A stretch of DNA of 59,378 bases from Folioceros fuciformis (lineage: Eukaryota). The stretch covers positions 1 to 59,378 of the forward strand of contig JBNGIO010005465.1 in NCBI GenBank assembly GCA_049999805.1. Direction: 5' to 3'. Below the pieces are notes generated by a model. It saw only the letters and a list, made by a program, of their open reading frames with translations, was not told the DNA's origin and searched no databases. Positions 1-59,378 of the stretch are shown here, one piece after another. Numbering within the stretch: position 1 is the stretch's first letter; every line of letters begins with the position of its first letter. The translations under genes and the position numbers were made by a program.

Positions 1-1610
1 CCAAGAGGGCAGGCGGCTTGGCGGGTGGTATGGCGGGCTGCACAGGCCGCCGAGTTGGATTCGGGCAAGCGGCCTAGCTGGTCGGCGGGTAGGCGACCTG
101 GCACCGGCACAGGCAGGCAGCCGGCAGGTGACAAGCTGGCTGGCTGGCGGGCCAATCCTTGAGGCCCGGCTAGTTGAGGCGCATCGGGGCCAAACCCTAG
201 TAGGTGGGGAGAGTACTGGCTGCTGGACCTGCTCGCCAGGGTCAAAGTCCAGCACAGGGATGGTTGGGCACAGATGTGTAGGGCCCCATGCTTGCTGCCA
301 GAGCTGAGCGAGGCGGGGTAGGCTGCTGGTCGCGGCTAGCTGGCAGGGGGCTGGGCTGGATCCAGATGGTGGATCCAGGCCAGCTGGCTAGTCGGCTCCA
401 GTCGGCTTGGCTGGATAGGCAACTGGCAAGGCTGCTAAGGAGCAACCAAGCTTGCGGGCTGCCTGCAAGCTGAGGAGCAGCCAGGCCTTGCAAGCAGCCT
501 GGCAGGGGGCTGGCTTAGCAAAGGCCGGCTGCTGAGCAGCAGCCAGGCAACCCAGGAGCCGGCGTGCGACCCAGCAGCCCAGAGGTTGGTGGATCTAGGC
601 AGCCAGGAGGCCGGATCGACAGACAAGCCTAGCTGGGTCAGCGAGGCGGCCTGGCAATGGATCTAAGCTAGCAGCTAGGCAGGCGAATCGAAGTAGAAGC
701 CATTCAAGCTGGGGCCGGATTCAGTCGGCCAGTATTGGATCAAAGGGGGGTGGTTGAGCTGAAGGGGTCGCGGCCGTTTTTTTTTAGATTTCTTGGTAGC
801 TTGCAGGTGACCTGCGGATAGATCCAGCCAGGCAGCAGCCGCCTGGCGCAGGCTGGATGGGAATCGGCTGGGTGGCCTCGAGTCGGGGAGCAGGAGCTGA
901 GCGGGTCGTCAGCGGCCAGCCAGTCGATTGGGCTGGCTGGCTGCAAGCAGCCAGACGACCAGGGGCCGGACCAAAGCAGGACAGCGAAGTCAGTTCGGCC
1001 GGGCTGCTCAACCGGCCGGGCTGGCTGGTTGGTTATGGCAAGATGCTGGGCCGTGCAGCCAGATTAGCGGGCTGTCTGCAAACCGGGGAGTAGTCAGGCC
1101 AGGAAAGCGACCTGGCTGATGGGTGACGACTGAGTCCAGGCGGCCGGGCAGGTGGCATGATCGGACGGGATCAGCCAGGAAGCGGCCTACCTGCAGCTGA
1201 AGATGGCCAAGTAGGCAGCCAGGCCGTTTTGGCAGTGTATGCAGCGGCCGGGCTAGTCGGAGTTGGAGGCCAGATGAGCTGGACCCGGAAGCCAGCCGCC
1301 GGCCTGGCTGCAGGAGCCAAGCCTCCCGGCTAGCTAGCCTGGCTTCTGGGCAGCTGGATTCAGTAGGCAACCAGCCGACCAGGCTGGTTGTCTGGCTGAA
1401 TATGCCAAGCGGTTGGCAGTAGCGGCTGGGGTGGCTGGCCAGTGGACTCGGGTGATTTGGCTGGATCAGGTGGTGGTTGATCGATTGGCGGGCTGGATCT
1501 GGCCATACATCTAATCGATGGGCTGGCCGAATCGGGACCGGAATGGATCAGGTAGCGGCGCTGGATCCACGGGTGTGCCGGACCGGGGCCGGACACACTG
1601 GCTGGCAAGG
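1..1610. repeat. GC-rich low-complexity region built from degenerate GGCTGG/CCAGCC/GCCGGC/GGATC motifs
   Basis: Dense recurrence of gctggc/ccagcc/ggatc motifs on both strands; only short, compositionally biased ORFs. Confidence 0.6.
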
Positions 1611-2097
1611 CAGAGAGCGGGAACTCAAGGAGCTAGGATGTGAAGGAGGTTAGCAGTGGATGAGCAGGAGCAGGAGATCGACAGGCAATTGGAGGCCAGT
1701 AACCAAGAACTGTGAGGAGTATGGATGAGTGGATACACATTCCTAAGAAGGCCGAGATGAGAGGGAAGGTTTCGCTTGTTGAGGGGCAAAGAGAAGTGCG
1801 TGGAGGTGGACGGGATTGTTACCGAAAGTGGTTGAGGGGACTGGATCAGGAAGTGGCGAATTGCAATATCAGGCTAAGGTCCCCGAGGGGCAGGATCATG
1901 AGGAGGAGCTCGTTTACATCGCAACCGGGGGATTGTGGAAGAACATCCTGGAAAACCGCTGTGAAGGCGGCCTTGAGAGTTACGTGGCGAGGGGTTCTCT
2001 CTGAAGAGTTTCTCCTTCGATAAGAATATGAGGGAAAGGCAGCTGCACAGAAGCAATCTGAGACAGTTATCCATGCGTTGATAGATCTCTGCAGAAG

Positions 2098-5000
2098 TTA
2101 AGGGGAGAGTATGTGCCCGGACTGGAAGATGCTCATGCAAGGAAGCTGATGTAGGCCGAAATCGCAGACCGCCGACAAGAGGAAATTATTAAGGAGCAAT
2201 GGAAAGCTAACGAGAGAGGGAGGCTTCTGCTCATCCTGCAAGTTAAATAAATCTACCTTATCATCTGACTCAGGTGGAGATAGTGGAAGAGGTACAGGTG
2301 TAGGAATGATAGGGTTGGGGACTAGTGCAACAGGCATGGCTAGCTATGGTTGAACATTAGGAGGGGGAACAAAGGAAGGATCCACATCAAGAAAATCAAC
2401 TATATCAAGAAAAGAGACTATATCAACTTCAACTTCAGCATCATCAAGAACAGGAAGGTCATTGAACTCACTCACAGGTAATGTTTCTGATCTTTGCCCT
2501 AACACTGACTGCTCATCAAATGTGACTGTTTGTGCATGTATAACTCTACGCGAAGTAGGCTCAAACAGTCTATAGCCATGAATACCTGAAGTGTAGCCAA
2601 TAAAGATGTGCTTCCTGGATTTGAATGCAAATTTTTGACGTAGTTGATCTGGGATATGTGCATATGCTATGCTGCCGAACACCCTCAAGTGAGACAAATC
2701 TGGTTTGGAACTTGTCCAAGCTTCGAAGGGAGTCACACCATGGAGTGACGACACTGCGGTTCTGTTCTGCAGATAAGTTGCTACCTGTACAGCTTCAGCC
2801 CAGAATTTGATTAACAGCCTCCCCTGAAATAGAAGAGTCCTTGCTGCGTCTTGGATGGTGCGATGCCTCCTCTCTGCTCTTCCATTCATATCCGAATGGT
2901 AAGGTATAGTCAACCGTCTTGTAATTCCCCTTTTCTGGCAGTACTCTTGAAATGCATTCGAAAGGTATTCTTTGCCATTGTTAGAACGTATGCTCTTCAA
3001 CTTATAGCCAGTTTGCCTTTCTGCATATGCTAGGTATCGTTTGAAACTCTCAAACACATGACTCTTCTTGTGCAGGAGTTCAGTGATTGTAAATTGTGTC
3101 TTATCATCTTCGAAGACCACAAAGTACCTAGCACCTCCCCATGATGGAGTAGACATGGGACCACAAATATCTGTGTTTACAAGATCCAAGACTTCAATTG
3201 GCTTTCGTGGCTTTCCACTCCCAAAGTGAGATTTAAACTGCTTCCCATGAATACAAGCTACACACAAATCCAGGTCAAGCAAGTCTATCTCATGGAACCC
3301 TAACACCATTTTCTCCTTTAGCAGACGTCTCATTACCTAGATGTTTGGGTGTCCTAGGCGACAATGCCACTTAAAAGCAAGATCTGTCTTGGATTGTAAA
3401 GAGTCAGCTAACTGAGCAGATGCCTTGTGTGGGATAGACACAAAATCAAGCAGATACAAGTTGTACAGAGGGGTTCCTCTAGCTAGCACCACTGAAGGAG
3501 ATGAAAGGGGAGAGATCACACACTCTAACCCTTCAAAGAGAATCCTATACTTACCTGTTTTGCCTAGAGCCATAGTGCTCACTGGATTCTTAGTCAGGGC
3601 TGGGACATACAAGGTGTTTTCTAATTGAAACATCTCTCCACTCTGGAGCATTACGTGTACTATACCACATCCTCTAATAGGCAATTCTGAACTATCTCCT
3701 AACACTGCTGCTGCTGTATGACAGGTTGGTACTGACTCAAAGGAAACAAATGCTGTACGACGTGAACACATATGATTCGAGGCTCCACTATCTAGGAACC
3801 ATCTTTGTGAGTCTAACCTTGTGGAAGACAAACAAGTTACCAGCAACCCTAGTGTGGAGGCTCTGGTTGAATGTGCTTCTGGCTGCTTTCCTTTTATTAC
3901 AACAGTAGCTGTTTCGTCTAACTTCTTCTCGCGACCTTCTTTAATCCAGTGTCCTGGCTTGTGGCAGTAATTGCAAACTCCTGGTTTCTTGCTGCTTGAT
4001 GCATTAGGGTTGGAAGATGACTGGAACGTTTGTCCCCTGCCATGACCAAAGCCACCACGACCTCTGCTTCTGCCTCGACCTCGCCCTCTCCCACTAAAGA
4101 GAGTTGTATCACTCTGCCGGTGAGGATGCCCACTTGAACCTCCTCCTTTCATCAGCTTCCTGTTTAACTCAGCCTGAAGTAGTGCTCCCACTAACTTCTG
4201 CATAGTGAGGCTTGATGTTGCAAGTGTACCCTTTGAGGCTGTGGTGGAGGTTGCTGCCGCCTGCTGACTTGCGCTCCACTGCTCGTAGCTGGGAGGTAAG
4301 GAGCAGAGCAACTGCATAGCTGCTCGTCCTTCATCCAGCACCACACCACAAGCAACTAGTCTTCTCTTGCTGCTCTGAACTTTGCTACATGACTTTCAAC
4401 AGTGTCTAACTCCCGCATTTTCAAACCTTGGAAGTGCTGAGTAGCTGCCATCTCTGTTATGATATCTTTTGATTCGTAAGTATCTAATAGGAGAGTCCAA
4501 ATGTCATTTGCAGATTAAGATAGTTTTAAGTGTGGTACCATCTCTTGAGATACACCAGACATAAGTATGTTCTTGCTTTTCTATCCTTATGTTCCCATTC
4601 TAACTCATCCTTCGTGTTCCACGTTTTTGTTGTTCCTCCAGGAGTTGTTGTGCCGGAGGGCTGCCCAGCAACCCGTTTGGGTTGCGATCCATCAACCAGT
4701 CCCATCAGCAACTTCTCCTCCAATAGGCAACTCATCCAAAAACTCCAAGAATCATAGTTTGATGAGGTTAGCCTGTCCCTTTCTTGGAGACGCTACGACC
4801 TAGCATCAGTCAAAGTCGTTGCCATTGCTACTATCCAACTTCAACAATTCAGAGAGTGGCTGACCCTGCAGCAGGTAACTGGCGTGTTAGGGTGTCCACT
4901 TCTGCAATCAACTGCTTTTGAAAAACCTCCAGGTTCGCAACAGTGATCATATCATCTTGTCGGATCTTTTCGTAACTTGCCATTCGTCTTTCTAGGCACT

Positions 5001-5696
5001 CAATCTTGTGTTGCGAGATCAGCAACTTGCTATGTATATTCATTTCGGAATTTAACAAAATGTCTTCATCCGTAACCGTTTTATGAGCAAAAATTCTCCC
5101 GCGTGCACAGTTCCCTTCCGGCCCACCAATGTGTAGGCTGCTATAATCCTTGGCCCGAGATGATTCGGGTGCTTCTTTTTCTGAAAAATGCTTTATCAAG
5201 AAAGATTGTAAAAACCTCCTCCTACTTGCTTCCTATAGCGGAGTGATAGGTTCTTGGAAATACAACCGCTCAAATTCAGTGAAAAAACAATTTTCCCCTT
5301 GGACTTGAGGAATCTCTCTGACTTAAGAAGCCAAGCGCTCTTCCGAGGCATTTTTATTATGCTTCCTACGCATTGTGGGTTAAGCAAGAAACTCACAAAC
5401 ACACAAGATAATTCATTTCTCTTGAGAAAAATAAATGCACTCAGACTCTAGATGATGAATGGCAAGACCCAAGGATCAAAGCGTTGTGTTCTCATACCAT
5501 GTTCACATTCTTCAACGCTTGCACACAAACATGATCCTCAAAAGCACACACATTCATTGCATAGTGATTGATACAAAAACGCTCATAAAGCATGCCACCG
5601 CCATAACCGCTAAAACAACCAAATGGACTATGTAACCTAACTACGTAACAATGTTGGTAATGTATAGTATTTAAATGACATTAAATACTTTCAACA
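2098..5696 (-). mobile_element. Degenerate, 3'-truncated Ty1/copia LTR retrotransposon (gag, protease, integrase; RT/RNaseH absent)
   Basis: gag starts ~4825 (MATTLTDARS*RLQERDRLTSSNYDSWSFWM); zinc knuckle CNYCHKPGHWIKE; protease WFLDSGASNHM; integrase WHCRLGH...CVACIHGKQ, DLVNTDICGP, NGRAERRHRT, HLRVFGS; stops and frameshifts; nothing RT-like after the integrase linker. Confidence 0.92.
5500..5696 (-). repeat. Putative 5' LTR of copia element 1, with degenerate tRNA-iMet PBS at ~5488-5499
   Basis: Minus strand reads TGTTGAAAG...GTGAACA, followed directly by TGGTATGAGAAC (canonical PBS is TGGTATCAGAGC); no partner LTR found. Confidence 0.55.
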
Positions 5697-6236
5697 AATA
5701 TTAACGAACTAGCCCTACAACTCACCCTACCACCATAAACATCTACTACCTATTAAACTATTCTAAGACCTTGAAGGATGTCGACCTTAGATCTTGTGGA
5801 CACTGCCTCTTTGTTGCTGGATGGGCATATCAAGATGCTTCGGGCATGCCATCCCAGGAGCATGACCATGCTAAGCATGGAATACATCTAAGGGTGCCCA
5901 ATGTTTGACCATGGGAGGGTCGGACATGTTGAGAAGTCTTTTAGACGATAGTCTTTTAGTCTGTACCGCTGACGTAAAGCATTTACTACGTATTTTACGA
6001 GATTATATGTCGTAGATACTAGACAGTTTCGTTTTGTGAGGAAGCGCCGAACCATGGCTACCTACTCTAATAGGATTCTTCTGCGTCTTCTACTCCTTAG
6101 CTAGGCCATATTCGTAATCTTGCGTTCTTTCGTGCTGATGTCGTGCGTTTCCGTTGGCTACAGCGCAGTGATGGTGCCTGCTTTGAGTGCCCTGAGAGAG
6201 TGAGAATCGAGGAAGGGCAGGGCTCGGCAAATCGCC

Positions 6237-8498
6237 ATGGCACCCACCGAGTTCTCATCTTTGCCGATTTCCTCGGGTCCCAGGTCTGTGGCAGCCTTCT
6301 TCGGAGACGATGGCGATTCGCAGCCGCTGTGGTTCAAGAAGGAGGCATTCTTGGCGCCCACGTTCGACAGTGAAGCCTACATTGCAGGGTTGCGGAGGTA
6401 TGTGCCCTTCGACACGCTGAGATCGGAACTGAAGAGCCATCTGGCAGTGCTGAAGAACGAGCTTGTGGAGCTCATCAACCGGGATTATGCCGATTTCGTG
6501 AACTTGAGCACGAAGCTGGTGGATGTTGATGGCGCAGTGCTCCGGATGCGCATGCCTTTCAATGAGCTGAAAGTGAAGTTGCTAGCCGTGAGAGAGAAAG
6601 TGGACGAGTCTCTTGCGGCCCTCCAGGATGGGCTTAAACGGCGCGCAGAAGCTTCCTCATCGAGGGAAATTTTGGAGCTGCTGTTAGATACGTCGCACGT
6701 GGTGTCTAAGGTGGAGAAGCTTTTGCTGGAGCTGCAGAACACGCCTGAGGATGGGCCTCGTGTGTCAGACAGTGAGGAAGTGAGCAATGGGAACGAGGTG
6801 GCCGGGGAGTTAGGTTTCAGTGATCGGAGCCGCCTCTTGGAACGGATTGCTAGTGAGATGAACAGGTTGAAGTTTTATGTGGCTCGAGCGCAGGATCTGC
6901 CTTTTATACAGAATATGGAAAAGCGGATCCATGCCGCGGATGTTTCTCTTGAGGCAAGTTTGCGAGGATGCTTCGTGGGGGGCTTGGAGAGACTTGACAG
7001 GGACATAGTCTACCACTGCCTTCGTGCATATGCTGCACTGGACAACACTTCAGGTGCCGAAGCTGCATACCGGTCAGCTGTTGTTGCACCTGCTGTTCAG
7101 AAGATCATCTCCCCTGATCCGTTGAAGAATGTTGTTGGAGGAGCCGGTGACCTTTTAGAAGAGGGGTTTGAGGAGTTGAAGAAGGTGATCGAGACAGATT
7201 GTAAGTTTCTGTTGGATCTTGCAGCTGTGGCGAATTCTGGTCTACACATGTTTGACTTCCTCAGCAACTCTATTCTGAGGGAGGTTCACTCTGCGATCCA
7301 GAAAGGGAGGCCTGGGGCATTTTCTCCTGGAAAGCCTGTTGAGTTTCTTAAGAACTACAGATCCACCTTACAGTTTTTAGATTTTCTGGAAGGGCAGTAT
7401 TCCTCTCAAGAAGCAGTGGCAGAATTCCGCTCCAAGGATGCGTATAGGGACTTCATGAAGCAGTGGAATGTGAATGTGTATTTCACTCTCAGGCTCCAGG
7501 AAATTGCAGGCACTCTGGAGAAAGCCCTCACCTCAACCTTTGCGGCCTCCCTATTTGGAGCGCAAGCTCCGTACGAAAATGGAGACGTTTCTTTGAGACT
7601 TCAGCCATCCATAGCTCTGTGGGAGTCGTTACAGAGGTGTTTGCACAACGATGTCTATATGCCATCGTTAGCGGACAAATTTCTCCGTGTGGCTTTGCAG
7701 CTTGTTTCGAGATACTCAACTTGGCTGGCCAACGGCCTTGCTGCAAGGAACTCTGCAGCGGGTGATACGACAGGAGGACAATGGGCATCAGGAGCAGCTC
7801 CTGATGATTTCGTGTTAGTGAGAAACGACGTGGAAGGTCTGGTGCGACTGATAAAGGGCCCGTACGTGGACCACATCTTAGAGCTCCTCAGTTCGAGCCC
7901 GGATGAAGTGCTTACAGTCGTTCGGATGAGCATCTTCCAGGGAGCTGAAACTCTCTCTGACTTGGTGCCAGCTCTGACGGATGTGTTAACTGATGCTCTG
8001 GCCGAGCAGTGCATGGAAGCTCTGAAGCAGCTCAAGGGCATTACAGCAACCTACCGAATGACGAACAAGCCTGCACCTGTTCGGCATTCGCCCTATGTAG
8101 CCAGTCTCTTTCAGCCTCTGAAGGCATTCATGGACGGAGAAAGCGCAAAGCTTCTCAAGAGCGGAACACGGGATGAGGTCCTGTATTCAGTGGCTGAGAA
8201 GACCACTGCTCGTTACGATGAAGTAGTCAAAGAGGTTATCACGACGGCAAAAAAAACAGAGGAGTCACTGCGACGTCTGAGAGACAAGGCCAAACAACAA
8301 CAACGAGGAGTGGGGACCGAGACAAGTGACAGCAATGTGTCTGATACCGAGAAGATGTGTGCCCAGCTCTTCCTGGATGTGCAGGAGTATGGCAAACGGC
8401 TTAGGGAAATGAAGGTGTCCGTGGAGCATTTACCCACGTTCGTCAGTCTGTGGGAGAGTGCGGCTCCGGCGGACAGGAAGTTCGACATAGGATTTTAG
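6237..8498 (+). CDS. COG2: Conserved oligomeric Golgi complex subunit 2 (753 aa, intronless)
   Basis: N-terminal LWFKKEAFLAPTFDSEAYIAGLRRYVPFDTLRSEL...LVELINRDYADFVNLSTKL; KQWNVNVYFTLR; GITATYRMTNKPAPVRHSPYV; C-terminal SDTEKMCAQLFLDVQEYG; all typical of plant COG2. Confidence 0.95.
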   Translation: MAPTEFSSLPISSGPRSVAAFFGDDGDSQPLWFKKEAFLAPTFDSEAYIAGLRRYVPFDTLRSELKSHLAVLKNELVELINRDYADFVNLSTKLVDVDGAVLRMRMPFNELKVKLLAVREKVDESLAALQDGLKRRAEASSSREILELLLDTSHVVSKVEKLLLELQNTPEDGPRVSDSEEVSNGNEVAGELGFSDRSRLLERIASEMNRLKFYVARAQDLPFIQNMEKRIHAADVSLEASLRGCFVGGLERLDRDIVYHCLRAYAALDNTSGAEAAYRSAVVAPAVQKIISPDPLKNVVGGAGDLLEEGFEELKKVIETDCKFLLDLAAVANSGLHMFDFLSNSILREVHSAIQKGRPGAFSPGKPVEFLKNYRSTLQFLDFLEGQYSSQEAVAEFRSKDAYRDFMKQWNVNVYFTLRLQEIAGTLEKALTSTFAASLFGAQAPYENGDVSLRLQPSIALWESLQRCLHNDVYMPSLADKFLRVALQLVSRYSTWLANGLAARNSAAGDTTGGQWASGAAPDDFVLVRNDVEGLVRLIKGPYVDHILELLSSSPDEVLTVVRMSIFQGAETLSDLVPALTDVLTDALAEQCMEALKQLKGITATYRMTNKPAPVRHSPYVASLFQPLKAFMDGESAKLLKSGTRDEVLYSVAEKTTARYDEVVKEVITTAKKTEESLRRLRDKAKQQQRGVGTETSDSNVSDTEKMCAQLFLDVQEYGKRLREMKVSVEHLPTFVSLWESAAPADRKFDIGF

Positions 8499-8639
8499 GT
8501 GGTAAGTTCCTAACCATGTAATTACACTTAGTTCAAGTATAGAAAAGCAACCAAGCAAGCAGTTTTCTGCTCCCAGTTCTGCTACTTGCCGAGAACTGTA
8601 CAAGACTTGGAAATGTCTGTGGCATCAGGCGCCCCCTAC

Positions 8640-9770
8640 CTACTCTGGAGACAAGTGTTGATGAACGGCTCGTAAGATGTCTGAGAAGGTGACGATGCCA
8701 AGCAGACGAGCTTGCTCGTCAGTAATCCAGACGTGATGGACCTGCTTGTCCAGAGCCTCAGACATGACCTGAGCTAGGCTAGCTGTTGGCAAGCAGGTGA
8801 CAGGAGGTCTGGGCACAGACGCTCCAGTAGCATCCGCATCGGCCTGATTCTGAGAAGCAGCACCTAGCCCATAGCGCATGGCGATGCGGGATCTGCTAAG
8901 AAAATCCAGCACGCCCATGGAGGACCACATCCGCAGGGCATCAGGCCCGCAACCCCGCAAGTCGGTGGCGGAGAAGGTGCCCACTATCCTCCTCCCGTGG
9001 CCGATGCTGAGACGGGGATCCAGGTTGCAAGCGGGCACGGGCTCCACAATGGCCACTGCCGACAGCTGCGCGTTGCGCATGCATTTGGCGGCGTTGGTTA
9101 CCGTCATGTCGGCAGGGATGGCGAACACCGTCTGCTGCACAGCCCCGGCGTCCGAGACGGTGTGCGAGGAGAGGAAGTCCCCCAGCTCGCCGTTATGCTC
9201 CCACAGGAAGCGCACCACGTCCGTCTGGGTGAGCATATGGTAGCCGGGGGAGAGCTCGGTGCGCTCCAGCCCGCTGGCGTGCCCGTGCGCCTGCTCCGGG
9301 TGGCTGCTGCATACCGGGACCAGCACCCGGTGCACGCCCTTGGACATGGGCTCCATGGCCTCTGCTAGCCTGGTGCTGGGATTGAGTGCCCACAGGTTTA
9401 GCCCCTCCAGCGAGTGCCCGATCACCGTGCTTGCCGGCGTCGACAACCGGCTTTCCACGTCCGGCAGCTCCTCCTCCTCTGTCACATGGATGAAAATGTC
9501 AAACACCGTGGCCATCCCGATGTAATGCTTTCGGGCCGCTCCTGTCGTTCTGTCGGATTCCTCGATTCTGGACCCTCCTGCTCCGATCCATTGGCCCGGG
9601 GGCGCCGCCACCGCCACTGCCACGATGTGGTGGGCGAGCAGCGCATTCAGCGTGTCGCCCACTGTCGCTGTGTACGGAACTTCCACCAGCCTGCTCTTAC
9701 CTTGCACCAATTGCTGCACGGTCGTGCGTTCCAGCAAGCTACCTCTCGCCGACTGCGCCTCCATCTTCAT
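8640..9770 (-). CDS. CBS-domain protein, SnRK1 gamma-like / PV42-like (single exon)
   Basis: RLVEVPYTATVGDTLNALLAHHIVAVAVAAPPGQWIGAGGS, MSKGVHRVLVP, MLTQTDVVRFL, IVGTFSATDLRGC, VHHVWITD...LLGIVTFSDIL; first ATG at 9770. Confidence 0.88.
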   Translation of the reverse strand: MKMEAQSARGSLLERTTVQQLVQGKSRLVEVPYTATVGDTLNALLAHHIVAVAVAAPPGQWIGAGGSRIEESDRTTGAARKHYIGMATVFDIFIHVTEEEELPDVESRLSTPASTVIGHSLEGLNLWALNPSTRLAEAMEPMSKGVHRVLVPVCSSHPEQAHGHASGLERTELSPGYHMLTQTDVVRFLWEHNGELGDFLSSHTVSDAGAVQQTVFAIPADMTVTNAAKCMRNAQLSAVAIVEPVPACNLDPRLSIGHGRRIVGTFSATDLRGCGPDALRMWSSMGVLDFLSRSRIAMRYGLGAASQNQADADATGASVPRPPVTCLPTASLAQVMSEALDKQVHHVWITDEQARLLGIVTFSDILRAVHQHLSPE

Positions 9771-9867
9771 CAAGATACTCGGAACCAAGCCCGCCAAGTG
9801 GAAGAGGCAAAAAACCTCATCTGCCTTGCCTTCCTCTGCTCAGAGACGTGAGCCAAGTGGCAACACC

Positions 9868-9876
9868 GCCACGTGT
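9868..9876 (-). promoter_or_regulatory. ABRE/G-box (ACACGTGGC) ~100 bp upstream of the PV42-like ATG
   Basis: gccacgtgt on + equals canonical YACGTGGC on -; function not demonstrated. Confidence 0.35.
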
Positions 9877-10146
9877 AATGCATTCATTCCATCAAACACC
9901 ATCGGACTCTTTACGCTTATTTAAAGCCTTCCAAGTGGAAAATTTTTAGGACCTTGCTCACAAACTCGGGACAATTACTGTTCAGTTTCACAGGATTGTA
10001 TGACGTGTGTATTCACTGATAAAGTTTTCAGTGTTCCAGTATCAAAAAATAGGATCTCATACAAAATTACAAGTAACATCTGCTCTCGAGTAGGCCAAAT
10101 CTGCGAACCCGATAAATATTTACACCCCTCCAACCGGCCCACATCT

Positions 10147-12526
10147 CTAAACAGTTTGCAGAGCTTGTTCCCGCTTGAGTTGGAACACAGCACTCAAGAC
10201 ATCTTCAATAGCCTGCAGACACAACCATAAAACATTGTCACGATAGACTTGGAAAGCCCTCCGTAAACCAACAGACACAGAAGTGTGAACTCTGACACAC
10301 CTTGTCGGGCGTTGATGCACCCGACGTAACACCGATAGTGAGGGGTCCAGCGGGCAGAAAATTTTCAGTTTCCACCAGCTCACCATGCTGTTGGGAACAC
10401 CAGGCCAAAAAAAACATTCAGAGACTGAGAAGAAAGGTACATATCCCTCTGCAAAGATGCACATGCAAGGACCTCAGAAAGCACAAAAGGAAAGTTGGCC
10501 CATTCGTGCTCAGTTCTACTCACATTCAGCCTGTGTGCAATTCTGTTCCCAGGACCGATCCGAGCCTCCGTATCAATCCAATAAGAAGGGATACCCCTCA
10601 GTTCAGGAATTTCCTGAAGGTGGCTCGTGTTGCTGGAGTTCCATCCTCCGACAACAAGCATGAGGTCCAATTTCTCCTCCACCATTTCATACATAGCATC
10701 TTGTCTCTCCTGTGCATCACCACATCCGTAAGGTAAGCTTCCTTTGAGGTGGATTCTTCCATCAGCACTGCTCTGAGTCTTACTTGCCCGGGTAGCAAAG
10801 ACGACCAAGTACCTGAGTGGCATCACAAATGGTATTGAAACTCATGTAGTGCTCAGTCGGATTCTCGACACCATACTTCTGCATCATTGTCCTTTCGAAT
10901 AGCTTTCCTGGAGTGGAAAACCTTATCAGGTGTTAGGGAGAATCATTAATTGAACGCTGGAATCTATTGGGATTCACTAGCCACGTACCAATTGCCTCCG
11001 TTTCTCCTTTCAACATTGTAGTCTGATTGGCTACGCCAACTTTCACGAGATTAACATCGGGGTCAAAGCCTTTGGAGTGCGCGAATTTCTGCACGATAAC
11101 AAGGATCCAGTTGGAGATCAGCTCAAACTAGGGGCCAATGTGTCTCAAAAGTAGATGAGGTGAAACTGAACAGCAGCTGCTACTATGAGTCATGCAGGCT
11201 AACATTCAAGAACTCCTCCTTTGATCCACTTGATCCGTCAAGCTTTCCTCCCAAGATGTAGTCACAGACGTACATAGCCTACAATCCGAACATCAACCGA
11301 ATCACCATGAGAACCTAAACATTGAAACCCATAGTGTGTCCAATGTTCAGAACCAGAACTGTCACAGCTCTCACCTCCTTCATATTCTTCACTATGACAT
11401 ACGTTCCGGCAAAAGAAGCTGTGGCAATTGTCTCCTCGTGTTTAGCCTTCCCGTGAATGATCGATGTGTATGTTTCCTTCTTCTGCTTCTCGACTGCATT
11501 CCACACCTGCGATTCAGCCTTGTTAAAACATCTCCGTACGTAGATGCCTTAACAACAGAGACTTGCAGTAGGCAAGTCGATAGTATCCAGGCCATGTTCG
11601 TACTTTGGACACCCAAGGACAAGTCGTGTCAACAATTTGTACTTTCTTGTCACTTAGGACTCGCATCTCCTGAACTGATGCTCCAAAGGCAGGCAGAATC
11701 ACGACGTCTCCCTTCTCAGCAACACTGAAATCCTTGGCACCGTCAATGACAGGGATTGTCTTGACAGCCATGGTTTGCAATTTCTGCAAAGATCAGAAAG
11801 TAAAACGGCAAGCGCCAGACCTTAGTCCCAGATCACAACCTCGAGTGGCGCGAAACAGCAGGAAAAACGAAGACCCAGGTCCACACTTGACTGGCGGACA
11901 CAAAGTCTCACCTCATTTATGCTTGGATTGTGAATGAGCTCATTCGTGAGCCACAGCTGTTCGGTAGGAAACTGCTTCCGAGCCTCATAAACAATCTGCA
12001 CAGCTCGTTCCACCCCCCAGCAGAAGCCGTAAGCCTTGGCAAGCTTGACGGTAACATCACCCCACGTGTATACGAAGTTGTTCTCTTTCAGAATCTTGAC
12101 GAAGTTACCTGAAGGCGGCCAAATTTCACGACATGCACCACTTCAGCATCCAATATCTTTCAAAACATCGAATCCCAGGCAGAATCCACAGCCGCACTTA
12201 CTCTGGTACTCCTGCTCGATCAGCGCGAGAACCTCCTTCTTATGCCCGAATCCGTTCCTGTTATACTTTTCACTCCTGGTCAAGTTATGGCGAAAGGCCT
12301 TGGTGTCAAACCCCTCCGTGGCTTCCACAGCCTCCGGCGTGGCAGCACCATCACACCGAGCTCCAGCTCCCGCTTGGCTCAGCCTGAGCACCGGCAGCCT
12401 CTTCCCGCAGCACGCGGGCAGCCTAATGCCCGTGGAGAAGGAAGAGTCGAGTTTGGCCGCGCCTTCCGCCCCGGCATGTCCAGCAGCAGGGAGCCTCAAC
12501 ACTGAGAAGGCACAGGTGCTGGCCAT
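10147..12526 (-). CDS. HDR: 4-hydroxy-3-methylbut-2-enyl diphosphate reductase, plastid (MEP pathway), ~10 exons
   Basis: Transit-like N-terminus; [101 protein letters not shown] introns, e.g. 12201..12109; stop at 10147. Confidence 0.95.
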
Positions 12527-13406
12527 GGCGGAGCGCTCGCCTCAGCTGCAGCAAGAGGCAGACAAAGCGACCAAGTGGAGCCGAGCAGGATGGACGGGAC
12601 GAATGCGAGGCGAGAGAAGCAGGCGAGGAAGAGGATGCCGTGACCAAAAGTGCGCACGGGCCCAGACAAAGGCGACAGCGTCCGAGATGGTAGGAACGGA
12701 GACGTTTCACGAGACGGTATCACACGGCAGCGTAAGCGAGGGCCGTCGCAAAGATACGACCGAAAGGGGACAATGACTATGTTCACTGCGGACGCAGCCC
12801 CGATGGTTGTTGGCTCAAAATCAGGCCGTCGTGACTCGGGACAGTGGTGAACTGGTACGTAGCGGTCCCGGATGCTCTGATCCTTTCAATTTATATGCTG
12901 CCAGTCAGCCCAACGGCCATGGCAGGCTGCATGCTCTATGGACTATCCCGGCAATCGCCTGGAACCATGCGATACGACCTTGGACCATGTCCCACCAACT
13001 TACGTGGTTCAACACGTGCTCAGTCTGGGCCCATTCTGTGGCCAATCAACTAGCTCTCTCCGGCACCCCATGTCTTCCCACCCAATGGTGGTGCAGGATC
13101 ATTCCAGATAGCCCACCTGCTCTCACTTCCTTTGCTCAAAGATTAGAGAGTTTAAAACAGTGATTCAGTGCAATATATGATAAAGAGATCCAACGTAGAA
13201 ATAACTGTGCGCTTCAAAAGCCTGGCCTATGAGCGTGACTTGAACTCTACCTCAAGTCCAGTGCTTCAGAGACGGAGCGTTCACAATACTGCTGAAAAAA
13301 TTGTCTACCACGACATGCAAAAGAAAAAGATGGGTCGACACTACCGACTCTAAGCAAACCCATCTTCGCCCGGGCTTAGCTGCCTTCTCCTCCGTTGGCA
13401 GTCTCA

Positions 13407-16274
13407 TCAGCCTTTTTGCTTCAAGGTGATCTTATCACCCAGACTCAGAGCTATGCCCTGTGTTTTGCTTCTGATTCGGATGTAGCCGCTCAGCTTCCCA
13501 TCCGGCTGCTGCTCCACACTGACATTCACCAGAGCGTCTTCACCGAATACGCTCTTGGCATAGAGGTTGGCAGCCAGGAACCCGCAGTGCTCCTGAAGGG
13601 CAGATGCCGGAGTGAGGCACTTCATGTTAGTTGAAGCCACAATGTGACTCAAAAACTCCTGGACATCTGTGATATTTGTGTTCACGGCGACCTTGTTCTC
13701 CCACTCAAACTCAGCCCACATGTTTCTGAAGGCCACATCTGGACAAGAAGCTGGTGAGATGTAGTCCATGATGTCAATGTGGATGTCATTCAGCACCACC
13801 ACGTTCCGATCCAGCACACTAGTGGACTCGTACACAATGTTGCCGAAGATGACTCCTGTCTCTGTAGATGAGACCTTGATGTTGGCTCGGATCTGTTTAC
13901 TTGAGCCTGCAGCAAGGGTGTAGTTTTGAGGACGCTCCACAAGCTTGAGGTCGCCCATGGTTGCCAGCTCCAGACACAGATTCTGCAGAGTCTCTGCGGT
14001 GCGATTGACAACAGTCACATCCAGAACAATATCGTACTGGTGAACCATAACATAAGCTTCTGCATACACCGGGTCACTGAACCCAGTGAGCTGTAGCACC
14101 CTATTCAGCTTTCTCGTGTTGTCAGCCACCTTGGTGAACTCCCCAGTTGCTCGCTTCAGGTCTGTTTGGACCTCATCTTCAAGTTCCAGCTGGCTCATGC
14201 CCTTCCTGCTCTTGAGGTGATAGAAGTCAATCAGATCATCTGGCTGTGCGTTGGTCACTTGGGCCTTCGCCTTAGTCTCTTCTGTTTCAGACTGCTGCTT
14301 CTCTACAATCATTTTCACGAAACTTGCACGGCATTCATGAAGCCACACTTCCTTCATCACCGTATCCCTGCTTGCAAGGATTCGTATGCAGAGACTGATT
14401 CTGTTGGATGAATCATTGTCAGTAGGATGGGGCAAAGCTGATGACTGCCCAAGCCTCAGAATTGAAACCAAAATAAGGAGAACATCAGCTGTGGCTCTAT
14501 TCAAGGCCACCTTCGACGGCTGAAGCTCTTCCAGCCGCAATACCAACTTCGTCAGGGTGGTTGCCACAACAGCCCCCAAGAAGAAATCACCAGTAAGGAG
14601 AATTGATCTGAGGTTCGCAACCAAAGACTCTCCTAGCGAAGCAGTGGGCACTGTGTTCGCTATCTCCACAGCAGCGCTCTGAGACGCATATGTTCCATCC
14701 GCAAGAACTGCAGGTCTCTTGGATGACGCAGCAGACACAGACAAGGCAGGAGGAACACGCCCCACACCAGCAGATGACTTCGTCACTGATGGATCCGCAG
14801 TATCACCCTCCTCTGTAGCTGTGTACAAAGGCAGCTCACCAAGCGATTGCTTTATTGTGAAAATGCCTGCCTCAACTTCTGAGGTTGACAGGCAGTACTC
14901 TCCAATAATCCAGAGTGCACAGGTACAAACTCTCGAGGCGCGGATCTGATAGAAAATGTCGAGCAACCTGGCAATAATGGACTCCCGAAGCTTTAAGTTG
15001 GTTTCAATTATTTCTCTCACGAAGAAAACCACATCAATGGCTGATGCCGTGTTGGAGTCGCCTAAAAAGTCCATTAGAAGATGCACAACGCTAGATGCCA
15101 CTTCAGGAAACTTAATGGCGCAAGAGTGAATAGCCTGAACCAGCATTTGCCTGTACTCCCCATTTTTCTCGAGCTCCTTGCTCTGTGTCTTCACAACCTC
15201 CTTCTTGAGAGTCAACACCACCTCATCAATATTTCTCGGAGTGATCAGATCCAGCGCAATATCTAAAGTCTTCCGTCTGATATCAAGATTGGGACTGGAC
15301 AAGGCCCTAAGGACATCCATGATCATGTCCACCATAACTTCCCTGTGTGCCGCCTTCAGCTCCTGCAGCCGATCCAGGACTATCAGCTTCACGTTGTTGT
15401 CACTCTGGGACTGGAGCAGCTGACAGTAGGTATTTGCAGCGGCTCTGATTGCAGTGGGTGCAGAAGACAGAGACACAAGAGTCCCCGCGCACTCATACAT
15501 CACAGCTGAGGAGGGGCAGTTGAGCAGCGACAGGATGATCTTGATGTACTTCCCCTTCTCACCTGGGTTAGTTCTGCACACCTTCCTGATGAGTTCAAGA
15601 ACAACCATCTGTAGAAGGTCTCCCCAGTTAGGGACAGCCTCCAAATGGCTCAGTAGATAGTTCACCGCCCTTTGCTGGGCACAGTTGTACAGCATAAGAA
15701 ACGCATTCCGTCGAGCTGACAAATCCTGCTCTGTTGACAAGACTTTCTCAATCAGATCTGGCGCATCAACCAGGAGAAGCTCACCCTGCGGAAGCTTGTA
15801 GATCGACATGATGGCCAGAATGGCATTCCGCCTCACGAATGCATGTCGATGTTCCAAGTTGGTCACAATCGACGGGATCAAGGGCTCGATGAGCTCCGCC
15901 TCATTCAACCTGGAGAGAAAACGGAGCGTGACACCTCTTATATACTCGTTGGGGTGCTGCAGGTTGTTCCTCAGGTTCTGGCAAATGAGAATCATTTCCG
16001 GCAGTATCTTCCCCTGTGCGTCAGTCTTGTCGATTATCTCCAGATACAGAAGCAGCAGCTTCTGCACAGTATGGTCTTCTGAGGGCAATACATATCTCAC
16101 GATGGTGATGAACAGCTGAGGTAAAATTTCCCCATTGAGCAGCAACATTACGGCCTTCTTCATCGCGTCTACTTTCCGCTGCACGTCATTGCCTTCCAGC
16201 GCCTCCTTGATCTCATTGGCAAGAGCCGGAGTACCCTTGTCAAAATGGACGAGCAAGCTGCACGTTTTGTCCAT
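13407..16274 (-). CDS. COPB1: Coatomer subunit beta (beta-COP), 955 aa, single coding exon; probable 5'UTR intron (acceptor ~16284)
   Basis: MDKTCSLLVHFDKG...LQHPNEYIRGVTLRFL; QLTGFSDPVYAEA; FRNMWAEFEWENKV; RIRSKTQGIALSLGDKI. Confidence 0.97.
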   Translation of the reverse strand: MDKTCSLLVHFDKGTPALANEIKEALEGNDVQRKVDAMKKAVMLLLNGEILPQLFITIVRYVLPSEDHTVQKLLLLYLEIIDKTDAQGKILPEMILICQNLRNNLQHPNEYIRGVTLRFLSRLNEAELIEPLIPSIVTNLEHRHAFVRRNAILAIMSIYKLPQGELLLVDAPDLIEKVLSTEQDLSARRNAFLMLYNCAQQRAVNYLLSHLEAVPNWGDLLQMVVLELIRKVCRTNPGEKGKYIKIILSLLNCPSSAVMYECAGTLVSLSSAPTAIRAAANTYCQLLQSQSDNNVKLIVLDRLQELKAAHREVMVDMIMDVLRALSSPNLDIRRKTLDIALDLITPRNIDEVVLTLKKEVVKTQSKELEKNGEYRQMLVQAIHSCAIKFPEVASSVVHLLMDFLGDSNTASAIDVVFFVREIIETNLKLRESIIARLLDIFYQIRASRVCTCALWIIGEYCLSTSEVEAGIFTIKQSLGELPLYTATEEGDTADPSVTKSSAGVGRVPPALSVSAASSKRPAVLADGTYASQSAAVEIANTVPTASLGESLVANLRSILLTGDFFLGAVVATTLTKLVLRLEELQPSKVALNRATADVLLILVSILRLGQSSALPHPTDNDSSNRISLCIRILASRDTVMKEVWLHECRASFVKMIVEKQQSETEETKAKAQVTNAQPDDLIDFYHLKSRKGMSQLELEDEVQTDLKRATGEFTKVADNTRKLNRVLQLTGFSDPVYAEAYVMVHQYDIVLDVTVVNRTAETLQNLCLELATMGDLKLVERPQNYTLAAGSSKQIRANIKVSSTETGVIFGNIVYESTSVLDRNVVVLNDIHIDIMDYISPASCPDVAFRNMWAEFEWENKVAVNTNITDVQEFLSHIVASTNMKCLTPASALQEHCGFLAANLYAKSVFGEDALVNVSVEQQPDGKLSGYIRIRSKTQGIALSLGDKITLKQKG

Positions 16275-17399
16275 GGCTTCAACCTGCAAGACAAACCCCT
16301 ATTGCTTGAGCATTAGATCTGCGGGCAAAGTTGCAAAGCAGAGTGACCAGCGGAGTTCAACCTTGACCTGCAACGGCACCACCCGCGGCACGATCTGGAC
16401 AGGAAGCGCAAGCAGAGGTGCTACGGCCGCTTCGGGCCTCAAACCTCAGATCTGGCAGCCCCGACTGGGCCCAGTGTGGCAGGCACCTAGACTACGTTCC
16501 CAGATCTAAGCCTCCCTGCTCGCAAAACCCCGCTCATATTACAGACAGCGGCCCCACCAAGCAAGCGTCGATAACCCGATTCTTTCCTTCCCGACCGATT
16601 CATTCCTTGCATACGTACTTCATTCGGAATGTCCTGCTATAATACAAGTAAAAAACGCATACTTAAGTCTTACATAAACTTCATTGAACACATAATTAAC
16701 AGAGGACATAAAAGTTCTATAAGTTTATTGACTGGAGCATAAGCTAGATCCATTTTGTCAGGCGTCACGCTTTCATCTCTCCTGTTCATATGATAGTACT
16801 TCTCTAGCCGTTCATGTAATAGCACTTCTCTAATCTTACACGTACCTAAATTTTTCTCCCTTGGTGTTAATCCCAATACCTTCTCTAATCCTAAGAATTA
16901 CATTAAATATTCCATTTTGCTTAATTGAGTAGCGCAATGCTTCATTTTGGTAATCTGAGCTAATTCTTAAGCTTAGTCTTTTTGGTGATTGAAACTAATT
17001 CTTAAGCTTAGTTGAGATATTATCAATGCTCATTAAAGATTTTATCTTGATATGGACTAACAAAATAGAATAATGTCTCTATAAGATGGGACAAAAACAT
17101 TGGAAATCGAGAACTTTGATAGGTGGTGAACAATATGAACAAGGTGGCTAGCAAGAAGGATGGTGAAAATGTTGTTTGCTACAATGGTGATGATGCAAGC
17201 ACTCGCTCGAAGCCTGCTCAAGGAGGCACTTTGAGCTCCGTCTCTAATTCAAGGGCTAGTGACACCCCCCATGTTGCCTTGTTCGTATCAATTACATAGA
17301 CAGGTACTAAATCGAAAGACTCTAGTTCCTCGATATTGTCATTGTGGGCTCAAACCTTCTTACTATCTAGATAACTTACTGTCAGACATAGGAGAACAC

Positions 17400-18124
17400 A
17401 GCAAGAAAGCAACTTTGGCTACTAGTGGCTCTACAAAGGCCCATCATCTACGCAAATCATTCTCATGAATGCTTTGAAGGTTGTAGTCGCTAAACCTAAC
17501 TTTTTGGAGTCTTCACATCAAATGCTTTTCTCTGTTATTGTATTAAGAAAGGTTACATGTGTTTCTCCATCTCCACCTAACGTCAATGCTTATGTAAAGA
17601 GAGCTATTTGGGCTCTACTTGACTATACTATTGTCAAGCCTAATGGTTGCTTCTAGATCAAAATGGGCTCTCGCAGTCCAACTCAGGTTCTATTGTGTCA
17701 ATCTACAAAATTCAAGGACAAAAAGTTAACTACTTTAAAGCCATGGTCTATAGGAACTTATATTGTGAGGATCAACTACAAGAAGAAATTCCCTTGGGTT
17801 GAAATTTGAGGACTTACCTCAGACCTTTATGAAATGGCAAAAGAAATAGTGCAAACAGTCATGGAGATTTTAAATTTCTCTTATGCCCCCAAGGTTGAGG
17901 ACATATAGTTGAGGGCAACTCCAAGGTTTGGGGTGAAGATCCCCTCCATGATGGAACTCCTAGTTAGAACTACTATTAAACCTTTATCAAACTCAAGCAT
18001 CAAGCTTACTCAGCTCTTCTACTTCCTATACATTCCTACTCATTGTCACAAATATGGTAGGGTTGATCATCTGCACGGATCTGCCCATATTTTGCTTAGC
18101 AACGAAATGGGCGTCCTTTGCTGA
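17400..18124 (+). mobile_element. L1-type LINE ORF1 relic
   Basis: FPWVEI*GLT (PVWV-L-GLP-like) and degenerate zinc knuckle YIPTHCHKYGRVDH; multiple stops. Confidence 0.55.
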
Positions 18125-18216
18125 AGGATGTTTTATCCGCTCTTGGCTTCCTAGTACTAAAACATCACTTGATGACTATCAACGTTGATAGCCAACATTA
18201 ACACAAAGAGCAATCA

Positions 18217-19690
18217 ACTTTCTTGCAAATGGAGTGCTCACTTGTTTGATTAACATGTCGCCAACTCTATCATCTTGATAGTTTGCTTGCTGCTTAAGAG
18301 GAAGGGCAAACAAAAAACATTTTTCTAGATTCCCAACTTTGATTAGGCAATTATCATTTCATGTCCTATTATGTGCCGGAACCCTCACAAGGAATGTCAT
18401 CGCAGAGTATGTGGGCTATTGCTAAGGAAAGTATACAAAGGGTCCTCTAAACGAAGCTCCCTCTTGTTGCGATGCCTATGATCAAGGCAAGCTTAAAGGG
18501 CAAAATGCTTACATCGTTCTCCACCGCAATAGCTTGCTGCCATGAAAAGCAGCAAGTTGGCAAGATTTGGGGAGTCCCATAAAGGATAGTCCCAAAGATG
18601 CCTTGTCCTAGCAGTCTTGCAATTCAAGAACAGCTCCATCAAAAAGAAAGTAAGTCATGCTCATGGGAGCAAGTTAGAGATGATGGAGCACTTACGGCTT
18701 CCCTGAAGTGTTTTCCTTTGCGACAAGAGGGAATCATGAAAGTTGCAGTGTAAGCAACTGGGCCAACACAGGGTACGCGCGTTGGCTGGGAGTTCGTTAG
18801 TCACACCTTCGCACCAATTCGAGGGGCACACGGAAAACCAACTTTGTATTTAGGACACACAAGTACAAGGCCTTTCTCCTCTAGCTATGGCGCTCTTTAG
18901 GTGCAACTTCGAAGACTAACCTCCTTGCTCCTTGCCTCCTAGTGTTAGTGTCTTCCTAGGGTTTTTCCAGCATGTTCACACTTGCTGGGTCCCAGCCTTT
19001 TTCTAGCTACTTGAATCTGTCTATTATTTGTAATAACTACGTTCCCAAATTAACGAAATAAAAGAGCATAATAGCTATTATCCATACTGTGCTAAGGGAC
19101 AAACTGAAAGCTAAGAATGCGAACTTGCCTTACCTTCCTTCTTGTGCTCGAGCATAGTAGTAGAAGTAGTCTCAAGAGTCTCGGCAATCTCGATTGCAGA
19201 ATGACCATGTCACATGTCCCAACCTCCCTAGTAGCTTTCTTTCATAACTTTCTTGCAAATGGAGTGCTCATTAGTTTGATCAACATGTCGCCGACTCTAT
19301 CACCTTGGGAGTTTGCTTATTGCTTAAGAGGAAGGGCAAACAAGAAACATTTTTCTAGATTCCCAACTTTGACTAGGCAATTACCATTTCATGTGCTATT
19401 ATGTGTCTGGAACCCTCACAAGAAATGTCATCTCAGAGTATGTGAGCTATTGCTGAGGAACCTATACATAGGGTCCTCCAAGCGGAACTCCCTCTTGTTG
19501 CAACGCCTATGATCAAGGCAAGCTTAAAGGGCAAAATGCTTACATCATTCTCCACCACAATAACTTGCTCTTTGCTCTTTAAGGTTGAGGACGATGTGGA
19601 CTTTGAGGAGCATACCAATGAATATAGAGAGGATCTCTCTAGAGAGTTTGTTATGGATGTGGTTAAGGGGCATGATATTGCTTTCAATTC
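18217..19690 (-). mobile_element. Decayed Ty3/gypsy-like gag fragment containing a ~320-bp direct duplication (18217-18538 vs 19246-19567)
   Basis: Two near-identical copies starting aactttcttgcaaatggagtgctca; minus-strand KERHS*RRKGLVLVC resembles gypsy gag RRxxGLC; the duplication is clear, the gypsy call is weak. Confidence 0.4.
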
Positions 19691-20039
19691 AAGAGTGGTA
19701 GCAAAGCTGTTATCTCGCAGTTAGGTTGGGCAAGAAGTCCTCCTCAAATCACCATTCTAGAGACACAAGTTATGAAGTCCAAGACTAATCCTTCTAGTCC
19801 AGAAAATATTTTTTAGACCCCAAATCCTAGTTCCTCTCTAGATCCTATCAATGTGTCGCCTTGAAGAATCCTTGTCCATTTTGGTAGGACCAAGGTGGAT
19901 ATAGGTAAGAAACTTAGTCATATCCAAAAAGAGTTGTTATCCACCCACAAACATGTTTCCACAAAAGGCCTTGCCCTTTGTTGCTTTCAATGAGGTCTTG
20001 GGTGCTCGAGCATTCAATGTTTAGAAGTGGCATGCAATT

Positions 20040-20770
20040 GTAACAAATTTGAGGAATTTTTTTTGTGATAAGATAACATTACATAAATAGTGGTTATGAA
20101 TTTCCATGCAAATGTTTAAGTTTAGGGCTTGGGAAGTCCTTCTTAAACGTGACTACTTCGATTTTATACAAGGCTCTTATTGTGGCTGATAAAACCAAGG
20201 GTATAAAAGAAAATTGCTTCCAAGTTCCAGGTCCTTTTTGGTATGTAGTCAAGGATTCTCAAGATTGTGTGGCCTTTTCTAGGTATTGCGGAAAGGCATA
20301 GATGTATTGTTTGGTGCATGCTTAGAATTACCCTTCCCAACTCTAACGGTTGGAATGGTTTCTTAGAGGCTATGGGTCATGCTTAGAATTACCCTTCCCA
20401 ACTCTAATGGTTGGAATGGTTTCTTAGAGGCTATGGGTCACCCTTTGTGTATTCTGTATGACTCTAGCCAAAAGCATATTGGTGAACATCTTATATTATA
20501 TTGCCTCTTGTCTAGGAAAGTTTAGTTGCATATTCAAACTTGGATCCCGACGGTAATGAGAAACCAAGCCTTATCCATCTCAGCGTTCACTGCTCTATTT
20601 GGGTTGGACATTGGCTCTGACTAGGAGTGGCTTTCAACATCCTTTGGATTCACTAGACTATAGTCATGTTCAAAAGAGATGATCCTGCTACTTGCAACTC
20701 GCTTCTTTGTCAAATTAGACAATCTACTATCTGTTGTGCCATAGGCTTAAGGAAGACTCTAATAAATAAA
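20040..20770 (+). mobile_element. LINE ORF2 C-terminal zinc-binding (zf-RVT-like) relic ending in AATAAATAAA; contains a 61-bp tandem duplication (~20317-20440)
   Basis: ILKIVWPFLGIAERHRCIVWCMLRITLP...HPLCILYDSSQKHIGEHLILYCLLSRKV* follows the W..W...LP...C..C...EHL...C pattern. Confidence 0.55.
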
Positions 20771-23700
20771 GTCAGCGTCAGCGTAGCCATAAAGGGTAAG
20801 TACATCTTGCCCCTGGAAGTATAAGCCGTGATTCATGGTGCCTTTTAGGTAGCGAAGGATACGTTTAACAGCACTCTAGTGGGCTGGACTAGGGTCATCA
20901 AGGAACTGAGACACTGAACTGACTGCGTATTGTATATCGGGACGAGTCCAGCAACTTATGTAGTTGAGATAGCCAACGGCATGGCGATAAGGAATGTGAG
21001 ACATAGCTTGGCGGTCCTCCTCAGTTTGAGGGCACTGGTCATGGGAAAGCTTGACACCGAAAATGCCGGAGTAGACACTGATTGGGCAGAATCCAGGTGG
21101 AAATGGCCAAGCCTCTCAGCACTGTATTTAGCCTGGTGGAGCATAATAGTATGTTCAGCAAGATCGCGGGTCAACTGAATCCCTAAAACAAAGGTGAGAG
21201 CCCTGATATCCTTCATATCAAATTTTTGATGGAGCATTCCTTTCACCTAGGCTAGCAGACCTGGATCATTGGACGCGAGGATGGCATCGTCGACATACAA
21301 AGCTAGGATTACGAGGGATCTCTCTTCGAAGTAAACATAGACGTTTGCGTCGCCAGGGTTCTGTTGAAAACCGATGGACTTGAGGTAAGCATCGATAGTT
21401 TTATATCATTCTCGTGTAGATTGTTTTAGGCCGTAAATGGTCTTCTTGAGATGACAAACCCAGTCAGGATGATCAGGGCGGACAAACCCCTCAGGTTGCT
21501 CTATGTAAATGTCTTCTTCTAGCTCGTCATAGAGGACTGTTGAGCGTATGGTACAATCAGCTGCCTAACAATGCCCAAGTCAATGAGATATTGGTTGAAG
21601 TGACCGTGTACAAACTTAGTTCCATTATCTGTGCGCAAGCACTTGAGCAAGCATCCAGTTTGACGTTGAGCCATTTCTAGCCATTCTTGGAAAACACCAA
21701 AAATGTCCGACTTCAATCGTAAGGGGTAAGTCCAAGAATACCTACTATAATCGTCAGTGGTTGTTAGATAATATTGGGTACCACCTAGAGATGGAACATG
21801 GATTTTTCCTGAAATATCCGTGTGTACCAACTCCAGGATCTAGGAAGCACGGTGAGCGACAACCTTAGGAAAAGGTAACTCCTTTTGCTTGGCTATTACG
21901 CAGGCATCGCAAAGTGGCAAGGAGCTGAAGCACTTTGGAAGTGGCTCTCGATAGCACGAGAGGTTGGACATCTTCATCAACTTGTCACGATTAGCATGAC
22001 CCAATCGGGCATGCCAAAGGCTAGCCTGTGCGGACTGTGATAGGCGTGCAACATAAGCAGCTTCAAGAGGTATTGCACTGCAAGTCTAGTTGATAAAGAT
22101 TATGAACAAGATGTTCTATTGCTACGACCTTGCCTACTTTCCCACTCTTCTTAAGCAAACAGCTAGAAGAAGTAAATAGCAAGTCGTACAGACGTAGAGA
22201 CATTAGCTGGCTAATTGACAAGAGGTGCTTAGCCATGTGTGGAACGTACAGGACGTTATCAAGATGAAGGAATGAGCCATCATGAAGACGAAACCGACAT
22301 GAGCCAGAGCCTTCAATGAGCAGGCCAGTACACGTAACCTCATCCCCTAACAGCCCTTTGTTTGATGTCTGGGAGGGTCGGAAATGACTCAAAAGCAACT
22401 TATCATTGCAGATGTGAGAAGTGGCACCCGAGTCTAGGTACCAACTATGTGGAGAGGGTGCAGCTGAGGACGAGAAACAAACCGTCATTACCACTGGTGT
22501 TTTACCAGTAGTAGAAGTGGAAGTTCTGTCCTTGGCAACCACGTGTGCTTTCTCAGCTTTACGTGGTTCACCCGACTTCTTTTTTCGACACTCGCGTTCC
22601 TAGTGGCTCTTATTGCCACACTAGTTGCAAGTGCCAGTCCGTTTGGTTGGAGCAAGCTTAGAAGATTCGGCTCCATAGGTATTTGATCTACCATTATCAA
22701 AGTTTCGCCCCTGTGTGTACAGCACCTTATCCACTTTGATTCGACCATGCTGACCAGAGTGTGCTCGACTTTGCTATTCTTGTAACAGGGCTCCAACAAC
22801 ATCAGTAAAATTGATGTGGGCAACCTTCCCAGCAGCCATTGCCTTGTCAGCTGCGCGTATGGAAGCACCATAGCCAGAGACAAAAGTATGGTAACTGGGA
22901 GGTAAAGAAGAGAGCAACTGGGCAACAACGTCCAATTCAGGAAATGAGGAACCAAGGTTAAGTAGTTGAGCTCTTAGCTGGCGGAAACGAAGGAGGAAGG
23001 GTGACACCTTCTCCCCTTCCTTCAAACGAAGGGAGAACAGTTCTCCTCGTACAACACACAAGGTTAGTATGTTCCTTGCTTCGTACGTCTGGAGAAGCTG
23101 CTTCCAGATCTCTTCTGCTTTGAGCACATATGCAATATCAGGCACGAGGATTTCATCCAGCCCACTGATGGGGAAAGCACGTGCGACATCATTAAGGTTC
23201 TGCTATCTGTCTTTCTCATCTTGTGTTGCAGTAGCGGGAGGTTCTTGTACTGTGCCGCTAACAACTCCCCACACGTGTCTATCCTGCAGGGCAAAAGTCA
23301 TGCGCACTCGCCAGACTTCGAACTTGGTGCCGTTGAAGTGGTCCCGCTCTTTAAATTCAACACTGTAGGTTGGTTGTTGAGGGAACAAGGGCTGTGGAAG
23401 TGAGGATGGTGGAGGAGGAGGCAGCGGCAGAGGTGGAAGAGAGGGTGGTGGTGGTGGTAAGCCACCAGTACCCGTAACTCCATCGGAACCTGACATCTCA
23501 ATCTTTTGGTTGGTGCAGCAGGTAACCACGGTGTTAGCGTAGCCGGTTTTAGTCGCTACTTCAACAGGAGATCAAGATTTTTGGTGTAGCCTACGTCCTC
23601 CAAAAACGGTTGCTCTCACTCCAAGCTTCAGGCGATTTATGAAGGTAAGTGTCGGTTGAGGGATCCAGGGGAGGGAGAGCATGCCTCTTGACGGATGCCT

Positions 23701-24623
23701 CGTCGTTGAAACAGTTTGGACGCTGAAGGATCAACACCGCGGCGCGACAATTAGAGTCGCCGTGATCAGCGCCAGAGTTCTCGAAAGAACTGCGACGCTT
23801 CAGATCTTCACAACGATTGGATTCTAGAGGTAATTCGGCAGAGATTGTGCCACAACCTCTTGTGAAATCTTGCGCGCCATGATTTCCTTCAAGAGCGCCA
23901 GAATCCAAGCTTGCAGGTGAGCCAAGTAGCTAGTCTTGGCTTCAATTTGTAGCACATCCTCTGAAATTTGTCTTTGAGGATGTCCGCAAGATAGCTTGGA
24001 CCTTTCTCGAGAATGGAGAAAATCCACAAAGCACCAAAATTGGTGCTCGTGATAGAAAGATTGCTTCTTAGTCAGGCAATTTGGCTGCGCAAATAGTTGG
24101 AAGCAAGCCTTGTGGTTTTTCAATCTGAAAATTCGCTCGTAAGGAGGAGAATGCCATTGACTATATGCAGGTTTCGTAAACACGCGACACGTCATTTTCA
24201 ACTAAAATTGCATGATCTACTGTGTAGACAGATCGACGCAGCAGAGAATTGTGTTTGATGTCTTCTCTCTTACCCATATGTGTAGAGATTTTGATTTTGT
24301 AACGTAGATGAGTCTATATTGAGCACAGAAAACAGGAGCCATGCTTTTGTGCTAGCTACAAGGTAATGAGCCCAGTTAGATGTTTCAATCATAAGTGTCC
24401 AAAATTAAAAAAAACATCATAGGATCAAGGTAGACTCTAATCATGAGAAAAGACTCTAATAAATTGGATTAATTAATTCCGGACACACACGCTTATTTTA
24501 TACATGACATATGAAGAGTCGCGTCTCTTTATCTAACCTAACCTTATCCCGACTGCTAATATGCTTAGTTACGTTAAACCCCAACTAGTTAGGTTAAACC
24601 CTAAACTGGGGTTTATTCAAACA
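20770..24623 (-). mobile_element. Degenerate Ty1/copia element 2 (gag, protease, partial integrase, partial RT), internally deleted; putative 5' LTR 24279-24623
   Basis: gag FKERDHFNGTKFEVWRVRM, LLSSLPPSY; protease WYLDSGATSHIC; WHARLGH; VHTDISG, LRTDNGTKF; RT EEDIYIEQPEGF, IYGLKQ, LYVDD, KFDMKD, YGYADADF; LTR-like TGTTTGAATAAACCCC...CACA. Confidence 0.92.
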
Positions 24624-25410
24624 GATATGCCTCATAAATTCAAGAAGGTTCATTGGAAGTGTGTTAGATTTTTATTTCCCTCCCACTTTTGCTTAGTCTC
24701 GCACCTCCTTTTTGCAAAATCATGAAAATGAGCCTAGACTCATTCTTGCTAGTTGTTGTAATATGCTATAGCAGCCAAATGCATGCTCATTAATAAGACA
24801 GGTGAAATGCTAGAAGCATCTGACTATCATCCTAACGTATTGGACAATTGTTAGATCAGTGGGCCCTGCAACTACATGCCGAACCTCTCCTTGCCCTTGC
24901 ATAAGTATAACAGTGGTCAATGTCATGATCTAAGAGTCATGTTTTTTGTTACATTTGGCAGGCTTGGCAAAATGGTTCTATGTTAAGTAACAAAAGGTCA
25001 TAAAATGTTTGTACATAAGCTTGGCATTCTATAACAAACATGTGTAACAAGCTAGACCTTTATTATTAGGCTTGGCCATAAAAATGCTAAATGTGGGACA
25101 AAGGCTCATCACCACGATGGACCCTTGTTATGCTGTGCCGCTAAACATCGTACTCATGCATGGTTCATTAGTTAACAATACTCACACCACGTCACAGTAC
25201 ACACGTATTAAACATTACGTGATGGTGCTGTAGCTCTATAAGAGTGAAGCGTTTGCTTCCTCCAAACAGCACAAAATCTCCTCAACTTGCATCCACACTT
25301 CTCAAAGCTATAACTTGGCTTCACAAATCCTCGATTGGGTCACATGATCTTACGTGCTGCGCACACGCACATCTCAATCGGATTTCTAACAAGAGAATGC
25401 ACTTCCAAGA

Positions 25411-25570
25411 GGATGCACTCAAGAAAATGCTTCCTCAATAGAGAGTCTATTCCATAGAAAGCAAGAGAATACAAGCTTCCAACTGCAGCGGATGCACTCA
25501 AGAGAATGCTTCCTCAATAGAGAGTCTATTCCATAGAAAGCAAGAGAATACAAGCTTACAACTGCAGCGG
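25411..25570. repeat. Tandem duplication, ~79-bp unit x2
   Basis: ggatgcactcaaga(a/g)aatgcttcctcaatagagagtctattccatagaaagcaagagaatacaagctt occurs twice in tandem. Confidence 0.85.
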
Positions 25571-26130
25571 ACATCGCTGAGCTAAGCTTTTATGCCTGCT
25601 ACTTGAGACCTATTGAAGCCACATCCACACATCTAGTTGACTTTATATTATATTATATTTTCTAACAATCTTCTAATTTTCTAAATAGTTATTAATTACT
25701 ACTTATGCTCTTTATTTTATTAGTAGCACTTAATTATTAATAATTACTAGTTGCATGCATCTAAGCGATAGCACACGATCATCCTTGATATCCTTGAATC
25801 ACCATTGTTCTTTTTTATTCACCCAAGAGTTTGTTGCAATGAATGCAGGTTGGATCATGTTAGCTAGATGGTGGATAGGGTCACTCATGTTCCTTGGATG
25901 TTGGAAGTGCTAAGAAAGTGGAGTGGGACTTTCCACTTGCTTAGCATGCCTTTATGACAAAGTGGTGCAAAGAGTTTTTGAGACCTTGTTGTTTAGGGCT
26001 TTAAGCTTGTTCTTTTGGTCGTTGGATTGTGAACTTCCCCTTGCTTCATGCCTTTGCCTGCCCTTGTCATTCCACCTCTAGACAATGCTTCTTTGTATAA
26101 CTTGTTGTATAGAGAGGGTTCAATTGTTGC

Positions 26131-26290
26131 ATTAAAACAAACATCATAAACCACACCATATTTTTTACAAACACCAGAAACCACACCATATTTTTTACAA
26201 ACACTAAAAACCACATCATATTTTTTAGAAACACCAGAAACCAGACTATATTCTTTACAAACACCGGAAACCACCCCATATTTTTTACAT
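26131..26290. repeat. Minisatellite, 30-bp unit x~5
   Basis: ttttttacaaacaccagaaaccacaccata repeated with variants. Confidence 0.9.
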
Positions 26291-26782
26291 CACATGGTGG
26301 AAAACACTTGATACTTTTTCCTCTTTTCCATATTATATCTCAACTAACTAGCTAAGTTGAGGGTTAGGATTTTACACATAATTCCAAGGATTTGGGCCTA
26401 ATCCCAGAACAATCTTACATCAAATTGTAGGAGCAACTTATCGCCTAGCTTTTTACAAATAGCCCCCTGACGAGAACATCTATTTGAGCCCAATTCTTTA
26501 AGCTACAAAAGAATTGGCCAGCAAAAGAGAAGATAGCCTTTTTCGACTGTATTGTATACTAATATCATTGTATTGTATTATATTGTCGGCATTCAAGGTG
26601 TGATCGGAAAGCTCTCAAGGTGGTAGGGTCGCAATGTTGTACCCTGCACCTACCAAACCGAGCATGGGAGCGAGAGGCCTTACAAACTACAGCCAACCAA
26701 AGCATGGGCGGCATAAGCCTATGAATGGCACTCACCTTGGAGGAGGTCACGATTTCCAAAGCACTAACTAATATGGTGGCAA

Positions 26783-27319
26783 ATGAGACACTATGCAGCT
26801 CCAGAAATACCTGAGCAGGACCTGACCATTCGTCCCACCAATTTTGAGGAGCTGACGTTGCTCCTAATGGACATGGAGAGACATCGTGAGAAGTATCCGA
26901 TTGACAACTTTCCTTCTAACCACAATGAGCTGTATGAATCTCTGAGCCATGGCCTGCAAAACGTGCTGGGGATATGGCCGGCGTTACTGCCAACACAGAT
27001 TGATGCATCATTCCTGGTGCATCAGCATTTCGATGGTTGGCTCTTGGACCAACTTGCTTTTCACGACTACGGGGAAGGAAAGGACGAGGCTCCTGCCGAC
27101 AAGGAGGACTTGAAGAGGTGGCTGGTTTTCTTCCACGAGCTGGAAGCTAACAGATATGCTCTTGGCTGGCTGGCTTTCTTCCACGAGCCCAAAGCTTATA
27201 GATACTGTTTGTGGTTGGCTGGCCTAACAAATCGTTTTACAGGCTGTGCAAGTTTTCTGGGACCCTGGAGAGTTGGTGGGAGGGACAGGGTGCCTCACAT
27301 TTGCGAGAGAGGGTTTTAG
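26783..27319 (+). CDS. Hypothetical protein or relic (178 aa), no recognised family
   Basis: ATG-initiated ORF with globular-looking composition and an internal repeat WLVFFHELEANRY / WLAFFHEPKAYRY. Confidence 0.35.
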   Translation: MRHYAAPEIPEQDLTIRPTNFEELTLLLMDMERHREKYPIDNFPSNHNELYESLSHGLQNVLGIWPALLPTQIDASFLVHQHFDGWLLDQLAFHDYGEGKDEAPADKEDLKRWLVFFHELEANRYALGWLAFFHEPKAYRYCLWLAGLTNRFTGCASFLGPWRVGGRDRVPHICERGF

Positions 27320-27857
27320 TGGAAATGGAGTTCCAAACCCACCTTCTCGCTAGGGATAGTATGTACAGTACTCCTCATCTAGTTAGGGGTTCGATGCTAT
27401 GTTCACATTTGCGAGCAACGGCAGGGTTTAGACGAATTGTCGTTAGTTAGTACCTTGGACAGATCGCACGGGCAGTTTCTCTTGAGTAGGCAGCTATCCA
27501 TTTAGGGTGCTGCCACCAGACTGTTTGGTGCATGGACGTAGACTAGCTCGCGGAAGGAGTTCGGGATTGCAGATCCCGCAGGCACAGGCTTATCTTATAA
27601 GGACTGGTTCTTGCCGTCGGCGTTGGTGGGCTCGGATGCTGGGAATTGTATGTCCGCGGCACCCGCATCGCTGGCGCCCGGTTGGAAGCAGCCCCGTAGC
27701 AGTAACAGCAAATGCAGTCGTGAGTCTTGGGATGCAGCTCTTCTTGCCTTGCCCTGCCCTGGCTCTGGGAGTCCCGTAACCGTGTTAGGCCCAGGCATGA
27801 GTGCATGAAGCTGCTGAGAGTGGGACGCGCGGTGGTGTGACCTGACCTGCGGGAGGC

Positions 27858-28541
27858 ATGGCGAGAGGGACGAATGGGGATGATGTCAGCGACAATCAGC
27901 TGGCCGGGGGCAAGGGAAAGGTGCCGGGCTGGGCGGAGACTGTGGATCGGCTCCTGGATGCTTCCCCGCGCTACAGCGCTGCCTTGCGGGCCGCCTTTCT
28001 GCACTTTCAGTTGCCGCACCCGGTGAGCCTGCTGCCTCCGCAGCGACTCCTTCCCGCACTGGAATACTTCCTGCAGGTGCGTGTGGAAGAAGTCTGGTGT
28101 AGTGCTTGCTTCCCAGCTGCCGATACCGATGCCCATCCCTGGCCTGACGTGTTGTCTCTGTGTCGTCCGTTTTTTGTGCGTGTGTGTCAGAAAATTTCTC
28201 AAGAACTGGACCCTAAGGCAGGGAAACTCTGCTTGAGGCCTGTCACTCAGGAGGACATCGATGCCGCGTTACGGCTGGAGGATTGCGCTGCGCTTGAGCG
28301 GCCGATCACCATTGGCCAGTTTGACAGGATTGCAAGGAACATACTGAAGCGAGTGGCGTTGGACAGAGGAAAGCGCCTTGGCTTGTTCATGTTGGGAGGT
28401 ATCTTGGTGGTGCACGTGACAAAAGGCGCGGTCAAGAAGATTCCGTTTATTGGACCTCCGATTGGTGCCTTCGTCAACATCCTGGCACCTACAATTGTCG
28501 CAGGCCCCGCTGTGGGAGTTGCGGGAGCGATGTACTTGTAG
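27858..28541 (+). CDS. Uncharacterised protein, degenerate EF-hand-like core with hydrophobic C-terminus; probable in-frame intron 28077-28190
   Basis: GC-rich coding style; PVTQEDIDAAL...ITIGQFDRIARNILKRVA followed by hydrophobic segments and KGAVKKIPFIG, resembling the small plant 'calcium-binding EF-hand' membrane family; CAG|GTGCGT ... CCTGAC ... TGTCAG| splice signals. Confidence 0.65.
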   Translation: MARGTNGDDVSDNQLAGGKGKVPGWAETVDRLLDASPRYSAALRAAFLHFQLPHPVSLLPPQRLLPALEYFLQVRVEEVWCSACFPAADTDAHPWPDVLSLCRPFFVRVCQKISQELDPKAGKLCLRPVTQEDIDAALRLEDCAALERPITIGQFDRIARNILKRVALDRGKRLGLFMLGGILVVHVTKGAVKKIPFIGPPIGAFVNILAPTIVAGPAVGVAGAMYL

Positions 28542-28775
28542 GGATGCATGGACGCATTCCCAAGAAGAGCTTTATTTTGCAAGGGTTGGGTCCTTCGGTC
28601 ATTCAAATGACCATAGAGCTTTGGCTGAAGAGTTGAGACATCTGTATCATACTGATCCGTTCTGTCGCACAGCCTCTAGGAATTTGTGTACAGTACAGAC
28701 AGCACAATGGTTATGGACCTTAGAAAAGTCTGCGGTTATGTGGATTAGTACGGGACGGTAAAATCTACCAGGGAT

Positions 28776-29414
28776 CTATCGGCATGAGTTAGGCATTGAG
28801 GTAGCTGCCGTGGTGTCCTGCCAAGGAGCCAGGAGCTGGCAAACCACTTCCGCGGGCGCCCTGAACGCCAACTCCAATTCCAGGCTGGGGATTCCGGATG
28901 CGAGGAGCCCTCTGGACAGAGATACTGTGCCGGGATTTGAGCTGCTGTAGGCTGCGATGGATGTGGCCACTTTGGTGGACAAGTTGATGTGGTAATGCAT
29001 CAAGCCCTTGGGAAACACGAAGACGTCGCCCTGTTGCAAAGTCTGAGTGTAGAGTTTACCGCCCGTGTCCACCAGTCCGACGTTTATGGTACCGTCAATG
29101 AGATACAAAAGCTCCGTGCCGCGGGGATGTATGTGTACAGGATCTGTGTTGTTGGGGAAGTATTGCAACATCGTATACGAGACCCCGAGACCCTTTAAAG
29201 CCGGAAAGACGTGGTCATTTCCCTTGGAGAAATTGAAAGTACCGTCGGCAGCTTGAAAATTGCGGAAGCCTGTGAAGGTGAAGTAGTTGCCGTCCACCTC
29301 CAAGTCCGGTGGCACTTCGAAATCAGTCGTAAGCTCGGGGTCGGATGCTTCCACCGCACGCAAGAGTGTCACCAAACTCAAACTCGCTGCCACACCGGTC
29401 CAAAATCGCCACAT
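28776..29414 (-). CDS. Germin-like protein (cupin_1), secreted, 212 aa
   Basis: Signal peptide; germin box 1 PVHIHPRGTELL and box 2 GDVFVFPKGLMHYHIN with metal ligands H,H,E,H intact. Confidence 0.93.
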   Translation of the reverse strand: MWRFWTGVAASLSLVTLLRAVEASDPELTTDFEVPPDLEVDGNYFTFTGFRNFQAADGTFNFSKGNDHVFPALKGLGVSYTMLQYFPNNTDPVHIHPRGTELLYLIDGTINVGLVDTGGKLYTQTLQQGDVFVFPKGLMHYHINLSTKVATSIAAYSSSNPGTVSLSRGLLASGIPSLELELAFRAPAEVVCQLLAPWQDTTAATSMPNSCR

Positions 29415-30662
29415 TGTTCTTGCTGCGTGCCTTAATACTCAATCTAAAATTTCAACAAGTGTCGGCTTCAAACTTACTGATCCTCGCGATGCGATTGAGG
29501 TGAAGCGACAAGCGCGAAGACGGAAATTGGTTGGGAGCGAAACGATCCTTGTCCCCACTTATCGTCAAAGGTTGACGATCTGTGAAGGTTGAACTGTGCA
29601 TTTAAGGTAGCTGTGCCGTGAGACCTTCAGCGTCTTTGAGCTCTGGCACTTCGCGTGTGCAGTAGGCAGTCGTGATTTCCAACCTCACACCCAGATTATG
29701 ACCTCATGATACCCAGCTCAACCGTGCCGTTCGTCCTTATTTCCAAGCCCACACGCAGGTCATGACTTGATGATAGGCAGCTCAACAATTCGACTCATAA
29801 TACACCATCACTTTTGGCATTGCCGTGTCAGACTAACGGTTGTTTGTCCACGATCGTTTGGTGCAAAAAATGTGTTTCGTACTTGGCGAAGGGAGAGCGG
29901 CCTTGGCCTTTTCAGACTATCCCGTATGGACCAGCCAGGGCCTGTCTATCACCAATCCAACATTCCGGAGAGGACTATCTCGAATAAGATTCCTCCATCT
30001 CCTTCTTCGAGAGAACACCAAGTGTTGGCCACATCGGCATGACGTAAGTGCTCAAATGAGTATGCCTCATTTCTTCATTGTTCACCAAATTAGGTCACGG
30101 AAACTTGTCTCGATGGTGTTTATAGGCAGCCAATAGAAACTTGTCTTATGGTGTTTATAGGCAGCCAATAGAAACTTGTCTTGATGGTGTTCATAGGCAA
30201 TTGTTTATCATATTAGGTTGCAAAAATTTCTCTTAATGGTGTTTACAGGCATTCAAGACTTGTCCCCAAGAGTATGCCTCCCTTCTTTATTGTTCACGAA
30301 ATTAGGTTTCTTAATGGTATTCGTAGGCAACCAACATGACTATCCCCAATCTAGTTGGGCTCCTTGCTTTAGCTTTCACATCAAAATGAAAGGACATGTT
30401 GCTGAAGAGAAACTTGAAGACTTTAAAGAAAAAAAAAACTGGAAGTTCCATCTACCCCGTGACGAGGAGAACACTTGTCACAGGAACAACCCCAATAGGG
30501 AATGGGGGCCTAACCCCCTGTTGCATAAGTAGGTTGTCCATTGTTTGTTGCCTACAAGTCAAACATAACACAATTCTTGTAAAAAGGTTCCACTTGAGCT
30601 CCAGGATCTTGTATATCTTCCGGCCACTACAAGTTTTCACATTCAACTTTGTGATCAACGTG

Positions 30663-30807
30663 CTCCAAGCTTCATCCAGGACGTCAACCATCTCCAAGCT
30701 TCATCCAGGACGTCAACCACCTCCAAGCTTCATCCAGGACGTCAACCATCTCCAAGCTTCATCCAAGACGTCAACCATCTCTAAGCTTCATCCAGGACGT
30801 CAACCAT
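30663..30807. repeat. Minisatellite, 29-bp unit x5
   Basis: ctccaagcttcatccaggacgtcaaccat repeated head-to-tail. Confidence 0.92.
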
Positions 30808-31995
30808 CACTGCCTCTTTACCATCTCCATTCTTCTCACTCGGAGCCATCCTCCCTTTTTGGTCTTCCATAGACCTTCCAAATGTGTTGACTATCCATCC
30901 CTTCGGATCTTTTTAAGTCTTCCATAAACCTTCCGAATGTACTGGACAATTCACCCCTTCAAATCTTTTCTGGTCTTCCAAAGAACATTCTAAACGTGCT
31001 AGACAATCCACCCCCTTTGAATCTCTCCATAAACCTTCCAAATGTGCTGGACAATCCAGTTCTTTGAATCCATCTTCACATTTCTGCTGTCTAATTTCTC
31101 CACTCTCCTTTTTGCGAGTTGGAGTTGCTTCTAATAGGACTCCACTATCCCCATTGCTTTGTGTAAGTGTATACAAATAGAAATTAATTAATTAATAATT
31201 TATATTACTTGGTAAATTTAATGATAAATAATACAATCAAAATACTTTTTTTTAAGAACCATAAAGTCAATAGGAGAGAACTAGATGTGTGGATGTGGCA
31301 GTTGAGTAGGGCAACAACATTATGGCAATAGCAATAGGAAGCCAAGAGCACCAAAAATTGGAGGAGAGCACTAGCAAGCAAGTGTAAGAGGAACACCAAC
31401 AAGCAACGGTCAGGGAGGGTTGAATATACCTTTAATTAGGTATTTATGCATTAGATTATACCTTTACTATTAGTTAAGTTTATTTATTCTAGGTTTGGCG
31501 GTGATTATAACTACCAACCAAAATACACACTTTATGTAAACTTGATTTAGGTTTTCAACGAATGTCTTTTTGTATTGTCCAATTTCTCTAGCGATCTAGC
31601 ATCTTGCATTCTAGATCCGGAATAGGGAGCACCAACATTATACAGCTTGAGAAATGTTTTTGAGCTAACATGAAGGCATTGACTACATATGTAGGACAAC
31701 AAGCAATGGCTACATGCTAGTAACCATGAGCTTAACCTCTCACCTTGCCCCTCCTTACTTCCATCCCTTGATATCACTATTGTACACTATAAGAACCTTA
31801 TAGAACGCGGTCAAAGGAACCTCAATCCATTCACGATGGTTACTGACATTCAAAGGCTCTTACCAATATACATACATTGTTGCCACCTATAGCACCAACA
31901 TTGAAAGCACCACCCTCGACCAACACTTGCAAAGGGGCAACAATAGAAGTAGCAGGGCAAAGGCAATAGGAAATCAGTAGTTGGGATACTTATGT

Positions 31996-32075
31996 TGGGA
32001 TACTTATGATCACGAACTTACATGGGATACTTATGATCACGAACTTACATGGGATACTTATGATCACAAACTTAC
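31996..32075. repeat. Tandem repeat, 27-bp unit x3
   Basis: tgggatacttatgatcacgaacttaca repeated. Confidence 0.88.
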
Positions 32076-34259
32076 CCTCCCGTCCTCCAATTCTTTCTTT
32101 TTGAATATTTCCTACAACACCATCTACTCTAGTGTACACAATTCAATGCTTGTGGCTAATTTACCACAACCATCCATAATATCATAGGCATTAATGTAGC
32201 TTAATTTTAATGATTGTTATGATATATATGAAACTAATTCAATCTTAATTAATTATAATGTATTGAATCTAGAGAGATCAAATGAACTAAAGCATGCTTA
32301 AAATACTAAAGAGAGCTCCCAAGCATGCTTCTAACAATAAAGTAAGCATTAAAGTATGTTTACAACTCTCAAGCTAAGCACCTAAACATGCTTATACCTC
32401 TCTCTCGAGACTTGCTAATGATTGATAAAGAAGGTCTCAACAGAATTGTAGCATGGGTAAGAACATGCGAAGAGTTAATTGGCAAGAGGCCTATAGGGTG
32501 ACGAGGACCCTATCTCAAAGGGAAAGTGGATAAAAGGTTGAACAAGTACAGACTAAGGCCTCGATGCAAAATCTTGAAAGAACTTGGAAGGCTTACCTAT
32601 TGGACAACCACACGTCATAGAGCAAGTTAGAAGACCTAGCTAAATAGGTGCTTACCTTGACCCTATCAAAGGATAACTAACAAAAAGAGGCAAAAGCTTG
32701 CAAGAGGGAACTTGCTAGGGCTGAGAATGAGAGACAAGCTACAAAAGAATGGTTGTATGAGAACAAATTACTCTTACAAAGTATACAAGAAATTTAAAAC
32801 TTATGGAGGCACGAGAAGCAAAAGATTGAGAACTCTAATATGAATAGAATGAGAACTTCTATGAGACACAAGGGAGGGGACAAAGAAGGGCACAATCCCT
32901 TTTGGAAGAAGTTCGGTGTGAAGGAGTTCAATATGAGCCTAATATGAAACAAATCTTCATTGAATATTAGTGGTAAGAACACAATGGTTTTAGGCCGATT
33001 CTGTATTGCAAATGGGATTGGCTAGCCAATATAATATCTTACAAGAAAAAAATATTTCCCTATGTCTCCAAATCGGACAACTGAAGATAAAGTGAGTCTC
33101 TTATAAGAGTAAGTGCAAGAATGGGAATTGGCTTGCCAATTTGGATGACATGGACTTGGTGCAACAAGGTAGGAGTGTCCAATATCATCACAAAATCCTC
33201 ATGATTCACAAGGCATTAGTGGCAATTGCAAGGGGTCTGAATTCTAGGCCCTCAAGTTGACAATTGGGCACCACTATCAACCATGAAACCCACTTCTACA
33301 AACTATAAGGAAAATAGTGGGATGGATTTGAAGACTTGGATTGAGAAGAGCTACCCAATGAAAAGGAACAATTATGGGTTGCACAAATCATTAAGTAAAA
33401 ACATTTGGGAGTCACATGCATGTATTCTCTACATCTCTAGGCTTGATGTACCATGGCCCATCCTAAATACCTCTTAGAAACCCATAACACAATTTTTGCT
33501 AGTGCTATACTCATTTTTCAATATACTTCATCGTATGTTGACTTCCTTTTCATGGGTTTAACATAAACAAGAGAAATTTGCAAGGGGGGACTAAAGTACC
33601 CCCCAACTATGAGGGGTGGACCTCTTTGATGGAATTCTGCACCGGCTGACACGTACATTTTTAGGTGATTTCAAAACACGAACATCATGTGAGGGTATCC
33701 ACCAGTGGAAAAATGCAAGGTAAATGCCTCCGGCACAAATGGAGCATGGTATGGGCCGCCAACTAGCTGACGCTCATACAGTATTCATAGGCTATTTAGG
33801 GTGAAGTATGCCAGTGAGAGGATCACAAAGGCAATATAGTGTTAGTGGAGCATTTGACAACCGTGCTAGGCACGGCCTATCCTCACATGGGCCTCATGGC
33901 AACAAAGTTGATGACAGGGCACCTTCAGTCGAAAGAACCTTCATAGATGATGTAGACGACGAGCCATTTAGACGAGCCCCCCTTGGATCATATCAAGGCA
34001 AGCCAATGAGTGAGAGTCTAAAGGAGATGCCTCATCACACAGGCCTGCATCAACATAGATGCAGTAGTGGCATTCTATGACACAAAAGCGAAGGGATAGC
34101 GATTACTCTGGACTTCAAAAAATATTGTTGCAATCGAATGTGCATGATGGGGTTGACGAAGGAAACATTTCAAGAGTAGAGGTACAGATTCCTCAGGATG
34201 TGCTGGCAAGAGTAAGAGACATTTATAGAATCTTTGCTGAAAGTAGAAACAGCCCACGG

Positions 34260-35235
34260 CGAGCCTTTTAAGGTCAACACCCATCTGAGAGGACATGAGC
34301 CTATACAATGCTGCTTACGGGCTTTTCAACAAGTGTATTGCTTTGGTCACAAGAGGTACGAGGAGCTGAAGGGTCAAGTTTCTCCACAACGCACCCTTGG
34401 ATAATGTTAGAAGTAATCTGGCTCGTAGTGGGCCGGTAAGTGAGAATGCCATAGCCTAGATGGACAATGATTTCTTGGTATTGGCAGAAAGGCTACCAAA
34501 TGCGGAAGTATACAATTTACCAGACGCGTATACAAAACTAGAGATATGGAGCTAGTATATAAGGCACAAATTCCTTGTATAACTTACCAATGGTTCTTGA
34601 CGTTGTGGAAGGTGAACTCTAGTCTAGTGAAGATTCCAAAGTCAAACCGCTTCTCCACTTGTGGCTTGAAGGCGACAATTAAGAACACCCAGTTGAAGGT
34701 CGAACAAGGTGAGCGACACAACATGTGCTCCAAATTTCTTCCATCTATTGTATTGTCGTCTTGCAAGGAATGGCCGGGCGTACAGCAAACAAAGTGTGCA
34801 CTTCATATTGAGCTAACATGTACCCCCATAAGTATATGTTACTAGCCATTGATGGTATGGATCAGAAGAAGACAAAACTACCCCATTTTTTATAGTGGCC
34901 AAAAAACATGAGTGAGGACAGCCGCATTTCAATCCATGTTGTTGGGTGTATGGTCCACAACTTCGTGTTGAAGGCAAAGGCGTTCCTACATTTTGCAAAC
35001 TTACACAATGATGCGAATGTGACTGTATGCGTCATACAAAATGTTATCCATAGTTATGAAGGCATCTTGCCAAAGGTTCTCTTCTCGCAAATGGATAACA
35101 CTTGCCGAGAGAACAAAAATCAATTATTGTTTGCGTACCTTAATATGCTTGTGGACATGGGCACTTTCGACAAGATAAAGGTCGGATTTCTATTGATCGG
35201 GCACACACATGACTAGGTTGACCAGATGTTCTCTT
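34260..35235 (+). mobile_element. Degenerate DDD-type DNA transposase, Sola-like
   Basis: KIPKSNRFSTC; LAIDGMDQKKTKLPHF; HNDANVTV; LPKVLFSQMDNTCRENKNQLLFAYL; VGFLLIGHTHD*VDQMFS; frameshifts and stops. Confidence 0.75.
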
Positions 35236-36309
35236 GTTTTTCTATATCTCCAATTGTGCTCTTCGGCTCTCAATAGGGCCTCTACTTCGCAAGTTTCAGC
35301 CTAGAACGCCCGATCCAGTAGCCACCAAAAACACAGACCACAACACACAACAATCCTCCCTTATTAGCCAGTTCCTTCCTCCATCAATCTGTCCTAATAT
35401 TGTTCCTCCCTCTCTCAGCATCAACTACCCAATCCTCGCTCCCTCTTCCTACCATAGTCTAGCCTATACTTGCCCACCCTCATCTTTCCTATCCTACTCA
35501 ATCAACTTCACAACCTACTTCACATCATCCATCTTCGTTGTGAGCTACCGCTACTGCAGCCTCTCCTTTAACTTGCCCAGCCTAGACTACATGCTTGCCT
35601 TTAGCCTGTAGCTAGCATAACCTCGACCCACATATACCCTAAATTGGCATAACCCCCATGTCGCAACCTGCGCCTCCATCCACCAATGAGGCCCAACCGT
35701 AAACCCTAAACCAGCATGCCTTGGGTAGCTTTGAACGAGGAACATGGTCCTAAAAGAATGAGGATGGCACTGAAGTTTTAAACATGAACCCTAACCATAT
35801 TTCCTTCCGAATGCGCAAATGGTAGGTGTAGATTTTTATGGAGTTTAATCTTCGGCAACCAAACATTTGTATCCAAGCCCAAAGCGACAAACCCACTCTT
35901 TAGAGAAACTTTTCACTTTTCTGCTAGACCCCCTCTCTCCGGTTTGGTGTGTTATGCCATGCTTACTTTTACATGGAAATACATTTTAAATCTTTTCTTT
36001 TGAGAGATATTTTACTTTTCATTTAATTAGTCCGATGTTTTCCGATGTCTGCGGAATTCTATATGGAGTCTAGAAGTCATATATTTATTTAGCTAAATAT
36101 ACACGGTTACAATTTCTTCAAGCTCTTAAATAAATGTACATGGATTGCACTTTCTTGCGCAACCTGGCTTCAAATTCACTTGGACTATTTTCGAAGTGGC
36201 CACCGTCCACAACGTTACATCGTAGTTGTCTTGCGCGTAGTCTGGCGGCTTTATCCTGAATCCCAATCGACAAGTAAGAAACATACCGAAACAAACCATC
36301 AGATACATT

Positions 36310-39300
36310 TCAAGCAACTGATCGCAGATTATCTCGTACCAGATGTTGCTGCCAACCCCTGCGGAGCCAGCCTGCAGTACTTGCTTCATTGTCCACTTCC
36401 CCATCGAAATCTTCAAACGTGACAAGCCAGGGCAGGCCCGTGTTTCGCCGCATCCGATCAATGGAGGGCGGGTTTCCGATGCGTCTGTTTTGTTGAAGGA
36501 GCTCCATGGCTCCAGTCGAATTCAGATATAGACATGTAGCTGCAATTAAAGTCCATATCAGTTAATCATGTTCACACGGAAAGAACACTGGGTCATGTAC
36601 AGGGAACCTACCTTCGCATTTAGAGCGCTTCAACTTCCCGGCCACCTCGCTCACGGTCGAGGCTTTCCTCTTCTTGCTTGGCTCCAGTAGAATTGGAGCG
36701 GGAGTGCGGGCAAGTGCAACAGCCTCCATGGCCTTGATGGCGTTGTTCTTCCCCACATGCTTCCCGGGCTGAGTCAATTGGGGTTGGTGGGCTTCTCGTC
36801 GACCCGGGCGATCTTTAGGATTCGATAGATTAAATTGTGCTCTCTCTGCCTCACAAGCAACTGCTGCACTGTGATTGGGACTCAACACCCGAATCCGTAG
36901 AGTGGGACTATGTACACGAGACCCTGAACCACACATTCAAACGAGGTTCAACAAGGACTGCTGTACATACATTCAACAACATTTATAAAGAAAAACAGGT
37001 AATCGCAATTACCGTCTGCCTTCAACTGAACGCAAAGTGGATCCAATAGACTGTACTCGACCAAAGGCCTTCTCGACATAGGATCCTGCATTTTCCACTC
37101 TGGAGTTAAAGGCATGACCAAAGGAAACAGGGAACCCAGAATTGCAAATGCATGCCATAAAGTATGAGTCTGTTCAAACACATACAAGAACTTTAATGCT
37201 TCGTTGACTTCTCTGGAGCATTGATGATGGCAGTAATTTATCATCTCCATCATCCTCCGCAGGGAGTAGGACATCACCGTTTTTGGTCTGCACAAGAGAA
37301 CCAACTCTTTTTAGGGACCTGACGGATATACGTGAGACGGTACATAATATGCTTGAATGTTAACAAAGCTATACCTGCAAGTACACAGGACCTCTAATGT
37401 CGTACTTTGGAACAAACACCTCGAGCCCCCTGGGAAGTACTCGCAGAACCTGCAAGATGTGAATTGCGTTACTGGTGTTGTTGTCAAACATACCCAGAGA
37501 ACATCAGCGCGGTTAGAGAACTTACAACTGCATGCTCCGCCTTTGCATACTTCTGAAGATACATAAGTAGATAGAGCTCATTGCACTCCTTCTGAGCAAC
37601 CTTGCTTGCTCTATGCCGCTGGTTCAAATGGTTTACTGTCTGCAGGTTCAAGCGTTTGACAGAAGAATTAAACTTCACAAGAAAACATAAACCTCATACT
37701 CATGTGGATAAACCTCCAAAACTTGAAGTGTCCAAGAGTACCTCTTTCAGGTCATACGTCTGCGAGACACCAATAGACAAAGGTCTCTTCACTGCACCAT
37801 ACGAAATGTCTTCAACAGCCTCCAGCAGCATACGATGCACAAGCACATCAGCATAACGCCGAATGGGGGACGTAAAATGAGTGTAAAACCTGTCAACCGT
37901 AAAACAGTGTCAAAATGTGGATGATGAAACATGTGCCTCGTCAAGTAAAGATAAGATTGCTATTGCTCAAGTACGTCTGATGTGTCTTACTTTAACGCTA
38001 ATCCGTAATGGTAGAAACTACTTGACTCAGAGACACCTTCAGTTGCACAGTACTTGGCCTGAAAAGCTTACCCAGCGTCAGACAGAGAATTGCAGAGACA
38101 GGTAAAATTCATTGGTTTTCAAGTAGTTTAAGCATATGCCTGTGTACATGCCACTTACTTCTGACATAGCTCGAGTTACCAGAGCCCTGAATGCATGCTG
38201 CCAAATTCATTATCCAACACCGAACAAGCCTATTAGTCCCATGTACAGAACTCAGAGGAGAAGCGAAGGAAGTTAAGTGATGCAGTGACACAAGTCCAAT
38301 AAGAATTAGCACCCTCGTTGTCATACCTCAATGACAGGATCACTGCTTTCTCGCATGCTGTCCAGGGAAACTGCCAGCGACTGCAAGTTGACAGCTTGGT
38401 GAGAAAATAGCTCTTTGAAACAAAACAACTGCAAACACTTAGAAACAATTTGCGTGCCTCTACCTTATTACTGGAGGCATCGAGTGTAAATCCTCTGGCT
38501 GCACAGCACTGTGGTTTGCTGAGCTGTTAGTGCACTGCTGGAAAACAGACAAAGTAACACCACCTTGCAAAGCTCAGCAAACAATGGCCCCGCGCGTACC
38601 TCAACTAGTAATGTGAAGCTGTCTAATTTTGGAGGAGCATGTTGCCGTAAAAGGGATGACGTAGGGAATGACCTAAAAGCTCAAGTATTCAAGAGAAAGG
38701 CCAACAATGGCAAAATGTAACAAGGAAATGGCTGAAGTAACAACTCACAAGCCAACACAGGATAACTTACTGATAAATGCGCTCAGCCACACACGCATTG
38801 GCCAATATCATCAGCTCTGCTACAATTGAATTCATCTGCAGGAGTGAAAGTGTGTGAGATGAGAATCAAAGAAAAAGATGAACCAAAAAAATTCAGCAAT
38901 GACTGGGATAAATATGACATTTTCGTACAGGTAGCTCAAGTTTTGCCTCGACATTCACAGGGTTGGTTACTTCATCCATATCAAACTTCAACTCAGCATT
39001 TGAGAGTTCTACCGCTCCGTCTGCCTTGCGAAGTGCTCGTCTTGTCTGCAGTTGAAGTCAAACAGCATAGGCATTCAGCCACAAGTCCACTGCAGTAGAT
39101 ACACAAGGCGGGAAACAAAAAAAGCTTTCATAGAGGCAAAACCCGAGACCACCAGTAAGTGGGAAATTACAAAATAAATCTACCCCACAACAGTTCACTC
39201 ACCTCAGCGAGCTTGGCAACCACTGCCAGTTCTATCTGCATTTGCCTCACTTCATCCATTCCACCACTTACTTCCAAACCAACAGGAAGTGGTTGGCCAT

Positions 39301-42300
39301 CCAAAATAAATTGAGCCTGAGCGTAGGACATCTGCCCAATGTACAACAAAATATGTGAGGTGATCATTTGTGTACCAGCTACGAAAGTTCCAAGTTTGCC
39401 TCGTTGCTTATCTAGTACCTGATGCTGAGACTTGATAATAGTTCTCCCGAACCATACATCCACTATCTCAAAATCGTTGTCAGGGTTGACTGTCCAAATG
39501 ACACTGACAGCCAGTCGTTCTTTTCCTCCCAGCAGTGAACATATGTCCTCACTGATGGATTCAGAAGACAACAGCAAGTATTCAGTTTGAGAAACACATT
39601 AAACCAACACACATGGAAAATGTGCATTTGCGAACAACAACTAACGATATGAGGAGCTAGGTCATGAAGCCCTTTACCTCAAAAGGCGTGGGAGCATTGG
39701 CCAATTCCTGCCAACCATATACACAGTCGTTCCGCGGTCACGAGCTTCCATATCTAGTAGGCCTCCTTGCTTCACAAAGTATGACACGTCCGCAATGTGA
39801 ACCCCAACCTGTAAAAAACGGCAAGGGATGACCCCAATGTTCTGGACTCTGCTACTTGCTACCAATGCGTTCATACTTGACAACAAACAAAGAACACCTC
39901 GAGTAGACCATTTTGAAGATGCCGGACTGAAAGTGCATCATCCACATCTTTGCTACCAGGAGGATCAACGCTGCCATTCACAAAATATTGAATATTGCCC
40001 CAAAGTTATGTACATCACAATACTCAGCCAGCCTGAAATAACAGGCCAACAACTGGAGAAGTCGGCATACTATACCTGAATGTCTTGTGCACAGCGCGGA
40101 GATCCCGGCGGAGAGAAAATTCTTCATCTGGAATTGTCCATGATCCATCTTCGGAGCTCTGAGGCAATTCCTGAAGAGCCCTGTCATCGATTGTCCACAT
40201 TCTGCATCAGAACCTCATTTCATCTAAGGCCTACTGGCCAGTACCTCGAATTGATGTCCAGTTGGCTACAGGATAACTCACAAACTGTTGAAAGCTGAAA
40301 TGTTGATCTCATTCTCCACCAGTATGGCAATAGTTTCTGTGTTGAGATCACCAATAGGCCCTAAAACACGGACCAGATGTCCTTCTGGGTGTTTCGAGTT
40401 GCTCTCCCAACCTGTTATACGTACTACAAACCTCTGCCCCACAAGGCGCAAACCTTGCCGGGTTGTGATACGAACCTAGAAGAGCACATTAAGATAAATT
40501 GTTTGCTTTTGAGAACAGGAAAACATATTCAAGCACAGTTTGAGGAAGAAAACAAACCATGGGAATACGCCTGTCTCTTGGGAAGCATAGCAGCTGCCAC
40601 AGCCTGCATGCAATCCATGTACATTGGGAAACTCAAGGCTGTAGATTCTGCAAGTGCAAGTGCAAGCTCATATGCTGTAGGAACAAATGGAAACAAAGAA
40701 ACCGGGTAACAAAAGGATAAAACTTACATGTCAGACCTTGACTGCAGAATCTCGCTCTCAGCCTCTTCTGTAAGGCAAGCAACATAATCCCTTTGTTTTC
40801 TTTGCAAGATACCCACTACTTTGCCTGTCGGAACATTCTGCTCCACAGCAGATGTAAGATCTGCAACACTTTCTTCGATTGACTTCAGACTGCCATCTTC
40901 ACGCAATTCATCATCCTCCAGTCTCGGAGACTCTGGGTCACTGGATTTCAGCGTTAGTTGACGCAGGCCTTGGTTTGGAGCTCTCCACTCTGACTGAGAT
41001 AGTAGATGCACCTATTCCCGAATATAAATGACTATCAGACACTGAAGTGAAGTATAATAAGTTAGTAAGTCCTGTCTGATAAAGCAACTTACCACTACAG
41101 TATCTCCGGGTAATGCCCTATTCTGGAGTGATGATCCTGGAATCAAAATTTGCAGCTGTGATGCTTCGTTCTTGTTGCTGATTGAATTGAAGCAGCACCC
41201 ACAAAGATGTCAATTCTAGCTATCAGGCACATGAATACTATACGACTTCTAAACACAATACGTATCAAGTCCTGTTAATCCTATTACTTGTGGGCAAGAT
41301 CAACCATGCTGACTGGTATCAATGATTACCTGGGTCGTACAAAACCCTCAGCCGGATCATGTTTGCTTACATGGAAAACACCTACTCGAAGCGTTCCATC
41401 CAGAAGCCCTTCTTCAATCATGTGGGCTGCAAGCAGAGTCAAAGAGCATGTCAATGGAAGGCCCCCGACCCCACTTTCAGGTAGTCCGAGGGCGTAACAG
41501 GCTCAGAGTGTAAATGTGGATTAAATGCAAATTTACAGAAGGTGCTTAAGCCTTTGACCTGAAAAATGCTCTTGATAAACAGAAGCACTTTTTCGATCAA
41601 CTCGTGAGCTGATCTGTGAAGCGGAGATACCGTCCAAAGTCTTTCCGATCGGATCCGCTCGCAATTCTAACTGGCGAGATAAGCACCCAATCAACCTCTT
41701 TAAGATAAAAAGGGAATCAGCCACTACCGAATCGAGGCGTCACAACGTACCAAGGAATTACACAATTCCATCACTGCTCCATCATGAGTCCAGAATCTCT
41801 GAAAGTAGTCCTTGGTATGCAAAACCTGCCAAACGGGCAGCTTAGATCTCCAAGACAGAAGTCACGGACAGAGAGGAAAGCCTCAGAACACAGAGAGGTC
41901 AGCTCATATTGCAAGTGCAAAGACAACCTTAATGGCTTGATCTTTTTCATCTCCTTCAGGTTCAAAGTCAAATGCCAGTGTGCGATTGAATTGCTCCAGC
42001 AAATCAACTTCTTCATCTTCATCATCGTCATCATCAAACGAGAATAGGTCCCTTTCTTTGCCAATCCACACAACGACATGCTTGTGTTTTCCAATATGCT
42101 CTGAGTACCAGGTTGCAAAACCTTTGGTACCTGGATGCCAACCCAGAGCCAAAAACTCATAAGACCAGTTAGAAACAATGGGAGTGGACAGAATGCTTCA
42201 CATCAATTAGTCACCTTTAGGATTTGACGGTATGGTTTCCGATGTATAGAGAAAATGTTCATTGTCGAAAAAGAGACAACCTCTCCGAGGGTCTGCCCAT

Positions 42301-43129
42301 AGTGACCTGCGTACATTCGTCCACTCCTTGTTAGACATCACAATCCACCAGAGGATTGATGAGACGTAAAAACAGCGAACAAAAAAACAAACCCCAATCA
42401 CGAGGGCGCACCTCAATCTCCTGTATCTCTGCTTCGACCGAGCCATAACCTGGACAGAGAATTGGCAAGTTAGCCTGTAGCAAGACACCAACATCAATAA
42501 TTGGACAGCAATGCCAAAGCCAGGACAGTCAAAATAGGACCTGCTTCAAAACAGATGCAAGATAGATGACACCGGTAAATTGCGGCAGCTCAAAGATCTC
42601 AAGAAACTCAAGAACGGCATCTGCATCCGGCACCTGCATCAGAACAGAAAAAAGGCTCAGGTGGACCGCAATTCCGATCCGGCGCAACGCACGACCACCA
42701 AGGCAAGAGCAAGGGGCATGTACCACATAATGTGAAGCGTTTGCTGGGAGTGGAGGCATTTCCTGCTGACAAAACTCACATTTCGCATAGCCACAGGGAA
42801 TATCATCCCGCAAGTAGGCCTCTTCGGTTTGAATCCTGACAGTTCTGGTTCTTCCCATATACTTGCACTTCCTTTGAACCTGTTCCCAATCACGAGGTCC
42901 ATTGCTCAGAAAACAAGCTCGACAAACATCCAATTACACAGCGGCGTAAGGACCTCCCAGCAGGATCGCATTCAGCAATTCCGTTAGCTTCGGGACCAAC
43001 AACAAAGCAGTCAGAGCCATTTCAACGCAGCTGGGAAAGCGAAAACCAGAGGGTTGAGAGTGCACGTCTCACCCCTCGTGCTACCCAGGTGCTGGCCATA
43101 TTGCAGTCCCTTGTTCCCAAACTTCCCAT
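36310..43129 (-). CDS. DIS3-like exonuclease 1-type RNase II/RNB protein (degenerate PIN, cold-shock, RNB, S1), many short exons; terminal exons inferred
   Basis: [151 protein letters not shown]; start proposed at ATG 43129 (or 43099) with intron 43072-42880; stop 36310 if the last intron is spliced. Confidence 0.88.
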
Positions 43130-43796
43130 ACTATAACTTGCAGCAGATATCTTGATGCTTGTACGTATGCTTCGACTGTGGCACGCCCTCCTTCTTCTTA
43201 TTTACCCTGCAATGTCCCAGACCTGCTAATCTGGCCTTCGAAATCTACCACGGCAAACGAAGACAGTGCCATATTCACAGTGCCTTCCCTGCTCCTGCGT
43301 TTGTCCTGTGTTCCCGACGGCAGGCCTTCGCCACCGTCGAATCGCCTCCCCGACTCAATGGTTTAAAATTAACATATGAACTTCAAAGCAAAATATAAGT
43401 TAAGAGGTAATGGTAATGAAATGAAACTTTGCTTAGTAGGTAAGCAAAGTTGGGAAAGGTTTTTGGAAACGAGGTGCCCAAAGTCTGTGAGAGCCTGAAG
43501 CAGGCATGTCCGTCTTCTTCCCGCCGCTTGTCCTGATCACAGCTAACAAAATGGCTCTGACCGTGTACAACTTCCCCACAAGGCAAGCGAGAGGACTGGC
43601 CTAGGAGGGCCGATCCTTTCCCTGCCATGCCGCTGTGAGCAAGTCGCAAGCGGATTTAGGGAGCCTTCTCCCCGTCCATGAGAAATCCGGAACTTCGTGA
43701 GCTGTGTGATGCCAAATTCATGAAACGCATGCACCTAAAGCGTGAGCTTGAAAGTGTGGATGTGTAGAGGGCAGGCCTGGACATGCGATAAATCAG

Positions 43797-44597
43797 ATGC
43801 CTGCACCCGCGGGCTCGCTTGCGTGGGGGGCGAGGATGCTGCGGTTTCCGGGCCCGTCGCGGATCCAGTGGGGTTCACTCTCACAACCCGGGGCTCCGCT
43901 TCCGGTGCGGCTGCGGACGGCCAGGAGATGGTCGGGCCAAGCGGTGACTCGAGCCTCCGGCGCCCAGGTGCCGTGGCTGATTGTGGGGCTGGGTAATCCG
44001 GGGTCCAAGTATGCGGGCACCCGGCACAACGTGGGGTTCGACATGGTGGACGCCATCGCTGCGGCTGAGGGCATCAAGATGTCGGTGGTGCAGCACAAGT
44101 CGGTGGTGGGGAAGGGCAGCATCTCGGGGACCCCGGTGCTGCTGGCCAAGCCTCAGACGTACGTGAACGCGAGCGGGGAGGCGGTGGGGCCGATGGCGGC
44201 GTACTACAGGATCCCGGTGGAGCGGGTGCTGGTGATCGTGGATTGTTTGGACTTGGATTTCGCGGTGATGCGGCTTCTGCCGCGGGGGGGCCATGGCGGG
44301 CACAACGGGGTGAAGTCGGTGGTGAAGAGCTTCAAGGGGAGCACGGATTTCCCACGCCTCCGGCTGGGGATCGGGAGGCCGCCGGCCTCCATGCACGTGA
44401 ACGTGTTCGTGCTACAACGCTTCAGCCCGGAGGAGCGGGCGGCTCTGGAGTTTTCTTTCCAGAAGGGGGTGGAGGCAGTGAGGATGGTGGCCAGTCAGGG
44501 GATCGAGCACGCGGTTAGCACGTGGAACGAGAACCGGAGGGCCAGGACTCCGCAGTCTGTGCTGGAACAGGACGCCCGGTTTGAAGGAGGCCGGTGA
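43797..44597 (+). CDS. Organellar (probably plastid) peptidyl-tRNA hydrolase, Pth/CRS2 family, intronless
   Basis: Arg/Ser-rich transit-like N-terminus; WLIVGLGNPGSKYAGTRHNVGF; LAKPQTYVNASG; GGHGGHNG; FPRLRLGIGRPP. Confidence 0.92.
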   Translation: MPAPAGSLAWGARMLRFPGPSRIQWGSLSQPGAPLPVRLRTARRWSGQAVTRASGAQVPWLIVGLGNPGSKYAGTRHNVGFDMVDAIAAAEGIKMSVVQHKSVVGKGSISGTPVLLAKPQTYVNASGEAVGPMAAYYRIPVERVLVIVDCLDLDFAVMRLLPRGGHGGHNGVKSVVKSFKGSTDFPRLRLGIGRPPASMHVNVFVLQRFSPEERAALEFSFQKGVEAVRMVASQGIEHAVSTWNENRRARTPQSVLEQDARFEGGR

Positions 44598-45514
44598 CAG
44601 GTGCGGGCTCGCTTTGCTTGTCCCAGGCTCGTTCTCGGTGCTCCTTTCCTCACGGTATCGAATGTTTGACAAGGTCTGGACGGTTGCAAGCTCCCAGCCG
44701 CTGCTCAAAGGCAGTCATGCTTGCGCTGCTGCTTCTTTGCCTGCCCTACTCCCCTGAATATCCTGCCGAGTCTGCCGCTTTCTCCATGCGCTGCAGCACA
44801 GCTGTGTCCCATGAGCTACTGCCCGCCACCTCACTGCAACTTCTGGATGTGAGGCTGTCATTCCGTACACTGGTAGCTTGGAGCTGGCATACAACGCGTA
44901 AGTTGCTGCATTGTGGCTCCTTCCTCCGCAGGAATGTAGAATTCTTTTCATCTTCCCTCGCACAGCTGGTCATGCCATGAGTCCTGCTCTTCCAGCTTCC
45001 CAGGTTTGGAGCCGTTTTGGAAGTCTCCAATTCTCCGGCTCTGCCAGGGTCCTGGTAGTGAAACTGTAGTCTGGTACCGACTTTTTCATGGCCTCCCGTG
45101 CAGTGCAGTGCACACAGCAGCTGCCCGCAAGGCTGGAGGAGAGCCTCTCTAACTTGGACGTAGAGACGCCGTGTCTTTGAGCGACGGACGGCACTTACTT
45201 CTGCATCTCTTTCCAGACAGTTGTTCACCTAAACATCACATCAAAGAATCTGGAATCACTTTATACTTCCAGAATCTGATCTCGAGGAAAACCTAGCATT
45301 CGAATTATCTGCGCATGGTTACTTATTTGTTCTTCATATATCTATATACAAGTACTTTGTTTTTTCTTCATACACAAAATCGGAACACCTTCCTTAACCA
45401 ATCCAGCATCTCTACAACTTTTGTTCCACTTTCCAACTTTCCAAAACCAGGAGATCTATGTATCTTAAATCTTCTGTTGTCAAATATTTCATTATATTAA
45501 TTTTTATAATTCAC

Positions 45515-46009
45515 ATGGGTACTACAAGCAACTCACAACCTCTCCCTCCTCCTAACATTGTTGGGCTTCATTATGAGTGTGGCCAACTTATTGCTGCCAA
45601 TGATCCAGCTCTTTTGTTTATCAAGCGTGCATTAGATATGTATTTCGACGACGAATCTGATAGAATTGAATTGGCGATTTCGTCTCCTAAGTATGTTGTA
45701 CTCAAGCTGCAAATTTATGGGTGGCAAATTTTCCGAATGTTGATAAGTGTTGCATGTTATGGAGAAAGAGAGACAATGCAAACTGACCTTCAATGTCGGG
45801 AGTGTCTAGATTTTTTGAAGAATGAACTTCTAAACACATTGTGTCCATCACATAGAAGTGCATATAGATTAGCAGTAGATTGTTTCTTTGGGTACACAAT
45901 AGATAATCCCACATTTTGTCGACCTTTACCTCCAGATCCTCTTCGAAAATTTGACAAAACTAATTCTTGTCCGAAACCTCCCTATCCTGTAATTGAATTA
46001 GGTAAATAA
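45515..46009 (+). CDS. Orphan hypothetical protein (164 aa from ATG 45515) in an AT-rich island
   Basis: Stop-free for 165 codons in AT-rich DNA, A/T-ending codons, helical Cys-containing sequence; no family recognised. Confidence 0.5.
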   Translation: MGTTSNSQPLPPPNIVGLHYECGQLIAANDPALLFIKRALDMYFDDESDRIELAISSPKYVVLKLQIYGWQIFRMLISVACYGERETMQTDLQCRECLDFLKNELLNTLCPSHRSAYRLAVDCFFGYTIDNPTFCRPLPPDPLRKFDKTNSCPKPPYPVIELGK

Positions 46010-47088
46010 TATGATATTCATTGTATAAGATAATAATAATAATTAAAATTATAAATTAAATAGTTTTTAAAAATATATTTTTGAGGACAGTTTTAACAAG
46101 ATGCATGGCTAATTTTGTTCATATGATCTCATACAAGTCTTTTGATTTGGGAAGATTTATATACTGAGAAGAGCGTTAGCTTTAATGCGAGAACAGCCTC
46201 CTTCCAGAAAATGTCAAAGCTACTAACATTCCTCTCTTCTGCTCTGGACTGGCCGGGCCCATAGGCTGCGATTTTTGTCTAGAATGATTCCTTCCCACTC
46301 GAAGTACAAAAGTACTCGGAGATTCCCGGACATGACCGTGGATCTCTTAGCTGGATCCCCCATTTGGTCTAGACGTCAGGGATTGTTTCAGGTTTCACGA
46401 CAGTGATGGAAGCTTTTATCTCTGTATATGGAGTATTCCGTCGGCGACAGCTCTCAACTGCCTGGCCATGACGGCTGCAGTTTTGCATGCCCGAGGTGAA
46501 CGGGAGGCAGAGAAAGAACGCGGAGCAGGATGTGGGGGCTTCTCTTTGTGATCTCGGATGAAACCTCGGACGAAGTTTTGGTGGCTGTGGTTGCTGACTG
46601 GTGAAGATAAGATATACGTAAATTGATTCGGGACTGTCACTAACGACAGACACGGTGGGCAGGCGGATGACGACAGGTGAGGTGATGTTGGACTGGCAGC
46701 GGTGCTGCAAATGGGAGAAGTACGTCTGTGTTTCAGGATGTCGTACAGCCTTGACTGCCTTGCGACACGGAGTAGATGAGAATCCCGATTTCAACCAGGA
46801 TGTAGAAGGTCGGCTAGCATCATGCGACGACGCACTGGAAGTGTGGGAAGGAATCACGGTCCATAGCTTTCAGCTGTGGTGAAGGTTTAAGTCAGTTGTC
46901 GGCGTACGGTACTGGATCAGCATATGCTGCATCCGGGATCTTTTGAGGGATACAGCACACCGGTATCCTGAACTCGGGGCTCTCGGGAGTGACCGAGGAA
47001 TGTAGAGGCTAGGGATGGACCCCGGAAGCCTGGAGTGGAGGATGCCTGTCCCAGACTGAGGAGTGCGGAGAAGGTGAGAAGGGAGAGG

Positions 47089-48585
47089 ATGTCGGGGCCA
47101 GCACGGGGCTCGCTCACGGTGCAGCTGCAGCGAGCTCTGGGACAGGCGCTGAGGAGGAGCAACGGTGGCGGCCAATCGCAAGTTCCGACTGGTGTCCAGC
47201 AGAGGCAAGTTGCGACTCTGGCGTACTTGGAAGATGTGCTGATGTGGGATGAGTCGGGGTTTGGGGACCAGTGTGAGATGGAGCTCCCTAACTTGCATGC
47301 CTACCAGGCTCTGCACAGCGAGCTCGCGACGCTCATCGGTCAGGCGGCGTGCTGCCTGGAACCGCAGCCCGATGCAGTGGCCTTGCAGCCGCCTGCACCA
47401 GCCCCTGCCGATGCCGATGCCGATGCTCTTCAACAAGACTTGAGCATGGGCGAGGTGACGAACATGTTGTTGGATTGTGCTGCGGCAGTGGCCGCACATG
47501 ATGTCAGCAAGGCTACCGAGAGCGTGAACTATTTGAGGCGGTACACCAATCCGGCCGGCTCGCCGTTGCAGCGCATGACGCATTATTTCGTGGAGGCATT
47601 GGTGGCAAGATTGCACGGAACAGGACCAGCACTGTATGCCGTGAAAGGCAGCCTGTACGGGTTCTATTCTTGCAGAGCCTACCAACTCTTGTGCTCAAAA
47701 CTGCCATTATTTTCCATGGCTTACCAGTTCACCAACAGCGTCCTTCTGGACGCATTCAGTGGCGCTCGCCGAGTGCATGTGATCAGCTACGGTATCCTGA
47801 ATGGCCGCCAGTGGCCGAGCTTCATCCGCGAGCTTGTCTACCGCCCCGGAGGGCCGCCTGAGCTGCTGCGGATCACTGGGATAGAGTTCCCCCAGCCTAG
47901 CCTGGACATGGATGACCAGTTGAAAAGGACTGGGGAAAGACTGTCTAAGTTTGCAGCCAGCGTGGGAATTCGCTTCGAATTCCAAGGCTTCGCAGAGTAT
48001 TGGGAGGATGTGCAGGTTTCCTCTTTACGTCTGCACAGGGATGAAGTTCTTGCTGTGTGCTGCACCTACAGGCTCCGACATCTGCCGGACAGCTCGGTGG
48101 TACCGTCTAATCCGAGACGCATTGTGCTGGAGAGAATTCGCAGCATGAATCCCAAGGCTTTTGTCACGGGAGTCAACAACTGCGCTGCCAACGACCACTT
48201 CTTGGTGAACAGGATTCCTGATGCTGTTGGCTATATGGCCAACCTCTTCGACTCGTATGGCCACACGCTGAGCCACCATGAGGAGGAGAGACTGATTCTG
48301 GAGAGAGATATTGCTGCTCGCATTATCATCAATTTTATTGCCTGCGAGGGCTTGGATAGAACTGAGCGAGGCCAGTCCTATCGTCAGTGGCACCGTCTGC
48401 TTAAGAATACTGGTTTCAAACAGATACCTTTACAGGAGAATTGGTTCCAAAGCACTGCTGGTATCATGGAAGGCTACCACCAGGATTTCACCGTCGGACG
48501 TCACAAGGAATGGATTCTTCATGGGTGGAAGGAGAGAATTCTGTGGGCCTTGGGAGCATGGAAACCAGCGCAAACCTCTAGATAG
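47089..48585 (+). CDS. GRAS transcription factor, LISCL/SCL14-like, intronless
   Basis: TLAYLEDVLM N-terminal motif; LLDCAAAVA; GSPLQRMTHYFVEALVARL; VHVISYGILNGRQWP; LRITGIEFPQP; ACEGLDRTER; WKERILWALGAW (SAW motif); first in-frame ATG 47089 (in-frame stop at 46990). Confidence 0.93.
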   Translation: MSGPARGSLTVQLQRALGQALRRSNGGGQSQVPTGVQQRQVATLAYLEDVLMWDESGFGDQCEMELPNLHAYQALHSELATLIGQAACCLEPQPDAVALQPPAPAPADADADALQQDLSMGEVTNMLLDCAAAVAAHDVSKATESVNYLRRYTNPAGSPLQRMTHYFVEALVARLHGTGPALYAVKGSLYGFYSCRAYQLLCSKLPLFSMAYQFTNSVLLDAFSGARRVHVISYGILNGRQWPSFIRELVYRPGGPPELLRITGIEFPQPSLDMDDQLKRTGERLSKFAASVGIRFEFQGFAEYWEDVQVSSLRLHRDEVLAVCCTYRLRHLPDSSVVPSNPRRIVLERIRSMNPKAFVTGVNNCAANDHFLVNRIPDAVGYMANLFDSYGHTLSHHEEERLILERDIAARIIINFIACEGLDRTERGQSYRQWHRLLKNTGFKQIPLQENWFQSTAGIMEGYHQDFTVGRHKEWILHGWKERILWALGAWKPAQTSR

Positions 48586-48961
48586 CTCGCTTATGACTAC
48601 CCAAGAACTCCTGTGGAATGGGGCTCCGTTTTAGCACAGGCTCTGGGAAGTCCACAGCAGCAGGTAGTGACTAGTGATTTTCGTCTTCTTTGATTTTTTC
48701 CCCAATTTTCGTTGTTAGATTCAAATTCATGTTTCATACCCTACTCGCTGGAAAGCGTGCAAGAGAAAAAAAATGCATCGCGGTCACATCATCGTGTCCT
48801 TTGTGTACCATAGATCTGTATGCGTTTCTGGAACTATGGAAATATATGTAAGCATGCATTAAAGCTAGAACTGGTTAGGACTCACGTTAGAGCTGATTAG
48901 GGCCATAGAATCAAGAGTAGGTGATGACCCATCTAAATTTGTAGTCACTCTACATGCTCTA

Positions 48962-49046
48962 ACTCTAAGCAATCCTGCCTACATAGAAGACTCTAAGCAA
49001 TCTTGCCTACATAGAAGACTCTAAGCAATCTTGCCTACATAGAAGA
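48962..49046. repeat. Tandem repeat, 28-bp unit x3
   Basis: actctaagcaatc(c/t)tgcctacatagaag repeated. Confidence 0.9.
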
Positions 49047-50297
49047 TCAAATCATGGAATATCACTACCTGGAGGGATATTAAGCTGTTTTAGTCTCATT
49101 AGACATGTTTATTTTTTAATATATCATGTATTTTTTAATTTAATAATAATATAATATTTAAATCATCTTTTTAATAAAGTAATCATATCCTATTCAAGTA
49201 ATGTTTCTCTTCTTTTGTTTTGATAGTGCATTGGTCTATCAGGGCACTCACTTAACTATAATGGTAAAAACTTTACTTAATACGTATGATATCTAGCAAA
49301 CAAGTATGCCAACTACTACACCACTTCTTCTTCCCACACATTATCTAGATCTTATTAAGTTACATACAGAGGAAATAAATGCAGGGAGGCCCAAGGCAAG
49401 AATGCATTGTTCTACTAGCGCACTCTCATCTTAGTGTGGAATGTGTCGGTCTATAGATGCATTCTGATCTCAATGTGGAGTGTGCTGGCCTATCTACACA
49501 TTCTAGTTAAGCGCTAACTCTAGGTTGAAGTTGGAGCCAAAATTGAAACAACATTTGGGTTTAAGTGAAGATGAGTGGCGAAACTCGTTTTGAGCAAAAC
49601 GAGAAGCTATCGTCAAAAGCATAAGAAATCTAGAAATCAGAGATATGCAAACTGAAGGCCAAGTTGAAGCAGCGGAAGATGAGGTTTATTACTTCTTATT
49701 TCAGACATGCCCAAATGGAAGGCACACACAATACTCGAGTGCGCCGCTAGACTAGCATAGTTGAAGTGCTAGTGCACCAATATGTTAGTGCACTTTTAGA
49801 CCAGTGTGGAAAACATTGTGATACTAGTGAGCTTAAATATTTGACGTAAAACTCAAAAAGTGCGTAAACGTTTTTTGAGTTTATGTGGATATAATATAGA
49901 TCAGATTTATTGGAGTACTTTGAAGCCCCTATTTCTACTTTGTTCAAAAAATCCAACTTGGGTTGTCGAACCAATATTTATCACCGTTTGGAAGAAGAAA
50001 CTAGTCTAAGGATAGAAGGAGCTAAGTAGCGATGCATTGGACTTACTTAAGCCATGTAGGCATGCTCTCACCGGTAAGCACAATGATAGGGTAGCGAGAT
50101 TAGAGGAAGATAGCGAACCAAGTGCACCATCGTCTGCAACATTGGCTTTGGAAATAGATAAGAGAGTAAAAAACAAATGTAATCCTAGTACACCTTGGTG
50201 GTCCTTCAATGCAGTTATGACTAAGGTAGAATGCTTCCAGCAACGATGTGCCACATGTATATTTCGAGGATGAAGGCATTATTGCAGCACAAGGTGC

Positions 50298-51566
50298 AAC
50301 AACAAAATGTAACAAGGCATATGTGGAATAAGGCAAAATCTTGCTAGAAAGAGGTGGAAGAGGTAAAACAGGAGTTTGGCATTCTACCCCGGCATATTAG
50401 GCGTATTTTTGCTTGGTTGCAGGAGGGGCTGGATGACCTGGTGAAACAAGTCTTGCCCCAACACAAGGTGTTAACACCTCATTCATGGGGAGTAGTTGCT
50501 ATGGATAGCAAGAGGGCAGACTCGGACTCGAATGACCAGAGGGCCAGTCCCGAACTGGATAGGGCAATTTTTGTGTCATCCGGTACAGACAAGACAACAT
50601 TGCGGTCCTACAAGGTTATTTCACTTGACACGCTACTTGAGAGGCAAGGTAGGGAGGATGGGGGTATCCGTTGTGGGACACGCCGCTTATCCACAATAGC
50701 CACCACCTCGGAATCCTACATCCAGTGCCTTAGGATGGGCTATTTCGTCCCCTTTATATCCATCTTCACCACCAAAGTATCTTATGCCTTGAGCCCCATC
50801 TCTTGTGCCATCTCCAAGGAGATGTCAAGCTAGGGTTTACCCAGCTCTACCTCGTCCGCGCCCACGGTGGTGCTATAGCCTCCACTTCTACCTCCTGGTT
50901 GCCCACCTTCAGGTCCAGGTCTCTGTGACCAGTGAAACGCTTGTGCGCACGGAAACCGGTGAGGGACTCCTCCTAGAGCCTGCTCCAGCTTTCGGCACTG
51001 GTCTCCCTTGTTGTTGTCCATCCAAACTGGGAGGTCCGGGGTGGCCAGCCATCCTCGCAACTACTCCGCGATTGGGGTCCTTGGAGCTAGGTCCTGCAGC
51101 TTCGCCCTCGCTCCCATCTTCCAAAACACACTCTCAGGCCCTAGGGTTCTACGCACACCCGACCCCAAGAAACAACCTAGCCATTCACCTTTCGCCCACA
51201 ACCAATAGCTAGATCCTGATCCACTTGCCTAGCCTAAATTCCTAACTACTTCCTCACAGAATTCAACCAAAACTCAAAAAAGCAACAAGCACTAGATTTC
51301 TCTAGGGAACCCATTCACCATGTGGACTCCACAACAGGCTTCCTAGAACACGGGAGGAAGGACGGTTGGGTTTATGCATGTCCATGGGAGCGAAATGGCG
51401 CAAGACTAGAGAATGTAGCCCATAGCACCCCATAGCATAGCTCAGGAAGAGGGCTCTTACCTCTCTAAGCATTGAGCCTCACTTGTGTTTACTTATCCGC
51501 TCTAGGTACCCACACATAATCTGAATACCTTTTTCACTAGAAAAAAACAACAAAATGTAACAAGGC
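50298..51566. mobile_element. ~1.2-kb insertion bounded by a perfect 21-bp direct repeat (putative non-LTR target-site duplication)
   Basis: aacaacaaaatgtaacaaggc at 50298-50318 and 51546-51566; short A-run at the right junction. Confidence 0.5.
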
Positions 51567-52119
51567 CCCTACAAGTGGGCTGAACCTAGTTCGAACTACA
51601 ATTTGTTACCACCTTTCCTTATTAACCATCATCACAAAAATGCATAACAAATCATGCATGCATATATGTAGTAGTGTTTGTAATTTTTTTTGTATTCCTT
51701 TTGTACTGAATTTTTCACTCTATAAAACATAAATGTACAAATGAACTTAAAGCTTAATCTAATTATTGGAAGACTTAGAAGAAGTCTATAACACCTTGAA
51801 CTCACTCCTAAATGAAGCAAAATATTAGACCTATTGTTATGCGCAAAGATCTTTATAAAGTGTCTAAAATAGGAAAAGGAAACTTTATTATATATTGAGA
51901 AAAAAGATAAGAAAGTTTTCTATCCAAAAAAAGAAGGAGAACAACCCAACAAGAGCATTCAAAGAGAGGGAACTAGCGTCCACGGTTACAAATTTCAAGA
52001 TTACCAACCACATTAAGAACTTCGTAATCACGGATGTGAAAGAGCCTCCAAAGCCTACTTAATGAGGAATTGAAGAAGTCACATCTCTCAAGTATGTAAA
52101 ATTACGCATGGTTCTATAT

Positions 52120-52219
52120 NNNNNNNNNNNNNNNNNNNNNNNNNNNNNNNNNNNNNNNNNNNNNNNNNNNNNNNNNNNNNNNNNNNNNNNNNNNNNNNNN
52201 NNNNNNNNNNNNNNNNNNN
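52120..52219. other. Assembly gap (100 N)
   Basis: Run of N; acgcatggttctatat is duplicated on both sides. Confidence 0.99.
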
Positions 52220-52549
52220 ACGCATGGTTCTATATCCTTGTCCAACAAGGAATCAAGGAGAGGGGATATACAGGATACAACTTCATAAACATGTTCTTGG
52301 TGGCTTGAAAATGCCATAGCAAGCCCTGACCTAAGCTTTCACATAAATTCCTTACTTCCTTTTCACATCAAACTCTCTTCAAGTCCATGATGAGAAAATT
52401 TTCTCACAATTAATGTTGATCTCGTATGAACTTGTTATGGCACATAAAAGGTTTTATAGGTTAAAAGTTTTCTAACAATTAATGTTGATCTCGTATAATC
52501 TTGTTATGGCACATAAAAGGTTTTATAGGTTAAAGCTTTTAGTTATCTT

Positions 52550-53950
52550 TTAATTAATTTTCAAAGCATATTTTATCATATTTTTATTCTTTGAAAATTG
52601 ATAATACATATAACCAACTATTGATAATATAAATAATGNNNNNNNNNNNNNNNNNNNNNNNNNNNNNNNNNNNNNNNNNNNNNNNNNNNNNNNNNNNNNN
52701 NNNNNNNNNNNNNNNNNNNNNNNNNNNNNNNNNNNNNNCTCAAAATCAAGAGAATTGAGCTCCAAAATATGATCAATTGTAGAATGTAGTATTTGACTCC
52801 TGTGCTTTTTAGAGAAATCCAAAGACACTGCTCGAAGACCAACTAGAGTGCGCTTATAATGTCCAGATCTTACTCTTTTCGTGCAATTGGTATACTCCTT
52901 CATTAGATTGCCCACCCAAACAGAGTTGTCTGTGGGAACAGAAACATTCCTCAATGACTCCACATTCTCTTCAAAATGAGAATGAGATAACTTGTCTTGG
53001 GTCACAATTTCTGCAAGCATTCTTGCGGAATCTGCTTGTTGATCTGTTAAGCCAACAAAAAACATTTGATCTAACCGCCTCTTAGCCACGGAGAGAACAA
53101 CATCTCCTAACGACTTGTACTGTTGTGCACAATGCCGCAAACTTTGAGCATCACTCCTTATAGAATTACTAGTTAGCCCAACTATTTGAAATGTAGCTCC
53201 ATTATGTACAAAGTCTGACGCTACTGGATGCTTTATAAACTCGTGAAGAGGCATAACAATATCCGACCTATTGTAAGGATCATCCATGACTTTTACATCT
53301 TTTCTAACAACTTCATTCACATCAATAGGCTCCTTGCCAACTTGTTCCCCCTCACGTCGAGCTATATCCTCTTCAAAAAAAGGCCCTAGAAACTTCCAAG
53401 GCCAAACACTGAGCACACTTCCAGGGCTGGGGGGTCTGATAGTTTTCCCAAGAAACTCCGCTATTTGCTTGTTCTTTCTCAATATCCCTGCCTCCTCGAT
53501 TGCAAATTCATAAGAACTAAGCACTCGATCCAACGGACTCCGCAAGAGTACAAAGATTGAAGTGTCTGCGGTATTTAATTTTGCAGTGATGCTATAATCA
53601 TCATGGCTCGATAGCAACCTACACTTAGGTCTACTGGTATTGAATCGCCACTTGTCATAAGAACTCTCACATCGCTCATTTAGAAAAAGCTTTTGCACCA
53701 TGCACTGGCCGAACACTCGGCCGCTAGTACGAGGAATATGCAAAAAGAATAGAAGATTCTTCAACTCGGGAGGAAATTCTTGAGCTTGAACATCCACCAC
53801 GTAATCCATCTTAGCATGTTCTTCAGCTGCCCACTCCTCCACAATGTGACGACATAAAGCATGGCCTACATCTTCACCATGCTGCTCGGCCCGAAACAAT
53901 ATAGATAGTAAAAGAACTATACCAAGGAAAAACACACTTATTGATGCCAT
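52550..53950 (-). CDS. TPST: Plant-type protein-tyrosine sulfotransferase homolog, divergent and intronless; C-terminus interrupted by an N gap
   Basis: Signal/anchor; LLFFLHIPRTSGR; SYDKWRFN...CRLLSSHDDYS; RSPLDRVLSSYEF; VWPWKFL; VHNGATFQIVGLTSNS; AKRRLDQMFFVGLT; frame across the gap is not verifiable. Confidence 0.85.
   Translation of the reverse strand: MASISVFFLGIVLLLSILFRAEQHGEDVGHALCRHIVEEWAAEEHAKMDYVVDVQAQEFPPELKNLLFFLHIPRTSGRVFGQCMVQKLFLNERCESSYDKWRFNTSRPKCRLLSSHDDYSITAKLNTADTSIFVLLRSPLDRVLSSYEFAIEEAGILRKNKQIAEFLGKTIRPPSPGSVLSVWPWKFLGPFFEEDIARREGEQVGKEPIDVNEVVRKDVKVMDDPYNRSDIVMPLHEFIKHPVASDFVHNGATFQIVGLTSNSIRSDAQSLRHCAQQYKSLGDVVLSVAKRRLDQMFFVGLTDQQADSARMLAEIVTQDKLSHSHFEENVESLRNVSVPTDNSVWVGNLMKEYTNCTKRVRSGHYKRTLVGLRAVSLDFSKKHRSQILHSTIDHILELNSLDFEXXXXXXXXXXXXXXXXXXXXXXXXXXXXXXXXXXLFILSIVGYMYYQFSKNKNMIKYALKIN
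52639..52738. other. Assembly gap (100 N) inside the TPST 3' region
   Basis: Run of N. Confidence 0.99.
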
Positions 53951-54396
53951 GTTTCTCAACACCTTATTTAGAGACATTACACAATGAGTTGGAATTGGGT
54001 GAAATCCCAAGCTTATCACATAAGAGCTATGCTTAATATTTGTATGCTTGGAACATAAACCCCCAAGAATGTACTAGTTTGCTCTTTTCTCTTTGCTCAT
54101 TGAGTGACGATAAGGAGTGTCTTGTAGTCTTATATAGGGAGATCATTGTCCAAGATTAGAAGTCCTTGTTTAGAGATCATTCTCCAAGATTAGAGGTCTT
54201 CGTTACTAATTTGGATTTAAGTGAACTTGCACTGCTTATGAGATCTTAGTTACTAATTTGGATTTTAGTGGAGTTGTATTGTTCACGAGATCCTAGTAGA
54301 CCTATTGTACTTAACATGGAAGATACTATTTTTCTAAGGCCCAAGTGGGTGCTTAAATCTCACCTACCATCTTAGGAATATCCTTCATAAAATAAT

Positions 54397-54559
54397 GGAT
54401 ATAGCCTCCATTGTGGAGGATTAGAGTTTCTAATCTAAGTAAGATTCTATGAAGGATATAGCTTCCATTATGGAGGATTAGGGTTTCTAATCTAAACAAG
54501 ATTCTATAAAGCATATATCTTCCACTATTGAGGATTAGGCCTTCTAATCTAAATAAGAT
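54397..54559. repeat. Degenerate tandem repeat, 57-bp unit x~3, with internal palindromes
   Basis: ggatatagcctccattgtggaggattagagtttctaatctaagtaagattctatgaa and variants. Confidence 0.8.
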
Positions 54560-54884
54560 GGTTTGTTGTGATGAATGTTAATTATTAATATTATTTTTCG
54601 ATAAATTAAATATTTAGATTATTATTTAATTTTCTAGTTTTTGAAAACAAAACTCTATGACATGATCTTAGTAATGTCACAATTGAAACATGGTGAAAAT
54701 TAAAAGTAGGTCAGGTGAAAGCTAAATATAGAATTGCCTAGATGAAGAAGCAAGTGTGTATGGCAACAAATTGTGTGTTCCAAGAAGAAACTCCTAAGAA
54801 GAAGTTGTAATAACCAACAGTATTTTGAGATGAAAGGAGTGAATGATTCCAACTTTAACATAGGCTTACTACAGAGTATGAAAA

Positions 54885-55145
54885 GCTACGCTAGGGCTGA
54901 GGCCTTACGAGATGTAAGGAGAGGCTAGGGCTAAGGCCTTGAGAGATGCATTAGGGCTAAGGCCTTGAGAGATGCAGTGGGGCTAAGGCCTTGTAAAATG
55001 TACATAGATAGCTTCGAAGTATAAAAGGCTAGCCTAGGGCTATGTCCTTGAGAGATGTACGAGGGCTAAGGCCTTGCAAGATGTACAAAGATAGCTGCGA
55101 AGTATAAAAGGCTAGGCTAGGGCTAAGGCCTTGTGAGATATGCAA
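54885..55145. repeat. Degenerate tandem array of gggctaaggccttgagagatg motifs
   Basis: About 7 imperfect copies with short variable linkers. Confidence 0.8.
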
Positions 55146-56389
55146 AGATAGAGAGAGATAAACAATGATTGTCTCATAGCTTGTGAAGGAGCTCATTTGT
55201 GAGCTTATTGTGGAGGGCTTCCAGAGCAAGCTTGTCAGATAGAATGGAGGTAGTAGCTAGTTGGGGGCGTAGATTGTTAAGAGCTTGGGGAGCAAGCTTA
55301 TGAGATAGAGTCAAGGTAGTAGTCAGTTGGGGTGTAGATTGCCAAACTCTTGTTGTAAGTATCTTTGAGTAGAGAGCAGTATCTTGAGGAGATCGCAAAA
55401 CTCGTATTGTAGGTATCTTTGAACAAAGAGTACTATTCTCGAGGAGGTTGCAGAACTCTTGTTGTAAGTTTCTTTGAATTGAGGAGGTTGCACAACTCTT
55501 GTTGTAAGTATCTTTGAACAAAGAGCAGCATCTCAAGGAGGTGGTCTACGAGTTGTTTGTTGGACAACAAGCTACTTAGGCCCGTTTCACAAGCCCAGTA
55601 TACATCCTGACAGGCCTTATGTGATTGGAGGGTCAATTTGTACCCGATTCACAAGGACTAAATAACCCACACCCTGGCTCTTACATGGATGCCACGATAG
55701 AGTGTTTTTGGATGTCAGAAAACACCAGCCAAGTCGGCCGGTGTTTTCCGATATTTATTATGTATCCTACATTGACCAATGGCACAGCAGGTCAATTCTC
55801 ATTTTTCACGAGTCTTTTACTGTGATGTTATCCAACTTGTATGAAAGGCCGCTTACAGAACTAGCCCGAACACGCCCAAGGTGTGTGAAGGCCGCTCTCG
55901 AGACACCGGATAGGAGGAGAGTGCTTGCCGTAGAGCCGCATTCTTGACGTCATGTGCAGTGTGTAGGGTTTTGCCCATCGTCGCCATGCGCTTGCAGCCT
56001 TGGCATGAGGTAATTCCAAGGTATTCAGTGGCAATCGAGTTTTTGGATGGCACGGGCTCTCCAAAGTTTCTGGCCGACCTTAGCTTCGTGTGTAGGGTTC
56101 TGCCATTGTCGCCACGACAGGGTGCCCTTGACATGAGGTAATTACGAGGTATTGAGTGGCAATCAAGTTTCTAGATGGCATAACAAGCTCTCTAAAGCTT
56201 CTAGTTGACATGATGAGAGGCTCTCTAGTTTGCCAAGTTTCGCTTGGCAGGTTTGCGCTTAGCAGGTTTGTGCGAGGATGAATGGCCTAAGGCAATTACG
56301 AGGTATTGAGTGGCAATCAGCTTTCTAGATGAACTCAGCGGCTCTCAAATAACTCAACAGGTTTGGCAGGTTTCTAGGGTTTTAGGTTT

Positions 56390-57139
56390 GGCCATGGCTG
56401 GGCAACAAGGTCATGGCGGTGAGTCTTCCATGCAGAGACGACCTTCCCAAACTTTTTCAAGTTATCTATTTGGCTTAGGAGGGGAGTGGATAGCTCAAAG
56501 CTACAACTTTGAACAATCCTCTCATACATGGAGCCAACCTCCAAGTCAACAAATATCACAAGGATGCTCCCTTCCTAAGCAACAAGCATTCTCAATGCCT
56601 ATGCTTGGAAGTATCATGCTAGGCTCTGGTTTCAAACGACTTGCACCAAACAATGTCATTGACCTAGAAACCGCTCAGGAGGTTCCAATTTCACAGGACA
56701 CTGACATAGGGTCAAAGAAGCGTAGGGGGAAAAGCAAAAAACACTCGGAACTAGAAGGGGAGGATCAGATTCGGAGGACAAGTGGTGGAAGGGGTCCACC
56801 ACTTGTGGACCCCTTGGACAATGGATTGAACACCATACCATCCACTTGATCCACCTTAGGGGTTCTATGGAGGAGAATTTAAACAAATCGCCCAAGCAAG
56901 GTATCGACGTGTGGAACAAGCTCTACACGAGATTGTGTGCGGTCTGCCCAGATTTCGACAAGGATTCTGAGGCATGTCGTCAAAAGCACAAAAGCCTTAT
57001 GAAGGATTACAGGAAGGACAAAGCAAAGAACGAGACAAGTGGGCATGGAAGGTCTGATAAATGTAAGTTTTTTGACCTCATGGATGAATACCATGGTAAA
57101 CGTATGTGGAGTGAAATCTTGTGTCCAAAGACATCATGA
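56390..57139 (+). pseudogene. Frameshifted Myb/SANT-like (trihelix-type) DNA-binding ORF, probably a PIF/Harbinger ORF1 relic
   Basis: QWIEHHTIHLIHLRGSMEE...DVWNKLYTRL...DSEACRQKHKSLMKDYRKDK...CKFFDLMDEY; basic NLS-like KKRRGKSKK upstream in another frame. Confidence 0.6.
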
Positions 57140-58002
57140 GGTCCACATTCACCCTCTATGTCGTTGTTGTCGTATGATTCGCTCCCAAGGGGATGATTTG
57201 TGCCTAGTGACGCTAACTTCTACCACTACTGACCCTTACCTAAGTCAAGACTCATCTACTACCGCCCTTACTACCTACCAGCTGAACTACTACTACCCCC
57301 AGTTAGCCCAGTTACCACGGACCCTACTCTACAACTGTGGTCGCTGTTTCCACAATCGTGGTGGGTCCCACCTAACTAATATTTTTCTGGTACACGCGCC
57401 ACCATGGGTTTCTGCCCAAGGCTTTCAAACTCACAGATTTGGCTTATTGAATGCTCTTCACACATGCAAATGCCAATCCTTGGGCAACAAGACCCCGCGA
57501 GTCAGCTACACTCCTTCACACACACATGCAAGACTCTTCACACATGCAAAACACACAAGACCTCTAGTTCACACTTGTTTCTCATAGGCCTGATTCCAAA
57601 TGTCTCCAATCTTCTAACAATGTCCACAAATTTCTAGTAATCCCTCAATAATCCTCTATAATCTTCAACAATATCCCACAAACGCCCCAGAAATCTCTTA
57701 GAAATCTTCCAAAAATCATCTCCAATCTCTAGTAATCTTTCACAATCTTCCTCAATCTCTTAGTAATCCTCTTCGGTTAGTTGCAGTTAGTTCTTCTCTT
57801 CAACCTCAATCTCCTGTCTTTCACCTCGCATCATGTTTAGTGATCAGCCACACTTCTTCTCTCTTGTCTCACACCTTGCATCGCTTTCAATGCTTGGCCG
57901 CCGTTCTCTCCTTCTCTTCTCAGCTCACTTACACATATTCTTACTCACCCCTTCAATCTTTGTCTTCACACACACTTCTACACTCAGAAATTTTGGAACA
58001 TA

Positions 58003-58533
58003 GCCAGCAATTTTGGGAATAAGGGAAGGGGAAGCTTCTAAACGTCACAACAAGCGTTATGAGCAAGCTTTAGACCCGCCTCGCGCCAATCCTTCAGCTC
58101 CTCAACAAAACTTGCTCTATCATCCCCCTGTGAAGCAAAGCTCTCGACCATCCCTAGGAGCTTTTCGCACACACTAGGCACCCAGACTAGACGTCTCCAA
58201 TCTAGCCACAAGCAACGTGGGGATCTCAACCGTGAAGTTGTCTCACACACTCCAAATTTCAAAACTCAGCCAGCAAGCATTTTAGGGAATGAGGGAGGGA
58301 GGAGCTTCTGGACGTCAGAGTAGGCGTTACGAGCAAGCTCAAGACCCGCTTCGCGCCAATCCTTAAGCTCCTCTTCCGTTGTCGGCAAAACTTGCTCAAT
58401 CATCACCCTCACCACTAGCCGCGGAGCAAAGCTCTCGACCACACCTAGGAGCTTCTCGCACACACTACCCACCTATACCAGACGTCTCCAATCCAACCAC
58501 ACGCAACGTGAGGATCTCAACTGGGAAGTTGTC
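58003..58533. repeat. Diverged tandem duplication (~240-265 bp x2), probably retroelement LTR/UTR
   Basis: Paired segments ...gggaat..gg...agcttct..acgtca...gcgtta.gagcaagct..agacccgc.tcgcgccaatcctt...; nearby TGTAACACCC...TATAAAAG on the minus strand at ~58589. Confidence 0.6.
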
Positions 58534-59378
58534 TGATTAGAGAGGCACCAAAAGCCTCTTTATACAAAGTTTGCAGAGCGGGTGTTACAGCCCGCCATAA
58601 AGTCCGGATCTATAAACAGCCGACTTGAAAGGTGCCCTAAATTACGAGCGGCATCAGGTCCAAGATAGCATCTTGCCAAATCTTATCTAAATTCTATTTT
58701 TAAGATGCAATAACTCTTGGCCTACATTAGCGCCGCGCCCTCCTCCTATTCATTCATTCGGCCCTTTTTACTCTGCTACCAAATCCCTGGGCTCTCCTTC
58801 CACTCTACTAATCAGGCAAATCCTCCCGTAAAAGTTCCACCTCACTGTCGTTGTTGGCTAACTTATCCTAGCTGGGCAAGGGTGGGGCCCACCTTGGAGT
58901 CCTCTCCTCCTCTACTGGCCGCCTGTTGCTAAGAACCTACACTGGTTCTTCCTCCACCCAATTCTGTGCCTCCTCTTCTATGAGCTCCTTCCAGACTGTC
59001 TCCGCGTAACAGGGGGTTAATCCCCATACCCGGACACAATGGAAGAAGCATCCATTCCAGGTCCTCACTTGCAGACGGTAGGCCCTGGTCCCTCCCCTGA
59101 CTGTCTGCTCTCTGCCCACCAAGGATGTTGGAGTGCCTCCTATCGCTCTGCCTACGGCTGCCTTCATTCCAGTCCTCCTGGTGCGAGTAGGGGTTTCAGC
59201 AACCCTGGTTGCTGGTTCCACAACTATCGCTGCTTCCCCGACTGCGGTAGGACTTCTCACTACCGGAGTTGTCTCGCCTCTATCGGTAGCGGCTTCCACT
59301 ATCAGTTGCTCCTTCTGCGACCACTTTCTCCATTATGCGGTTGTCGTTGGGTTCCCACTACCTCCTTCTAAGACTAAG

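Follow-up and report, generated by a model that had tools for sequence, protein, structure and literature searches.

Published accounts and reviews describe DIS3L as metazoan-only or as not conserved in plants. An initial annotation of a 59,378-nucleotide stretch of Folioceros fuciformis DNA (contig JBNGIO010005465.1; the window) proposed that this plant lineage has a third, DIS3L1-like paralog. The locus raises the question whether the gene is a plant orthologue of animal DIS3L (DIS3L1) and what its product would do. Judged from its sequence, it is almost certainly such an orthologue, and the proposal is borne out by trees in which it lies in the DIS3L clade, apart from the genome's own RRP44A and DIS3L2/SOV. 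The DIS3L family, its mechanism and the automatic database name are already known; the Folioceros gene is a real orthologue and adds a member to that family. Among titles and abstracts, including an Amoebozoa match (PMC8097288), no description of a plant DIS3L was found, most subscription papers lying outside that coverage.

Gene structure and transcript

The gene lies on the minus strand and has 33 coding exons, from 43129 to 36118, with joints taken from an assembled contig (X1) and a homology model. Exons 1-11 are at 43129-43073, 42879-42724, 42633-42541, 42449-42412, 42306-42215, 42130-41928, 41825-41751, 41670-41559, 41426-41330, 41177-41093 and 41011-40728; exons 12-22 at 40603-40558, 40475-40282, 40180-40076, 39970-39898, 39808-39678, 39551-39419, 39331-39203, 39045-38929, 38835-38771, 38672-38600 and 38508-38464; and exons 23-33 at 38380-38327, 38197-38159, 38058-37991, 37889-37742, 37639-37526, 37449-37375, 37287-37186, 37085-37013, 36923-36612, 36539-36340 and 36255-36118. 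The best-homology model is open across 1241 codons, or 1231 aa if translation starts at the second ATG (43099), with which orthologue starts agree better than with 43129. All the motifs quoted in the initial annotation are found in its translation. The gene end given there, 36310, falls inside the last intron (36256-36339), which is spliced out in contig X1, and the stop codon is really at 36120-36118. The window also contains a GRAS gene and a germin-type cupin.

None of the runs with this sequence is registered as RNA; contig X1 comes from a public run guessed to be RNA, which is represented by contigs only, without strand, level or isoform shares. It is 99% or more identical to the gene and skips 32 introns; 29 joints are listed in its alignment, with GT..AG in all 29, and the remaining three were placed by exon-length arithmetic and a loose contig end. 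At two sites the contig uses acceptors (40941 and 40648) other than those of the in-frame model (41012 and 40604), which were placed by homology, not RNA. Through the downstream acceptor 40941 it skips 71 bases that code for part of cold-shock domain 1 (40941..41011), for which orthologues have matching residues, and meets a stop codon at 40940-40938; through the upstream acceptor at the other site it retains 44 bases (40604..40647) that are intronic in the in-frame model. This splice form is a 336-aa truncation, stopping at codon 336. With its two other acceptors and early stop, the contig bears out the spliced model, which the initial annotation had wanted built from RNA, in its introns apart from those two acceptors but not in its frame, and a full-length DIS3L mRNA is putative in Folioceros.

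Domains, active sites and tail

Near the N-terminus the alignment shows that exosome-binding-type motifs are retained, namely a YRD motif (Y41, R43, D45) and three cysteines (C48, C53, C56), encoded at 42769..42816 in columns that match the genome's RRP44A. In yeast Rrp44 the corresponding residues form the exosome-binding and zinc sites, and the motifs are not known to serve any purpose other than exosome binding. The first is present as Y-R-D or Y-R-N in 33 of 36 DIS3L-like rows, the other three having gaps. Next comes a PIN-like domain with a degenerate site (about residues 68-240; 41667..42735). Its assignment rests on alignment, profile and the fold of the Selaginella orthologue, because Pfam PIN_4 gave no match in three plant DIS3L orthologues. 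With a DIS3L profile made from non-green sequences the Folioceros N-terminus reaches 130 bits, and with a DIS3 profile in which plant RRP44A is represented, 103. D74 is retained, and at the E, D and D of the genome's RRP44A the protein reads Q102, P144 and K170, the register of the last two being less sure in a variable stretch of the alignment; an acidic insertion occupies residues 177-187. The full set of four PIN acids occurs in none of the 36 DIS3L-like rows, versus 23 of 27 DIS3 rows. That only the first acidic PIN residue is kept, as first described, is true of the Folioceros gene but not of its relatives: in the tree set, seven of the eight other land-plant orthologues with a PIN keep the glutamate too, and none keeps the third aspartate. 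The PIN-like N-terminus and a DVDD motif agree with the earlier argument that the protein is not DIS3L2/SOV.

The RNB exoribonuclease domain (about residues 535-875; 37829..40110) is identified by PF00773 matches. Its 11-residue catalytic motif (39937..39969; D548, D554, D556, D557) is intact, as had been claimed, and Y600 and R865 are also present in the sequence of the site. The four aspartates are found in 63 of 64 tree rows; the one other row is a fragment with gaps there. In Foldseek, the modelled structure of the Selaginella orthologue (pLDDT 83) matches two human DIS3L chains best, with an alignment along about 1050 columns. One proposed DIS3L mark, LLRQH, turned out to be a chance likeness to vertebrates, with LLRRH, LLRKH and LLRCH in the other land-plant orthologues shown.

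Like DIS3L-like proteins and unlike RRP44A, the Folioceros protein has a tail past S1, with 382 residues after FTSPIRR versus a median of 156. According to PMC11540850, the C-terminal domain of human DIS3L binds Exo9 beside the RRP45 tail; the RRP45 gene of Folioceros is split by introns. By profile comparison, a short predicted helix in the Folioceros tail (36625..36660) weakly resembles the helix that ends the C-terminal domain in animal and fungal DIS3L. A profile of the opisthokont domain gave 0.0 bits with Folioceros DIS3L, a score matched by 2 of 100 shuffles (not significant), and only two of 11 land-plant tails outscored every one of their own shuffles; this single-sequence test left out 15 of 88 tails, which could not be cut. 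The profile-profile comparison of the land-plant tail with the domain gave a weak score of 21.8 over 15 columns (60-shuffle maximum, 14.9; probability, 13%). The helix is preceded by a basic stretch, KKRK (residues 1109-1112), with KRRK at the same place in Selaginella, which makes two of the seven land-plant proteins checked. It is a possible nuclear import signal, although at that place most of the orthologues checked have none. A C-terminal extension of about 75 residues with two predicted helices (36118..36429) is conserved only among land-plant orthologues.

Related genes in the genome

The Folioceros genome has a separate, intronless RRP44A (G000:C5634, L002) in a single open frame, whose PIN retains its four acids and is matched by Pfam PIN_4. 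The initial annotation had asked for such a gene, and the complete PIN site of L002 rules out that the DIS3L-type gene is the genome's sole PIN-bearing Dis3 gene. DIS3L2/SOV is likewise another gene (G000:C1662, L001), and SKI2 and Exo9-type genes are also present. A search of the genome for a second DIS3L copy, made with one exon, matched only the DIS3L gene and RRP44A.

Phylogenetic position

The main tree was built from 598 columns, excluding PIN, and 64 rows (36 DIS3L-like, 27 DIS3). Its root is one long DIS3L2 branch; further DIS3L2 outgroups were sought in metagenome contigs and none was obtained, so the root rests on a single sequence. DIS3L-like rows separate from DIS3 rows with support of 100/98, as they do in every one of 200 bootstrap trees, and the same split is seen in a quick-search mixture-model tree (99) and in a PIN-only tree (92/80). 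In the 598-column tree Folioceros DIS3L lies in a land-plant clade (100/100) within a green clade (100/100), on a branch of 0.32 versus 0.07-0.11 for liverworts. Contamination is an unlikely source of the contig, given the position of the protein within land plants and the GRAS and germin-type cupin genes in the window. The base of the DIS3L clade is poorly supported (82/82 and 62/10), and rows P0024 and P0067 form a further deep lineage in it. In the ESM Atlas, DIS3L clusters (0.98) and DIS3 clusters (0.97) are too close to discriminate.

The DIS3L clade contains animals, Mucoromycota, Amoebozoa, green algae, liverworts, Selaginella and gymnosperms. The range of the gene is wider than the initial annotation supposed, taking in the gymnosperms, green algae, Mucoromycota and Amoebozoa. 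Some plant orthologues, for example those of Selaginella and Marchantia, already carry the automatic database name 'DIS3-like exonuclease 1', just as had been guessed for non-seed plants. No named flowering plant is among the best 120 matches, and no named stramenopile, alveolate, rhizarian, red alga or discoban is among the 126 rows placed in the DIS3L clade. Of the two evolutionary claims, the ancient origin is supported by the trees, and loss of DIS3L from flowering plants is likely.

Function and history

The grouping with animal DIS3L, apart from the genome's own RRP44A and SOV-type gene, means that non-flowering plants likely kept an ancient enzyme. Our reading of the whole, which we regard as probable, is that the gene encodes a DIS3L orthologue with an intact RNB and a PIN short of three acids, a predicted hydrolytic 3'-5' exoribonuclease likely docked under the cytoplasmic nine-subunit exosome. 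By analogy, a cytoplasmic exosome role is fairly probable. If the plant protein works like the human enzyme, whose mechanism is described in PMC11540850, it would be held on Exo9 by its dead PIN together with the YRD and cysteine motifs, and the SKI complex would pass RNA into the barrel, through which the RNA would reach the RNB site and be degraded to nucleotides. The enzyme would have no endonuclease activity, and nuclear work would be left to RRP44A.

Historically, DIS3 and DIS3L would have split before green plants and Amorphea diverged, and many later losses of DIS3L would have followed, one of them on or near the flowering-plant stem. A broader scheme, which we offer tentatively and hold to be rather doubtful as a whole, puts the origin of two enzymes, DIS3 in the nucleus and DIS3L with a dead PIN in the cytoplasm, at or near the last eukaryote common ancestor. 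Green algae, bryophyte-grade plants, lycophytes and gymnosperms would then have a unique cytosolic exosome, made of a phosphorolytic Exo9 core and DIS3L with the land-plant tail; angiosperms would have lost DIS3L and rewired the complex, and unproductive splicing would tune the gene in at least this lineage. RIPR has been reported in flowering plants only.

Alternative explanations

Two alternatives concern ancestry. PIN-site decay is also seen within the DIS3 clade (4 of 27 rows), and the gene might be a plant-specific RRP44A duplicate whose PIN site was lost and whose likeness to DIS3L is convergent. This is hardly credible: with PIN columns left out, AU tests under LG+G4 reject a grouping of Folioceros DIS3L with plant RRP44A (p 6.7e-97) as well as a duplication confined to the green lineage (p 4.2e-24), and under that model the duplicate is refuted. 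The nesting within plant RRP44A against which the initial annotation wanted a maximum-likelihood phylogeny is thus not seen. The DIS3 and DIS3L clades, moreover, mirror each other in the order of their animals, fungi and green plants, and among PDB entries the Marchantia orthologue scores 583 bits with human DIS3L and 456 with human DIS3, while Folioceros RRP44A scores 898 with DIS3 and 507 with DIS3L. Early horizontal transfer of DIS3L from an amorphean cell to green plants, which would leave the function the same and make the history younger, draws on the unsettled base of the DIS3L clade and on the absence of the five groups listed above, as named organisms, from its 126 rows. We think it quite unlikely, in that no tree places the green clade within animals, fungi or amoebae, P0024 and P0067 form an additional deep lineage, and yeasts and flowering plants already require repeated loss. 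Chlorophytes and land plants show the expected branching, so any transfer would be older than their split.

The other two alternatives accept orthology. The land-plant protein may have taken a new job, being nuclear, tissue-restricted or, through the C-terminal extension, independent of Exo9. The tail exclusive to land plants, the weak match to the Exo9-binding domain and the basic stretch in two of seven proteins would fit a changed job, as would the phosphorolytic activity of plant Exo9 itself (reported in PMC5735172), which perhaps makes a cytosolic hydrolase less needed. Set against these are the YRD motif in nearly all DIS3L-like rows, the three cysteines in the Folioceros protein and a domain order that is the same as in human DIS3L, and we judge a changed job unlikely. 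In Folioceros itself the gene may be fading, or held down by unproductive splicing, with little or no full-length protein. The long branch and the frequent losses across the DIS3L family would suit this, and the one contig has two frame-breaking acceptors, of which 40648 scores 7.7 versus 3.9 for the in-frame site (matrix from the gene's 30 other acceptors). At the other site, however, the contig-used acceptor is the weaker (-0.7 versus 1.4 and 3.4). The in-frame acceptor 40604 gives an ungapped match to liverworts, and the same spacing is seen there in a relative, P0001, whose next exon is 74% identical. The skipped 71 bases still code for a conserved cold-shock strand, the 33 exons are open throughout with all catalytic residues retained, and an assembled contig retains a single path, other forms being dropped. 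Fading or unproductive splicing is a rather improbable account, and a DIS3L orthologue at work on the cytoplasmic exosome is the reading we prefer.

With this orthologue, the separation of DIS3 and DIS3L becomes much older. The animal-only view stems from yeast and Arabidopsis, apparently lineages that lost DIS3L; provided that the trees are right, an exosome with two nucleases is the ancient state and that of Arabidopsis is derived. The gene also gives a handle on which nuclease serves the plant cytosolic exosome, because RRP44 co-purifies poorly with Arabidopsis Exo9, in trace amounts only (PMC8894942 and PMC6711988). Orthologues exist in genetically tractable Marchantia and Chlamydomonas species, which makes knock-outs, tagging and co-purification feasible.

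Comparison with known nucleases

DIS3L2/SOV (RRP44B; L001 here) shares the RNB family with Folioceros DIS3L and acts in cytoplasmic decay, as is predicted for the latter; it differs in having a DLDD motif and no PIN in the frame read, and it is the outgroup in the trees. According to PMC8894942 it acts independently of the exosome. Plant RRP44A/DIS3 (Arabidopsis At2g17510; L002) has the same YRD and cysteines, PIN fold, two cold-shock domains, RNB and S1, with 33-34% identity, but has four PIN acids, a Pfam PIN_4 match and DIDD, ends at S1 and belongs to the other clade. Human DIS3L (PDB 9G8M, 9G8N) falls in the same clade as the Folioceros protein. Its domains follow the same order, its PIN is likewise degenerate and its RNB site intact, and it too has an SR-x-H-type motif at the end of S1 and a tail beyond it. 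The DVDD form of the motif, as in human DIS3L, is found in 99 of 126 DIS3L-clade rows versus none of 121 plant RRP44A. The Folioceros protein differs from the human one in a tail about 100 residues longer, a helical end confined to land plants, the acidic PIN insertion and a weak likeness to the Exo9-binding C-terminal domain. Animal orthologues are about 36% identical to it, and land-plant 'DIS3-like exonuclease 1' records 45-50%. The records of that name from Selaginella moellendorffii, Marchantia polymorpha, Coccomyxa and Chlorella are direct orthologues, and by the trees the automatic name, assigned by similarity only, is right.

Gene structure and splicing

The RNase II family gene is a many-exon gene on the minus strand, running from 43129 to 36118. 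Splice evidence came from one public run stored as contigs, which is presumed to be RNA. A 5913-base contig of this run spans the gene and skips 32 introns, at 99% identity or more and with no other letters. Two alignments of the contig to the window listed 29 of the 32 joints, each of which reads GT..AG in minus-strand orientation. For the remaining three, only one candidate set in six gave the exon length required by the contig coordinates (1075 bases), and this set was adopted. The last intron is 36256-36339 and the stop codon 36120-36118. The gene of the initial annotation is confirmed, but the end proposed for it, 36310, falls inside the last intron. The introns are short (72-193 bases), whereas housekeeping genes here are often single long open frames: RRP44A (L002, G000:C5634), two RNase PH subunits (L012, L015), and, in the window, COG2 (6204-8498), a CBS protein (8640-9839) and beta-COP (13407-16298).

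Read as spliced, the contig reaches a stop at codon 336. Two minus-strand acceptors in neighbouring introns break the frame: that at 40941 skips 71 bases (40941-41011), with the stop directly after it, and that at 40648 keeps 44 extra bases (40604-40647), a net change of -27. When AG acceptors were enumerated for both introns, nine combinations gave a frame of more than 1000 codons, among which acceptors 41012 and 40604, giving 1241 codons, agreed best with orthologues. The orthologues have a cold-shock strand matching the skipped bases and an ungapped fit ahead of the LLC motif, and at the second site (40604) the spacing is identical in a relative, P0001. Scored with a matrix built on the gene's 30 remaining acceptors, the sites that keep the frame reach 1.4 and 3.9, and those used in the contig reach -0.7 and 7.7. 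Transcription and splicing of the gene were seen, whereas the coding mRNA is a prediction. Three full-length orthologues (P0010, P0011 and P0013; 1221-1263 aa) come from contigs whose size, 3.9-4.4 kb, fits spliced transcripts. A second, low-depth contig, 90-95% alike, aligned at about 41925-42128 and seems to cover the acidic PIN exon.

An intronless peptidyl-tRNA hydrolase gene (43752-44597, plus strand) is arranged head-to-head with the DIS3L gene, some 700 bases away from the start of the latter. Because the DIS3L contig continues unbroken beyond 43740, their transcripts may overlap, or one bidirectional promoter may serve both. The window also holds copia-type retrotransposon pieces with internal stops (2344-4395 and 22063-22599, minus strand; integrase core and SH3 matches for 2347-3336), a germin-type cupin (28776-29438, minus), a GRAS-domain gene (46993-48585, plus) and frames of 231 and 203 aa with no Pfam match (27846-28541 and 45398-46009, plus).

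Orthology and distribution

The main tree used 64 rows chosen from about 430 proteins and 598 columns spanning cold-shock domain 2 through S1, with the PIN excluded; the root hangs on a single DIS3L2 row. DIS3L-like (36 rows) and DIS3 (27 rows) proteins fall on opposite sides of one branch (100/98). The window protein belongs to a land-plant clade (100/100), itself part of a green clade (100/100), and animals group with Mucoromycota (99/95). The DIS3 side spans the same breadth (fish, ascomycete, choanoflagellate, Ostreococcus, land plants and others). A mixture model, in a quick search, supports the split at 99, and a quick tree of 140 rows, which takes in the 120 best matches described below, agrees; in the latter, P0024 and P0067 form a deep DIS3L lineage outside both green plants and the animal/fungal/amoebozoan group. 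The PIN-only tree (62 rows, two lacking a PIN being left out) splits DIS3L from DIS3 at 92/80, and therefore the gene is no chimera. Placement with land-plant RRP44A, the nesting that would have argued against a separate paralogue, is rejected in AU tests by 486 log units (p 6.7e-97), and a duplication confined to green plants by 216 units (p 4.2e-24). In solved-structure searches the Marchantia orthologue scores higher with human DIS3L than with human DIS3, and the genome's own RRP44A shows the reverse; the predicted fold of the Selaginella orthologue also best matches human DIS3L. The DIS3L and RRP44A of this genome both branch early in land plants, outside the sampled liverworts, moss and vascular plants, with weak support. 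The proposal of a separate DIS3L1-like plant paralogue is supported and widened, and so is its ancient origin supported; the DIS3L-like side holds green plants, animals, Mucoromycota and Amoebozoa.

One window exon matched Selaginella records named 'DIS3-like exonuclease 1', as had been guessed of automatic annotation in non-seed plants. The Selaginella protein was used as query, 7995 candidates of 645-2055 aa being scored. The best 120 of 3030 matches were headed by 13 land-plant-grade rows, including Selaginella, Riccia, Marchantia, Calypogeia, Cryptomeria, Taxus and Gb_38988 (presumably Ginkgo, from its prefix), followed by green algae, animals and Mucoromycota; one nematode record is DIS3. 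Further rows, from record-name look-ups, are Welwitschia and four Amoebozoa (Mastigamoeba, Pelomyxa, Protostelium and Copromyxa). In neither the best 120 of 3030 nor the look-ups did a row carry the name of a flowering plant, a moss, a fern or a streptophyte alga. The equivalent search with RRP44A gave mostly flowering plants. Loss in flowering plants, also proposed initially, is likely, since an angiosperm orthologue should outrank animals, yet none is named in the best 120.

A PF00773 search of the genome found four genes: the window gene, single-copy in a search with an exon; an RRP44A (L002) that lacks introns, carries NDRND and matches Pfam PIN_4; a DIS3L2/SOV-type gene with DLDD (L001); and a distant, intron-bearing gene, probably an organellar RNase II. 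RRP44A, whose separate presence the initial annotation had left to be checked, rules out the window gene as the sole PIN-bearing Dis3 gene. The genome also has Exo9-type genes and a SKI2 N-terminal domain. In its RRP45-like gene (L016, 2580-3368) the C-terminal frame is long and charged, extending for up to 263 aa; in the human complex the tail of RRP45 is wrapped around the C-terminal domain of DIS3L.

Catalytic residues and C-terminal tail

Residue columns were read against the genome's own RRP44A in the 64-row alignment; for the human motifs quoted in the initial annotation, the N-terminus was compared with a PDB chain and the remainder with vertebrate orthologues. Y41, R43 and D45 of the YRD motif, the cysteines C48, C53 and C56, and H132 are kept. 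The four PIN columns read D74, Q102, P144 and K170, so the PIN does keep its first acidic residue alone; the RNB site is intact as described, with D548, D554, D556, D557, Y600 and R865. All four PIN acids occur in 0/36 DIS3L-like rows versus 23/27 DIS3 rows. PIN death occurred more than once, because P0256, P0266 and P0285 (including Rhizamoeba and Paulinella), inside the DIS3 clade, also lack three PIN acids.

After FTSPIRR the window protein has 382 residues; the median for 121 plant RRP44A proteins is 156. An animal and fungal tail profile scored 17.8 and 12.5 bits on two tails from Amoebozoa and 0.0 on the window protein; only two of 11 land-plant tails scored above all shuffles. Comparison of the land-plant with the animal/fungal profile gave one 15-column helix (score 21.8 versus a maximum of 14.9 in 60 shuffles; probability 13%). 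Over the last 75 residues, an element of two predicted helices is conserved in 13 land-plant rows: the 10 from which its profile was made, two near-copies, and Welwitschia, which scored 57 bits; no other searched protein scored above 4.1 bits.

Proposed function and comparison with known systems

Beyond the observed structure, residues, orthology and paralogues, a mechanism may be proposed by analogy with the human complex. The N-terminal motifs and dead PIN would dock the protein under Exo9, SKI2 would deliver RNA through the barrel, and the RNB site would hydrolyse it; the protein would be cytoplasmic, and no endonuclease activity would be expected. Alternatively, it could be a true DIS3L whose job changed in land plants, or the gene could be throttled by splicing, regulated unproductive splicing being possible given its two frame-breaking acceptors. 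DIS3L might also have entered green plants by early horizontal transfer. Convergence, with an RRP44A duplicate coming to resemble DIS3L, is rejected by the AU tests. A plant DIS3L lends itself to tests in Marchantia.

The gene is a new member of the known DIS3L family, and some of its plant orthologues are already so named by automatic annotation. Literature searches, with most subscription journals outside their scope, found no paper on plant DIS3L, and PMC5735172, PMC13271354 and bioRxiv 10.64898/2026.02.23.705090 added nothing on it. Arabidopsis is described with RRP44A and SOV only (PMC3820695), DIS3L is called a second paralogue of animals (PMC8894942), and Dis3L1 is placed only in metazoa from PANTHER and a 76-species set that has no plants (PMC8097288). 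That set sampled both Mucoromycota and Amoebozoa, in which we found about 20 and 4 orthologue rows, respectively. A plant DIS3L is at odds with such statements.
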